A stretch of 64,000 bases of DNA from Rebecca billardiae RCC1528 (Eukaryota; Protista; Haptophyta): NCBI GenBank assembly GCA_965240325.2, contig OZ251236.1, positions 1,798,001 through 1,862,000 on the forward strand, in the 5' to 3' direction. The notes beneath the pieces are model-generated. The model was not told the DNA's origin. It made no database searches and saw nothing but the letters and a program-made list of their open reading frames with translations. The translations under genes and the position numbers were made by a program. This document shows positions 1-64,000 of this stretch, one piece after another. How positions within the stretch are numbered: position 1 is the stretch's first letter; every line of letters begins with the position of its first letter.

Positions 1-1573
1 GTGCGCCCAGGCACCGGACGGCTGCCTCCTCGGGCTGGCGCTGGCGGGCGGCTGCGCGGACGGGCTCGTGCCGTGCTGGGATGGCACGTGCGCCCCCTCC
101 GCGCCCGCCTGCCCGCGCGTCGGCCGCTGCGCGTCGGCGAGCGCGCGCGTGCGCTGTGAGGGCGGCGGCTGCGGCGCGGCACCGGATGCGGGCTCGTGCG
201 CGCAGCCGTACGCGTGCGCGCCGGGCCGCGCGCGCTGTGCCGACGGGACGTGCGCGCTCTCGCTCGAAGAGTGCGCGCCGCACGACGGCTGCCCACCGCA
301 CGCCCCGCACGCCTGCGCGGACGGCCACTGCGCACCGCTCGGTGGCAGCGTCGACGGCTCCGCGGCCGCGCCCGCGGCGTGCGCGGACGGCTGCGCGGAC
401 GCGGAGCAGCGCTGCGCCGACGGCACGTGCGTTGCAGCGGGCGCGAGCTGCTCGGCCGCGCCGCCGCTGCACCTCGCCGTCGCCCACGTCGCCCTCGCCC
501 TCGGCGGCGGCAGCAGCAGCGCAGGCCGCAACACTACGCTCACGCTGACCAGCGGCGCGCGCGCGGGCGGCGTGGCGGCGCAGGCGACGGTGCGTGAGCC
601 TCCGGCGGCGGCGGGCGCGGCCACGGGCTCCGTGGTGGCGGTGCACGCGCCCGCGCACTCACTCCTGCGCGCCGCGCTGCGCCCGCCCAACTGGGCCTCC
701 GTCGAGCGCTCGCTCTTCTCGCCCGCGCTCGGGCTGAGCGCTGCGGCGGTGGGCACCGACGCGGCGCAGGCGGAGGCGGCCGTGCGCGCGGCCGCGGAGG
801 CGGCTGCGGCGGGCGAGCTCGGCGCGACGCGCGCGGCAGAGGGCGCGGGCGCGGAGGGCGTCGTGGGCGAGGGCGGGCTCGTCGCCGTCGACCTCACGCT
901 GCCCACCCTCCTCCCCGCCGACGTGCGCGCCGCCCTGCCCGCGCTGGGCGAGGCGGACGCGGACGGCGGCGGCGCGCCCGCGCCAGGGCTCTGCTTGCTC
1001 GCGGCCGTGCGGCTGAGCACGCGCGCGCGCGCGTGGGCGTGCGCGGCGGCGCTCACGCGCGCGCACCGCGACGCGCTGCTTGCTGCGCCCGCCGGCGAGT
1101 ACGTGCCACTCGCCTTCGCGGACGTGCGCGCCACCGGCGTGTACGCCGTCGGGCTGGCGGCGGCGAGCGCGCGCACGCAGTGGCAGCATCCGGCGCAGGC
1201 GGCGGAGGCGGCGCGGGACGTGGCGCGCGCGGCCGCAAGGCGCGGCGCGCGCGCCGAGCTCGTGCTCGGCGACGGGGCCACGGCTGCCGACGAGGGCACG
1301 GGGCGCTCGAGCTCCTCGCCCTCCGCGTGCAAGGGCGACGGCGACGACGACAACAATGCCGCCGCGTCGCCGCCTCCCGCGCCGCCCGCAGGCCCAAGTG
1401 CCGCGCCCACCGCAGCCTGGGGCGCGTACGTGGCGACCGCGTGGCTGTTCGGGCTGCTGGGGCTGGCGGCGCTCATGTGCGCCAACTTCTGCTGGGGCCT
1501 GTACGCCGTCACACGAGAACGGAAGCGCGCGGCTGTGCTGGTCGCCAGCTTGGACCGCCGTGACGAGCTGTGA
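1..1573 (+). CDS. 5'-partial cysteine-rich (C-x-D-G-x-C repeats) single-pass membrane protein, function unknown
   Basis: Frame is open from the window start. Repeated CWDGTC/CADGTC/CADGHC motifs, a hydrophobic segment (AWGAYVATAWLFGLLGLAALMCANFCWGLYAV), and a stop at 1571-1573 followed by AT-rich DNA. Confidence 0.7.
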   Translation, partial: CAQAPDGCLLGLALAGGCADGLVPCWDGTCAPSAPACPRVGRCASASARVRCEGGGCGAAPDAGSCAQPYACAPGRARCADGTCALSLEECAPHDGCPPHAPHACADGHCAPLGGSVDGSAAAPAACADGCADAEQRCADGTCVAAGASCSAAPPLHLAVAHVALALGGGSSSAGRNTTLTLTSGARAGGVAAQATVREPPAAAGAATGSVVAVHAPAHSLLRAALRPPNWASVERSLFSPALGLSAAAVGTDAAQAEAAVRAAAEAAAAGELGATRAAEGAGAEGVVGEGGLVAVDLTLPTLLPADVRAALPALGEADADGGGAPAPGLCLLAAVRLSTRARAWACAAALTRAHRDALLAAPAGEYVPLAFADVRATGVYAVGLAAASARTQWQHPAQAAEAARDVARAAARRGARAELVLGDGATAADEGTGRSSSSPSACKGDGDDDNNAAASPPPAPPAGPSAAPTAAWGAYVATAWLFGLLGLAALMCANFCWGLYAVTRERKRAAVLVASLDRRDEL

Positions 1574-1720
1574 TGCCATCGGCACTGTCGTAGTGTCGTA
1601 ATATAATAATTATGATGATCGATGATATCGCAGCAGATGACCGTGCGCGCGCGGTGCTATAGTGCCGCCTAGTAGTAGTCTGCTGCGCTAGCAGTATATA
1701 TAGGTCGTAGTAGTCGCGTA

Positions 1721-1850
1721 CTATATATGTATATATATACATATATATATATATATACCACGTCGTTAATATATATATATATACCACGTCGTTAATATAT
1801 ATATATATTAACGACATATATATATATATATATATATATTAACGACGTGG
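1721..1850. repeat. (TA)n microsatellite interrupted by copies of CCACGTCGTTAA in both orientations
   Basis: Motif at 1758-1769 (+), 1784-1795 (+), partial at 1808-1815 (-) and 1839-1850 (-). Confidence 0.9.
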
Positions 1851-2531
1851 TATGCAACGGGCAGGCGTCAGAGTCAGCAAGCTGTAGCAGCAGATCGAGC
1901 AGCAGCAGAGACAAACACCAGGATCAGCGCTCCTCGCCGTCGTCCCCCCCCCCCTCGTAGTCGCCCATCAATCAATCACTCCATCGCCGAGCGGAAGCTC
2001 GACGCACCGTCTGGCGTCGACGCGCGCGCGCCACCGCGGTGGTCGCGGTGCCACGCGTCGTCAGCCGTCGCCTCGAAGTAGTCGTCGTACGCAGCGCCCC
2101 CGCGGGCGCGTGCCCCCGGGCGCACGTGCGCCATGCGCGCGCGGGCGATGAGCATCTTGGCCTGGCCACGCAGGCAGCGCAGTGCCCAGCTCGCGCCGCA
2201 TGGTGCCGAGCAGCGCGCGCTCGGCGGCGGGGCGCGAGGGCGCGCTGAGGCGCGCGCGCCACGTGTCCCGTCCCATCTTGGCGATCTTCTTGAGGGTGAG
2301 GTCCACCTCCGCGCTCCACTCGCCGAACGCCCCCACGACAATCGGGACGATCGCGGGGAAGGTGTCGAGCCGCGCCTCGTATGGGCCCACCTGGCCCTCA
2401 ATCAAGCGTGCCGTAGACCTCGCGGTCGAGGAGCTGCAGCTGCTTGCGCCGCTCGCGCGGGACGAGTTCCGCGCGGTGGCGCACCGCACCGTTGCGGCCG
2501 TCGCTCACCCTGTAGCGCGACGGGCTCAGCG
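1839..2531 (-). mobile_element. 5'-truncated, frameshifted non-LTR retrotransposon relic (C-terminal RLE-endonuclease region, CRE-like) plus 3' UTR
   Basis: Joined minus frames read SRYRVSDGRNGAVRHRAELVPRERRKQLQLLDREVYGTL/EGQVGPYEARLDTFPAIVPIVVGAFGEWSAEV...LRGQAKMLIAR. This resembles the GP..RL...VxGAFGE motif of RLE-clade elements. Flanked by (TA)n on both sides. Confidence 0.7.
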
Positions 2532-2562
2532 ATATATATATATATATATATATAGTATATAG

Positions 2563-2646
2563 GACACCGATTGATTTTGAACCCGGTACTTCGTGTCTGT
2601 TATTGCACTCTGAGCCTGACGCTTGTCTGCGATGCTGCCACGTCGT

Positions 2647-2649
<3 letters not shown>
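2563..2649 (+). mobile_element. Short 3' end fragment of a related retroelement in the opposite orientation
   Basis: Ends ...actctgagcctgacg...CCACGTCGTTAA(TA)n, similar to the reverse complement of 1839-1876 (actctgacgcctg...CCACGTCGTTAA). Confidence 0.6.

Positions 2650-2741
<92 letters not shown>
2650..2741. repeat. (TA)n microsatellite, ~46 units
   Basis: Perfect dinucleotide run. Confidence 0.98.
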
Positions 2742-2743
<2 letters not shown>

Positions 2744-2966
2744 TATCGGACAGTCGGCGCGTGTATTCAGCGAGCGAGTCCCGGACCAACGCCCGGCCGG
2801 GCCTCGGCATGTCAGCGCCAGCGCCCGCACCGCCCGATGGCCGATCGCGGCTGCGCGGCTGCGCGGGCCCGGGCCCGTCGGCGGTGCGAGTTGGCGTGGC
2901 GCTGGCGGCGTGCGCCCGGCGGCGCGGCGCCCGCCCCCACCCGCGGCGCCCCGCGGCGGCGCGGCG

Positions 2967-5900
2967 CTACAGCGCCTCTCTGCGCTTCCACAGCGGCGGC
3001 TCTGAGGGCGAGGACGCGACCGCGCCGCGCGCGCCCGGCGAGGGCTGCGACGACGGCAGCTGCGAGGACGCGCGCGAGGGCTGCAGGTGCTGCGAGGGCG
3101 GCTCGGGGCTGAGGCCGACGGGGCCGCTGCCGAGCGCGGGCGGCGGCGTCGCGCCCAGGTCCGCCGCGCCGCCGCCCGCGCCCGCGCGGTGCGCGGCGGG
3201 CGAGCGGCTGTGCGGCGAGCCGGCCGCCGAGTGGCCGCCCTTGGGCTGCTGCGACCAGCCGCCCGCGCCCGCGCGCGGCGAGCCTGGCGTAGGCGGGGTG
3301 GAGGCCTCGGCGGCCTTGCGCCCGCGCTTCTTCCACAGCCGCGCGGCGCCGACGTCCTGCGAGCTGCCGTGCAGCGGCGAGGTCGCCTCGGGCAGCCACT
3401 CGCTCGCCCACTCCTGCTGCAGCCTCGAGCGCGCCACCTCCTCCCTGAAGGCGAGGTCGGTGCCGAGTGTGGGCGAGTCTGAGCGCGCGGAGCCGTCAGC
3501 GCCCTCGTCCGCGCCCGCGCCGCCGTCCGCGTCGGCCCTCGCGGCGGCGGCGGCGGCGGCGCCGCCCACCTCGCGCGCCTCCGCGTCCTCGTCCGAGTTC
3601 TCTCCCACCGTGCGCGTCACCACGATCTCGAGGCCCGCGACGCGATTGCTCGCGGACGCCGTGCGCCGCACGAACAGCGGCGCTGCGCCGGAGGAGGGCG
3701 AGGGCTCGGCGGAGGGCGCGCCCGCGCACCCGACGGCGGCCGTGGGCGCGGTGACGACGAGCGCGGGCGGCGCGGGGCGCGCGGCGGTGGGCGATGGGTC
3801 GACGGACGTGCGCAACGAGCCGCGGCACCCCGCGGCGGCGACGGCCGCCGCGCCCGCGCCCGCGGCGCCGAGGCCGAGCCCGAGGGCGGCGCTCGGCTCG
3901 ACACCCGCCACGGCCGCCACGCCCGCCGTCGCATCTGCGAGCGACGGGTAGCGCGCCATGGGCGCGGGCAGGGGCGGGAAGGCGGTGGGCGCGGCGGCGG
4001 CGCCGTGCGCGTCGAGCCGCGTCGCGAGCGCGCGCGCGTCCACAGGCGGCACGTGCGCGCCGCCCAGCGCCTCCGCCATCGCCTCGTCCGGCGGCGTCGA
4101 GCCGTGTGCAGACGGCAGCGCGCTCGACGCGCCTGCGCTCGAGCGCGCGCCTCTTGAGGGCGCGCCCGCGCCGCCGGAGCCGGCGAGGGTGAGGGCGTCG
4201 ACGCCGAAGGGCAGAGGCAGCGGCGCGTGCGCGCCGTCCTCGTCGATGTCCGCCGGCCGCCCGTCGTGCGCAGGCTGCAGCGGCGTGCCCTGCCCCGCCA
4301 TCGGCACAGGCTGCAGCGGCGTGCCCTGGCCGCGCATCGCCGCGGCCGCGTCCGCGCCGCCGCCGCCGGGCGCAAAGTGCGGCCCGCCGAGCACGGCGGC
4401 GGGCTGCGGCGCGCGGTGCGCGGCGGCGGCGGCGGCGGCGGCGGCCGCCGCCGCCGCGCCGGCCGCGCCGCCCGCCTGCCCCGTCGACTGCTGGATCGAC
4501 AGCGCGAACGGCACCGCGTTGCGAGAGTGCGCGGGCGGCGTCTGCGGCGGCCGCGAGCCGTTGGACGTGCGCGCGCTGCCGTTGCTGCCGCCGCCGCCGC
4601 CGCCGCCGGCGGCGCACGCGCCGAGGCTCTCGACGGTGAGCCCGCCGGCGTGCGCGCCGGCCGCCGCGCCGCCGAGCCCGCCCGCCGCCGCGCCGCCCGC
4701 GCCGCCCCCGCCGCCCGCCGCGCCGCCGCCGCGCGCGCCGCCGCCGCCGAGCAGCGCGGCCGGGTGGTCGGCCGACTTGCGCGAGCCGTGCGGCCCGCGG
4801 TACACGCGCGGCGTGGAGGCGGCGGCCTGCAGCATGCGCGGGTGGCGCAGCGCCTCGGCGGCGGTGGGGCGCTGCGCGGGGTCCCAGCGCAGCAGGCTCG
4901 CCAGGAAGTCGACGAAGCTCGGGTCGTCGCAGTGCGGCCGCAGCCGCTCCGCCAGCGACGAGGTAGCGGGCTGCAGGTAGCAGTAGCCGCTGCCCGGCAC
5001 GCCCACCGCGGCGGGCGCGTCGGGCGGCGGGCGCGTGAAGAGCGTGCCGCGGTGGAAGTAGAGGTGCGTGTGCCGCCCCGCCGCGAGCATGCGCTCGGGG
5101 ATCGGCCCGAGCAGCGCGATCTGCGCCGCGAGCAGCGTCTGCACGTTCTTGTTCTTGAAGAGCACCTCTCCGGTGAGCAGCTCTGCGAGGATGCAGCCGA
5201 GCGACCACACGTCCACCTTGTGCGCGTACGGCAGCCCGAGCACGACCTCGGGCGCGCGGTACGAGCGCGACTGCACGTACGAGGAGTGCGGGTCGCGGAC
5301 GAAGCACGACGAGCCGAAGTCGATCACCTTGACCACGCAGCGCGAGAGCGACTGGATGAGAATGTTCTCGGGCTTGAGGTCGCAGTGGATCAGCTCGCAC
5401 GCGTGGATGAACGCCAGCGCGTCGAGGCACTGCCGCGCGACGGAGCACACGCGCGAGACGGTGAAGTAGCGCGGCCACGCGTGGTTCTGCACGTACTTGT
5501 ACAGCTCGTACAGGTTGTCCCGCATCAGCTCGCACACGATGAAGAGGTGCTCCTTGTAGTAGAAGTAGTCGAGCATGCGCAGCACGTGGTGCTCGTCGTG
5601 CGCGTCCCGCTCGTTCAGGTGCTGCAGCAGCTTGATCTCGCCGAGCGACTGGTCGAGGAAGTCCTTGTTGTTGCGGATCACCTTGATGCACACCATCCGC
5701 CCCGACTCGAGCTCCTCGCACTGCACCGCGCGCGAGAAGACCCCCGAGCCCAGGTGCTCGACAATCCGGTACCGGCCTGCGATCAGCGTGCCGACGTCGA
5801 TCGGGAAGTTGACGTTCTCCTCGAGCGAGTTGCGCCCCGGGTCGTACACGACGGGCAGGTGGAAGACGGCGAGCTCGGTCGGGCCGTGCGGCGGCTCCGC

Positions 5901-7043
5901 GCCGCACTCCTCGCCCGTGAAGAACACCACGTTCTGCTCGAAGTCGATCTGCGCTCGGCGCGCGGCGCGGCCGGGCGGCGCGGCCGGCGGCCGGGGGCCG
6001 GGCGGGGCGCGCGTCAGCGCTGGGCGGCGCGGCGGCGCGGCCGGTGCGCACGCGGCGACGCCGAGGCTCGCCATCCCGATGCACACTCGCCCGCCCGCGT
6101 TCGCGCGCGCGCACGCAGCACACGGGCCCACGCGCGCGCGCGGCACTCGGCTCGCGCACACGCACACGCACGCGCACGCGCGCACACATGCGCGCGCGCG
6201 CACCTGCTCCAGGATGGCGACGTCACTGCTCGCAACGGGCAGCTCGGTGAAGAGCGGCTGGGGAGAGGTCACGGCCCCGATCGCCGCGCTCAGCGCGTCG
6301 CCGCCGTTCGCCTCGGCGCCGCCGGCGCGCGCGGGCGGCTGGCCTCCGCCTCCGCCCGCGGCGAGCGTGCCGCCGTCAGCGCTGACGCCAGCAGTCGGGT
6401 CTGCGACGGGCATGGCGGATGCGGCGAGGATCGCCGCGGCGGCGTCGACCGGTCGGTCCACGTCTGCGCCGCACGTGTCGTCGTCCGTGTCCGCGGACAG
6501 CTCGTTGATCGCCGGCTGCGCGCGCGTGCCAGCCCTGCCGCGCCCTCCGCCGGCCGCGTCGGCGGCCGCCGCCATCGGGCTGGGGCGCGGCTCGCTCGGC
6601 TCGCCCCACGCGGGCTGCGCAGGGCCGGGCGGGGCGACGCCGTCCTCCACCATCTCCACGTCCGAAGCCGCCTTGTGCACGCGCGGCGGCTCCGGGATGG
6701 CCGGCAGCGCAAACGGCTCGGCAGCGGCGCCGCTTGACGCGCCGCGGTCGACCGCGGGCCACGCGTCCGCCGCCGCGGCTGCGCGGCCGAGCGGAGGGTT
6801 CTGCCCGCTCGACGCGGTCGGCGACGTCGCGCCGTGGCTCAGCCCGGCGAACAGCGCCTCGAGGTGTGCCACCGCGTCGCGCTCGGTCGAGCTCGAGGAC
6901 GAGGACGAGCGACGGTTGCCGCGCCACGCGGCGAGCTCGTGGCTCAGTGTGTCGTGCGTCGAGTTGAAGCCCACCTCGCGCAGGAAGTCGCCGACGATCG
7001 CGACGAGCGCCGCGGTGCGGTCCTCCCCGGACGGCTCCTCCAT
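2967..7043 (-). CDS. DYRKP: DYRK-family kinase, DYRKP-like, with N-terminal LisH-like motif; 1 intron (5949-6203)
   Basis: LIAGRY, LGSGVFS, IKVIRNNKDFLDQSLGEIKLL, HCDLKPEN, IDFGSSCF, SYVQSRSYRAPE. N-terminal IVGDFLREVGFNSTHDTL is LisH-like. In-frame GTGCGC...GCAG intron of 255 nt. Confidence 0.88.
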   Translation of the reverse strand: MEEPSGEDRTAALVAIVGDFLREVGFNSTHDTLSHELAAWRGNRRSSSSSSSTERDAVAHLEALFAGLSHGATSPTASSGQNPPLGRAAAAADAWPAVDRGASSGAAAEPFALPAIPEPPRVHKAASDVEMVEDGVAPPGPAQPAWGEPSEPRPSPMAAAADAAGGGRGRAGTRAQPAINELSADTDDDTCGADVDRPVDAAAAILAASAMPVADPTAGVSADGGTLAAGGGGGQPPARAGGAEANGGDALSAAIGAVTSPQPLFTELPVASSDVAILEQVRARACVRACACVCVCASRVPRARVGPCAACARANAGGRVCIGMASLGVAACAPAAPPRRPALTRAPPGPRPPAAPPGRAARRAQIDFEQNVVFFTGEECGAEPPHGPTELAVFHLPVVYDPGRNSLEENVNFPIDVGTLIAGRYRIVEHLGSGVFSRAVQCEELESGRMVCIKVIRNNKDFLDQSLGEIKLLQHLNERDAHDEHHVLRMLDYFYYKEHLFIVCELMRDNLYELYKYVQNHAWPRYFTVSRVCSVARQCLDALAFIHACELIHCDLKPENILIQSLSRCVVKVIDFGSSCFVRDPHSSYVQSRSYRAPEVVLGLPYAHKVDVWSLGCILAELLTGEVLFKNKNVQTLLAAQIALLGPIPERMLAAGRHTHLYFHRGTLFTRPPPDAPAAVGVPGSGYCYLQPATSSLAERLRPHCDDPSFVDFLASLLRWDPAQRPTAAEALRHPRMLQAAASTPRVYRGPHGSRKSADHPAALLGGGGARGGGAAGGGGGAGGAAAGGLGGAAAGAHAGGLTVESLGACAAGGGGGGGSNGSARTSNGSRPPQTPPAHSRNAVPFALSIQQSTGQAGGAAGAAAAAAAAAAAAAHRAPQPAAVLGGPHFAPGGGGADAAAAMRGQGTPLQPVPMAGQGTPLQPAHDGRPADIDEDGAHAPLPLPFGVDALTLAGSGGAGAPSRGARSSAGASSALPSAHGSTPPDEAMAEALGGAHVPPVDARALATRLDAHGAAAAPTAFPPLPAPMARYPSLADATAGVAAVAGVEPSAALGLGLGAAGAGAAAVAAAGCRGSLRTSVDPSPTAARPAPPALVVTAPTAAVGCAGAPSAEPSPSSGAAPLFVRRTASASNRVAGLEIVVTRTVGENSDEDAEAREVGGAAAAAAARADADGGAGADEGADGSARSDSPTLGTDLAFREEVARSRLQQEWASEWLPEATSPLHGSSQDVGAARLWKKRGRKAAEASTPPTPGSPRAGAGGWSQQPKGGHSAAGSPHSRSPAAHRAGAGGGAADLGATPPPALGSGPVGLSPEPPSQHLQPSRASSQLPSSQPSPGARGAVASSPSEPPLWKRREAL

Positions 7044-7709
7044 CGCGCGCACGACCCTCCCCGCGGGCTCAAAGGGGGGTCGCGCAGGGCGGCGGTGGTC
7101 GCCCTTTCCTTCCTCCCCACGCACGCCACCGCCGCACGGCTGCCGCAATCCTGCTGGAGGCGCACCCTTTCTGGCCCGCGCCGTGCGTCCGGGCGCGCGC
7201 GGCGGCGCGGCGAGCAGCTGCTTTGAAAAAGCCGCCCGGGAAACTCGATATTAACACTCCGCGATTTATCCGCCGCGGAGTTTTGATGATGATGCCACGA
7301 TGACAGCATGAAAATCGGGTGATCGATGACGAACGATGTGCTGACGGTCTCACGGCGCGCGCGAGGCCCGCGCGGCGGCAGGCGGGGACGTCACACGTTC
7401 TTGTAGCTGCTAGCAGCCTCAGTGGCTCCGACGCAAATCCCGATGCACACATCCAACACGGCTGAGCCTTCTACCGTCAGCGCGGAGTCGCGGCCACCCG
7501 CGCCCCGTCGCTTCGTCGTTCCGGGATCGTTCCGGGGCGGGAGCCAGGAAGCGGTCCGCGGGGCCCGGCGGGGCGTCACGCTCCCCCATGGGGCCCCGTG
7601 ACCTGTCACGCCTCGCCGTGTGCGTCGGTGTCAAGCGTGAATGCACCGTACGGCCTCACACCCGTGCTCGGCGCGCGCGCGCGACCACCAAGCCTGCGGC
7701 AGCACGCCA

Positions 7710-8895
7710 TCATTGCGCGGCGGCCTCATCGTCTGCGCCCTCGCGCGCTGGTGGCCGCAGCGCGGCTGGCCGCGCGCCGTGCTGCGCGCCCGCGCTCGGC
7801 GGCGGCGGGTTGAGCATGGGCGGCTCGGCGCGCGTGGTGTTGCGCACCACCCAGGGGTGCGCCACGACCTCGGCGAGCGACAGCCGATCAGCCGGGTTCT
7901 TCACGAGGATCTTGCGCAGCAAGTCCTTGGCGTCCTCGGCCAGCTTGACATGCGGCGGGAAGTTGATGTGGTCCTTCATGATGCGGTCGAACGTCTCGTT
8001 CTGACCGCTCGACTCGAAGGGCGCGTTGCCCACGAGGCACTCGTACATGAGCACGCCGAGGGACCAGATGTCGACCGAGTGGTCGTACGCTGCGCCCACC
8101 ACCATCTCGGGCGCGAGGTAGTCGAGCGTGCCGCAGAAGGTCTGGCGCGGCTTGGTGGTGAGGCAGCTCCAGCCAAAGTCCGCAATCTTGAGGTTGAGCG
8201 ACGCGTCGAGCAGCAGGTTCTCCGGCTTGATGTCGCGGTGGATCACGCGGCGTGCGTGGCAGTAGTCGAGGGCGCGCGCGAGCTGCACGACGTACTTGGC
8301 GGTCTTCGCCTCGGAGAAGGTCTTCTCCTTGCGCATGTGCTTGTACATCTCGCCGTTGGGCGCGTACTCGAGGATGAGGTACACGCGCTTCTCGTCGTAA
8401 AAGAAGCCGTAGCCTGCGCGGACAGGCGGGCGCGGGCGCGGGCGCGCGGGCGTGAGCGCGGAGGCGGGCGCGGCAGCACGCGGCGCCGCCCGGCGCGGCG
8501 CGTGGCGCACATTTGAGAATGTTCTCGTGGCGCGAGTGGTACTGGATCTCGATCTCGTTCTTGAGCTGCGCCGCCACGTTGTGCTTGTCGAGCTGCTTCT
8601 TGAAGAGCACCTTGAGCGCCACGACCATCTTGGTCTGCTTCTCGCGCGCGAGGTACACGTTCCCAAACTTGCCCTTCCCCAGCGCGCGCCCGATGTCAAA
8701 GTCCGAGAGCGACAGCTTTGTCGGCTGCGCGCCGCCGCCCTTGGGCGCCGCCGCGACCGGCTTGGCCGGCGCATCTGCGGCGGCGCGCTTCTCCGCGGGG
8801 GCGTGGTCGGCGGCAGGGAGCTGCGTCTCGCGGAGCACGCCTCCCACCGGCGCAGCCGCCGCCTCCGATGCGCTCGCCGCGTTCTCGCTCGCCAT
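7710..8895 (-). CDS. AURK: Aurora kinase; 1 intron (8414-8510)
   Basis: [79 protein letters not shown]. The 97-nt GT-AG intron restores the frame. Start codon is uncertain. Confidence 0.95.
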
Positions 8896-9296
8896 CTCGC
8901 TCGCCGCGCGCGTGTGCGTGTGCGTGGCCGCGGCCTCTCTCTGCGTCCGCTTGCCGGGCTTTGAAGGCTGGGCCGTTTCGAGGTCCGGCGCGGGCGTTGC
9001 ACCACCGCTCGCGAGAAGGGTTGGCCAAAAGTCTGTAATCATCTACCCGCACTGGCCGCACACGGTCGCGAAAAATGAGCGCGTGATGATGGCGGCAAAC
9101 CTCGTCGCTTTGTTCGCCGAGCGAGGGCGCCGCCCTGCCGCGGGCTGGCGCCCTGCCGCCCTTGGTCATCAGCAGCGCGGCCCAAATATTGCGCGCCCGA
9201 AACCAGCAGCAGGGGCGAAGGGAGCAGGCAGGCTCTCAAAGCAGCCCGCCACCACCCGCGCGGAGGACGCGGACCGCCGAGAGCGGCGCGCGCGCG

Positions 9297-10636
9297 ATGG
9301 CTGGCGGCGGCGAGAAGCATGGCACCGCGCCGAACAGCGTGGCCGCGCCGTACACCAACGTGAACGACCTCGTCGCCGAGAGCCGCGCCGAGGCGAAGCG
9401 GCCGATCCCGACCTCGAAGCCGACCAACCCCGAGGACCAGAAGCGGCTGAACCAGCTCGACTCGCAGGACGCGTGGGCGCGACGGCGGCAGGAGAGCGCG
9501 GCGCACGCGCAGACCATCGCGTCGAAGCGCGGCTCGGTGCGCCGCGACCCCACCTCCGAGCGCGTGCAGAAGTACGTCGACGGGCTGCAGGACCGGCTGC
9601 CGGGCGGCGAGAAGACCGCCACCAAGTGCAAGCCGCTCGCGCCGGTGTTCGTCGTGCTGATCTACGCGGCGTTCTACGTGTCGAAAGGGATCACCATCGC
9701 CGCCAAGTACCTGCACCTCCTCTGGTCCATGTGCCCGCAGACGGTGATCAAGATTGCGTACGGGCTCGCGCTCTGCTTCTTTGGCGGCACGTTTGTGGTC
9801 GCGATCGCCGCGTCCGAGGCCTTCTACGCGGCGGGGTGGCAGCGCGCGTACTGGTCGTGCCTGCTCGTGTACGACGAGGCGCGGCGCATCCGGTACGCCC
9901 TCGAGGAGGACGACTACGTCGACGCCGACGGCGACGGCGTCGCTGACGTCGACCAGATCGGCTCGAAGGAGCTCGTCTCGCGCAAGGTCGGGCTGGCGTT
10001 CCGCACGGTCGACGACCCGGCCGAGCTGCAGAGCGCGTTCGGCAACTTGTGGGGGGCGTACCTCGCCGTGCTCGCGACGCTGCAGTTCAAGTTCGCGCGG
10101 ACCACCGCCTTCGCCGTGGGCATCGCCTCCTCCTCGCGCTTCTTCTTCCTCAAGCTGCTCGGGCCGCCCCTCAACCACGTCATGCCCGCGGAGGCGGAGC
10201 AATGGTGCGCGCGGCCGCGCGCAAGGCCGGCGCGCGGCGCGCGGCGTGGCGTGGCGTGGCGTGCTCACGCGCGCGCGGCCGCGCCGCTTGCGCCGGCCCC
10301 CGCAGGGTGCCCGTCTTCATCGACACGTTTGTGCACGTGGTCGCGCTCATCCTCGCGTGGTACCTGCAGATGGTGATGAGCGCGATCACCAGCGGGCTGC
10401 GCGGCGGCACCATCGCCGCGCGCGCGTTCCTCGAGTTCGCCAACGAGCGCGGCTGGAAGAAGCTCGACGACGAGTCCACCTCGCTCACAGACGAGACGAT
10501 CGGCATGGTGCTGGCCGCGGGCGGCATCTGCTTCCAGCTGCTCAACGGCTTCCAGCTGCCGTTCCCGGCCAACATCGTGCTGCTGCCGCTCACGGTGATC
10601 GAGTGGGTGCTCAGGTGGCAGGTGACGTGGGGCTGA
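9297..10636 (+). CDS. Multi-pass membrane protein of unknown function with DxDxDG Ca-binding-like loop; 1 intron (10205-10305)
   Basis: Coding-like codon bias, several hydrophobic helices, DYVDADGDGVADVDQI. Splicing joins ...AEQW to VPVFIDTF...WQVTWG*. Confidence 0.8.
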
Positions 10637-11207
10637 GCACCCCAGCGCGCCGCGCTGGCCGCGCGCACCAACGCGGGGGGCGCGGCCGCAGGGGCGAGGC
10701 GCGCATGCAGCACGTGCGCGGCCGCCCGCCGCTCGCGCGGGCGCGCCCCCCCCGGTGACTGGGCACGTGCACGCGCCCGAGCGAGGCCCGTGCGCCGCAC
10801 GGTCGCCACGCCGGCACGCGCCGAGCCAGAGGCCTGAGCCCGATCACCGGCCGCCGAGGGCTTGCCACGCATTGGGCAGCGCTGCGCTCGTCACGCGCTG
10901 GACTTGGCCATGCGGGGCACGGTGCCGCCACGGCCACGTCTGATCACGGCGCTGGCCTCAGTCAGGGTCCTGCCACTGAGGCCTTAATGGCGAAGCCGTC
11001 CGATCCGGCGGCTCTGCAGCCCGGCCGCGGCTCGATGACTGCACCGGACGTCTGCACCCGTCGCCGTCGGCGTCAAAAATAACGCCGTGACCAAGTCTTG
11101 ACTGACTTGCCGACTACTCCCGTGACGAGGCATCACGACGGCGTCACTACTAGTCGTCACTACTCACTACCGCTTGACCGGCACTGATGGGCAATGACGA
11201 GGCCCAG

Positions 11208-13160
11208 TAGGTGGGTCCCTGGCGATTTTCCAGCGGTCTTTTAAACATTTACCGTGTTTTATGGCCGGATTTCTTTTCGCGCGGGGCGCGGCTCGGGAAA
11301 ATCGCCGGGCCGCCGGCCGGGGTCCCGATCTGAACGCTCCCGACGATGTCGGAGCGCCTCTCCAGCGCGACCGAGCCGCCGTGTGTCGGGTAGACTACTG
11401 CCAACACCTATCGCGCGCTCCAGCGCTTTGCGCGTGCTCACGGATGGGATCCGTGGTCACACATCCCCCGCCTGGCACGGGCCGGCATGTTTGACTCTCG
11501 CCCGGCTAGACGCGTACAGACAACTTGAATCGATCGGCAGGTGTTCGACCCGTGCCTTCGAGCAGGGTCACTTTTCGCTACAAGCGGGTCAGGCGACGGG
11601 AGGCATGGGTCACCATCAGGCATGTGCATACGCTTGACGCTCCCGCCATCTTGAGCAGCTCTACGCACCGTGAAGGTGACAATTGGGCTGCGCGCAAGCT
11701 GCTCGTGAGAACGCACGACAGCCAGCCCCGGGCTCTCGGGGAGCCATGTGAGCGATTGGCGACTTCCGAGAGGGCGTGTTTGGTGGGGGTTGGTACCAAT
11801 AATCGACCAGCAGGCCTGGGATGGGTGCACTGAGGACTTGGGATGCTAAGAAGCCGCCGCGATGTGCATCGAGCACGCTGACTTGCCATCCGTGTGCACG
11901 ATCAAGCGCCAGGAAGATCAGCAGGGCCTTTGACAGCGGCAGCAGGCGCTCAGCGATCCTTCCCTATGCCGAGTGTGGGCATAATATGCGGTGCTCGAGC
12001 GTGGTCGCAGGATATGGGTCCATTCTTGACAGAACTCGGTCGCGTTGACAGGCGCGGGTGCCACCCCACGCTGTTGCTCCTGCCATCGGGTGGTCCCACT
12101 CGTTCCGCTTGTTATCTGCGAAGACTCGTACTCAGCAAATCTACGGCTAGGCGTGGTAGACCCCTCAGACACATGTCTGATGATTGCCCGGCACGTTCTC
12201 GTCGTCACGTTGGGTGTACTTGAGCGAGCGGAAGCCGCAACGTGATGGCTAGGCCAGCAGCTCAACCATCTGACGTCTCGCCGGCCAACTGGCTGAGTGC
12301 TCTCAGCCTAGCAGCAGCGTCGGTGAACCTATCGTATTGCTGCCTGGCAAGAAGATTGTAGGAGGTATCGTCCACGGCATGGGCTGCAGCTGCGGTAGTC
12401 GTGGACTGGTGGCGGCCTCACGCGGGTGGGCATACGACGACCGGTGACACGCTGAGTACGAGCACGGAAGCCGCCGAGCGCGGCAAGCTCCGGCGGTGGC
12501 GTTGGCTGATAGTCCAGCCTCGACGGCGGAGGGCTCCCGTGTGACGACGGTGACATGCTCGGTGGCGGGCGATGATGCGTGCCTCGGCACGCAGCCCGCC
12601 ACAAACACTGCCACTCGCAGGCAGTCCCGTTGCGGCCCGGTTTGCCTGTGTCCGCGTCGCTCGGCGCCTATTCGATGACCCAACAAACGTACCCACATAT
12701 AGGAACGAATTTGAATATATAGTGAGCCACATCCATGGTCAATATAAAGTGGGTAACCGTCGTTATATATACGGGTAATTGGCTATATACAAAGTGGGTA
12801 ATCTGCTCGATCTTGCTGTAGTTTGTTGGAGGTATCCGCGCACAGCATAGAGCCCCACTCTTTGCTTCATAAAATGGTTCGGTCGGGTGTCAACGGTTGC
12901 CAATAAGTCATTCCGATCGCATGTCGCCATCTAGCCACCATAACCATCAAGTAACGCTTCGCAAAATCTCTATGTGACACTAGTGGCGCGGCGCGCGCGC
13001 GCTCGGCCGCGCGACGGCACGCGGAGTAGGATTTGAGGTCGAAACTTTTGCTCCGCCCCGATGGGACGCATTTATAGCGTCGATTCTGGGTGAGAGACGA
13101 AATCTAGGACGCCATTCTGAGTGCGCCAGAATATCGCCCCAGTTGGGAGGGACCCACCTA
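11208..13160. mobile_element. Non-autonomous/degenerate TIR DNA transposon (~1.95 kb, hAT-like termini)
   Basis: Perfect 13-bp TIR TAGGTGGGTCCCT (11208-11220) / AGGGACCCACCTA (13148-13160). Flanking direct repeat GGCCCAG at 11201-11207 and 13161-13167. Interior has lower GC and no recognisable ORF. Confidence 0.8.
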
Positions 13161-13439
13161 GGCCCAGGTCCAGGACGATATATGTTACCGGACTACTACT
13201 ACGACGACTATGTCTATCTGAAAGGCTATGAGTATGACTATATATATATATACTGCGGCTTATCTACTCGCGTCGCCCGTATTCCGTACTGACTCGCAGT
13301 ACTAGCTCGGCCGCGCGGATGACTGACAACTCGCGTCCGGCGACTCCGTCATCCGAGAGTCCGAGACTCAACGTCACGACCATAACTCATAAGGTCCAGC
13401 GCGGTCACCGCGTGCGTCGTCAGGAGTGTTGCCAGAGCA

Positions 13440-14231
13440 GCAGTTCACCTGAGTCCTGACATGTCGTCACGGGCCTCGCCTGACAATCATCATCTAGCTA
13501 GGACACCTGTCAGCTGACTCGGACAGGCAGACGGTTGCCTGACGGCTGACCGCCTGACTCTGAGTCACACTGACAGTGTCAGGACTCAGGTGGCCGCCTG
13601 ACACCGTGTCAGGTGACCCACCTGACACTGTCAGGCGGCTCATCTCGCCTCACGCCTGCCGACAGGCTGACACTAGCTGTCAGCCGACCGCACTCGCCGG
13701 CACGCCTGACAGGCTGACACGTGTCAGCCAGCTGTCAGCCGTCGGCTGACAAGTGCCAGCCCGGCTGACAGTCACTCCTACTCGGCCGGCGCGGCGCACG
13801 AAGCGGCCACCGCGCCGCAGCGCGCGGCCGCGCGCCGGTCGCCGCCGCGGGCTACGCGCCGCGTCAGCACTGTAACGGTCTGATGTCGGAGCGCCGAAGA
13901 GACTAAGCAGACCCGCGACGGCCGGCGGGTGGCGGCTGGGCCGCGCTGGCGGGCGCCGGGCCGCCCCGGCCGGGGCCCGCGCCCGGCCCCGCCGGCGCCG
14001 CCGCCCGGCCGTAGTCGGCTGACAGTCAGCCGACACGGCTCGGACGTGTCAGCCGGCAGCACCCTGACAGCCACCTGACCGCCTGACAGTGTCAGGTGGC
14101 CGCCTGACAGTGTCAGGTGACCCACCTGACACTGTCAGGCAGCCCATCTCGCCACTCGCCTGACAGGCTGACACGTGTCAGGTCGTGTCAGTGTCAGATG
14201 TCAGGTGGCCCTCCGCTGTCAGGTGAACTGC
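13440..14231. mobile_element. MITE-like element with 13-bp TIR and arrays of palindromic CCTGACA(G/C)TGTCAGG motifs
   Basis: GCAGTTCACCTGA (13440-13452) / TCAGGTGAACTGC (14219-14231). Internal ~60-bp direct repeat at ~13587 and ~14093. GC-rich core. No TSD seen. Confidence 0.6.
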
Positions 14232-14929
14232 CCTGCGTGACACTATTACTCGGAGTCAGCATACTTACTGTCCGATCATGCCGTCAGCCGAGCCGCCGGG
14301 TCACGGATCACTGTGACTGTCCGCGGCGAGGCTCAGGCTGCGCGGACCGCGCGCCCGACCCGATTCATCGTCGTCGACGATTTCGGATACTGAAGAATAA
14401 TAATCGATTTCGTCCCCGGCGGAGCGGCAGTCGTAGCGCCGGGGCCCGCACCGACACCGTCGCGGCACCGTCGTGTCCGTCGTCATCACCGTGCCCGTGG
14501 GCCCGGTGGGCCGCACGCATCAGTTCGGCCCGACGGCGGAGATATATTGGCTATATCGCGGGGCCACGGTCACGGTGACCGGCGGGCCAGCGGTGTCGCC
14601 AGCAGGCAGCAGGCAGCAGGACCGCCGTCGGACTGGGAGTTCTCGGCCCGGGGCCGCCGGCAGCCGCGCGAATGCTCAATGCACGGCCAGTGATGAGTAA
14701 CTATACTAATAACTGATGCCCTGGCTGATGCGGTGACTCGGGCCCGTCTGCGGGCCCGTGCGGACGGTGCCGCCCTGTCCGCCCTGGGTCAGTCCTGACT
14801 CGGTCAGTCGGTGACTGACGTCGTATAAGTGCGGCCCGCGCAGAGACTCGCGGTGAGAGCCACTGGCACTGATAATGACGATACTGATGTATATATATAT
14901 AGTTCATAGTCGTAGTGAATAAAGCAGTA

Positions 14930-14932
<3 letters not shown>

Positions 14933-14975
<43 letters not shown>

Positions 14976-15130
14976 TCACGACTGAACCGTTACCGCGTGA
15001 CTGATCATGACGATGTCTCGTCGGATGAGTAGTATAGTCGTAGTCTGATCATCTGCTGATTGACGACTACACGCTGCATGCCGTGACTGCGCGCGGCGGT
15101 CCGGCGGATTCAATAAGTTATCAAGATATG

Positions 15131-15168
<38 letters not shown>
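14933..15168. repeat. Two (TA)n microsatellites (14933-14972; ~15131-15168)
   Basis: Dinucleotide runs. Confidence 0.9.
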
Positions 15169-15435
15169 TGAGCGACTACGCCAGGTTATCAGCATGACGA
15201 CGACGCGCCGCGTCGCCGTCATCATCACTCATCACTGACACTCGTCACGTAGTGATCGATGAGACTCAAGATAGCTCGGACCCATATGATTAAATAATTA
15301 TAAGCGCAGTCGTCAGCAAATAGCAGCGCGCTGAAGTTACCATCATCGCCATCGGATTCGGTGCCGCGTCAGATGGCCGCAGGCCGCGCCGAGCAGCAGG
15401 GCGAGGCCCCGTCACCACCAACGGCTGCGTCGCAC

Positions 15436-16302
15436 TCACGCAAACCGTGCGTCCCAGTCAACGAGAGCACGCGTGAAGAGCGCATACGCCGCGCGCCACG
15501 GCTGGCCGGAGAGCTCGTCGAAGAGCGCGATGTTGAGAGCAAACACGGCATTCGCCTCGTCCACAATCGCCTGCTGCGCCGACTCGTCGAGGCCGAGAGT
15601 GTTGAGCTGGCCATACCAGCTCTCGATGAATGTCTTGATATCTCCGACATCGTCAAATGCGTAGAAGTAAGTGCCGCGCCCGTCGCTCGGCAGCTTGAGC
15701 GAGCGGCGCGCCATGCCCGCCATCATCTGCCCGCCAAAGAGGTCGCCCAGGTAGCGCGTGTACTGGTGGCCGATCAGCAGCCACGGCCGATCGCTGCTGG
15801 CGATCGCGCGAATACGCGCCACGTACGCGCGCGTCGCTGCAGTCGGCTGCACGCGCTCGCGCCAGTCGGCCCCATGCAAGTACTCCATGTCCTTTGCGAG
15901 TGCGGCGGATCGGCGCAGCTCGGGCATGTCGAGCGCGCGCACGTGCGGGTCGTCCGTGGTGTCGAACGCGCGCTCCATCTCCTCGTAAACGAAGGCGAGC
16001 GAGGCGACGAGCTGAGCAAACGCCTCCTGGGTCGCAATGCCGCGGAAGAAGCCGCTGACAAAGGCCGTGTTCTCGGCGATCGAGTGGCTCTTGCGCGTGC
16101 CGTCGTCCAGCTTGAGCGCCAGGCCCCACTCGCGCGCGGAGCGCGCCTCCTTGGCGGGAGGAGCGGACGTTGGTGACTCGGTAGTGACCATCATGACCTT
16201 TGAGCTGGGCGCGATGGACACTGCCCTCGCCCCAGACGCGAGGCCAGCGCTGCGCAGCGTCGGGCCGGCGAGCGCTAGGCTCGACACAACGACGGCCAGC
16301 AT
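15436..16302 (-). CDS. HO1: Plastid-targeted heme oxygenase (ferredoxin-dependent, cyanobacterial/algal HO1 type)
   Basis: LDDGTRKSHSIAENTAFV (proximal His), ELRRSAALAKDM, LLIGHQYTRYLGDLFGGQ, IVDEANAVFALNIALF. Leader MLAVVVSSLALA is followed by a Ser/Ala/Arg-rich segment. Confidence 0.93.
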   Translation of the reverse strand: MLAVVVSSLALAGPTLRSAGLASGARAVSIAPSSKVMMVTTESPTSAPPAKEARSAREWGLALKLDDGTRKSHSIAENTAFVSGFFRGIATQEAFAQLVASLAFVYEEMERAFDTTDDPHVRALDMPELRRSAALAKDMEYLHGADWRERVQPTAATRAYVARIRAIASSDRPWLLIGHQYTRYLGDLFGGQMMAGMARRSLKLPSDGRGTYFYAFDDVGDIKTFIESWYGQLNTLGLDESAQQAIVDEANAVFALNIALFDELSGQPWRAAYALFTRALVDWDARFA

Positions 16303-16926
16303 GCTGAAGCTTCGAGGACGTGAGCCGGTGAGCTTCTTCGATTCCGCCCCGATGTTTGCCCGCCATTTTTTGACCGCGCGGCTTTTTTCCCGCCGCCAAT
16401 CCGGATTCCAGGCTCGGCAGCCAGCGGCAGCGGCTCTGACCCTCCCCGGACTGGCAGACGGTAATGTACGGGAATACATGCAGTAACTACTTACTACACT
16501 GATGGTGTGGTTCCTAGTTACTACTACTGTATGATCTAGCTAGGTTGTCCTATTTCTATGCCCAACCGCACGCACAGGGCCAGGCGCTGAGAGCCCTGCC
16601 TGCCACTGCCTCGCCGCAAGAGGGCCGCGCACCTGCGTGTCAGTCACGCGGACACGTGGGTGCCTGGGCTGGTGTCATCGGAGGTGTCCGCCGGTCCAAC
16701 CTTGGCCCGGCTGGCCGCGCCGCCGATCGTCAGCCGAAAGATGGTCGTGGGACATGGGCTGTGCGAGTGGGAGCATGTGGGGTGCACCGTGCTCGCAAGC
16801 GCCCTTGCCCTTGACGCGGCCCCATCGAGGCCCCAGAGGCCGCACGATTCTCGCTGCCACGCCGTGGTACGCAGGCGGCGTGCTCCCTGGCAGTCAGCGC
16901 TGGCCATCCGCCGAGGCGCGCGGCGC

Positions 16927-17652
16927 TCACGATAGCAGCTGCACCAGCATGTCCTCGATCTCGTCGACGGACTCGCACGCGTGGGCGAAGAGCACGCGCT
17001 TTTCGCGCACCTCGCACCCCTCGTCCTCCATCTGGCACACGATCGTCTCGATCGTGAAGCCCTTCGCGTCGAGCTCGGTGGCGCGCACGCGCTCGATCAC
17101 CTCGTCCGGGGAGAGCATCTGCCCCTGCTGCTCGAGCACGTACACCTCGAGGTGCGTGTTGAACTGGGTGTTGAGCTGGGAGAGGATCGCGTTGACGGAC
17201 GAGCCGCTCACGGGGGCCGGCGCGGCCTCCTCCTCGCGCAGCTGCGCCATCTCGTGCAGCTGCGAGCGCACGCTGTCCTCGCCGTCGCACGGCCGCTTGA
17301 ACACGATCGGCATCGAGACGGCGACGCACGTGTCCGAGGAGACGTCACACAGCACCTCCTCGATGATGACGCCCTCGTCGTCGATCGAGGCGATTTTCGC
17401 CCCGGCGAGCTCCTGCTTCGTGAAGTCCACATCCGCAGTGTGCTGCAGCGCGATCTGCCTCACGTCGGCCGCGTGCTCGTCGTTGTATTCTCGCGCGATG
17501 TCATCGTACGTGCGCTTCAGCGCGACCGTCGCGCGTGTGGCTGCCCGCGCGCGCCAGTGAGGGGTGACACGGAAAGCCGACAGGCCCGCGGTGTGCACAG
17601 CCGCCCCCGCGGCGAGAGAAAGCAACGGCAACACGCGCGCAACGGCGCGCAT
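16927..17652 (-). CDS. Probable plastid protein with two tandem DUF2470-like domains
   Basis: Signal peptide then AF motif. YNDEHAADV...AKIASIDDEG...IVFKRPC...LHEM and a second copy LNTQF...RATELDAKGF...VLFAHAC...MLVQL match the DUF2470 pattern. Alternative ATG at 17673. Confidence 0.65.
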   Translation of the reverse strand: MRAVARVLPLLSLAAGAAVHTAGLSAFRVTPHWRARAATRATVALKRTYDDIAREYNDEHAADVRQIALQHTADVDFTKQELAGAKIASIDDEGVIIEEVLCDVSSDTCVAVSMPIVFKRPCDGEDSVRSQLHEMAQLREEEAAPAPVSGSSVNAILSQLNTQFNTHLEVYVLEQQGQMLSPDEVIERVRATELDAKGFTIETIVCQMEDEGCEVREKRVLFAHACESVDEIEDMLVQLLS

Positions 17653-17851
17653 CGCCGTTGGACCACGCCGCATCACCCTTCACGCGCAGACGCGCTCGGT
17701 GGAATCGTGCCCGTTCGCATCACGCGCCTCCGATGCAGGGGCTCCGATTGGTCCGCTTACACATTGCTATGAAGGGCGGAAATTACTACCTTTTACTTGT
17801 ACTTGGGGCTGAGATTCAGATTCTTAACTGCAGTTGTGAGCAGCGGTTAGG

Positions 17852-18763
17852 ATGGCGGCCGCCACGCGCCCGGAGCCCATTCGGGTCCACCAGCTCTTCA
17901 CGACGGCAGTCCACCGCGGCGATGCGGCCAAGGTTCGCGAGATGCTCTCCCACGGCGCGAGCGCCTCGGCCGCCAACGAATACGGCATGACCCCGCTCCA
18001 CTGGGCCGTCGATCTCGGCCACGCCGAGGTGGTCGAGATCTTGTGCGCTCACGGCGCGTCGTGCAAATCGGCAAACGCGAGTGGGGACTCGCCGCTGCAC
18101 ATCGCCGTGCGCGGGGGAGACGCCGATCTGGCTGACATACTCCTGAGCCACGGGGCGAACGCGCTCCAGGCCAACCGCGACGGCCTCTCCGCCCTCGACC
18201 TCCTCGACGGCCTGGAGGGCGAGGAGCGGTACGAGATGGGCCAGCTGCTGCAGCATCACGTGGGCGACGCCGGCCGCGCGCGGGTCGTCGAGGCGCTGGA
18301 CAGCACCGTGGTCGACACCGCCGCCATGGCCATGGCAGCCCTCGCGGCGCCATCGGGCGCCGGGCCCGCGCCAAACCAGCGCACAGAGGCAGTGCCTCAG
18401 ACGGTGGCCCCGAGCGCGCGCCCGCATGCTGGTGACGGCCTGTCGGTGCGACGCTACCAGACGCCACAGGGTATGGCCGTCGCGGTCGGCACGGACGATG
18501 ACGACGGGAGCTACCACTCCATCATTACGCTCGGGCCGGACGGCCCCAAGATCGTGCGCGCGATTGCGGTGGGTGACGACGAGCCTGGCGCCGCGGCTGG
18601 CGGCCCACTGACAGCAGCAGGAGCCATTGACGCCACCGCCCCCGCGCAGCTGTCTGGCCTCGTCTCGGAGGGGGCTGGAGGGGGCGCCGGCGAGCTCGTG
18701 CGAATTGGCCGTCCACTGACCGTTCCAGCCCCGCCCCCCGACAACGTGTTCCGCGACCCGTGA
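17852..18763 (+). CDS. Ankyrin-repeat protein
   Basis: GMTPLHWAV, GDSPLHIAV, LLSHGAN, GLSALDL. Confidence 0.88.
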   Translation: MAAATRPEPIRVHQLFTTAVHRGDAAKVREMLSHGASASAANEYGMTPLHWAVDLGHAEVVEILCAHGASCKSANASGDSPLHIAVRGGDADLADILLSHGANALQANRDGLSALDLLDGLEGEERYEMGQLLQHHVGDAGRARVVEALDSTVVDTAAMAMAALAAPSGAGPAPNQRTEAVPQTVAPSARPHAGDGLSVRRYQTPQGMAVAVGTDDDDGSYHSIITLGPDGPKIVRAIAVGDDEPGAAAGGPLTAAGAIDATAPAQLSGLVSEGAGGGAGELVRIGRPLTVPAPPPDNVFRDP

Positions 18764-19050
18764 GCTCATCAGCCACCATCAATCACATCGTCAAGTGCGG
18801 GATCGGGCGTGATGACGACATATGACACGGGGATGCGGCAGATGGCCGGCCGATCGAGCCCGCCGGCCTGACGTCTGCCTCGTCGGCTGATGCTGACGCT
18901 ATAATTATAGGGGTGTATATATGTGTATATAAATATATACATATATATAAATATAATAAAGCTATATACTAGTAGTCGTTGAATATATACTTGTCGTCCG
19001 GCGGTACTCGTACTACCCGCCATCACGTCGCGAGGTGGTTCGTCGTCCAG

Positions 19051-20745
19051 TTAAATACTACTACGCGCCAATCCATCGGTAGCAGCTCTCCACGCGCGGA
19101 AGACGAGCGTTCTGAAGAGGTTGAAAGCGTCGCAGTCGTACGCGCCACAGTCAGCGCGCGCGTACACAAAGCGTTGAGCTGCGCGGTGCAGCGCACGCCG
19201 CATGTGCATCACGCGTGAGCCTGGCTTGTCTCCGTCCGCGGCGAACGCAAGGAGCTCGTGGATCCACACGCTCGAATTGAGACGTGCCGTGTCCGAAGCG
19301 TCGATTGTGAGCGAGAAGGCCGAATAGTCGAGCGTGCCGGTTGAGGACGAAGCCTTGGCAGCCTGAGCTCCTGGCCACGGCTCAAACCATGGCCAGAATG
19401 TCGGCTTTGGCGGATACTTCCGGTGACCGTTGTTGACCAAGACGGGAATGCAGCCTGCAAGAACAGCGACGTAGAAGTGCGACCGGTCGAGCGAGTCGCC
19501 TGGGGGCTCGATACAAAAGATTGCGCGCGCAGAGTCATCATACACGCCACGCCCTTCCATGGCCCAATTGGCGCCAGCGCTCGAGCTGGATCGTGAGTTG
19601 GGCTCGACAGCAGCTCGGAATACGCAACGCACCATACGCCGGTGGTTGCACTTGCCACCTGCCCGCCTGAGCGCTGCGACGAGATACTTGCGCGCGAACT
19701 GCCCTTCTGGGTCGTCCTTTCCTGCGTGTGCTGTGTACAGCACAGCCAGCGGTCTGCTCTGCCGCGACGGGTGCTTGGTCCAGTCCACTGAGCGCTCGAC
19801 GCCAGTCGAATAGGGGAGCGTGCAGAGCACCGGGCCTCCGAACGTGCTGACGGGGGGACTGCTGCCCGCGCGCACAGCGTCTGCAGCTGCCTCACGTCGT
19901 CGCACCTCTTCCTCAGCACAGTCGCTCCATCCTGGAGCAGCGCCGCCGAGGTGGTCACGCAGCGAGTACTGAACATTCGAGATCGCAGTGCCGATGACGA
20001 ACCTGTCCTTGATCCGCTGCGGCAGTCGCGCAAAGAGCCGCGCGTTCTTGTGCATCCGTCTCCAAAACCACGGCTCGGTCTCCGTGACCACGACCGTAGG
20101 CGGAGGCTGCCCTGGCCCCCTGCGCTGTTCTGCCAGGGTGACCGTCCTGTGCACATGCCCCCAAAATGAGCGGTAGAGCCGGGTGGTCAGGCATTGGTCC
20201 CACTGCACCCGCCGCCCTCCCAACGCAAGCACGTGCGCTCGTAGTGACGGCACGACAAGGACATCCGCTGCGCACGGCGGCATGGGGTGAGGCCCACAGA
20301 TGGGGGCCTGCTGCAACCAACGGGAGAGCACGTGCAGCTCATTCGCATGCGGCTCGAACGAGTGCGCAGGCGGGAACCGATTCGAGTGTAGGCACAACTC
20401 GGGCGCCTCCAAGCCGGGCGCAAAGAGGCCGCCGGATGCACAGAGCCGATGGGTGGCGTTGAAGAGCGAGGCTGGGCTCAGCACGGTGGCGTTCAGCTCG
20501 ACCAGGCTCGGGATGCTGCCAGCGCGGCGCGAGGCCGAAGGAGCCCGTGGCGAGAGCGGAGTGCACGCAAGCCCGCTCTTGGCGTCATCGTCGAGGATGG
20601 AGCGGAAAAGCTCGACCACCTCTACTCGAGGCGTGCGCTCGTCTTTCCCCACGTACATCCATGAAAGGACGTGAGAGCCCAGGCCGAGGAGAACCCAGGA
20701 CATCGGCGGCATCGCCCGATCGCCGGGTATTCGCGAACAGCGCAT
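19051..20745 (-). CDS. Exostosin-family (GT47) glycosyltransferase
   Basis: N-terminal hydrophobic anchor, ADVLVVP, AIFCIEPPGDSLDRSHFYVAVLAGCIPV, C-terminal DAF motif. Start may be the Met at 20712. Confidence 0.85.
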   Translation of the reverse strand: MRCSRIPGDRAMPPMSWVLLGLGSHVLSWMYVGKDERTPRVEVVELFRSILDDDAKSGLACTPLSPRAPSASRRAGSIPSLVELNATVLSPASLFNATHRLCASGGLFAPGLEAPELCLHSNRFPPAHSFEPHANELHVLSRWLQQAPICGPHPMPPCAADVLVVPSLRAHVLALGGRRVQWDQCLTTRLYRSFWGHVHRTVTLAEQRRGPGQPPPTVVVTETEPWFWRRMHKNARLFARLPQRIKDRFVIGTAISNVQYSLRDHLGGAAPGWSDCAEEEVRRREAAADAVRAGSSPPVSTFGGPVLCTLPYSTGVERSVDWTKHPSRQSRPLAVLYTAHAGKDDPEGQFARKYLVAALRRAGGKCNHRRMVRCVFRAAVEPNSRSSSSAGANWAMEGRGVYDDSARAIFCIEPPGDSLDRSHFYVAVLAGCIPVLVNNGHRKYPPKPTFWPWFEPWPGAQAAKASSSTGTLDYSAFSLTIDASDTARLNSSVWIHELLAFAADGDKPGSRVMHMRRALHRAAQRFVYARADCGAYDCDAFNLFRTLVFRAWRAATDGLARSSI

Positions 20746-20934
20746 GCATTAATAGTTTTACTGCAGGATGCGAACCGGTACGACAGTTTTAAATTCCCCT
20801 TTATAACGGGCTCCGGGTGATCAGACTGGCGGCCGAAGCCTCCAGCCCTACCCTGGCCAGCCCCATCCGCACGAAGTCGTCGTGACTCGTGACGACCGGA
20901 CAGGGAGTCGTGACTGCTCACGTGCATCTTCATC

Positions 20935-22095
20935 ATGAGCGCGGCCTCCCTCGCGAATGTCTTCAAGATGCTCTTGCCCGACATCGAGGTGGAGCCCCTG
21001 CGTGACGAATCGCGCTGCACTGCGTGCGATGCGACGGACCGCGACACGAAGATTTGTGAGCGCTGCCGGCGCGTGTGCTATTGCTCAAGAGAGTGTCAGC
21101 GCAATCACTGGCGGGCGAGGCACAAGGGCGACTGCCAGCCGCGTGAGGCTCGAGTGGCGCAGGTACTCGAACTGGCGAATGGGAGGCGGCCGACGCAAAA
21201 TGAGGAGGAGCAGGATGGCGTCGATTGGGACCTGAAGCCCGAGGTTGTCGGCGCTGCGCTCGAGGTGATGGGCGAGCGCGTGCACGCGGCCTACCTGCTG
21301 CTCGTGCTCCTCAAGACGGGCGGCATGGGCTTCGCCTCCGACGAGCTCCTCTGCGAAGTGATGTACGAGCTCACCGGCCGTCGCCTCACGCTCGCGGAGC
21401 TGTGCTCCGTCCGCGGCCTCGATCCGCAGATGCAGGCGGTGCACGCCAAGGTGACGTCCGAGAAGGACGCGAGAGCGGCGGCAAAGGAGGAGGCGATGCA
21501 GCCGGTGCTCGAGGCATGCACGCGGCTGCACGCGCTGATGGAGCACGACTGGATGCCGATCGCCTCCGTCGCGCGGTACAGCGGCCCCGACCGCCCGCAC
21601 CGCACCAACGCCGACCTGCTCGACTACCTGCACGCGCAGGTGCTCGAGCACGGCCCGGACAAGGCGCTGCGCTTCCTGTACTTCGTCGAGCACTGCCTCG
21701 AGCCGCCGTACCTGCAGCCGCCGCCGCAGGCCCTGCTCGACACGCTGCGCGACACCGTGCGCGGCGCGTTCATCCAGTACAGCCGCGCGCTCGAAGGGCC
21801 GGCGATGGAGGACGCGACGGATGGCGAGCACCTGGAGATCGCACGCAAGCGGGCGCGGGAGGAGTTCAAATTTCAGGTCGTCCGCTCCGGGTCACTGGGG
21901 AGGTCGCGCCGCGCCCCGCGGCAGCAGCCGGGTGGCCTCGAAGGCTGGCGCAGGCTCCCAGGCACATGGGACCCAGCCAGCAAGCGGCTCGCTCCGGGTC
22001 AGGCGCCGCTGGAGGTGACTGTGCTCGGCGCCACGCGCCAACCCCCGCAGGCGCAGCGCCAGCGCCGGCAGGCCCGCCGTCAGCGAACGCGGTGA
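20935..22095 (+). CDS. MYND-type zinc finger protein
   Basis: CTAC...CERCRRVCYCSRECQRNHWRARHKGDC. Confidence 0.88.
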   Translation: MSAASLANVFKMLLPDIEVEPLRDESRCTACDATDRDTKICERCRRVCYCSRECQRNHWRARHKGDCQPREARVAQVLELANGRRPTQNEEEQDGVDWDLKPEVVGAALEVMGERVHAAYLLLVLLKTGGMGFASDELLCEVMYELTGRRLTLAELCSVRGLDPQMQAVHAKVTSEKDARAAAKEEAMQPVLEACTRLHALMEHDWMPIASVARYSGPDRPHRTNADLLDYLHAQVLEHGPDKALRFLYFVEHCLEPPYLQPPPQALLDTLRDTVRGAFIQYSRALEGPAMEDATDGEHLEIARKRAREEFKFQVVRSGSLGRSRRAPRQQPGGLEGWRRLPGTWDPASKRLAPGQAPLEVTVLGATRQPPQAQRQRRQARRQRTR

Positions 22096-22380
22096 TGATT
22101 CAGACTACGCCATATATGATGATTTAAAAGTTCCATCAAGCTTGCGCGCGTCGAGGGCGCACGGAATAGTCGCATACATCGTCGTCATCAGCAGCAGCGC
22201 CAATCATTATATATATATATTATAATATATATTATATAATATTTAAATATTATATTGCTGTAGTCGTCACGCGACGACGCGCCGCTGAACGGCGCTGAAA
22301 CGATCGTCACGTCGGACTGCCGGTCATCGGACTCACTCGCCACTCGGATATATGCATGTCATCATCATCGTCTCATATGA

Positions 22381-24331
22381 TCAGAACCGGGTCATGTCTC
22401 GGCCGAAGAGCGCAGTCTTGGCCCAGTCGAAGGCGACGAGGATGCGGTTGCGCACGGCCACCTGCTTCACGATGTACACCGAGCGCCACAGCAGGAAGCC
22501 CGCCGAGCCCGCGCCCTGGAAGAGCTGGCTGTCGCCAAGCTCGACCTGCGCGAGCGCCTCGCCGCCGCCGATCGCCGCGAGGATGCCCAGGTTGAGGAAG
22601 CTGAACTTGGGCGCGCGCTCGAGGCCGCGCAGCCGGACCCACACGTTGGCCGCCTTGTTCCAGAACTCGGTCACCGCGTCGGCGACCACGGGCTTGGGCG
22701 GCGCGAGCGCGGGCGGCGTGGCGGACAGGTCGTAGTCGCGGTTGAGCATGCGCGCAATGTACGCACCCTGCTGCGCGGCCACCTGCGCCGTCTGCGGCAG
22801 CGGCGCGCACACGCCGCTCCTCGCGGCCTCGGCCAGCGCGTCCTCGAGCGCGTCGTCGTCGCACACGTACGCGGCGTCGCCCATCGCGAGGATCGAGCCG
22901 GGGCGCGCGGCCGAGCCGCGCCCGCTGCTGGGTCCGTCGGCGCCCTCGACGCGCACGCGCAGCCAGTTGTCCACCGCCACGCGCCCGTCCGGCGCGCGCG
23001 CGATCGGCGGCAGCGCGTCGAGCAGCGAGGAGACGAAGGGCACCTGCGAGTTGCCCGCGCACCACACGACCAGCCCGCACGGGATCGACTCCTGCGCCTC
23101 CGACGTCTTCGGCCGGATCACGATCCGCTCCGCCTCCACGGCCTCGACGCGCACGCCGGTGCGCACGCGCACGCCGCGCCGCTCGAGCCCCGCGCGCGCC
23201 TCCGTCCGCAGCTCCGGGTCGAACTGCATGAGCAGCTCGTCGGCGCCCTGCATGACGGAGACGCGCGTGAGCGGCGCGAGGCGCGGGTACACGCGCACCG
23301 CCTCGCGGATGAAGTCGGTGAACTCGCCCGCCAGCTCGACGCCCGTCGGCCCGCCGCCGACGATCACAAAGTGCAGCAGCCGGAACTTTTCAGACTTGTC
23401 CAAGCCGGGCAGCGCGGCGAGGTCGAACGCCTCCGAGACGGCGCGGCGCAGGCGCTGCGCGTCCTCGATCTGCTTGAGCTTGAAGCAGTGCTCCTCCGCG
23501 CCCGGCACGCGCGAGGCCGAGACCTGCGCGCCGCACGCCACCACCAGCGTGTCGTACCGCAGCCGCACGCGCTCGGGCGCGCCCGCGGCGGCGGCGCCCT
23601 CGGCGGGCCGATCGCCGCCCGTCCGCCGCCGCCCGCTGAGCAGCGGCGCGAGCTCGACGTCCAGCGTGCGCGCCGCCGGGTCGGCGCCGACGGCGGAGCC
23701 CTCGATGTACTCGACGAGCGGGTTGCTCACGCGCACGGGCTCGGTGATCGAGCGGTACTCCACCGTGCCCACCGCCGAGGCGGCGAGCATCTGCGGCGCG
23801 CGCCGTCCGGGCCGACGGCGCGGGCGGGGGCGTGCGCGTGAGGCCGGGGGCGGCGAGTGTGCGGCGCGGCGCGCGCAGCGCGCGGCGCACCGGCGTGAAG
23901 ACAAAGTGGTTGACCGGCGAGACCACGAGCACGCGGAAGAGGGACACGTCGATGATCTTCATGAGCGCGTGCGAGGACCAGCCCGTGCCGAGCACCACGA
24001 CGGTCGGCCGCTCGTCAGACGGGTCGTCCCACAGCGGCGGCAGGGGCGCGTCCTCGCTCGTGTCGGCGGCCTCGGCGCCGAGGCGCCGGATGTGCAGCAG
24101 CGCATCCTCGAACGTGTCGAGCGTCTTCGAGCTGACCGTCACGAGGTCGTCGACGAGCGCCGCGCGCGGCGCGGCGCGGCGCGCGCGTGCGACGCCGCGC
24201 GTGGCCCGAGCGGCGCGACCGACGGAGCGCAGGGCCGACGGTGATTGGCTGGCGATGCGAAACGCGTCCGACCCAGGCGGCTTGCAGACGCCCGCCATCA
24301 ATGCCGCGACGAGGATCCCCACACGCGCCAT
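22381..24331 (-). CDS. Type II NAD(P)H:quinone oxidoreductase (NDH-2), probably plastid-targeted; 1 intron (23791-23890)
   Basis: [15 protein letters not shown]|[68 protein letters not shown]. Confidence 0.93.
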
Positions 24332-24901
24332 CAGGGCGGAGGCCGCGCGGCGGCGGGGCCGAAGGACGGGCGGTCGCGAACGACCCGAGATGACGAGAGT
24401 GCTGACCGAGTGACCGGCGAGATCTCGGAGATCTGAGATATTATCTGGAGATCGCTGACGAATATTCTGTGGGCGAACGATCGCACGATGTCTGCCGCCG
24501 GATGCACGCCGCAGTGCCGCACCCCGGGGTCATCTGGCGACTGCGGCCCGATGGATCATGGACGGAGGGCGCCGCTTGCACACAAAGCTTCATGGACCAC
24601 GACACCTGCACTCGGGCCGTCGCAAGACATGCGCCTGCTATCGGCGACGGGCGCTGCGGCGCAGATGGCGATGGTGCGCGGCAGGCGCCGCCTCGGATTC
24701 GCCCCGCAATCGCCCAATCGGGCGGAGCCGCGGGTGGTCCGGTCCTGATCACGTGGCGATGGCCATGCGCATCTGTGCGCCGTGCACCGGGGACGGGTAC
24801 GCCGCGTGGGCGCGGTTGCGAGGCCAGTGAGCCGACGCAGCGCAGGCGCGCGCTCGCGGGGTGGGCGGCGCGCGCTGCCGACACCGCGCGCGCACAGCCG
24901 C

Positions 24902-27900
24902 TCAGCCGCTCACCGACTGCGTGCTGGCGAGCCTCCGCGGCGCGCGCGTGCTCGCGCGCTTGGCCGCGGAGCCGTTCTTGTCGGCCGACGGCGGCACCGC
25001 GCTGCGCGCGCTGGACGAGCACAGCGCGAGCAGCTCGGCGAGCTCCGCCTCGCGCGCCGCGCCGACCGCGTGGACGGCCGGCTTGAGCTCAGCGTCCAGC
25101 TCATCAGCGTCCGCACCGTCCGCACACTCCGCCTGGCCGAGGCCGTTGGCGCCCGCCCACTTGGACGCGAGCTTGAGGGCGCTGCGCTCGAGCAGCGTGT
25201 CCGGCCCGGTCGCGACGGCGAGCAGCGCGCGCAGCTCCTGCGCACGGCGTGGGCGTGGGCGGCGGCGCGGTGGGCGGGGGCAGGGCGGGCGGGCGTGGCG
25301 CGCGCGCGCTCGGCGCGGCGCACCTCCGCCTGCGCCTCGGGCACGTTCTCGGCGCTGTAGCCCAGCGCGCCGAGCGCCTTGGCGAGCGGCGGCACGTGCG
25401 CGCCCTCCGGCTCGAGGTACAGCTCGCGCGCGATCTCGAGCGCCAGCTGCGCGTGCAGCGCCTCGCCAGCGAACGAGGCGACGTAGGGCGCGAGCTGGTC
25501 CACGCACACGCCCGCCCACGCCGTGCGGCGCGGCGCCGCGCACGCGGCGCGCGCGCTCACGACGAGCGCGTGCGCGAGGAGCTGGCGCTGGCGCTCGGCC
25601 TGGAAGCTCTCGAAGAAGCGCTGCACGAACTGCCGCATCTCGCCGAGGCACGCCTCCTCCGCCTCGTCCGCGGGCGACACCACCTCGTCCGCGGGCGGTG
25701 CGCCGTGCGCGCCGCCGCCGCCGCCGTCTGCAAAGAGCGCGCAGAGCGCGGTGCACACGGCGCGCACGCGCTGCGCGGGCGGCACGCGCTCGAGGAGGAG
25801 GAGCTTGCACAGCGCCTGCGCCGCCGCGGCCTGCGCGGCGGGCTCGCGCGCGCCGCCGTCGCGCACGGCGACGCGGCACAGCACCGCCACGCACTCGGCG
25901 ACGATCGCCTCGCCCGCGGCGCCCTGCTCGGCCGCGCTCGGCGGCGGCGCGCCCGGCGGCGGCGGCGGCGCGAGCTGCGCGGGCGTGTAGGCGCAGAGCA
26001 CGTCGGAGAGCGCGCGGAGCGCGGCGGCCTTGACGGTGGTCGTGTCGCGCGCGGCGACCTGCACGAGCAGCCGCCAGAACCGCGCGGCCACGTGCGCGCC
26101 GAGCGCGCACGCCAGCCCGAGGCAGCAGGCGGCCAGCTCGCGCACCGCGTCGGCCGCGTTCTGCAGCGCGGGCAGGATGAGCGCGGCCAGCAGCCCGTGC
26201 AGCTCAGCGGCGCGCATGTCGGCGGTGGTGGCCTTGAGCAGCGCGGCGGTGAGGCGCAGCGCGCAGATCGTGTTCGAGATCGCCTCCGCGCCCCCGCCCA
26301 CGCGCCGCGCCGCCTCGGGCGCGCTCGCCTCGTGCGCCGCCACCTGCGCCTCGAGCTCGGCGAGGTCGCGCGTCAGCATGGCCGCCGCGTCCGCGTCGCC
26401 CAGCGCGGCGCATGAGGCGAGCTGCGACTTGAGCTCGCCCACCCGGCCGAGGAGGGCGTCGAGCTGGCGCGCGTGCGCCTCCTCGGCGGTCTCCTCCCCC
26501 TCGCCCGCCTCCTCGCCGCCGCCCTCGCCCTCCTCCGCCGCCTCCGCCCCCTCCGCCGCCTCGTCCGCGCCGAGCGGGTCTGCGAGCTCTGAGATGAGCT
26601 CGGTGGCGGCGCGCACAAAGGACGTCTCGCTCTCGTGCGTGCCGCGCAGCAGCTCGAGGGCGGAGGCGAGGATGGGCGCGGCGTCGGCGGAGGCGGCGAG
26701 CTCGTGCGAGCCGAGCAGCTCGCGCGCGAGCGCGCCGAGCTGCCGCCGCCCCGCCTCGTCCGACCAGTCCAGCACGCGCGCGATGGGCAGCAGCTCGCGC
26801 ACGACGCACGGCGCACCGGCCGCGTGCGCGGCGCGCACTGCGGCCGCGTACGCCGGCACGTCCGGCGCGCACGCCTCGAGGGCGGCCTTGTCGCGCGCCG
26901 AGCCGGCGGCGAGCGCGGTGTACCGCACGCGCAGCAGCAGCGCCTGCTCCACCGAGAGGCCGCGCCCGCCCGCCGCGCCCGCCCACACCTCCCCGCCCCC
27001 CAGCCAGGCGGGCGTGTGCGCGCCCTCGAGCAGCCGCGCCGCCGCGAGCTCGGCCTCGGGCGCGGCGCCCTCGACGTCGAGTGCGCCGAGCAGCTTGAGC
27101 GCGTCGTTGCCGGACTTGCGCAGCCAGTGCGTGCGGAGCATCTCGGAACACGCCGCGCGCACGCCCTCGTCGCGGTCGCGCAGCCCGTCGCGCAGAAGCG
27201 CCACGCGCTGCGCGATCGTGAGCCACTTGGGGTCAAGCTTGGCGCCGATCACCGAGTAGGCGTGCACGCGCACCTCGGGCTTGGTGTCGCGCGCGCGGCG
27301 CAGGATGTGCGGCAGCGTGTGGCGCGAGAGGCCGATGCAGCCGAGCGCGACGCGGCGGACCTCGGCGCTGCTGTCGCTGCCCATCAGCCGCAGCAGCTCC
27401 GCCGTCACCACGTCGTCCCGCTCCGTCGGCACCTGCAGGCGGTGCAGCGCGTTGGCGGCATGCAGCCGCACCAGCGGCACCTTGTCCGAGCACCGCGAGA
27501 CCATCGCGCTCTGGATGGCGTCGAAGAGCTCGTCGCTGAGCTCGGCGTCCTCGGGCATGGCGTTCATGATCTGCGCGACCATCTGCGTCGCGCGGAAGCG
27601 CACGGCCTTGTCCTTGCACTCGTGGTGCGCCACGAGGTGCTCGAGCTGCGCGATAGCGCGCGCGCGCCGCCGCGGGCGCGCGGGTCGGCGGGCGGGCGCG
27701 GCGGGCCGGGCGGCGCGCGGGCGCGCGCGCGCGCACCATGAACGTCAGCATGTCGTCGCCCTCGGCCTCGCTCGGCTCGCCCTCGCCATCGCCGCACGCG
27801 GCGGCGGTGGTGAGGGCGACGAGGAACTGCACGAGCCGCTCGACCGCCGGCTCGCGCTTGTACACGAGCAGGGCGCAGTTCACGCACTTGAGCAGCTCCT

Positions 27901-28018
27901 CGCGGAAGGCCGCCTCGCCGAGCTTCGCGCGCTGCGCGCTCAGCGCCTTGGCGCACTTCTTGTGCGTCGCGAGGCTGCGCTGCGCCTCGGTCCACACGGC
28001 CGAGAGGCCCGACGGCAT
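24902..28018 (-). CDS. NCAPG: Condensin I HEAT subunit CAP-G; introns 27646-27736 and 25238-25323
   Basis: AQRSLATHKK, KREPAVER, KDKAVRFRATQ, DKVPLVR, DSSAEVRR, RARD...VR, GLRDRD, DWSDEAGRR, ALCKLLL, RQFVQRFF. Confidence 0.88.
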
Positions 28019-28665
28019 GGCGTCTGCTGCGGAGCGGATTTCAAATCTCTCCCCCCTCGACAAAAGTCCGGGGACGTTCCTTCACTCTTGAACGTCGCGG
28101 AATCTTACTCTTCTTGCGGTCGGAACGTCGGAAGAACCGCGAACGTTCTCCAGCCCGAGCGGCCGATTACCCCCATAATATGGGGGTTTTCAGCAGATTT
28201 CTTTTTCCGCGGGGCGACGAGCGCTTCGTCCAGGTTCCCCGGCTTCACGCGCGCTCGTCGGGAAGTCCTCGTCAGCGGTGCTTCCTGCGGCACCCGGCCC
28301 GAAAGAATGTGCCGCGCTGGGAGCCTCGCACGGGCAGCAGTAGTTATTCCGTCTGAGTCTGTAACAGAGATTCACAGCTGGCACAGGCGCTCAGCGATGG
28401 CAACTGAGTGTCGGATCGGGCCGCCGACCCCCGCCGCGGCCACGGACTGCCGCGGGCCGGAGTCGGCCGCACGTGCCCGTCAGCCGGCGCCGGATCTGAG
28501 AGCGGCGGCCGATCCGGGGCAGGCACGCGCGGCGTGGTGCTGTGACATGGATCCGACAAGCGTTCGCACGGCAGACCGGAAGTCGACCATCCGAAGCCCG
28601 CCGGAGGCGTCGCGCCCGCCTCCGGCGCACGACCATCGGCTCGGCGCCCGCGCCCAGCTCTGCGC

Positions 28666-30974
28666 CTAATCGTCGTCCTCATCCGGCGCCGCGAACTTGG
28701 CGGCGAGCTCCTTCTCAATGTTCGGCGGCACGAGGTCGTACTTTGCGATCTCCATCGCGTACGAGGCGCGCCCCTTGGTGAGCGAGCGCAGCGAGGAGAC
28801 GTACTGGAACATCTCGGAGAGGGGCACCATCGCCTTCACGAGCTTGACGCCGCCGCGCTTGTCCAGCAGCTCCTGCACCATGCCGCGGCGCGAGTTGATG
28901 TCGCCGATCACGTCGCCCATCGACTCCTCCGGCGTCGTCACGTCCACCTGCATGATCGGCTCCATCAGCTTCGCCTGCGCCGCGCGCAGCCCCTTGCGCG
29001 CGGCCGCGCGCCCCGCAATCTCAAACGCCAGCACGGAGGAGTCGACCTCGTGGTAGCTGCCGTCCACCAGCGTGGCCTTGAGGCCGATCACCGGGAAGCC
29101 CGCCACCACGCCCGCGCCCATCACCGACTCGAGGCCCTGCGGAGGGGGGGCGTGGCCGCGCGGGCGGCGCGGGGCGGCATGCGTGTGAGCCATCGGCGGC
29201 CGCGCGCGGCGCGCGCTCGCGCCCGCGGCCACGACCGCGCGCGCGCGCGCCCGCGGCGCGCGTGCGCGCACCTTGCTCACGCCGGGGATGTACTCCTTGG
29301 GCACCGAGCCGCCCTTGATGTCCGACTCGAACTGGAAGCCCTCCGCGCCGTCCTCCAGCGGCTCGAACTTGATCTTCACCTTGGCGAACTGCCCCGAGCC
29401 GCCCGACTGCTTCTTGTGCGTGTGCTCGATCTCGGTCGGCTTGGTGATCGCCTCGCGGTACGCGACCTGCGGTGCGCCCACGTTCGCCTCGACCTTAAAC
29501 TCGCGCTTCATCCGGTCGACGATGATCTCGAGGTGCAGCTCGCCCATCCCGCTGATCACGGTCTGGCCCGACTCCTCGTCGCGCTTGAAGCGGAACGACG
29601 GGTCCTCCTGCGCGAGCTTGATGAGCGCGTCCGTCATCTTCTCCATGTCGCCCTGCGCACGCGCACGCACACACGCACACGCGCACACGCGCACACGCGC
29701 ACACGCGAGGGAGCGCACACGCGCGCGCGGGCAGAGCGGGGTGAGGCGACGGACGGGAGCGAGCGGAGGGCGGCGCGCTGCACGCGCGGCGCGCGAGGGG
29801 CCACGCCACCGCCGCCACCGAGCCTCCGCCCCGCGTGCCGCCCCCTTCCCCCGCGCCCCTCCGTGTGCGCGCGCGCGCTGTGTGCGCTGTGCGCTGCACC
29901 TTGGTCTTGGGCTCGACCGCAACGGAGATCACGGGCTCGGGGAAGTCCATCTTCTCGAGGATGACGGCCTTGGTCGGGTCGCAGAGCGTCTCGCCGGTGG
30001 TGGTGTCCTTGCAGCCCACGAGCGCGATGATGTCCCCCGCGAACGCCTCGTCGATGTCCGTGCGGTCGTTGGCGTTCATCTCGAGCATGCGGCCGATGCG
30101 CTCCTTCTTGCCCTTGACGGAGTTGAGCACGGTCTCGCCCTTCTTGAGCGTGCCCGAGTAGATGCGCGCAAAGGTGAGCGAGCCGACGAAGGGGTCGGTG
30201 GCGATCTTGAAGGCGAGCGCGGCGAAGGGCTCAGCGTCCGACGACGGGCGCGTCATCTGCTTCTCCGCGTCGTCCGGGTCGACGCCCTTGATCGCCTCCA
30301 CGTCGGTGGGCGCGGGCATGTAGTCGACGACCGCGTCGAGCAGCGGCTGCACGCCCTTGTTCTTGAACGCGGTGCCGAGCAGCACGGGGACGAAGGCGCC
30401 GGTGAGCGTGCCCTGGCGGATGAGGCGCTTGAGCGTGGCCTCGTCCGGCTCCTCCCCCTCCAGGTACGCCATCATCACGTCCTCGTCCATCTCCACCGCC
30501 AGCTCGATCAGCCCCTCGCGGTACGCGGCCGCCTTCTCCGCGAGATCGGCCGGGATGTCGACGTAGTCGTACGAGGCGCCCAGGTCCTCGGAGTTCCAGA
30601 TGATGGCCTTCATCAGCACGAGGTCGACGACGCCGGCGAAGTCGGCCTCGTTGCCCACGGGCAGCTGCAGCACCGCCGGCTTTGCGCCGAGGTTCTGCTT
30701 GATCATGTCCACGCAGTTGTAGAAGTCGGCGCCCGTGCGGTCCATCTTGTTCACAAAGCACATCCGCGGCACGCCGTACTTGTCGGCCTGGCGCCAGACG
30801 GTCTCGGACTGCGGCTCGACGCCCGAGACGCCGTCGAAGACCGCGACCGCGCCGTCGAGCACGCGCAGCGAGCGCTCCACCTCCAGCGTGAAGTCCACGT
30901 GCCCGGGCGTGTCGATGATGTTGATGCGGTGGTCGTCCCAGTAGCACGTCGTCGCGGCGGACGTGATCGTGATG

Positions 30975-31007
<33 letters not shown>

Positions 31008-31276
31008 GTGGCGCCGCCGTCGTGCACCTCGCCGATCTTCCTCGTCTTGCCCGTGTAGTACAGGATGCGCTCCGTCGTCGTCGTCTTGCCCGCGTCGATG
31101 TGCGCCATGATGCCAATGTTGCGGTACTTCTCGAGGGCGACGGTGCGGCCGGTGGTGGTGGTCATCACGGGCGAGGCGGCGGACGCGCGCGAGGCGGACA
31201 CGCGACTCCGGCTCACGGGCGCCGACGGCCCGCCGAAGCCGAGCGTCAGGCACGTCGCGGCGAACACGAGCATCAT
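28666..31276 (-). CDS. fusA: Plastid translation elongation factor G; introns 29653-29899 and 29137-29271
   Basis: [69 protein letters not shown]. Bipartite-type leader. Confidence 0.97.
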
Positions 31277-31583
31277 GGTCGCGCCCGGCCGGAGAGAGCG
31301 AGAGTCTCCAGCACCTTCACCGGCCACGTGATGAGCCCCAGCAGATTGTTTTGATGCCCGCGCGAGCGCTCTCTTGCGCCAACGCGGCCGGACGGCCGCG
31401 ATGACGTTGATTTCCGCGTTCGCGCGACCGAGGCCCGCGATTCCCGTGCCCAGCCACAGTCCGGGCCCCCGATGTCTCACTCCCGGACTGGTCGACCAAC
31501 GGTGATGGACTTCGGCGAGGCTATTCGGCCTGCGGAGGGTCGCGGAGCGCGCGCGCGTTCTTATCCCGAGTGCCGGTTGACCG

Positions 31584-32303
31584 ATGCGCCGTCGACCGCA
31601 CGCCGTCGCGCTCGGCGTGATGGGGGTGCTCGCGCTGGCGCGAGCGGCTCCGACGGCGCCTGTCTCAGGCGATGGCTCCTCCGTCGACTGGCGCAAGTTC
31701 ATCCCCGACGCCATCCGCGGCATGATGCCGCCGGAGGACGGGAGCGCGGACGGCGGCGGCAAGGGCAAGAAGTCCAAGTGGAAGCCGGCGCCCAACTCGA
31801 CCGCCAACAAGTCGGCGTGGATACCGGAGCCGTTCCGTAAGCCGTCGCCGCCTCCTGCCCCCCAGATCCCGCCGCCGGCACCGGCACCGCCGCCTCCGCC
31901 GCCCGCGTCGACCCCGCCGCCGACACCGCTCCCCGGGGCGCCCCCGCCGACGCCTCTGCCCCGGGCGCCGCCGCCGACAAGCCCGCCTCCCGCGGACACG
32001 GTGCTCCTGCAGGCCTCGGCACGCGTGCAGGTGCGTGGCGATGGCAGCCGCTCCGGCCTGAGCGCGCGCGCCGCCAGCCTTCTCCCGGGCGTGCTCATCA
32101 TCTCCGCCGGGGCGGCCATCGGCTACGCGGCCGCCAAGCGCGCTGCCCTCGGCTCGCGCCTTCCGCAGGCGGTGCGCGACCGGGTCTCGTCGGGCGGGAT
32201 CGAAGGCGGCCTCGCGCGCGCCACGCTGCTTGGGCCGTCCGAGGGCCTGGAGGTCGCCGACCACTACCAGCAGCTCGTCACCGACCGCGGCACTCCGCTG
32301 TGA
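31584..32303 (+). CDS. Small secreted/single-pass proline-rich protein
   Basis: Signal peptide, poly-Pro segment, C-terminal hydrophobic helix ([19 protein letters not shown]). Confidence 0.65.
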
Positions 32304-32636
32304 AGTGTTGTAACGGCAAGGCGTCTTATACAGTCTGGGAGCTCTGACTGCGAGTGAAATGTTTGTTTGAGTTGAGTCATCAGTGCCTGTGTCTTTAAAT
32401 CATAGAATTAGTCAAGGGCCTTGGTTGAGTGTTAGCTCGTGAAGCGATGAATTAGAATGGATTAGAATGTTGAGCGCAAGTTCCGGTGGCTGGCGGTGAG
32501 TTTCGTGAATCGGCAATCGCCAGACCGTCACGCCGCTGACTGAGTGTGACTCTTACGCCCGAGGACGGCGGGCGCGCCCGCGGACGGGTGGGGGCGTCGG
32601 CAGGGGGTGGAGCGAGCGCGCGGAGAGAGGGACAGC

Positions 32637-33692
32637 ATGTCGACCGCCGACGAGGCGTCCATGTGTCGCATCTGCTGGGAGGCGCCCGAGGGCGACGCCG
32701 ACGCCGACGCCGCCGAGGGCGCCCAGAGCGCCGAGGCGCTCGTCTCGCCGTGCGAGTGCAAGGGCACGCAGAAGCACGTGCACCTCAGCTGCCTGCAGCG
32801 CTGGCGCGTGCACAGCGGCCGCCCCGGGCGCTGCCCGATCTGCCGCACCGCGTACACCGTGCCCCTCCTCCGCCGCGGCGTGCGCGCCGAGGCGACGCGC
32901 GCGCTGAGCTTTGCGACGCGGCTCGCCCTCGTCGTGGGCACGGCGATGCTGCTGCTGCCGCCGCACGTCTCGCTCACGGCCGTCGCGCTCGGCGCGATGG
33001 CGTGGCACATGCGCGCGCTGCTCCTCGCGCCCATCGCCTGGCACTGCGACCCCGTCCCCGGCCTGCACGCCGGGCAGCTGCTCGTGGCCACGCAGCACGT
33101 CCCGCCCACATCCATCTTCCACCGCTCGGTGGTGCTGCTCACGGCCTACTCGGCCGACGGGGGCGCGGCGGGGCTGATCGTCAACGCGCTCGAGCCTGCG
33201 CGCGAGGAGGCGGCGGCGCGTGAGGCCGAGGGCGCGCAGCCGCGCCCCGCGCGCATGCCGCGCGCGATGGGCGTGGGCGGGCCGATCGCCCCGGGGCAGG
33301 TGCACACGCTGCTGCGGCTGCGCGCGCGCGAGCAGGATCAGGATCAGGATCAGGATCAGGATCAGGCCGGGGGGCAGCGGCTGGGCGGCGCGGCGCTGGG
33401 CGCGCACGACGCCGACGCCGATGGGCTCGAGGAGCTGCTGCCGGGCGTGGCCGTGCGCATGCGACCCCCGTGGCCGCGCGACGGCGCGCCCGCGCCGCCC
33501 GGCACCGCCTTTGAGTTTGAGCTGCTCGGCCGAGCGAGCTGGGCGCCGCGCCAGCTCGACAGCGAGCTGCGGCGCGGCGCGTGGCTCCTGTGCGCGGCCG
33601 ACGCGCACCTCGTCTTCGAGGCGCCGCGCGCGACGCTGTGGCAGGTGCTCGCGTCGGAGGGCTGGCGCCACCTGCCCGTGGGCGATGCGTGA
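32637..33692 (+). CDS. RING-CH (RINGv/MARCH-type) zinc finger + TM + DUF179 (YqgE/AlgH)-like fusion protein
   Basis: CRICWE...LVSPCECKGTQKHVHLSCLQRW...CPIC. Then GQLLVA...IFHRSVVLL...GAAGLIVN...GGP...LGRASWAPRQLDSELRRGAW...LW. Confidence 0.85.
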   Translation: MSTADEASMCRICWEAPEGDADADAAEGAQSAEALVSPCECKGTQKHVHLSCLQRWRVHSGRPGRCPICRTAYTVPLLRRGVRAEATRALSFATRLALVVGTAMLLLPPHVSLTAVALGAMAWHMRALLLAPIAWHCDPVPGLHAGQLLVATQHVPPTSIFHRSVVLLTAYSADGGAAGLIVNALEPAREEAAAREAEGAQPRPARMPRAMGVGGPIAPGQVHTLLRLRAREQDQDQDQDQDQAGGQRLGGAALGAHDADADGLEELLPGVAVRMRPPWPRDGAPAPPGTAFEFELLGRASWAPRQLDSELRRGAWLLCAADAHLVFEAPRATLWQVLASEGWRHLPVGDA

Positions 33693-33946
33693 CGCGCGGC
33701 GCACTCGATGGCGCACGCCACCACCTGGCAGCGCTTTGTCCGAGGCGGCGCGACCGAGTTTTACTATACTAGAACTAGTCTTATTATAGCTGCTGCACCG
33801 CGCTGACTGCGACGCTGTGGCGCGCACGTCAACATGTTGAGCGACTGCTAATTCTATGCGCGCATGATGTCGTACGTAGACGTAGTACTAGATGCCGCCT
33901 CTGACTTAGTAACCGAGTAAGAGCCGTGATATATATATATATATAT

Positions 33947-34769
33947 GTCTAGCCGTCCTAGCGAACGCCGACGCCAACTGCTGGCCGAAGGTGGGCACGC
34001 CGCCTGGCATGTCGATGCCGAGGCGGCTGCCTGTGTTCCTACTCAGTGGGATTTACGTGTCCTCATGCAAAGGCGAGCGGCAGCAGATGCGGTGGGCATG
34101 CCGCTCGCCGTCGACGAGACGCGGTGCGTTGGGATTTACGTGTCCTCATGCAAAGGCGAGCGGCAGCAGATGCGGTGGGCATGCCGCTCGCCGTCGACGA
34201 GACGCGGTGCGTGAGAGATCCCGCGTCGTGACGTCCGCTGACGGAAGGCTGAGCGCCTGCGGACTCGTCGACAATGAACCTCCACCTGACCGCCCGGGAG
34301 CAGCACTGCTGGGGACCCAACCTGAAAAACCCAACCGTGTTGGGACGCAGGGGGTCGCATGAGCCCTAAGTGCAGCGCCGCAAGACCGGGCGGTCGGACG
34401 GCGGGTGTTGTGATCCTGCCGCCCGAGCACCAGACCAACGGGCCCTGGGTGGGCGGGTTGCCGAAAGATGTTGGTCGGTGCACGCGACGCGCCACCCGCG
34501 TGCGAGCCGCAGCCGCCGGCGACGCAGGACGCGACATGGCTGGATGCCCGCGCCACGGCTGCAGAGCCCGAGAAGCCGATGATGGCGATCGGAGATCTTT
34601 GGCCGGTAACAGAAAATGCCGGACGGACTGTTTGTCCGGGAGCAGCTCGTTGAGGCCATGGTCCGGTAGAGGGCGATGGAGCTGATGAGCGGCGCTGGCG
34701 CCTGGCGTCCGTGTCGTCCTCTTGGCTCTTAGAGTCTTAGACAATCAGTTATTGTACCAATAATAACCC

Positions 34770-34772
<3 letters not shown>
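33947..34772 (+). mobile_element. Possible degenerate retroelement fragment between two (TA)n tracts
   Basis: Bounded by (TA)n on both sides, lower GC, broken frames with faint resemblance to the post-RT Cys/His region of RLE retroelements. Confidence 0.3.
34047..34212. repeat. Perfect 83-bp tandem duplication
   Basis: TGGGATTTACGTGTCC...GAGACGCGGTGCGT at 34047-34129 and 34130-34212. Confidence 0.95.

Positions 34773-34834
<62 letters not shown>
34773..34834. repeat. (TA)n microsatellite
   Basis: Perfect dinucleotide run. Confidence 0.98.
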
Positions 34835-34836
<2 letters not shown>

Positions 34837-34936
34837 TGACGATATATATCGTCGTCGTCATCGATGCTGACCTGCCAGAGCAGTGATGAGATCTATACCA
34901 CCTGCCAGTGATGAGATCTATACCACCTGCTGCGCA

Positions 34937-37697
34937 TTACTGCTGCTGATCGTCGTCGGGCGGGCGCGATTGCACCCAGGCGCCCGAGGGCGTGCCCGTG
35001 GGCCGCGGCGCCGGAACACGCGCGCGTGAGCCGTTGGATGCCCAGCTTTGCCCGCTGTCGAAGAGGCTGCAGCTCGACTTGCGCGACCCACTCGCACGCT
35101 GGCCGCTGTCGAGAGCACGCTGCACTTGATCGCTCACGCTCGGCAGGTGCGGCTGCTCGCTCGCCCCGCGCAAAGACGCCGAGGCAGAAATGTCGCGGAC
35201 CTCGCCGTGCGTCGCGTGGCCGCTGTCGTCGGAGGCTTGGGGCGAGGGCGCAGCCGCGCGCGCCGACATGTGCGCGATGCGCACAATGGTCGAGCACGAG
35301 CCGTCGGCCAAGCTGCTGTTGATCAGGCCGCTCTCCAGCGTGGCCTCGGGCAGCAGCGGGCTGCCCAGCAGCGGGCTGCCCAGCGCGCTGCCAAGGCGCA
35401 TCGACGAGCGCAGGCCACGCATGGACAGGCTGCCCTCCTCCTGCGCGCCAACCCGGCTGTTCAGCCCGCGCAGCGCGTGGCGCACGCGCTCGTTGAACGC
35501 CTCCGCGCCACCGGAGGACGCCTGGATCACCGCCAGCAGCCGCTCCGTGTCCGACTGCAGCGTGCAGCCCGACTCCATCACGTCGAAGTTGTCGAGGTAG
35601 TCGTCCAGCTCCCACCGGTACCCGCTCTCCACGTCCGACGCCGAGGCGGCGGAGCCGAGCAAGGTTGGCGCGGGGTGGGCGTGCGGGTGGGCGTGTGTGC
35701 CGCCGCTGGTGTCGAAGGGGAGGACCGCGCTGGCTCGCGCCGCGGCGCCCGCGTCGGTGGCCGGCGTCTGCGCTCCGGGCGCGCCTTCCGGCCACACCAC
35801 GGCCGGGTCGTGCCGCGCGTGGGGCGACGAGGGGCCCCCCTCCGGCACGGACGAGCGGCGCGGCAGCCTGCCGGCCGAGGCCACAGACGCGAGCTCGCAC
35901 AGCTCGATGCGCGCCCTGTCGCCGCCCATGTTGAGGAAGATGAAGAGCTCGACGACGCTGCGGGGCGCGGCGGAGAGGGGACGGGCGCGCGCGCGCGCGC
36001 GGCGTGGGGGCCGGTGGGCTCGGCGCGCGCGCGAGACAGCGCGAGGGCGGCGCGTGCGGCCGCCCCTTCCGTCCGGCGGCGCGGCGGCGGCGCGGCGGCG
36101 CGGCGGCGATACGGCGCGCGGCGGCTTGGCTCGCGCGCGCGCACCACCACAGCCGCGTGAGCAGCGTGGGCCCCATCAGCACGACGAGCTTCTGGCAGCC
36201 GGCCAGGTAGAGCGGCAGACACGGCAGCGAGTCCGAGATGTGCAGCGGGTCGAGGCACGCCTTGTCCAGCCACACCACCGGCTCGCGCCGGTTGGTGGCG
36301 ACAAACTGCACGCGCCACGCCTGCAGCGCCTGCCACTTCTCAGAAGCGTCGTCGTGCCACGAGTGCGTGACGAAGGCGTCGACGTCGCCGAAGCCGGCTC
36401 GGCGCGAGCGCGCGTGCAGCGCGGGCGCGGACGCCGCGCTCTGCATCTCGTCCTCGGCCACCAGGTCGAGCCGGATGCCGCGGAACGTGGCGAGCGCCAG
36501 CTCGTGCACCTCGTGCACGGGGCGCGAGTTGAGCAGCGCGGCGATGCCCGCCGCGACGCTCGCCGGCTCGCCGTGCGAGTCGAGCCACGCGTGCAGCGCC
36601 GTCCTGCGGCTCGGCGTGAGCAGCGCCGCCAGCAGCACCGCCTCCGCCATCGCGACGTACCTGCACACCAAGGCGACGCGCTGGTTCGCCCACAGCTGCG
36701 CCGCGGGCTGGCTGAGGTGGAAGAGCAGGGCAAAGCCGCACAGCAGCAGCGCAAACGACGCGTACGCACGGCGCACGGCGCGCCACAGCCCGTCGAGCTG
36801 CACGCGCGACGGGCTGTGCAGCCTGGACAGGATCTCCCGGATCAGCGCGAGCGCGACGGCCGCGCCGCCCGCCAGCACGCCCAGCGTGCCGATCTCGAAC
36901 CAGCACGGCACGAGCGGCAGCTCGGCGCCGCCGACGCGGCCGGTGTCTGCCGAGGCGGGGCAGCTCGGGTACGCGCTCAGCACGAGCGCCATCAGCTGGA
37001 CGCTCGCCCAGAGGTACCCCCCGAAGAGCAGCGTCGCGAGCAGCATGAACGCGTGCATCGTGTGCCGGATGTGCGCCACGTCGGTGGGCAGCAGCGAGAG
37101 CATCAGCACGGCCGCGCCCGGGAACAGCAGCGTCGCGCCGAGCGTGTTGGTGTACGCAATCTCGAGACCGGCGCCGGTCGCGCTGAGGACGACGCCCAGC
37201 GCGATCGTGGGGCGGTGCACGCGCGACGAGAAGCGGCGGCCCGCCAGCTTGGACGCCTCGAGCGCCGAGCGCACGCCCGCCTCCGTGCGCTCGGGCGGCG
37301 GCGGGCGCACGCCCGAGCGCCGCCGCTCGACAGAGGTCCGCTCGCGCGCGGCGGCGGAGGTCCGAGACCGCGGCCGCGACGACCAGCGCCGGCCCAGGCC
37401 AAAGAGCGAGAGCTCGAACGAGCCCTTCTTGCGCACGCGCTTCTGTGACCGGCTTCGCTCCCCCAGCACCCGCGCTGACTGCGACCTCGCGCCAGGCAGC
37501 CCCTTGCGCGCCGCCCCTGAGCGCGCCTGCTGCGCGCTCGACGCTCTCTCGCGGCTGATCGCCCCCGATGGCACGGGCGCCGTCGCGGCTCTCTCGCGGC
37601 TGATCGCCCCCGACGCCACGGCCGCCGTCGCGATGCTGCCCGTGCCCCCCCCAGGGCGGGCCTCAGCGTTCGGAGCCGCAGGAGCGCGGGCCGGCAT
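34937..37697 (-). CDS. Multi-pass membrane protein with cytoplasmic TIR-like domain; 1 intron (35958-36144)
   Basis: About 6 hydrophobic helices, then DAFVTHSWHDD...VWLDKACLD...LPCLPLYLAGCQKLVVLMGPTLLTRLWC|VVELFIF (TIR-like fold pattern). First ATG at 37697. Confidence 0.78.
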
Positions 37698-38231
37698 GCC
37701 GCGCTCGGCAGTCGGCAGAAGGGCGAGCCTCGCGCTCGGCGCGGCAATGCACGTGCCCAACCTAGGCGCTCAGCGCCAGCGGCTCGGCGCGCGCTGGCGT
37801 GTGCTGGGCCCGGCACCGTCGGGCGTCGGCCAGGCCGCCGCGCACGGTGGGGCGTTGATGGCGCAGGCACTGCCGACTAACTACCCTCGCCAGTCGCCCA
37901 CCCTGGTCCGACAACTAGTCATTATGAGCGTTACGCTCGACACCGCTTGAACGTCTCTCTACAGTCCTGTACTAATTTGAAGCACACTCAGCTCAGATAC
38001 CAATCAGACTCTCACCTTATTGGCGAAGACCGTTTGGCGGAAGCTGCGCGCGGTTCATCGAATATATGGGATGGGCCTGACTGGGCGGTATCCGTGGCTG
38101 CGGGTAAAATCGGTTGCCGCGAGGCTTAAGACTCGCCTACAAACCTTCTAGAAGAAAAGGGGTATTATCTCGTCACACCGGGCTTGGTGGGCAGCCCGGT
38201 GTGACGAGCTCGCTCAAAGTGCTCCACAACC

Positions 38232-41200
38232 ATGGGCGTTCTGGCCCTCGGGCTGGGCCTAACGGCGCTCGTCGTCTCGGCCGTGCACCCGGGCCCGCTG
38301 CTGGGCGTGGGCAGTCCGGGCACATTGACATCGATTGTGTCTGGCACGACTCACACCTGTGTCCTCGACGACACCGGCGCGGTGAAATGGTGCGCTCGCG
38401 CCATCGCGCGCGCGCCGGCGCCGCCATCGCGCCGCTGATCAGCGGCCGCGGCGCGCGTGCGATGCGCGCGCGACGCTTGCTGCGCCGAGCAGCTTCGGCC
38501 TCGGCAGCTCCGGCCAGCTAGGCTATGACGACACCGTCGACCGCGGCGACGACCCGAACGAGCTCGGCGCCAACCTGCCCTTCCTGTCGATGCCGGACGG
38601 CACCACGGTGGCCGACCTGTCTGCGGGCGGCGCGCACTCGTGCGCGGTGCTCTCGGACGCGACGGTCAGATGGTGCGTCTCCCGCGCGCGCGCAGCGGCG
38701 GCCACCACCGCCCGTCCCACCCCGCTCCGCGAGGCGTGCATCGCGCCGCCCACACCGCGCGTTTGTGCACGCGCACGCGCCGCCCGCCCGCCTCGCACCG
38801 CCATCAGTTGGGGCGCCAACGACCAAGGCCAGCTCGGCACGGGCGACAAGACGGCCGCCGGCGACGGCGCCGGCCGAGCGATGGGCAACACGCTGCCCGC
38901 GGTCAACCTGGGCGGCTCCGCCACGCCGCACGCCGTGCGCTGCGGCTCGTTGCACACGTGTGCGCTCACGAGCATCTCGTCGGTGCTGGGCGTGCAGTGC
39001 TGGGGCGACGCGAGCAAGGGCCAGCTGGGGTACGAGGCGAACTCGGACCTGAGCACGCCCGGGGGGCACGTCGATCTGGGCACGGGGCTCACGCTCAGCG
39101 CGTTCGACACGCACTTCGGCGTGCACAACTGCGCCGTTTTCTCCGACGGCAGTGTCAAGTGGTGCGCGCGCGCGTGCTCTTGTCTCGGCGCGCCGCCGCC
39201 CTTTGGCCGCGGTGCGCTCGGCTCCACGCGCGCGCGCGCCTGCCCCGCCCCCGCCCGCACCCTCCCGCGCGCGCGATCGCGCAGCTGGGGTGACAACGCC
39301 GGCGGGCAGCTCGGCACGGGCGACAAGTCGCGCTACGGCCGCACCCCGAACACGATGGGCGACGACCTGCCGTTTGCGCTCGGCTCGGGCGCGGCCGAGG
39401 TGCGCGTGGGCAGTGAGCACTCCTGCGCGCGGCTGAGCGCAGGCGGGCTCAAGTGCTGGGGCGCGGGGACGAGCGGCGCGCTGGGCTCGGCCGCCACGGC
39501 CGACATCACCGACCCCTCGCTCTCGCCCGTCATCGGGCTGGGCTCGGCCCTCAGCCCCACCTCGCACTCTGCTGGCCTCAGCTTTGGGTGCGCCGTGCTC
39601 ACGGGCGGGCTGCTCAAGTGGTGTGCGCGGCAGTGGCGCCCCGCGCGCGAGCGGCGCGCGCGTGGTGTGCCTGCGCGCGCGCTCGTCACGCGCTCGACCG
39701 TCGCCCCGCGTCGCCCGCTCGCCCTCGGCCGACCACGCACGCCGCCTGCGCTGACCCGCCGCACGGCGCACGCGCGCTCGCGCGTGCGTGGTCGGGTCTG
39801 CGCGCGCGTCGCAGCTGGGGCGCGGCCGCCGAGGGTCAGCTGGGCACGGGAGACACGGCCGACCGCGGCGACGCGTCCAACGAGCTGGGCGACTTCCTCC
39901 CGCCGGTCTCGCTCGGCACGGGCCTCACGGCGGTGATGGTGGCCGCGGGCGAGACTGCGGCGTGCGCGCTGCTCAGCAGCGGCTCCTTCAAGTGGTGCGC
40001 GCGCGCGCTGGTGCGCACGCGCGCCAAGGCCCGCCGAGACGCGCGCTTCGTGCACTCGCCGCCGTCGGTGGCGGGCCGCGTGCGCGCGCGCCCGGCTCGC
40101 GTGGCGTGGCGGGATGGGGCCGTGCGGGCTGGCGCAGGGCGCAGTCCGCCAGGGCGCGCGCGCCTCGCGCCTCACGCCGCCGCGTGCGCCGCCTCGGCCC
40201 TGCCCCCGGGGCCCCGCTCCCTCCTGCTCCCGCCTCTGCGTGGCCGCCTCTGCGTGGCGCCACGCGCAGCTTTGGCAAAGCGGACAAGGGCCAGCTCGGC
40301 ACGGGCGACACTTCCAACCGCGGCGACACCGCGGGCACGCTGGGCGACTCGCTGCCTTCGGTCGCACTGACAGATGCGCCGCCACCGAGCCCGCCTGCGC
40401 CGCCGCCCTCACCGCCGCCGTCTCCGCCGCCGAGCCCACCGCCGAGCCCGCCGCCGAGCCCGCCGCCGAGCCCGCCGCCGTCACCGCCTCCGCCGAGCCC
40501 TCCGCCCTCGCCGCCACCGTCGCCGCCGCCCTCGCCGCCACCTTCGCCGCCGCCCTCGCCGCCGCCGAGCCCGCCGCCCTCGCCGCCGCCCAGCCCGCCG
40601 CCCTCGCCGCCGCCCAGCCCGCCGCCCAGCCCGCCGCCACCTTCGCCGCCGCCCTCGCCGCCGCCGTCGCCGCCCCCGAGCCCACCGCCGTCCCCACCGC
40701 CCTCGCCGCCTCCGTCCCCGCCACCGAGCCCACCGCCGAGCCCACCGCCCTCGCCTCCGCCTTCGCCGCCGCCTTCGCCGCCGCCCTCGCCGCCGCCGCC
40801 CAGCCCGCCTCCATCGCCACCGCCCTCGCCTCCGCCCAGCCCGCCGCCCAGCCCACCGCCACCTTCGCCGCCGCCCTCGCCGCCACCGTCGCCGCCGCCC
40901 TCGCCGCCGCCCTCGCCGCCGCCCAGCCCACCGCCCTCGCCACCGCCGAGCCCGCCGCCCTCGCCGCCGCCGAGCCCGCCGCCCTCGCCGCCGCCCTCGC
41001 CGCCGCCCAGCCCGCCGCCGCCCTCGCCGCCGCCCTCGCCGCCACCCTCGCCGCCACCGAGCCCACCGCCATCCCCACCGCCGTCGCCGCCTCCGTCGCC
41101 GCCACCGAGCCCACCGCCGCGCCCACCGCCCAGCCCGCCGCCGTCGCCACCGCCCTCGCCGCCGCCGAGCCCGCCGCCGAGCCCGCCGCCTCCATCGCCG

Positions 41201-44200
41201 CCGCCCTCGCCGCCACCATCGCCGCCGCCGAGCCCACCGCCCTCGCCGCCGCCCTCGCCACCGCCCAGCCCGCCGCCGCCCTCGCCCCCGCCCTCACCGC
41301 CACCGTCGCCGCCGCCGAGCCCACCGCCGTCCCCACCGCCATCGCCGCCTCCGTCCCCGCCGCCGAGCCCACCGCCGAGCCCACCACCCAGCCCGCCGCC
41401 CTCGCCGCCGCCCTCGCCGCCGCCCTCGCCGCCACCGCCCAACCCGCCTCCATCGCCACCGCCCTCGCCTCCGCCCAGCCCGCCGCCCAGCCCACCGCCA
41501 CCTTCGCCGCCGCCCTCGCCTCCACCCTCGCCGCCGCCCTCGCCGCCGCCCTCGCCACCGCCCAGCCCGCCGCCCTCGCCTCCGCCGAGCCCACCGCCCT
41601 CGCCGCCGCCGAGCCCGCCGCCGTCGCCGCCGCCCTCGCCGCCGCCCAGCCCGCCGCCGCCGTCGCCGCCGCCCTCACCGCCACCATCGCCGCCGCCGAG
41701 CCCACCGCCATCGCCACCGCCCTCGCCGCCTCCGTCGCCGCCCCCGAGCCCACCGCCGAGCCCGCCACCCAGCCCGCCGCCGTCGCCGCCGCCGTCGCCG
41801 CCGCCCAGCCCGCCGCCGAGCCCGCCACCGAGCCCGCCTCCCAGCCCGCCACCATCGCCGCCTCCGCCGAGCCCTCCACCCTCGCCGCCACCCTCGCCGC
41901 CGCCGAGCCCTCCGCCCTCGCCGCCACCGTCGCCGCCACCATCGCCTCCGCCCAGCCCGCCGCCCAGCCCACCGCCACCTTCGCCACCGCCCTCGCCGCC
42001 GCCCTCGCCGCCGCCCTCGCCGCCGCCGTCGCCACCGCCAAGCCCGCCGCCGTCGCCACCGCCGAGCCCACCGCCCTCGCCGCCACCGTCGCCGCCACCA
42101 TCGCCTCCGCCCTCGCCGCCGCCGAGCCCACCACCGCCCTCGCCGCCGCCCTCGCCCCCACCATCGCCGCCGCCGTCACCACCGCCCTCCCCGCCGCCCT
42201 CGCCGCCTCCATCACCGCCGCCAAGCCCGCCGCCGAGCCCGCCGCCCTCGCCGCCGCCGTCCCCGCCGCCGAGCCCACCTCCGAGCCCGCCACCCAGCCC
42301 ACCTCCTTCGCCGCCGCCCTCGCCGCCGCCCTCGCCACCCCCGCCGAGCCCGCCACCATCGCCGCCGCCCTCGCCGCCGCCTTCGCCACCGCCCTCGCCA
42401 CCGCCCTCGCCGCCGCCCTCGCCCCCACCATCGCCGCCGCCGTCACCGCCGCCATCGCCGCCGCCGAGCCCACCACCGAGCCCGCCACCCAGCCCACCGC
42501 CCCCGTCGCCCCCGCCATCACCACCGCCATCGCCGCCACCATCACCGCCGCCCTCGCCGCCTCCATCGCCGCCGCCGTCGCCACCGCCAAGCCCGCCCCC
42601 GAGCCCCCCTCCGTCGCCACCGCCGTCGCCGCCACCCAGCCCACCGCCAAGCCCACCGCCGCCTTCGCCGCCACCGAGCCCGCCGCCCAGCCCGCCGCCT
42701 TCGCCGCCGCCCTCGCCGCCGCCGAGCCCACCGCCATCCCCGCCGCCCTCGCCACCGCCCAGCCCGCCGCCACCCTCGCCGCCGCCCTCGCCGCCGCCCT
42801 CGCCGCCGCCAAGCCCACCGCCATCCCCGCCGCCCTCGCCGCCTCCGTCCCCACCGCCGTCGCCGCCGCCGAGCCCACCGCCCTCGCCGCCGCCATCGCC
42901 GCCGCCATCGCCGCCGCCCTCGCCGCCACCGCCCAGCCCGCCTCCATCGCCACCGCCCTCGCCTCCGCCGAGCCCGCCGCCCAGCCCACCGCCCTCGCCG
43001 CCACCAAGCCCTCCGCCCTCGCCGCCGCCCTCCCCGCCGCCGGCTCCGCCGCCGAGCCCTCCACCGAGCCCTCCGCCGAGCCCGCCCCCGCCCTCGCCGC
43101 CGCCGAGCCCGCCGCCCTCGCCGCCACCCAGCCCGCCGCCGTCGCCACCACCCAGCCCACCACCATCCCCACCGCCCTCCCCGCCGCCCAGCCCGCCGCC
43201 GCCCTCGCCGCCGCCTTCGCCGCCGCCCTCGCCGCCGCCATCACCGCCACCGAGCCCACCGCCGTCGCCGCCGCCCTCACCGCCGCCCTCGCCGCCGCCG
43301 TCTCCGCCGCCAAGCCCTCCACCGAGCCCACCGCCGAGCCCGCCACCGCCCTCGCCGCCGCCGAGCCCACCGCCCTCGCCACCGCCCTCGCCGCCGCCCT
43401 CGCCGCCACCCTCGCCGCCGCCCAGCCCACCGCCGAGCCCGCCGCCCTCGCCGCCTCCGTCTCCGCCGCCGAGCCCACCGCCGAGCCCGCCACCCAGCCC
43501 ACCTCCTTCGCCGCCGCCCTCGCCGCCGCCCTCGCCACCCCCGCCGAGCCCGCCACCATCGCCGCCGCCCTCGCCGCCGCCTTCGCCACCGCCATCGCCG
43601 CCGCCATCGCCGCCGCCCTCGCCCCCACCATCGCCGCCGCCGTCACCGCCGCCATCGCCGCCGCCGAGCCCACCACCGAGCCCGCCACCCAGCCCACCGC
43701 CCCCATCGCCGCCGCCGTCGCCACCGCCATCGCCGCCACCATCGCCGCCGCCATCACCGCCTCCATCGCCGCCGCCGTCGCCACCGCCAAGCCCGCCCCC
43801 GAGCCCCCCTCCGTCGCCACCGCCGTTGCCGCCACCCAGCCCACCGCCAAGCCCACCGCCGCCTTCGCCGCCGCCCTCGCCGCCGCCCTCACCGCCGCCT
43901 TCGCCGCCGCCCTCGCCGCCGCCGAGCCCACCGCCCTCGCCGCCACCGAGCCCTCCGCCCTCCCCACCGCCGAGCCCACCACCGTCTCCACCGCCCTCCC
44001 CGCCGCCCAGCCCGCCGCCACCCTCGCCGCCGCCCTCGCCGCCGCCCTCGCCGCCGCCAAGCCCACCGCCATCACCGCCGCCATCGCCACCGCCGTCGCC
44101 GCCGCCCTCGCCACCACCCAGCCCACCGCCCTCGCCGCCGCCCTCGCCGCCGCCCTCGCCGCCGCCCTCGCCGCCGCCGCCCAGTCCGCCTCCATCGCCA

Positions 44201-47200
44201 CCGCCCTCGCCTCCGCCGAGCCCGCCGCCCAGCCCACCGCCCTCGCCGCCCCCTCTGCCACCTCCCAGCCCGCCGCCCTCGCCGCCGCCCTCGCCGCCGC
44301 CAAGCCCGCCGCCGTCACCGCCCCCATCGCCGCCGCCAAGCCCACCGCCCTCGCCACCACCATCGCCGCCGCCTTCGCCGCCGCCGAGCCCTCCGCCCAG
44401 CCCGCCGCCATCACCGCCACCCTCGCCACCGCCCTCGCCACCTCCGAGCCCTCCGCCCTCGCCGCCTCCGAGCCCGCCGCCGAGCCCCCCGCCGAGCCCG
44501 CCGCCGAGGCCTCCGCCTTCACCACCGCCCTCGCCACCCCCGAGCCCACCGCCGTCGCCGCCGCCTTCGCCGCCGCCGTCGCCGCCGCCATCTCCGCCAC
44601 CGTCGCCGCCACCCAGCCCGCCGCCCAGCCCACCGCCCTCGCCACCGCCCTCGCCGCCGCCTTCGCCACCACCGTCGCCACCGCCCTCACCGCCGCCCTC
44701 ACCGCCTCCCAGCCCGCCACCCTCGCCACCGCCGTCGCCGCCACCGAGCCCGCCGCCATCGCCGCCGCCGTCCCCACCACCGAGCCCACCGCCATCACCG
44801 CCACCCAGTCCGCCGCCAAGCCCGCCTCCCTCGCCACCGCCATCGCCGCCGCCAAGCCCACCGCCGTCACCGCCGCCATCTCCGCCGCCAAGCCCGCCGC
44901 CCTCGCCACCGCCATCGCCGCCGCCTTCGCCGCCGCCGAGCCCTCCGCCCAGCCCGCCGCCGTCGCCGCCGCCCTCGCCACCACCGAGCCCGCCGCCATC
45001 ACCGCCGCCGTCCCCACCACCGAGCCCGCCGCCATCACCGCCGCCCAGCCCGCCGCCAAGCCCGCCTCCCTCGCCACCGCCCTCTCCACCGCCTTCGCCG
45101 CCGCCCAGCCCTCCGCCCAGCCCGCCGCCGTCACCGCCACCCTCGCCGCCGCCCTCGCCACCTCCGAGCCCTCCGCCCTCGCCGCCTCCGAGCCCGCCGC
45201 CCAGCCCCCCGCCCAGCCCGCCGCCGAGCCCGCCGCCTTCGCCGCCGCCGAGCCCTCCGCCCAGCCCGCCGCCGTCACCGCCACCCTCGCCGCCGCCCTC
45301 GCCACCTCCGAGCCCTCCGCCCTCGCCGCCTCCGAGCCCGCCGCCCAGCCCCCCGCCCAGCCCGCCGCCGAGCCCGCCGCCTTCACCACCGCCCTCGCCA
45401 CCCCCGAGCCCACCGCCGTCGCCGCCGCCTTCGCCGCCGCCGTCGCCGCCGCCATCTCCGCCACCGTCGCCGCCACCCAGCCCGCCGCCCAGCCCACCGC
45501 CCTCGCCACCGCCCTCGCCGCCGCCTTCGCCACCACCGTCGCCACCGCCCTCACCGCCGCCCTCACCGCCTCCCAGCCCGCCACCCTCGCCACCGCCGTC
45601 GCCGCCACCGAGCCCGCCGCCATCGCCGCCGCCGTCCCCACCACCGAGCCCACCGCCATCACCGCCACCCAGTCCGCCGCCAAGCCCGCCTCCCTCGCCA
45701 CCGCCATCGCCGCCGCCAAGCCCACCGCCGTCACCGCCGCCATCTCCGCCGCCAAGCCCGCCGCCCTCGCCACCGCCATCGCCGCCGCCTTCGCCGCCGC
45801 CGAGCCCTCCGCCCAGCCCGCCGCCGTCGCCGCCGCCCTCGCCACCACCGAGCCCGCCGCCATCACCGCCGCCGTCCCCACCACCGAGCCCGCCGCCATC
45901 ACCGCCGCCCAGCCCGCCGCCAAGCCCGCCTCCCTCGCCACCGCCCTCTCCACCGCCTTCGCCGCCGCCCAGCCCTCCGCCCAGCCCGCCGCCGTCACCG
46001 CCACCCTCGCCGCCGCCCTCGCCACCTCCGAGCCCTCCGCCCTCGCCGCCTCCGAGCCCGCCGCCCAGCCCCCCGCCCAGCCCGCCGCCGAGCCCGCCGC
46101 CTTCGCCGCCGCCGAGCCCTCCGCCCAGCCCGCCGCCGTCACCGCCACCCTCGCCGCCGCCCTCGCCACCTCCGAGCCCTCCGCCCTCGCCGCCTCCGAG
46201 CCCGCCGCCCAGCCCCCCGCCCAGCCCGCCGCCGAGCCCGCCGCCCTCACCGCCGCCCTCGCCACCCCCGAGTCCACCGCCGTCGCCACCGCCTTCGCCG
46301 CCGCCCTCGCCGCCGCCATCACCGCCACCGTCGCCGCCGCCATCGCCCCCGCCATCGCCGCCGCCATCACCGCCGCCATCGCCACCGCCATCGCCTCCGC
46401 CAAGCCCACCGCCCTCGCCACCGCCCTCGCCGCCGCCTTCGCCACCACCCTCGCCACCACCGTCACCGCCGCCCTCGCCGCCTCCCAGCCCGCCACCCTC
46501 GCCACCACCGTCGCCGCCACCAAGCCCGCCGCCATCGCCGCCGCCGTCCCCACCACCGAGCCCACCGCCCTCACCGCCTCCCAGCCCGCCGCCAAGCCCG
46601 CCTCCCTCGCCACCGCCCTCGCCGCCGCCGTCACCGCCGCCATCGCCTCCGCCGAGCCCACCGCCGTCGCCACCGCCCTCTCCACCACCTTCGCCGCCGC
46701 CGAGCCCTCCGCCCAGCCCGCCGCCGTCGCCGCCTCCGAGCCCGCCTCCAAGCCCCCCGCCCAGCCCGCCGCCCAGCCCGCCGCCTGCACCGCCGCCAAG
46801 CCCACCGCCCTCGCCACCGCCCTCGCCGCCGCCTTCGCCACCACCGTCGCCGCCACCGTCACCACCGCCCTCACCGCCTCCCAGCCCGCCACCCTCGCCA
46901 CCGCCGTCGCCGCCGCCAAGCCCCCCGCCATCACCGCCGCCATCTCCTCCGCCGAGCCCGCCGCCCTCGCCACCGCCGCGCCCGCCACCATCGCCACCTC
47001 CAAGCCCGCCGCCATCGCCACCGCCATCGCCGCCGCCCGCGCCACCGCCTTCGCCACCCCCCTCGCCGCCACCGGCTCCGCCGCCGAGCCCGCCCCCTTC
47101 GCCACCGCCCTCGCCGCCACCTTCGCCGCCGCCCTCGCCGCCGCCATCTCCGCCACCGCGCCCACCACCGAGCCCGCCTCCCAGCCCGCCACCGAGCCCA

Positions 47201-49709
47201 CCGCCCAGCCCACCGCCGAGCCCGCCACCATCACCGCCCCCGAGCCCACCGCCGAGCCCACCGCCAAGCCCTCCGCCCAGCCCACCTCCCAGCTCGCCAC
47301 CGAGCCCCCCACCGAGCCCGCCGCCGACTCCACCGCCAAGCCCTCCGCCATCGCCACCTCCCGGCCCGCCGCCGAGCCCATCGCCATTGCCGCCGCCATC
47401 GCCACCGCCAGGGCCGCCACCATCGCCGCCGCCGAGCGTGCCGCCGAGCCCGCCGCCGAGCCCGCCGCCGAGCCCGCCGCCGAGTTCGCCGCCGCCAAGC
47501 CCGCCGCCGTCTCCGCCGCCATCTCCGCCGCCGAGCCCGCCGCCGGCGCATCCGCTGCCACCGCCGTCCCCGCCGCCGCCGTCGCCGCCGCCGAGCCCGC
47601 CGCCGAGCCCGCCGCCGAGCCCGCCGCCGCCGCCGCGCGCAGAGCCGTTCCCGCCGCCGTCCCCGCCGTCAGCGCCGCCGTCGATGCCGCCGCCGTCCCC
47701 GCCGCTGCCGCCCTTCCCGCCGCCGCCGAGCCCGCCGCCGCCGCCACGCACCGAGCCGTTCCCGCCGCCGCCCGTGCCCAGCTCGCCCCCGGCCGCGCCC
47801 CCCTTGCCGCCGCCCACGCCGCCCCCGTCCACGCCGCCGCTGCCGCCGCGCGCGCCGCCGCCGCCGCCTTACCTCAGAGCGACGGTCGAGTCGGTCACGC
47901 CGCGCGGCGCGCCGCTCAACGGCAGCGACACGCTGCTCACGCTGCGCGGCGCGGGCTTCCTCGCGCTGCCGGGCAACGACAGCTGCGCGTTTGGCGCGCC
48001 GCCCGCGCCCGGCGCGCCCTTTGTGCGCCTCGCGTCCACAGCCGCCACGGTGCGCGCCGCGGACGAGGCGGAATGCGCGGTGCCGGCGCGCTCGGGGCAG
48101 CTGGCCGCGGGCGCGTTCGAGGTGCGCCTCGTCCTCGACGGCGGCGAGTACGTCGTGCCGCCGCTCTTCGACCCGCTGCGCGTGACGCTGTACGACGCGG
48201 CCGACGTGCGCGTCGAGTCGCTCGAGCCGGCCGCCGGGCCGGTGGGCGGCGGCACGGCGGTGACGCTGGCGGGCGCGGGCTTTGCCGAGTACGGCGAGGG
48301 CCAGCTGTGCTGCGTGCTGCCCGGCGTGGACGCGCGCGCGTGCGCGGCGCCGGCGACGCTGCTGCCCTCGATCGACGGCGCGAGCCGCGCGCGCTGCGTG
48401 CTGCCCGCCGCGCCGGGCGGCGGTGCGGGCGCGTTCGCCCTCGCCCTCTCGCTCGGCGCCGCGCGCGCGGGCAGCAGCTCGGCCACGACCCGCCTCTTCC
48501 ACTACTACGCACAGCCGCTCGTCCACGCGACCAACCCGTCGTCGGGCAACCCGGGGCTCTCCGTGATCGTGAGCGGCTCGGGCTTCGACGCCCTCCGCGC
48601 CGCCGGCCTGCTCGGCCTCATCCGCGTCGGCTTTGGCGCGGACGGCCCGCCGATCCCTCCGGTGGTGCTGGACGGTCGTGCGCTGCTCGTGCAGACGGCC
48701 GGCTCGGGCGCGGAGGGGCCGCAGCAGGTGCGGCTCGCGCTGAACGGGCAGCAGTTCGCGCCCGCGGCGGGGCTGCCCGAGGCCGAGGGCGGCGTGTACT
48801 TCACCGTGATCGGGCTGCACGCGCCCGCGCTGCTGCGCGCCGCCTTTGACGGCCGCGCGACTTCGCTGCTGCTCGAGTTTGACGGCCAGCCGACCGACCG
48901 CGCGGGCATGCCCTCGGGGCTGTCGGGCTGTGAGGCCGTGCTGGACAACGCGACGCTCGCGCTCGTGCGCGGCGCGCCCTCCGCGCCCGAGCCCGCGTGC
49001 TACTGGGCGCACGACTCCGCGCTCGTCGTGCAGCTCAACCCGCAGACCGCGCTCGCGCCCGGCGCGAGCGTGCGGCTGCGCGAGCGCGTGCTCGCGCCCG
49101 CCGCGTGCGCGCCCGCGTGCGACGCGTCGCTGCTCGGCGTGGGGCTGGCGGCGAGCATCGACGTGGACGCGCCGTGCGGCCCGAGCACGCCGTGCCCGAC
49201 GCCCGTCGCCGCGCTCAGCGCGCCCGCCGCCCTCTCGGCGTGCGCCAACGAGACGCTGCGCCTCGACGGCACCGCCTCCAGCGGCGGCGGCATCGTGCCG
49301 CTGGCCTTTGAGTGGCGCGTCGAGCGCTCGGCGACCACGGCGGAGGAGGCGGAGGTGGCGGCGGTGGAGGCGCAGCTGGCCGCGCTGCCCGCGCGCAGCC
49401 CCGTCGCCACGCTGCGCATGCCGCGCGGCGGCACCGCGTGGGGCTTCGCGCTGCGCGTCTCCTCCTTCCTCGGCGCCACCTCGGAGCCTTTCACGCACGT
49501 GGCGGCGCGCGCGGCCACGAGCGAGCTTCTGCTGGCGATCGATGGGCCCGCGCTGCGGCCGGCGTGGCCGTCGGAGGCGCTGGTGCTCGAGGCGTCGACG
49601 CAGCAGCCCGACGGCTGCGGCGGCGGCGAGCACGCGCCCGAGGGCGAGCTCGGCTTCGCGTGGCGCGTCGTCGCCGTCAGCGCCATCGCGAGCGGCGACG
49701 GCGACGGCG

Positions 49710-49744
<35 letters not shown>

Positions 49745-51205
49745 TCTGCGAGTGGCAGCGGCGCGCCGCTGCTGCCCGAGCTGAGCGGCGCGGCCTCGAA
49801 CGCGCTGGTGCTGCCGCCGTACTCGCTGAGCGCGCGGTACGCGTACGTGTTCGAGGTGCGCGCGACCGACCAGGGCGCGGGCGCGGGCGCGACCCCCGCC
49901 TCGGGCGCCGCGCGCGTCACCGTCGAGGTGGGCACGCTCCCGCTGCGCGCTCTGATCGCGGGCGGCGACCGCACGCTCGGCGCGCTCGAGCCCTTCCACG
50001 TCGACGCGTCCGCGTCGACGGACCCGAACGTGGCGGCGGGCGCGGCCGCGCTGCGCTTCGGGTGGAGCGCCGCGCGCGTGCTCACGGGCGACGAGGACCT
50101 CGACGCGCTCGAGCCCGCCGCCTCCCTCAACCTGACGGCGGCGGGCGCCGAGCCGTCCTCGGCCGTGCTGACGATCCGGGCACTCGCGCTGCCGCTCGGC
50201 CAGTACAGAGTGCGCGTGCGCGTGTGGAGCGCGGACTTTGCGGAGCCGGCGAGCGCGAGCGTGCGCGTGACGATCGTGGCGGGCGTGCTCCCCATCCTCA
50301 CCTTCGCGCCGCTGCCGCGCCCCAAGTACAGCCCCACCTTCGAGCTGCCCGAGCACAGGCTCGTGATCTCGACCTCGCTCGACGCCACGTCTGCGAGGCT
50401 CGAGGCGCGCGGCGTGCTCGCGTACAGCTACGCGTGGCGCGCGCTGCTCGTCGGCGCGGACGGCGCGCTGGCCGACGCGGGCGTCGAGCTGAGCGACACG
50501 GCGGCGGTGACGAGCACCGGCGCGTCGGGCCCCACGCTCGCCTTCCGCTCGGGCGCGCTGGCCGCGGGCGCGCTGTACGTGTTTGAGCTCACCGTCAGCG
50601 GCGGCGACGCGCCCGCGCTCGGCTCGGTGCGCGTGCAGATGAACCGCCCGCCGTACGGCGGCGGGCTGAGCGTGGAGCCCGACGTCGGGATCGCGCTGTT
50701 CACGCGCTTCGCCCTCGCCGCGTCGGGCTGGACCGACGACGCGGACGACCTGCCGCTGCAGTACGCGTTCGAGCACGCGCCCGCGGCCGCGGACGGGGGC
50801 TTTGCGCTGCCGCGCGCGGACGGCTCGGGCGGCTCGGCGAGCGTGCTGCGCACGCGCGGCCTCAGCCCGCACCTCTTCGACGTGCTGCTCACCGCGGGGA
50901 ACCGCTCGGTGCGCGTGGCGGTCGAGGACGCGTGGGCGGCGGCGGCGAGCGCGTACGCGCCCGTGCGCGTCGAGCCGCCGCTGCGCGAGCTGGGGTCGGA
51001 CGCACAGGCGGTGTACGCCTCTCTGCTCGCGCAGGCGCGCGGCGCGGTGCAGCGCGGGCACGCGCAGCTGGCGTACCAGCTGCTCGACGCGCTCGTCTGG
51101 CTCGTCACGGACGCGTACGGCGGCGGGCGCGGCGGCGGCGGCGGCGGCGGGGACGGCGGTGGCGGGGACGGCGGCGGCGACGGCGGCGGCGCCCTCGCGC
51201 AGCCC

Positions 51206-51242
<37 letters not shown>

Positions 51243-54200
51243 TGCTGGTGGCGGGCGCGCTGAGCGCGGCCGAGCTGGAGGAGGCGCGCGACGCGCTGCT
51301 CGAGATCAGCATCGGCGCGGCGGGCATCACGGCGCGCACGCCGTCGGGGCTGGCGCAGGCGATCGGCTCGCTCGCCTCCGTGCTGGACGCGCCCATCCGG
51401 CTGAGCGCGCGCGCGGCGGCGGACGTGCTGCAGCACGCGGCAACCCTCGCGCGCGAGGTGGCGAGCGTCGGCGCGGCGCGCGGCGCGGCGAGCGCGCTCG
51501 CGAGCGCGACCGACGGTGCGCTGAGCCGGGTGGTCGGGCTCTCGGCCGAGGCGGCGGCGGCGCTCGCCGACGCCGCCGCCGGCGCGATCGACGCGATCGG
51601 CGTCGCCGCGCTCGTCGGCTCCGTGGTGGGCGAGGCCGCGGTGCAGCTGCGCGGCGAGACGCTCAACGTGAGCGCAACGCGGCTGCGCGCGGACGAGCTC
51701 GCGGCCGGGCGGTGGATCCCGGCGGTGGGCGCGCACGGCGGGCTGCTCGTGCGCGCGGAGGTGCTCTCCTTCCTGCGCAACTACTCGCTCGCCACCGGCG
51801 TCGACGTGGTCCTCACCTCGGTCTCGCGCGACCTGCGCACGGCCGCGGCCGAGGCGGAGGGGGGCGCGCTCGCGGGCGGCGAGGGCGGCGCCGTCGAGGT
51901 GCTCACGCACGTCTTCACCGTCACGCTGCGCGCGGCGGGGGGCGCCGAGCTCGAGGTCGCGGGCCTGCCGCGGCCGCTGCTCATCGCCGTGCCGCCGCTC
52001 GACGGGCTCGTACCCGCCGCCGTGCGCGACGCGGCGGAGTGCCGCTTCTGGGCGGCGCGCGGCGGCGGCGGCGGCGGCGGCTGGAGCGCGGACGGCTGCG
52101 GAGTGGCGGAGACGCCGTCCGCGGCGGAGACGCTCGAGGGGGCGGGCGGCGCGGACGGGCTCTCGGCGCTGCCGATGCTCTTCTGCGCGTGCGACCACCT
52201 CACCGAGTTCGCGGGCCTCGGCGTGCGCCCCGAGCCGCCCGCGCCCGAGCAGCCCGAGGGACAGCGGGCGGCGCCCGTGGTGGCGGTGCTCGCGCCGCCG
52301 GCGCAGCAGCGCTCGGGCATCGAGCGCGTGGCGATTGCGGCGGCGGCGGCGCTGAGCGCGCACACGGTGCAGCGGGTGGTCTACCTGCTGGTCGCGATCA
52401 ACATGCTGCTGCTCGGCTTTGCCGCGCTCGCCGAGCGCCGCGCGCGCGCGCAGCACCGCCGCTGGTACCGCGTGCTGCGCGCGGCGACCGGCGCGGCGTC
52501 GGCGCCCGAGCGCGGCGGCGTGGGCGGCGCGGCGCTCGGCGAGCTCGAGCGGCGCGGGGCGGAGGCGCGGGAGGCGTACGAGAGGTCCAAGGAGCTGCTC
52601 GCCGAGCAGCTCGCGGAGGGCGCCGCGGCGCTCGCCAGCACCGTCCCCACCGTCCCCAGCCCGCGCTCACTCCGCCGGGGCGGCGCCTCGCCGTTTGCGG
52701 GGCGGCGCGCGGGCGGCTCGGCCTGGGCGGGGCGGCGCGCGGGCGGCGCGGGCGCGGACGTGGTCGTGCCCGTGCGCGCACACTGCCGGCCGGGCTCCGC
52801 CGAGGGCTTGCTCGCGCCGGCGGCGTTCGCGCCGCAGCTGCCGCGGCCGCCGCCGTCGCCGCCGCCGTCGCCGCCGGCACAGCCGCAGCCGCAGCCACAG
52901 CCGCAGCCGCACCCGTCGCGCGAGCGCGCGCGCGCGCGGCCGGCGGTCGGTCCGCGCGCCAGCGCCGCCCTCGCCTCCGCCTCCCTCGACGAGACGACGA
53001 GCAGCGGCGGCAGCGAGCACGACGACGACGAGGACGCGCGCAGCGAGGGCTCGGCGACGGGGCTGGTGGCGGTGCATCCGGAGGGGCGCGACGACGAGGA
53101 CGACGACGCACCGATGGGCGCACCGGCACCGCATCGCGCAACAGCCGTCGTCGCCGGCGCCGGCGCCGGCCGCGCGGACGGCAGCGCGCCGCAGGCGCGG
53201 GCGGGGCCGCAGGGGTCACAGCCGGGGTCGCAGCAGGGCGCGCTCCCCGCGTTCAGCTTTGCCGTCGACAGCGCCGCCGAGCGCCACGCGCGCTCCCCGC
53301 CCGCCTCGCCCTCGGCGCCCGACGGCGCGCGCGTGTGCGCGCGCCCGTGCTCTCGCGCGCTGTGCAGCGCTCTGTGCAGAGCTGCGCTGTCGCTGCTGTG
53401 CGCCGAGCACTCGGTGCTCTCCGCCGTGCTCATCCCCACCGACCAGCCGGCGCAGCGCGCGCTGCTGCTGCAGAGCGCGTGCTCCACGCTGCTCGCGCAG
53501 CTCGGCGTCGCCATCTGGCTGTACGGCGGTGGCGGCGGAGAGCCGCCACCGCCTGCGGACGGCCCGGCGCGCGGTCTGAGCGCGGGCGCGGCCGTGGGGG
53601 CCATGCTGGCGGCGGGCGGCGTGTGCCTGCTCGGCACGGCGGCGCTGCGCGCGGCGCTCGCGTCCGCTGCCGAGCCCGGCCGGCCGAGCGCGCGGCTGTA
53701 CGCCGCGCTGCGCTCCGCGGTGCAGCGCACGCACGGCGTCGAGCTCGAGCTGCTCTGGCGCTCGGCCGCGGACACGCAGCGCGTGGCGGCGCTGGTGGCG
53801 CCCACGCGCGCGTTTGCCCTCCGGCTCGAGGCGCTGGTGTTCGTGCTGCAGGCGCAGGGGGCGCAGGCGGCGCGACACACGCCGCGGCGCTCGCCGCGCG
53901 GCGCCGACGCGCCGGCGGCGCGGGCGAGGGCGCCGGCGGGCAGCGCGGGCGCCAGCCCCGCCTCCAGCGCGGGGCCGCGCCGCTCTCGCGCCGACGCGCC
54001 GCCCAGCCCTGGCGGTCGCGTGCGCACGGGCGCGCCGCAGAGCCCGCGCAGGGCGTGGGGCGCGCCGCCTCCCGCCGCGTCGGAGCGGGTGGTGCCCACG
54101 GCGCGGCAGCCGGCGCCGCGGCCGGGCGCGGACGAGGCGGCGGCGCCGCTGCCGCCGACGCCACTGCTGCCGCCGACGCCGCTGCTGCCGCCCTCGGCGC

Positions 54201-55333
54201 GGCCGCAGCACCCGCTGCTCGGGCGGCGCGCGTCGCTGCCCGCGCGCCCTGGCGCGCCGCCGCCGCCGCCGCCGCCGCCGCACGCGCACCCGACGGGGCG
54301 GCGCGCGTCGCTGCACCAGCGCCAGCTGCAGCTGCTGGCGGCAGACCCCGCCGGCGCGTGGGGCGCGGAGGGCGCGCCGCGCTGGGGCGCGGAGAGCGCC
54401 CGCCTCCGGCGCGTTGGCTCGATGCCCGAGCTGACAGTCCGGCCGGTCCTGCCGCCCTCGGGGCCGCGCGTGCACGCGAGCGCAAACGCGCCGCCGCCGC
54501 GCGCGTCCCCGGGCAGGCTCGCGGCCGTGACGCCCGAGCCGCCGCCCTCGCCGCCGCCCTCGCCGCCGGCCTCGGCGCCGCGCGAGCCGCCGCGCGAGCT
54601 GCAGGGCGCGCGGCGGCTCTCGAACGGCGCGCCCCTCCCCACGGTGAGCGCGGAGGCGAAGGCGGCCGCGCGCCGCGTGAGCGCGACCGCCGCGCGGCTG
54701 TCGCGCGCCGCCTCCTCCTCGAGGCGCGCGCGCGAGGTCTCGGCGCTGTGCACGCTGCTCGCCGCGTTCGCGCTCGACGCGGGCCCGAGCGAGTGGCTGG
54801 GCGCGCGCGTGCTCGGCGCGCTGATGACCGAGCTCGCAGACCCGCTCACCCCCTTCGAGCTGCGCGCGCTGCTGCGCACGTTTGACAGCGCGCACAGCGG
54901 GCGCGTGGCCGAGGCCGAGCTGGTCGGCTGGTACGCGTTGGGCTTCGAGGCGGAGCGGGGGCGAGCGGGCGGGTGGCGGCGGCGCGCCGCGGCGTGGGCG
55001 CCGCCGCCGCGCGCGCGCGCGCCGCTCTGCTGGGCGCTGCTGCTCGGCGGCACCGCCGGGCTCGCCGCCGGGCTGATCGCGGTCGGCGACCGAGTGCCGT
55101 CCGAGCGGCTCACGCCGATGCTCAACGCGTGGGGCGCGGCGCTCACGCTCGCGCTGTGCGTGCTCGAGCCCGCCGGCCTCGTGCTCGCGGGCTGGGCGCT
55201 GCCCGTCGCGCGCGGGCGCGCGCGCCGCCGCGTGGGCGCGCGCGCGCTCGGCGCGGCGGAGGCGGAGGCGGAGGCGGCGTCGCCAACGCCGGGCGGCCCG
55301 GCGCAGGCTCCGCGCTATCCAGAGCCCGCCTAG
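38232..55333 (+). CDS. Giant (~5,423 aa) polycystin-1/REJ-like cell-surface protein: signal peptide, 7 RCC1 repeats, (SPPP)n extensin rod, ~3 IPT/TIG, REJ, GPS, TM helices, EF-hand-like loop
   Basis: Exons 38232-38389, 38493-38672, 38808-39161, 39285-39620, 39815-39994 and 40270-55333 total 16,272 nt in frame. RCC1 motifs GxxHxCA...KCWG..GQLG. IPT motifs ESVTPRGAPLNG/EPAAGPVGGGTAVTLAGAGF. REJ motif NRPPYGG...GIALFTRF...GWTDDADDLPLQYAF. GPS motif CRFW...WSADGC...CACDHLTEFA. Confidence 0.85.
40378..47870 (+). repeat. Coding minisatellite: ~12-bp units encoding Ser-Pro3/Ser-Pro4 (~7.5 kb)
   Basis: Continuous in-frame SPPP repeats with synonymous variation. Confidence 0.98.
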
Positions 55334-55532
55334 TCCATCAGCGGGCGGCGGCCGCCAGCGCCACACGAGCGAGCTCTGTGCGGACGCTGCGGACGATGCT
55401 GATGCTACAGTATTATATAATAGACGATCGTCATATACATATATATATATCAGCAGCATCGCCACGGCATATATCGCCGCCGTCATATATCGTCGTATCA
55501 TCATATATATGTATATATATATGATGCGCGCA

Positions 55533-56561
55533 TCATCAGCATCGTCAGCATCGTCGTCAGCATGCACTACTGGGTCTGCGCCATCACTCATCAGCACCGG
55601 CATCGGCACCACCATCTGGCCCATCATCGTGGTGCTGCCGCCCTCCGCCTTGATGTTCACGTCGAAGAAGCAGCAGATGCGGTTCTGCTCGCCGAGCGAG
55701 ACCGACTTGCCGGACCCGATGACGATCCGCGGGTAGCCGTTGCCGCTGTTCGGCTGGATGTCCAGGCGCGAGAGCGAGCCGGCCGCCTTGATCATCGGCA
55801 GCCCATCCTTCATCGTGACGAGGTCGCTGGTGCCGCCGCCCTTGAGGGAGACGAGGCGTACGGTCGTCTGGCTCATGTCCCTCTCGGTCAGGGTGAAGGC
55901 CTCCGCCGGGTAGGTTGTTGAGCCTGGTCGAAGGTCCCGACGACCACGAAGACGGAGGCAGCTCGTTCATCGACGAGATGTGCGCGTGGCTGCCCATCGT
56001 CATGTTGGCCACCATGCCGACGAGTCCACCGAGGCGCGCAGCGTCAACAGGTGGAGGTGCGTCATACTCGTAGCCGGGCTTGAGCACGCGAATGCCAACG
56101 TGAGCGTGCAGCTTCTCTCTCTCCTGGTGCAGCGATTGGCTAGCGCACCGCGGGTTCTCTTCGATACACTTGCTCACCAACGCCTGCAGTTGGACTCGGC
56201 TTGCGACTGCCTCGGGGCTTGTGACGATCTTGCCGACAAGCTCCCCGACGCCGAGGAGGTCACCGTCGTCGCCATGCGGGCAGAGAGTAAACTTCAAGAA
56301 CGCGTGGCCGTTGACACCCCCCTGCCTGCGGCTGAGAAACCGCAGGTTCCAATCGTCGGCGCCCGCAAGGGCACGCTTCAAGTCGATGGGGATCGAGCGC
56401 TTCCTCCTGCGGTAGCAGCAGGGCTCATGCGGAGTCTCATTGAGCGAGACCCACAGCAGTGTTAAGCCGGCAGCGTCTTGATCTCCACGCTGGTCGTCCT
56501 CGCGCCAGTCCGTGTCCTTGTCGTCGGTGCAGTGAATGGGGTACGCGTACAGATGCGACAT
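55533..56561 (-). pseudogene. Unknown protein, frame-disrupted (pseudogene or unresolved intron)
   Basis: Two protein-like minus-strand segments in different frames (MSHLYAYPIHC... and ...AEAFTLTERDMSQTTVRLVSLKGG...ICCFFDV). No typical GTGCGC..GCAG intron joins them. Confidence 0.35.
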
Positions 56562-56729
56562 CGTCGGTCGCGGACGGGCCGGCCGGGTCGAAGTCGTCGC
56601 CGAATGTTGCTGGCGACCGGTTGTTTTGACCGCGCGGCCGAGGGCTGGGCGCGGATTTCGGAACCAGTCCGGGCCTGTCCGGGGCGCAGAGGTTGCGAGA
56701 AGTTGCGACCCAAGCTCACGAGCGACACG

Positions 56730-57502
56730 ATGGCTCCTCGTCGACGCGGCGTGCGCCTCATTACTGCCGCACTGCTCCTCGGCTGCGGGGTGCTGGCAGG
56801 TGGAGATCCGGTGGTGCGCAACGGAGACCACGCCCGTGCCGAGGCAGTCGGATACCTGCGACGAGCCCTCGCGTACGTCTCGGCCCTGGGCTCCTCGACG
56901 GGCGCAGCCGTGGACGCGGTGGGTAGCTCCATCGACCAGCTGCAGCACGAGGCGGACGCGGGCGCGTTCGAGCGGAAGGTCGCGCAAATCCACGTGGACA
57001 TTCAGGCGCTGGCGAGCAGATCGTCGCCCTCGCGCTCGACGACGAGCGCCGAGCAGTCCGCGGACGAGTCGGTGGGCGGGGAGCCGCCGCTGCTCACGTC
57101 GTTTGTCTCGTGGGCGCTCGACCGCCCGGTGCCGTGGGAGCGGGACTGCAGCTGTTGCTACCCGTTCTGCCCCGCGGACAGGTGGTGCATTAAGCAGGGG
57201 GACAAGCGCTTCCTCGCGTGCGCCGGCCTCTCCGTCCGCCAACACCTGCGCATCGCCTTTGCAGACCAGTGCGCGCACACCGCGCCATGCGCCGTGCGCC
57301 GTGCGCGTGCGCCAAGCTGCCGACCTCACGCGCGCGACCTGCCCTGCCCACCGTGTGCCGCAGCCCTCGCATCTCGCTGGTCCTCGTGGGCATCGTTGTG
57401 ATCGTCGTGCACCTCTCCTTCAGTGCGCCGGCAAGTGCGCCGAGTGAGCGGCCACGTCGAGCCAAGGCCAGCTCTGCCAAGCAGAAGGCCAAGGCCTCCT
57501 GA
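56730..57502 (+). CDS. Small type-I membrane protein with Cys cluster and C-terminal KxKxx motif; 1 intron (57269-57363)
   Basis: Signal peptide, CSCCYPFC...WC. Splicing yields DHPRISLVLVGIVVIVVHLSF...KQKAKAS*. Confidence 0.7.
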
Positions 57503-58158
57503 TGATGACCGACGACACAGAATACAGTACAGATGGATGAGACGGGCATCATCATCATGGCCGCCGCTGGGCTCCGTCCGCCTCCAGCCTGTGCCATACT
57601 GCCAGCGCATGTTCAGGGCCAGCGGGCAGCCGTGGTCCGCTGAATAATATATATATAGTAGCAGCCTATATGCGCAGCATATCATCATCGTCATCGATCG
57701 ATCGTCATGCGTGCGCATATCATCATCATATCAGCAGACTCGTCGAGCTGCGTACGGTAGTACAGGCTGACGAGTATACTACGGTCGATCGTAGCTATTC
57801 CTGTACGAATATACGCGGTACGACGTATACGGGTATAGTGGGCGGCGCGCACGCACTGACGGTCTCGGCTGCGCGCGCGGGAGGTCGGACCCGCGGGACC
57901 GCCGGTCGCCGGAGCAGCAGGGCACGCTTTGACTTGGCACAGCTGATGTCGTGATATATATATGCCTGACGATGATGATGATGGCGAGGCTGATCGGGGT
58001 GCCGGGCCGTCTGGTTCCCGAGCCTGCGTGTGATGCCGATGCGCCGCTGCCCGACGCCCATCAGCATGCTCGGCGCTGGGCTCGCTGTGCACTTCGCTCT
58101 TCATGTCATTGCCACAGCGGTGAGTAGTGGTTGGAACAGCCGCCAGTATTCGTCGTAG

Positions 58159-60182
58159 TTAGTAGTCCGAGTCGAGGTCCTCGATCTCGTCAGAGTCCGC
58201 GTCCGCGGCCTGCGACTCGTCCGCGTGCGCAGCCGGCCTGCTCGGCGGCGGCGGCTGGTGCTCGGCGGCACCGGGCGGCGCCGGCGCGACAGGTGCCGCC
58301 ACTGCCACGAGCGCCACGCCCACGGGCGCGGCGGGCGCTGCGGGCGCGAGCGCGGGCTGCGGCGGGCCGAGTGGCTGGGCGGCCGTCGGCGCGGCGAGGA
58401 TCGGGGTGGCGGACACGACGGGCGTGGGCAGCGGCGCGGCGGGCACCGCGCCGCCCGCAGCCGCGCCCGGCGCGGTGCTCGCCTCGTGCGCGCGCTTGCC
58501 CAGCACGGGCGGCGGCGGCGCGGCCGCGGCCGCGCCGCCACCTCCGCGGCCGCGCCCACGCCCGCGCCCGCCGGGCGGCGCGCCCGCGGCGGTCGTCGTC
58601 GTCGGCGTGGGCGGCGCGAGCGGCAGGCTGAGGTCGAGCTGCGCGCCCAGCGCCACGAGCAGGGGCGCGCCCAGCCACGCCGCGTCCGCCGCGCCGCCCA
58701 TCCTTGCGCTGAGCACGGCGACCGCCGAGCGCCTGAACGCGGCCACGTCGAGCGCCAGCCGCGCGCGCTCTTTCACCGCGGGCGCCAGCCGCCACAGCAG
58801 CGCCCCCGCGCGCAGGCAGAGGCCGCGGTGGTGGCGCGCCGTCCAGAGGCGCGGCGCGCACAGGTCGGGGCTGGGGTGTGGGCTGGGGCGGCCCGCCTCC
58901 GCGCCTCTGGCCTCGCCCCTGGCCTCGCCGCGCTCCGCCGAGAGGTGCGCGCGCGAGTACGCCATGCGCCAGGAGAAGCGCACCGCGCCGAGCGACGGGC
59001 GCGCGCCGCCCGCGCCGTCGCCGCCGCCGCCCGCCTCTGCGCCCGCCTCTGCGCCCGGCTGCGCGCCCTGCGTGCCGAGTGCCCCGTGCGCGCCCTGCAG
59101 TGCCCCCTGCGCGCCCGGCTGCGCGCCCTGCGTGGTGAGTGCCGCCTGCGCGCCCTCCCACGCGCGGATGAGCGCCTGCGGCCGCTCGACGTACAGCGCA
59201 GCGCACAGCAGCGCGAACGCCTCCTCCACGTCGCCCAGCGCCTCGGCCGCCTCGGCGCGCGCCACGTGCGCGGCCGAGAGCGCGGGCGCGCGCGCGTACG
59301 CCGCCGCCAGCCCGCTGGCCGCGTCCGCGAGCACGGCGCGCGCGCGGCGTGCGCGGCGCGCCGATTCGGTCTCGGCCGCTGCGGCCGCGGGGCGGCGCGC
59401 GGGCTGCTCGCAGGCGGAGCCGTCCGGCTCGGAGGGGTGCGCCTCGAGCGCGTCGAGCAGCGCGTCCGCCGCCGCCTCGTCCGCGCTGCGCGCCGCGCCG
59501 CCGCCGCCGCCGCGCGCGGGCGACGCGGCGTGCGCGGCCGCGCGGCGCGTGCCCGCGCGCGCGCCCGCGCCGGCCTCGCTCGGCGCGGGCTCAGCGGCGG
59601 CGGCGGCGGCGGCGGTGGCGGGCGCGCCGTCGGCCGGCACGGGCGCGGCCCCGCCCCCGCCCACCCCTTCGGCGGCCCCGCCGCCCGCCTGCCCCGCCGC
59701 CGCGCGCAGCAGCCCCATCGCCATCTCCGCGCGCGCGCCGTGCAGCGCGCACAAGCCGTCCGCCAGCCGCGGGCAGCGGCCGCGCGCGCCGCGCGTGCGC
59801 CGCGCCGCCTCCTCGGCGCGCGCGTGGCCGAGCGCGGCCGCGAGCAGCTCGAGCTGCTGCGCGGGGGGGGCGAGCAGCGCGGCGCTCAGCCGCGCGGCGA
59901 GGAGCGCGCACAGCCAGCGCGCCGCGCGCGACGGGCCGTGCGCGTGCGCGTGCGCGTGCGCCGCGCCCGCGCCCGCCTCGCCGGCCGCGCCCGCGCACGC
60001 GTGCGCCCGCAGCGTGCGGAGGCAGCGGCGCGCCCACGGCTGCGCAGCCTCGAGCGCGGGCGCGAGCGGCGCGGCCTCGCGCACGGCCGCGGGCACGGAC
60101 GCCGCCTCCACCACCGCGTTGGCCAGCGTGAGCGCCGCCTCCAGCTGCAGCCCGCCGCCGTCGCCGTCAGCGCCAACGCCGT

Positions 60183-60215
<33 letters not shown>

Positions 60216-61339
60216 GCGGCCGGCGCGGCCGCGGTGCCGCGCAGCGCGCCGCCCAGCCCACCGCGTCGGCCGCGTCGGCGAGCCAGTCGCCCAGGCAGGC
60301 GGCGGCGGCGGCGCAGGCGAGCTCGTCCTCCGCGCCGCCGTCGCCGAGCGCGCGGCCGTCGCCAATCTCGACCGCGAGCCACCAGCGCGCGCGCGCGCAC
60401 TGCGCGCGCACCAGCGCCGCCGCCGCGCGCTCGGCCGCGCCGGCCGCGCCGCCGCCGGCCTCGGCCGCGGCCGCCGCGTCGTCGGCGCCGGCGCCGGCCG
60501 CGGCCGCGTCGGCGGGCGGCGTCGGCGCGGGCGGCGGCGGCGGCACGCGCGCGCGCGCCGCCTCGAGCCGCTCGGCCAGCCCGTGCGCCGCGCGCCTCGC
60601 CGCGACGGCGCGCGCCGCCGTCTCCTCCGCCCCGCCCTGTCCCTCCGCCCACAGCGCGCCCGCCTCCACCGCCGCGGCCGCCAGCGCCGCGCGGCAGCCG
60701 AGGGCGGGCAGCGACAGAGCGGCGCGCGCCTCGGCGCCGCGGACGAGGGCGTCGATGGCGGCCGCCCAGCGCGGCTCGGGCGCGGCGGCGGGCGTGCCGG
60801 CGGCGCCGCCCTCCGCCGCGCGGAGGGGCGGCGGCGCGCGCAGGCACTCCGCGACGGCGCCGACCACGGCGCGCGCCGCGCCCGCGTTCGCGCCCGCCGC
60901 CGCGTCCGGCCGCGCCCCCAGCGGCGGCGTGCGCAGCAGCAGCGCGAGCAGCTGGTGCAGCTCGACGGCGGAGGGGAGCAGCCGCAGCAGCGCGCACCCG
61001 TCCGAGCGCGCGCTCGCGCCCGGCGCCATCGGCAGGCTCGCCAGCCCCACCTCCGCCGCCGCCGCGGCGGCGGCGGCAGCGGCGGCGGCGGCCGCGGCCG
61101 TGGCGGTGGCGGCGCCGCCGCCACCGCCGGCGGGTGCGCGTGCGCCGCGCACAGCGGGCAGCCGCCACTGCGCCGCAAGCCCCGAGAGCGCGCGCAGCGC
61201 GGCGCGCGCGACCTCGTCCGCGCGCCGCGCCTCGCGTCGCGCGCGCCGCGCGCTCGCGCCGCCGCCCGCCTCGCCGCCCGCGCCGGACGAGCCGTCGGAG
61301 GCGGCGGCGCCGCCATCGGCGCCGCCGCCGCCGCCGCTT

Positions 61340-61378
<39 letters not shown>

Positions 61379-62390
61379 GAGTGGCGGTCGGAGGAGCAGC
61401 GGTCGGTGTCGCTGCCGCTGCCCTCGCCCTCGGCTGCGCTGTCCGACTCGCCCGAGTCCGCGCTGCACGCCGCCGCGCCGAGCCGGCCGCTCGCTCGCCG
61501 CGCGCGCGGCGCGCCGCCCGCGCCGCCGCCGCGCGCCGCCGGCGCGAGCGCGGCCGCGCGCAGCGCGCCCGCCGCCGCGGCTGCGATGCGCAGGAAGGCG
61601 AGCGCGGCGGCGGTGCCGACGCCGCCGGTGCGGAACGGCACGGTGACGACGGGCAGCGCGTGCGCGCACAGCCGCACCACGCCCTCCCGCGCGCGCGCCT
61701 CCCCCGCCCCCAGCGCCAGCACCGCGGCCGCGCCCACCGCCACACTCGCCGCATCTGTGAGCAACACGCGCACGCGCGCCGCGCGCGCGTGCGCGCACAG
61801 GGCGCGCGCGGCGGCGGCGAGGGCGAGCGCCGCCGGCCGCGCGTCGAGGCACTCGGCGGGCGGGCCGTCGGGCTCCTCGGTCAGCGCGCGCGCGCTGAAC
61901 GCGCGCAGCGCCGCCGCGCACGCCAGCGCCGCCGCGCGCAGTGCCAGCTGCGCGCGCCGCATCTGCGGGCCGGCGGCGGGCGGCAGCGCGGCACGGCCGC
62001 CGCCGCCGCCGCCGCCGTCGGCGCCGTCGTCGGCGTCGTCGGCGTCGTCGGCGAGCCCGTCGGCGGCGGCGGCGTCGGCGTCAGCGGCGGCGCGCAGCAT
62101 CGGCAGCGAGAAGTACACCTCCTCCAGCGCGAGCGCGAGCAGCGCAGCCAGCGGCAGCGGCAGCGGCGGCGGCAGCGGCTCGAGCGGCGGCGGCAGCGGC
62201 GCGGCGGGGCGCGCGGCCGCGCCGCGCTCCGCGCCCGCGGCGGCCGCGCCCGCGGCCTGCAGGGACAGGCGCGCGCGCGCCTCGCACGCGGCGCAGAACG
62301 CGTCGGCGACGAGCTCGAACGCGCCGCCCAGCTCGGCGCCGCCCGCCGCCGCCGCACCGACCGCGCCGCCCGCCGCCACAGCGCCGCTGA

Positions 62391-62425
<35 letters not shown>

Positions 62426-64000
62426 GCGGCGGCGCCGCCGCCGCCGGGCGCGCACGCGGCCGCGGCCTCGCCGAGCAGCGCGTCGACGGCGTCGAGCGAG
62501 ACGGCGCCGGCGTGCGCGGCGTGCGCGCCGCCCACGTGCACGTACCGCCTCGCGCCCACCTCGCGCAGCGCGCCGCCCAGCCGCGCCAGCTGGCGTGTGC
62601 GCGCCAGCTCTGTGAGCGAGGCGGCCAGCGCGCGCTCCGAGAGGGGAGCTAGCCAGAACCCTCGCAAGGGGGGCGGCGGCGCGGGGGCGTGCGCGGGGGC
62701 GGAGGGCGGGGCGAGCGCGCGCAGCGCCTGGCTGGCGAGCGCCTGCGCCGCCGCGTCGCGCCCCTCGCACCGCGCCAGCGCCTGCAGCGCCGCGAGGCGG
62801 CGCGCGCGCCACGCGGCGGCGCGCTCGCGCGGCGCGGCGGCGGCGCAGCCACCGGCCAAGGCGAGCGTGGCGCGCGCGAGCGCGCTCGCCGAGAGCAGCG
62901 CGCGCGCGTGCGCGGGGCCGAGCGGCGCGCTCGTGCCCGGGCCGCTGCCCGCGTGCTCCGACGCCGCGCCGTCGCCAAGGTTGCCGCCGACGCCGCCGAC
63001 GCCGCCGTCGTCGGCGCCGCCGCCGGCCGCGCGGCCGCGGCCGCGGCCGCGGCCGCGGCCGCGGCCGCCGCGCCCGCGGCCGCGGCCGCGCGCCGCCGCC
63101 GCCTCCGCGCTCGCGGCGGCCGGCGGCGGCACGGCGCCGCCGAGCCGCCCGCCCTCGGCCGCGCCGTCCGCGCCGCCGCCGCCCGCGCCCGCCCCGCCGG
63201 GCCCGAGCCGTGCGCCCGCGGCCGCGCTCGGGCGGTGCGCGTGCTGTGCCCGCTGTGCGCCGTGCGTGTGTGCGCGCGCCTGCAGACGCTCCGCCAGCAG
63301 CTCGGCGACTGCGAGGAGGAGGGCGGGGGCGGCGGGGCCGAGGGCGGCGTCGGCGGTGCGCGCGAGGCTGGCGGGGTGCCAGCACGCGGGCAGCGCGGCA
63401 GCCGCGCCGCCGCCGCCGCCCGTGTCGGCGCCGCCCTCGGCGGCGGCGCCGCGCGCGCCGCCCGCCGCCGCCGCGTCGGCGGCCGCGCCCGCGCCGCCGC
63501 CGCCGCCGCCGCCGCCGCCGTCCGCGCCGCCGTCGCGGCCACCGCCCTCGCGGCTGACGAGGTCGTCGAAGAGCTCGAGGACGGCGTCGCCCAGCTGCGC
63601 CGCGGCGCGCGCGCTCCCGCCGTCGAGCCCGCCCTCCTCGCCGCCGCGCGCCTCGGGCCAGCCGTCCGCCATCGTGCGCAGCGCAGCCCAGCACAGCGCG
63701 CGCAGCGGCAGCGGCGCACGCGCCGCCAGCGCGTCCAGAGAGGCGCACAACGCGGCGGGCGCGGCGGGCGGCTCGGGGGTCGGCGCGGTCGGGGCGCCGC
63801 GCCCGCGGGCCGCGCGGCCGCCCGGCGAGCCGCCGCCGCGCGCGCCGCGCCCGCCGCCGCGCTCGGCGCGCGGCGGCGGCGGCGGCGCGGCGGGCGGCGG
63901 CGCGGCCGCGGCGGCGCGCGCGCACGCGCGCCCGAGCGCGCGCGCGACGCGCGCCACCGCCGCCTCGCCCCACCCGTCGGCGGTGCGCGCGGACGTGCGC
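58159..64000 (-). CDS. 5'-partial large Ala-rich helical protein with GR repeats and acidic tracts, function unknown
   Basis: More than 1,900 codons open to the window end with Leu-rich helical segments, GRGRGR runs, a poly-Asp tract and an acidic C-terminus DSDEIEDLDSDY*. Confidence 0.65.

Follow-up and report, generated by a model that had tools for sequence, protein, structure and literature searches.

The locus at 38232-55333 of the window, that is, of the whole 64,000-nucleotide stretch analysed, raises the question of whether one gene can unite an RCC1 propeller, a very long Ser-Pro repeat and a membrane base resembling that of polycystin-1, and what role such a protein would play. As read from its sequence, the gene, which comes from a very GC-rich alga, probably a haptophyte, probably specifies a giant membrane glycoprotein whose N-terminus is extracellular and in which the propeller is carried on a rod and the rod is joined through a cleavable anchor to a base of five helices.

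All features described here lie on the forward (+) strand. The gene model consists of six exons which, once the introns are removed, give 16,272 nt, or 5,423 codons followed by a stop at 55331-55333. The spliced frame contains no internal stop, in agreement with the preliminary description of a single reading frame of about this length, and an in-frame stop lies 10 codons upstream of the ATG at 38232. The five predicted GT..AG introns (38390-38492, 38673-38807, 39162-39284, 39621-39814 and 39995-40269) are all in phase 2, each splitting the Cys codon within the motif x-K/R/Q-C|[WF]-G of a blade. Introner-like similarity was sought among these five introns and none was found, their sequences being dissimilar. 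In a codon-position GC scan, GC3 stays at 0.96-0.97 in one frame from the repeat tract through the stop codon; exons 2-5 have a GC3 of 0.81-0.95 against a GC2 of 0.53-0.65, and the introns are flat. The 2,487 codons downstream of the tract hold no stops where 21.4 are expected (P about 5e-10), and the other five frames over this region hold 2-36. GC content is below 0.64 only at the two ends of the gene (37801-38300 and 55301-55700), falling to 0.43 immediately 3' of the stop. The sole stretch of the C-terminal loops devoid of codon periodicity in the scan is 53870-54110 (240 nt). A hidden intron was considered there and rejected, as the stretch offers no plausible GT..AG pair.

Together, the open 5,423-codon frame, the confinement of low-GC dips to the ends, the constant GC3 and the count of no stops against 21 argue for one gene. 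So does the interval between the tract and the first TIG domain, which contains no Met followed by a hydrophobic segment, unlike the related protein P0002, which has a signal peptide of its own at this position. The gene is apparently intact and, judging from its sequence, encodes one giant surface protein. Pfam searches of the flanking open reading frames gave no matches, and an NCBIfam search returned nothing useful.

Exon 1 (38232..38389) supplies the start codon, a hydrophobic signal-like N-terminus and a propeller-closing strand, as indicated by hydropathy, the upstream stop and a partial Pfam RCC1_2 match. The signal-like segment spans residues 1-19, with a hydropathy peak of 1.96 and V-S-A before residue 18. 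Judged by eye, it looks like a cleavable signal peptide, in line with the signal peptide that had been proposed, though it has no basic n-region. The region 38390..40269 comprises exons 2-5 with six RCC1 blades and the five introns, identified through Pfam RCC1, PDB sequence matches and the splice junctions. Each of exons 2 (38493-38672), 3 (38808-39161), 4 (39285-39620) and 5 (39815-39994) scores above the Pfam RCC1 cut-off. The start of exon 6 (40270..40372), recognised by reading frame and the motif FGKADKGQLGTGD, encodes the first half of blade 7 and continues without a break into the repeats. The earlier count of seven blades is borne out by seven C[WF]G anchors, spaced 54-64 residues apart. 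The best PDB sequence matches for the propeller are UVR8, which exon 4 matches at 2e-10, and the RCC1-like domain of HERC2. Known eukaryotic RCC1-like domains are mostly intracellular. Here, on topological grounds, the head is predicted to be extracellular, as previously suggested, since the TIG-REJ part lacks a separate signal peptide. If the gene is expressed as predicted, it would place an RCC1 propeller outside the cell, which would be unusual for a eukaryote.

The Ser-Pro3 tract (40373..47869), delimited by Tandem Repeats Finder (TRF), unit counts and codon variation, is 2,499 residues long and accounts for 46% of the protein. It is composed of 1,866 Pro and 590 Ser, and TRF reports a 12-nt period with 602 copies. 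The preliminary description of roughly 600 SPPP-type units stands as regards the tract, while the exact count is 583 Ser-led units out of 633 in total, including 547 SPPP and 27 SPPPP. Roughly one unit in 12 is SPPPP in the first half of the tract; the second half consists almost entirely of SPPP, and the repeat degenerates over the final ~60 units. SPPP is encoded by 94 distinct 12-mers, and Ser by both codon families (TCN 366, AGY 224). This variation, with a single frame held over 7.5 kb, argues that the tract is translated. Stop-free stretches of 2,600-2,900 codons occur in the tract's other frames as well, and within the tract a segment of at least 869 nt is present in two identical copies, at 44513/45377. 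The tract had also been called an extensin rod. Tyr cross-link motifs (YXY, VYK) were sought in it, and its 2,499 residues include no Tyr, so the label is valid only for the SPn motif.

The tract is followed by IPT/TIG domains (47870..48817), three by eye, which score 33.9 bits with Pfam TIG (cut-off 20.9) and align with the TIG region of the relatives P0001 and P0002. Next comes a REJ module (48818..51085), which Pfam REJ (PF02010) matches with an E-value of 6.4e-35 over profile positions 35-450 (416 of 452 covered) and which is 33% identical to those of P0001 and P0002. Both assignments agree with the initial reading. A GAIN domain, with a helical and then a beta subdomain and containing the GPS, occupies 51086..52372 according to Pfam GPS and an AlphaFold2 model. 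The GPS motif C..W..W..C..CxCxHL|T at 52184-52210 is complete, with four Cys and two Trp, and cleavage is predicted between 52201 and 52202. The Pfam GPS score is 24.0 bits against a cut-off of 22.5, and the H, L, T and F of the motif are invariant in 12 relatives. The AlphaFold2 model of the GAIN domain, built from a five-row alignment, has a pLDDT of only 55; its best ten PDB matches are all GAIN domains of adhesion GPCRs (E 1.9e-6 to 1.6e-3). The intact H-L|T motif reported earlier is thus readable in the sequence and appears, on this model, to lie within a GAIN fold.

Downstream of the GPS, five hydrophobic helices are found where several had been claimed. They are arranged 1+2+2, and their flanks fit the positive-inside rule, being Arg-rich on the predicted cytoplasmic sides. 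After TM1 (52376..52438; hydropathy 2.45) come a cytoplasmic flank rich in Arg and a loop of ~340 residues of low complexity. The motif A-E-H-S-V-L-S...Q-R then precedes the TM2-TM3 hairpin (53402..53647, from alignments and a seven-sequence profile), in which hydropathy places TM2 at 53462-53524 and TM3 at 53576-53647. The cytoplasmic TM3-TM4 loop contains a degenerate EF-hand pair (54737..54965) that aligns with the intact pair in the paralogues P0002, P0004, P0007 and P0008. A Pfam search of the window protein for an EF-hand gave no match, and the degeneracy of the pair makes Ca2+ binding by this copy improbable. The TM4-TM5 hairpin (55025..55195; TM4 at 55025-55087 and TM5 at 55130-55195 by hydropathy), whose W...E-P residues are invariant in the alignment of relatives, leads into a short Arg-rich tail ending at the stop. 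Cytoplasmic loops of hundreds of residues separate the helix pairs. The TM4-TM5 loop has about 15 residues, so there is no pore loop.

Between the GPS and the C-terminus (1,049 residues), Pfam finds no family at E <= 0.1. PLAT/LH2 is absent from the first cytoplasmic loop, and neither the six-helix channel domain (PKD_channel, PF08016) nor Ion_trans is matched, in keeping with the earlier remark that no PLAT or channel domain is obvious. A 7tm family was likewise sought in Pfam and gave no match, there being five helices instead of seven. Weak but position-consistent similarity to polycystin-1 is found in two places. A seven-sequence profile of TM2-3 matches residues 3257-3341 of the Xenopus polycystin-1-like protein at 3.9 bits (E 0.004 in a one-protein search), a score reached by none of 1,000 shuffles, and also matches a Pythium REJ protein at 7e-7. 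The TM4-5 profile matches Xenopus residues 3586-3647 weakly (0.7 bits, p about 0.02). Both Xenopus matches are collinear and fall on corresponding helices, and the 1+2+2 spacing is common to the relatives and to Xenopus TM1-5. The proposed motifs, H..LS...QR before TM2 and LEP in TM5, align weakly but collinearly with TM2-3 and TM4-5 of this vertebrate protein. Searched against PDB sequences, the two profiles gave chance-level matches and did not find polycystin-1. An AlphaFold2 model of a paralogue's transmembrane module has a pTM of 0.27 and an EF-hand pair with a pLDDT of ~89, through which Foldseek returns calmodulins only. An Atlas feature search gave only EF-hand and IQ clusters, with scores of at most 0.67.

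The closest sequence relatives are the Diacronema lutheri proteins KFE25_001592 and KFE25_002410 (annotated 'EF-hand domain-containing protein') and the JGI protein P0001. They are 36-39% identical to the window protein over TIG-REJ-GAIN and share its five-helix base and EF-hand pair. However, at 2,088-2,989 residues they have neither RCC1 head nor SPn tract, and their EF-hands are intact. P0002 begins with its own signal peptide just before TIG, and P0001 with a different N-terminal repeat. The cytoplasmic loops of the paralogues retain intact EF-hands and IQ-like motifs. P0003 has a head and about 200 Pro-rich residues, then TIG-REJ-GPS, and in two marine metagenome loci (L012, L013) a run of at least 490 residues of SP3-4 immediately precedes an EGF-like module, which is followed by a GPS and TM1. 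On these sequence comparisons, the gene belongs to a family that includes short, stalk-less paralogues and relatives with SPn stalks, and the head appears to be an exchangeable part of the family chassis. No protein identical or nearly identical to the window protein was found among 5.8 billion database sequences. A search with the 5,020-residue exon-6 product, made through its REJ region among candidates of 2,761-8,785 residues, came back empty, missing even P0001 and P0003, which are within this range; the result is read as a word-sampling miss rather than as absence. Exhaustive HMMER searching with the C-terminal 1,049 residues returned two short fragments only, each covering the EF-hand region and TM4-5. 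Literature searches on this architecture and on pavlovophyte hairs yielded no relevant description. Giant repeat genes of this kind escape gene predictors and protein databases.

If the giant glycoprotein is made as predicted, the prolines of the tract would be hydroxylated and glycosylated in the secretory pathway to form a stiff polyproline-II rod of ~0.78 micrometre, at 0.31 nm per residue. At the end of the rod, well away from the membrane, the propeller would serve as a head that binds ligands or glycans. Self-cleavage of the GAIN domain at HL|T would leave the whole ectodomain held non-covalently on a five-helix stub, so that pulling or binding of the head would strain or shed the ectodomain, and the stub with its cytoplasmic loops would report the event. 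A more ambitious and on balance doubtful proposal is that haptophytes possess a family of micrometre-long 'antenna' receptors, in which interchangeable heads (RCC1, LRR, FG-GAP and others) sit on hydroxyproline rods above a self-cleaving REJ-GAIN module and a channel-less half-polycystin with a Ca2+-sensing loop. Such proteins would constitute the fine surface or flagellar hairs of pavlovophytes and would sense force or contact. What the ectodomain of polycystin-1, a protein of major importance in human disease, does is still a matter of debate. If expressed as predicted, the gene would offer a naturally 'minimal' version of the polycystin-1 base, with an output other than a pore of its own, together with candidates for haptophyte surface-hair proteins.

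Three other explanations bear on this reading. The protein may be mainly a structural, hydroxyproline-rich surface-coat, hair or scale-associated filament, with the REJ/GAIN/five-helix part serving only as an anchor or release device and GPS cleavage shedding the rod without signalling. The share of the protein taken up by nearly pure SPPP, the decayed EF-hand pair of this copy and the lack of a channel, PLAT or other signalling domain recognised by Pfam are consistent with it, as is the structural nature of the Chlamydomonas MST1/MST3 filaments, which are polymers (PMC11015965). A coat is nevertheless rather improbable, as the five helices and their motifs are kept in distant relatives beyond the needs of a simple anchor, the loops of the paralogues carry intact EF-hands and IQ-like motifs, and the tract has no Tyr cross-link motifs. 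Alternatively, the five-helix base could pair with separate PKD2-type subunits, as in polycystin-1/polycystin-2 or MST3/PKD2 with SIP, the rod then being a gating tether. The weak homology and equal spacing of TM2-3 and TM4-5 point in this direction, and MST3 is a precedent (PMC11015965), but the short TM4-TM5 loop leaves no pore loop and the part of polycystin-1 that would be needed is missing here, which makes a channel subunit unlikely. That part is the C-terminal six-helix half of polycystin-1, through which it joins the channel tetramer.

It is very unlikely that the model or the assembly itself is wrong, with RCC1 and REJ being separate genes read through at 80% GC, where stops are rare, the tract being partly spliced out, or its length being misassembled. 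The open alternative frames of the tract, its exact internal duplication and the start of the short paralogues just before TIG would fit such an error. Against it, frame and amino-acid repeat are held over the whole tract despite heavy synonymous variation, blade 7 and the tract are continuous in one exon, the interval from tract to TIG has no low-GC gap, start codon or signal peptide, and relatives combining a stalk with a GPS exist elsewhere. A single giant membrane glycoprotein remains the preferred reading.

Among known systems, the polycystin-1 family (PKD1, PKD1L1-3, PKDREJ and the sea-urchin REJ proteins) likewise runs from REJ through GAIN/GPS to TM1, with helices in a 1+2+2 order, and has motifs, H-x-x-L-S...R-x-Q-R before TM2 and L/E-E-P in TM5, to which those of the window protein bear a weak resemblance. 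Its members normally have eleven transmembrane helices, a C-terminal six-helix channel-like domain and a PLAT domain. In contrast, the window protein lacks the PLAT domain of loop 1, the channel-like half TM6-11 and the TOP domain, as well as the PKD, C-type lectin and LRR modules of the ectodomain, and adds the RCC1 head, the 2,499-residue SPn rod and the EF-hand-derived TM3-TM4 insert. Sea-urchin REJ1 and REJ2, accepted members of the family, are also without the channel half. Adhesion GPCRs likewise combine a large adhesive ectodomain with a GAIN domain whose HL|T site immediately precedes TM1; however, they have seven secretin-like helices rather than five.

The Ser-Pro(3-4) repeats are shared with plant extensins and with the rods of Chlamydomonas and Volvox (agglutinins, GP1), and repeats of this kind form arabinosylated polyproline-II rods (PMC11015965). 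Unlike in extensins, the tract has no Tyr cross-link motifs and is several times longer than typical, and the protein is predicted to be anchored in the membrane rather than to be part of a wall. Another algal surface protein with REJ, GPS and several transmembrane helices is Esi0130_0068 of Ectocarpus, a male-gamete protein proposed as a recognition receptor. It has 1,427 residues and 6-7 predicted helices, with neither stalk nor propeller head (PMC4700764).

By analogy, the nearest counterpart in function and design is Chlamydomonas MST3, whose glycosylated polyproline-II helices extend over hundreds of nanometres from a polycystin-type anchor, a precedent that makes the proposed rod physically plausible (PMC11015965). 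A green-algal flagellar hair was shown in 2024 to be a hydroxyproline rod with a polycystin-2-like domain as its anchor (PMC11015965). MST3 and seven SIP-binding relatives combine a large variable extracellular head, a poly(hydroxy)proline rod and five polycystin-type helices, which place the N-terminus outside (PMC11015965). The anchor of MST3 is a PKD2-like channel domain that has a pore loop but no S1, and SIP completes this domain (PMC11015965), whereas that of the window protein is of the polycystin-1 type, REJ-GAIN-TM1-5, with no pore loop; MST3 in turn has no GPS. The two lineages, a green alga and the haptophyte-like alga studied here, are unrelated. The window protein would join a rod of similar or greater length than that of the green-algal hair to a polycystin-1-type REJ/GAIN/TM1-5 base without the channel half, in an unrelated algal lineage. 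Should the doubtful antenna proposal prove true, this protein and MST3 together would show that membrane domains of the polycystin type have long and widely served to anchor extracellular filaments.

Joining six exons on the forward strand (38232-38389, 38493-38672, 38808-39161, 39285-39620, 39815-39994 and 40270-55333) yields 16,272 nt, or 5,423 codons and one terminal stop, exactly the protein length of ~5,423 aa proposed in the preliminary description. The predicted architecture and membrane topology of this product are established from the sequence. The gene lies in DNA of 0.70-0.86 GC, with a strong excess of C over G at 40.4-47.8 kb, and its start ATG (38232) is preceded by an in-frame stop 10 codons upstream. 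Intergenic DNA elsewhere in the window often dips below 0.64 GC over 200 nt; around this gene such dips are confined to 37801-38300 and 55301-55700, at either end of the model. Pfam found no match in the long ORFs that lie to either side of the gene, on both strands (34893-37950 and 55584-57447).

A single open frame spans 39788-55333, and the RCC1-like coding sequence upstream of it is split by five short GT..AG introns. All five introns are in phase 2 and split the Cys codon of the blade motif x-K/R/Q-C|[WF]-G behind its second base. These introns (within 38390-40269, 103-275 nt each, all GTG[CT]G...CAG) recur at an identical codon position from one RCC1 blade to the next; two of the seven blade boundaries are intron-free, and no sequence similarity was found among the introns. 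Past the repeat, the exon-6 frame keeps a GC3 of 0.96-0.97 and a GC2 of 0.60-0.70 up to the stop, a contrast missing from the five introns in the codon-position GC scan. Not one stop interrupts the 2,487 codons that follow the repeat, against 21 predicted from base composition (P ~5e-10); 2-36 stops occur in the other five frames of this region. Only one stretch of exon 6, at 53870-54110, is devoid of this codon periodicity. Its product is low-complexity sequence rich in Arg, Ala, Pro and Ser within the loop between TM3 and TM4, and no plausible GT..AG intron was seen in this stretch.

The N-terminal head and the domains beyond the repeat also appear to belong together for topological reasons. 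The REJ/GAIN part is extracellular in every known protein that carries it. The stretch separating the repeat from the first TIG domain holds no Met with a hydrophobic segment behind it; the short paralogue P0002 has its own signal peptide at the position just before TIG. Consequently, the REJ/GAIN part could reach the ER lumen only via the N-terminus at 38232.

The domain assignments of the preliminary description for this ectodomain were borne out. Its seven RCC1 blades are delimited by seven C[WF]G anchors at intervals of 54-64 residues, with Pfam RCC1 matches in exons 2-5; the closing blade combines the first strand of the protein with the start of exon 6, and exon 4 alone matches UVR8 (2e-10) and the RCC1-like domains of HERC2. 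Pfam likewise recovers TIG, REJ (6.4e-35) and GPS. The GPS, described as having an intact H-L|T motif, is complete, with four Cys, two Trp and H-L|T-x-F, and its H, L, T and F are unchanged in 12 relatives. In the Diacronema lutheri paralogue P0004, the GPS has lost one cysteine pair (C-G-A-R-H-L-T). The stretch from REJ to TM1, modelled from a five-row alignment at a low pLDDT of 55, comprises six helices and, after them, a beta-rich half, and the ten best PDB matches of this model of the GAIN region are all GAIN domains of adhesion GPCRs (E 1.9e-6 to 1.6e-3).

The Ser-Pro3 tract (40373-47869, forward strand) comprises 2,499 aa, including 1,866 Pro and 590 Ser, with 547 SPPP and 27 SPPPP units. 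One frame is held over 7.5 kb, so that every length change has been a multiple of three; SPPP is encoded by 94 distinct 12-mers, Ser codons are divided between TCN (366) and AGY (224), and nucleotide self-identity is only ~71-73%. This retention of frame amid synonymous variation is the pattern expected of selection on the peptide, not of a non-coding microsatellite or an intron. The first ~310 units (40373-44200) include SPPPP at a spacing of roughly 12 units, with occasional spacings of 4, 8 or 16; the following ~290 units (44200-47000) are nearly pure SPPP, and the final ~60 decay to mixed Pro-rich sequence. Within this otherwise synonymously variable tract, at least 869 nt are repeated exactly and in direct orientation at 44513/45377 (44513-46245), with an offset of 864 nt or 72 SPPP units, which points to a recent internal expansion or else to an assembly spot needing a check. 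Tyr is absent from all 2,499 residues, so the SPn motif alone makes the tract extensin-like. If the tract formed a polyproline-II rod, its length would be ~0.78 micrometre at 0.31 nm per residue.

The membrane base consists of five hydrophobic helices: TM1, a TM2-TM3 hairpin ~340 residues on and a TM4-TM5 hairpin ~460 residues further, with Arg-rich flanks on the predicted cytoplasmic side. No Pfam family was found in the last 1,049 residues, in agreement with the preliminary description, which saw no obvious PLAT or channel domain. The 1+2+2 spacing is common to relatives and is the same as that of TM1-5 in a Xenopus polycystin-1-like protein. A profile of the TM2-3 block built from seven protist proteins matches this Xenopus protein precisely over TM2-3, directly after PLAT (3.9 bits; E 0.004 for that single protein; none of 1,000 shuffles as high), placing H-x-x-L-S...R-x-Q-R opposite the polycystin-1 motif. 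The TM4-5 profile matches Xenopus TM4-5 (p ~0.02) and aligns the E-P of the 'LEP' helix. The PKD1-like H..xS...QR motif and LEP helix claimed earlier thus gain weak collinear profile matches, but neither PDB profile searches nor the structure model confirmed polycystin-1 homology of these blocks. For this reason the base is regarded as the probable, if unproven, N-terminal half of a polycystin-1 membrane domain, lacking both PLAT and the channel-like half. An EF-hand pair sits in the long TM3-TM4 loop of four paralogues (P0002, P0004, P0007 and P0008), where it is modelled at a pLDDT of ~89 and resembles calmodulin; the corresponding pair in the window protein is alignable but degenerate, and Pfam is blind to it.

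The gene seems to be one member of a family, and this membership is its main interest. In the database, it comes closest to a JGI protein (P0001, 39% identity) and to two proteins from D. lutheri (29-36%), the latter annotated solely as EF-hand proteins; all three share TIG/REJ/GPS and the same base, without the stalk. P0001 stops before TM4-5, probably owing to a truncated gene model. The D. lutheri genome has a GC content of 73% (PMC8379373), similar to the window, so a pavlovophyte haptophyte is the probable source of this DNA. An ENA protein of 4,026 aa (P0003) joins a head through ~200 Pro-rich aa to TIG-REJ-GPS; its cytoplasmic loops, like those of P0004, contain IQ-like motifs and intact EF-hands. 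Two marine metagenome contigs, L012 (1-1600) and L013 (1-1860), encode at least 490 aa of SP3-4, a lower bound as each contig ends inside the stalk and leaves any head outside, directly before an EGF-like Cys-rich module, a GPS and TM1; the GPS-TM1 part is from the same family, with no REJ in between. Their repeats are broken by Y-P-P-G/D-x-A-P spacers. The REJ/GPS proteins of oomycetes, pelagophytes, a chrysophyte-like alga and an amoebozoan are more distantly related. The 5,423-aa protein itself is absent from the length classes searched in a collection of 5.8 billion proteins, and public gene sets seem to overlook such giant repeat genes or to leave them unannotated.

If secreted as predicted, such a protein might undergo prolyl hydroxylation and O-glycosylation of its tract, giving a stiff rod that would hold the propeller head out at ~0.8 micrometre from the membrane. 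Self-cleavage in the GAIN domain would leave the ectodomain attached non-covalently, and force or a ligand could then strain or shed it, with readout by the five-helix stub. The resulting structure may be a flagellar hair, a filament of the haptonema or body surface, or a coat. The flagella of pavlovophytes carry fine hairs, and knob scales also occur in the group.

Literature searches found no description of an RCC1 head outside the cell, of a 2,499-residue SPn rod on a REJ/GAIN module, or of a five-helix base devoid of channel and PLAT with an EF-hand-derived loop. Algal REJ-GPS multi-TM proteins are already known as candidates from Ectocarpus (PMC4700764). The strongest precedent for a rod on a polycystin-type anchor is the Chlamydomonas mastigoneme axial protein MST3, a glycosylated polyproline-II rod of hundreds of nm on a polycystin-type five-helix domain, whose seven paralogues carry LRR, SRCR, SEA and other heads (PMC11015965). 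The two algae belong to unrelated lineages, however, and whereas MST3 is anchored by a PKD2-like pore domain, the anchor encoded in the window is probably of the polycystin-1 type (REJ-GAIN-TM1-5).
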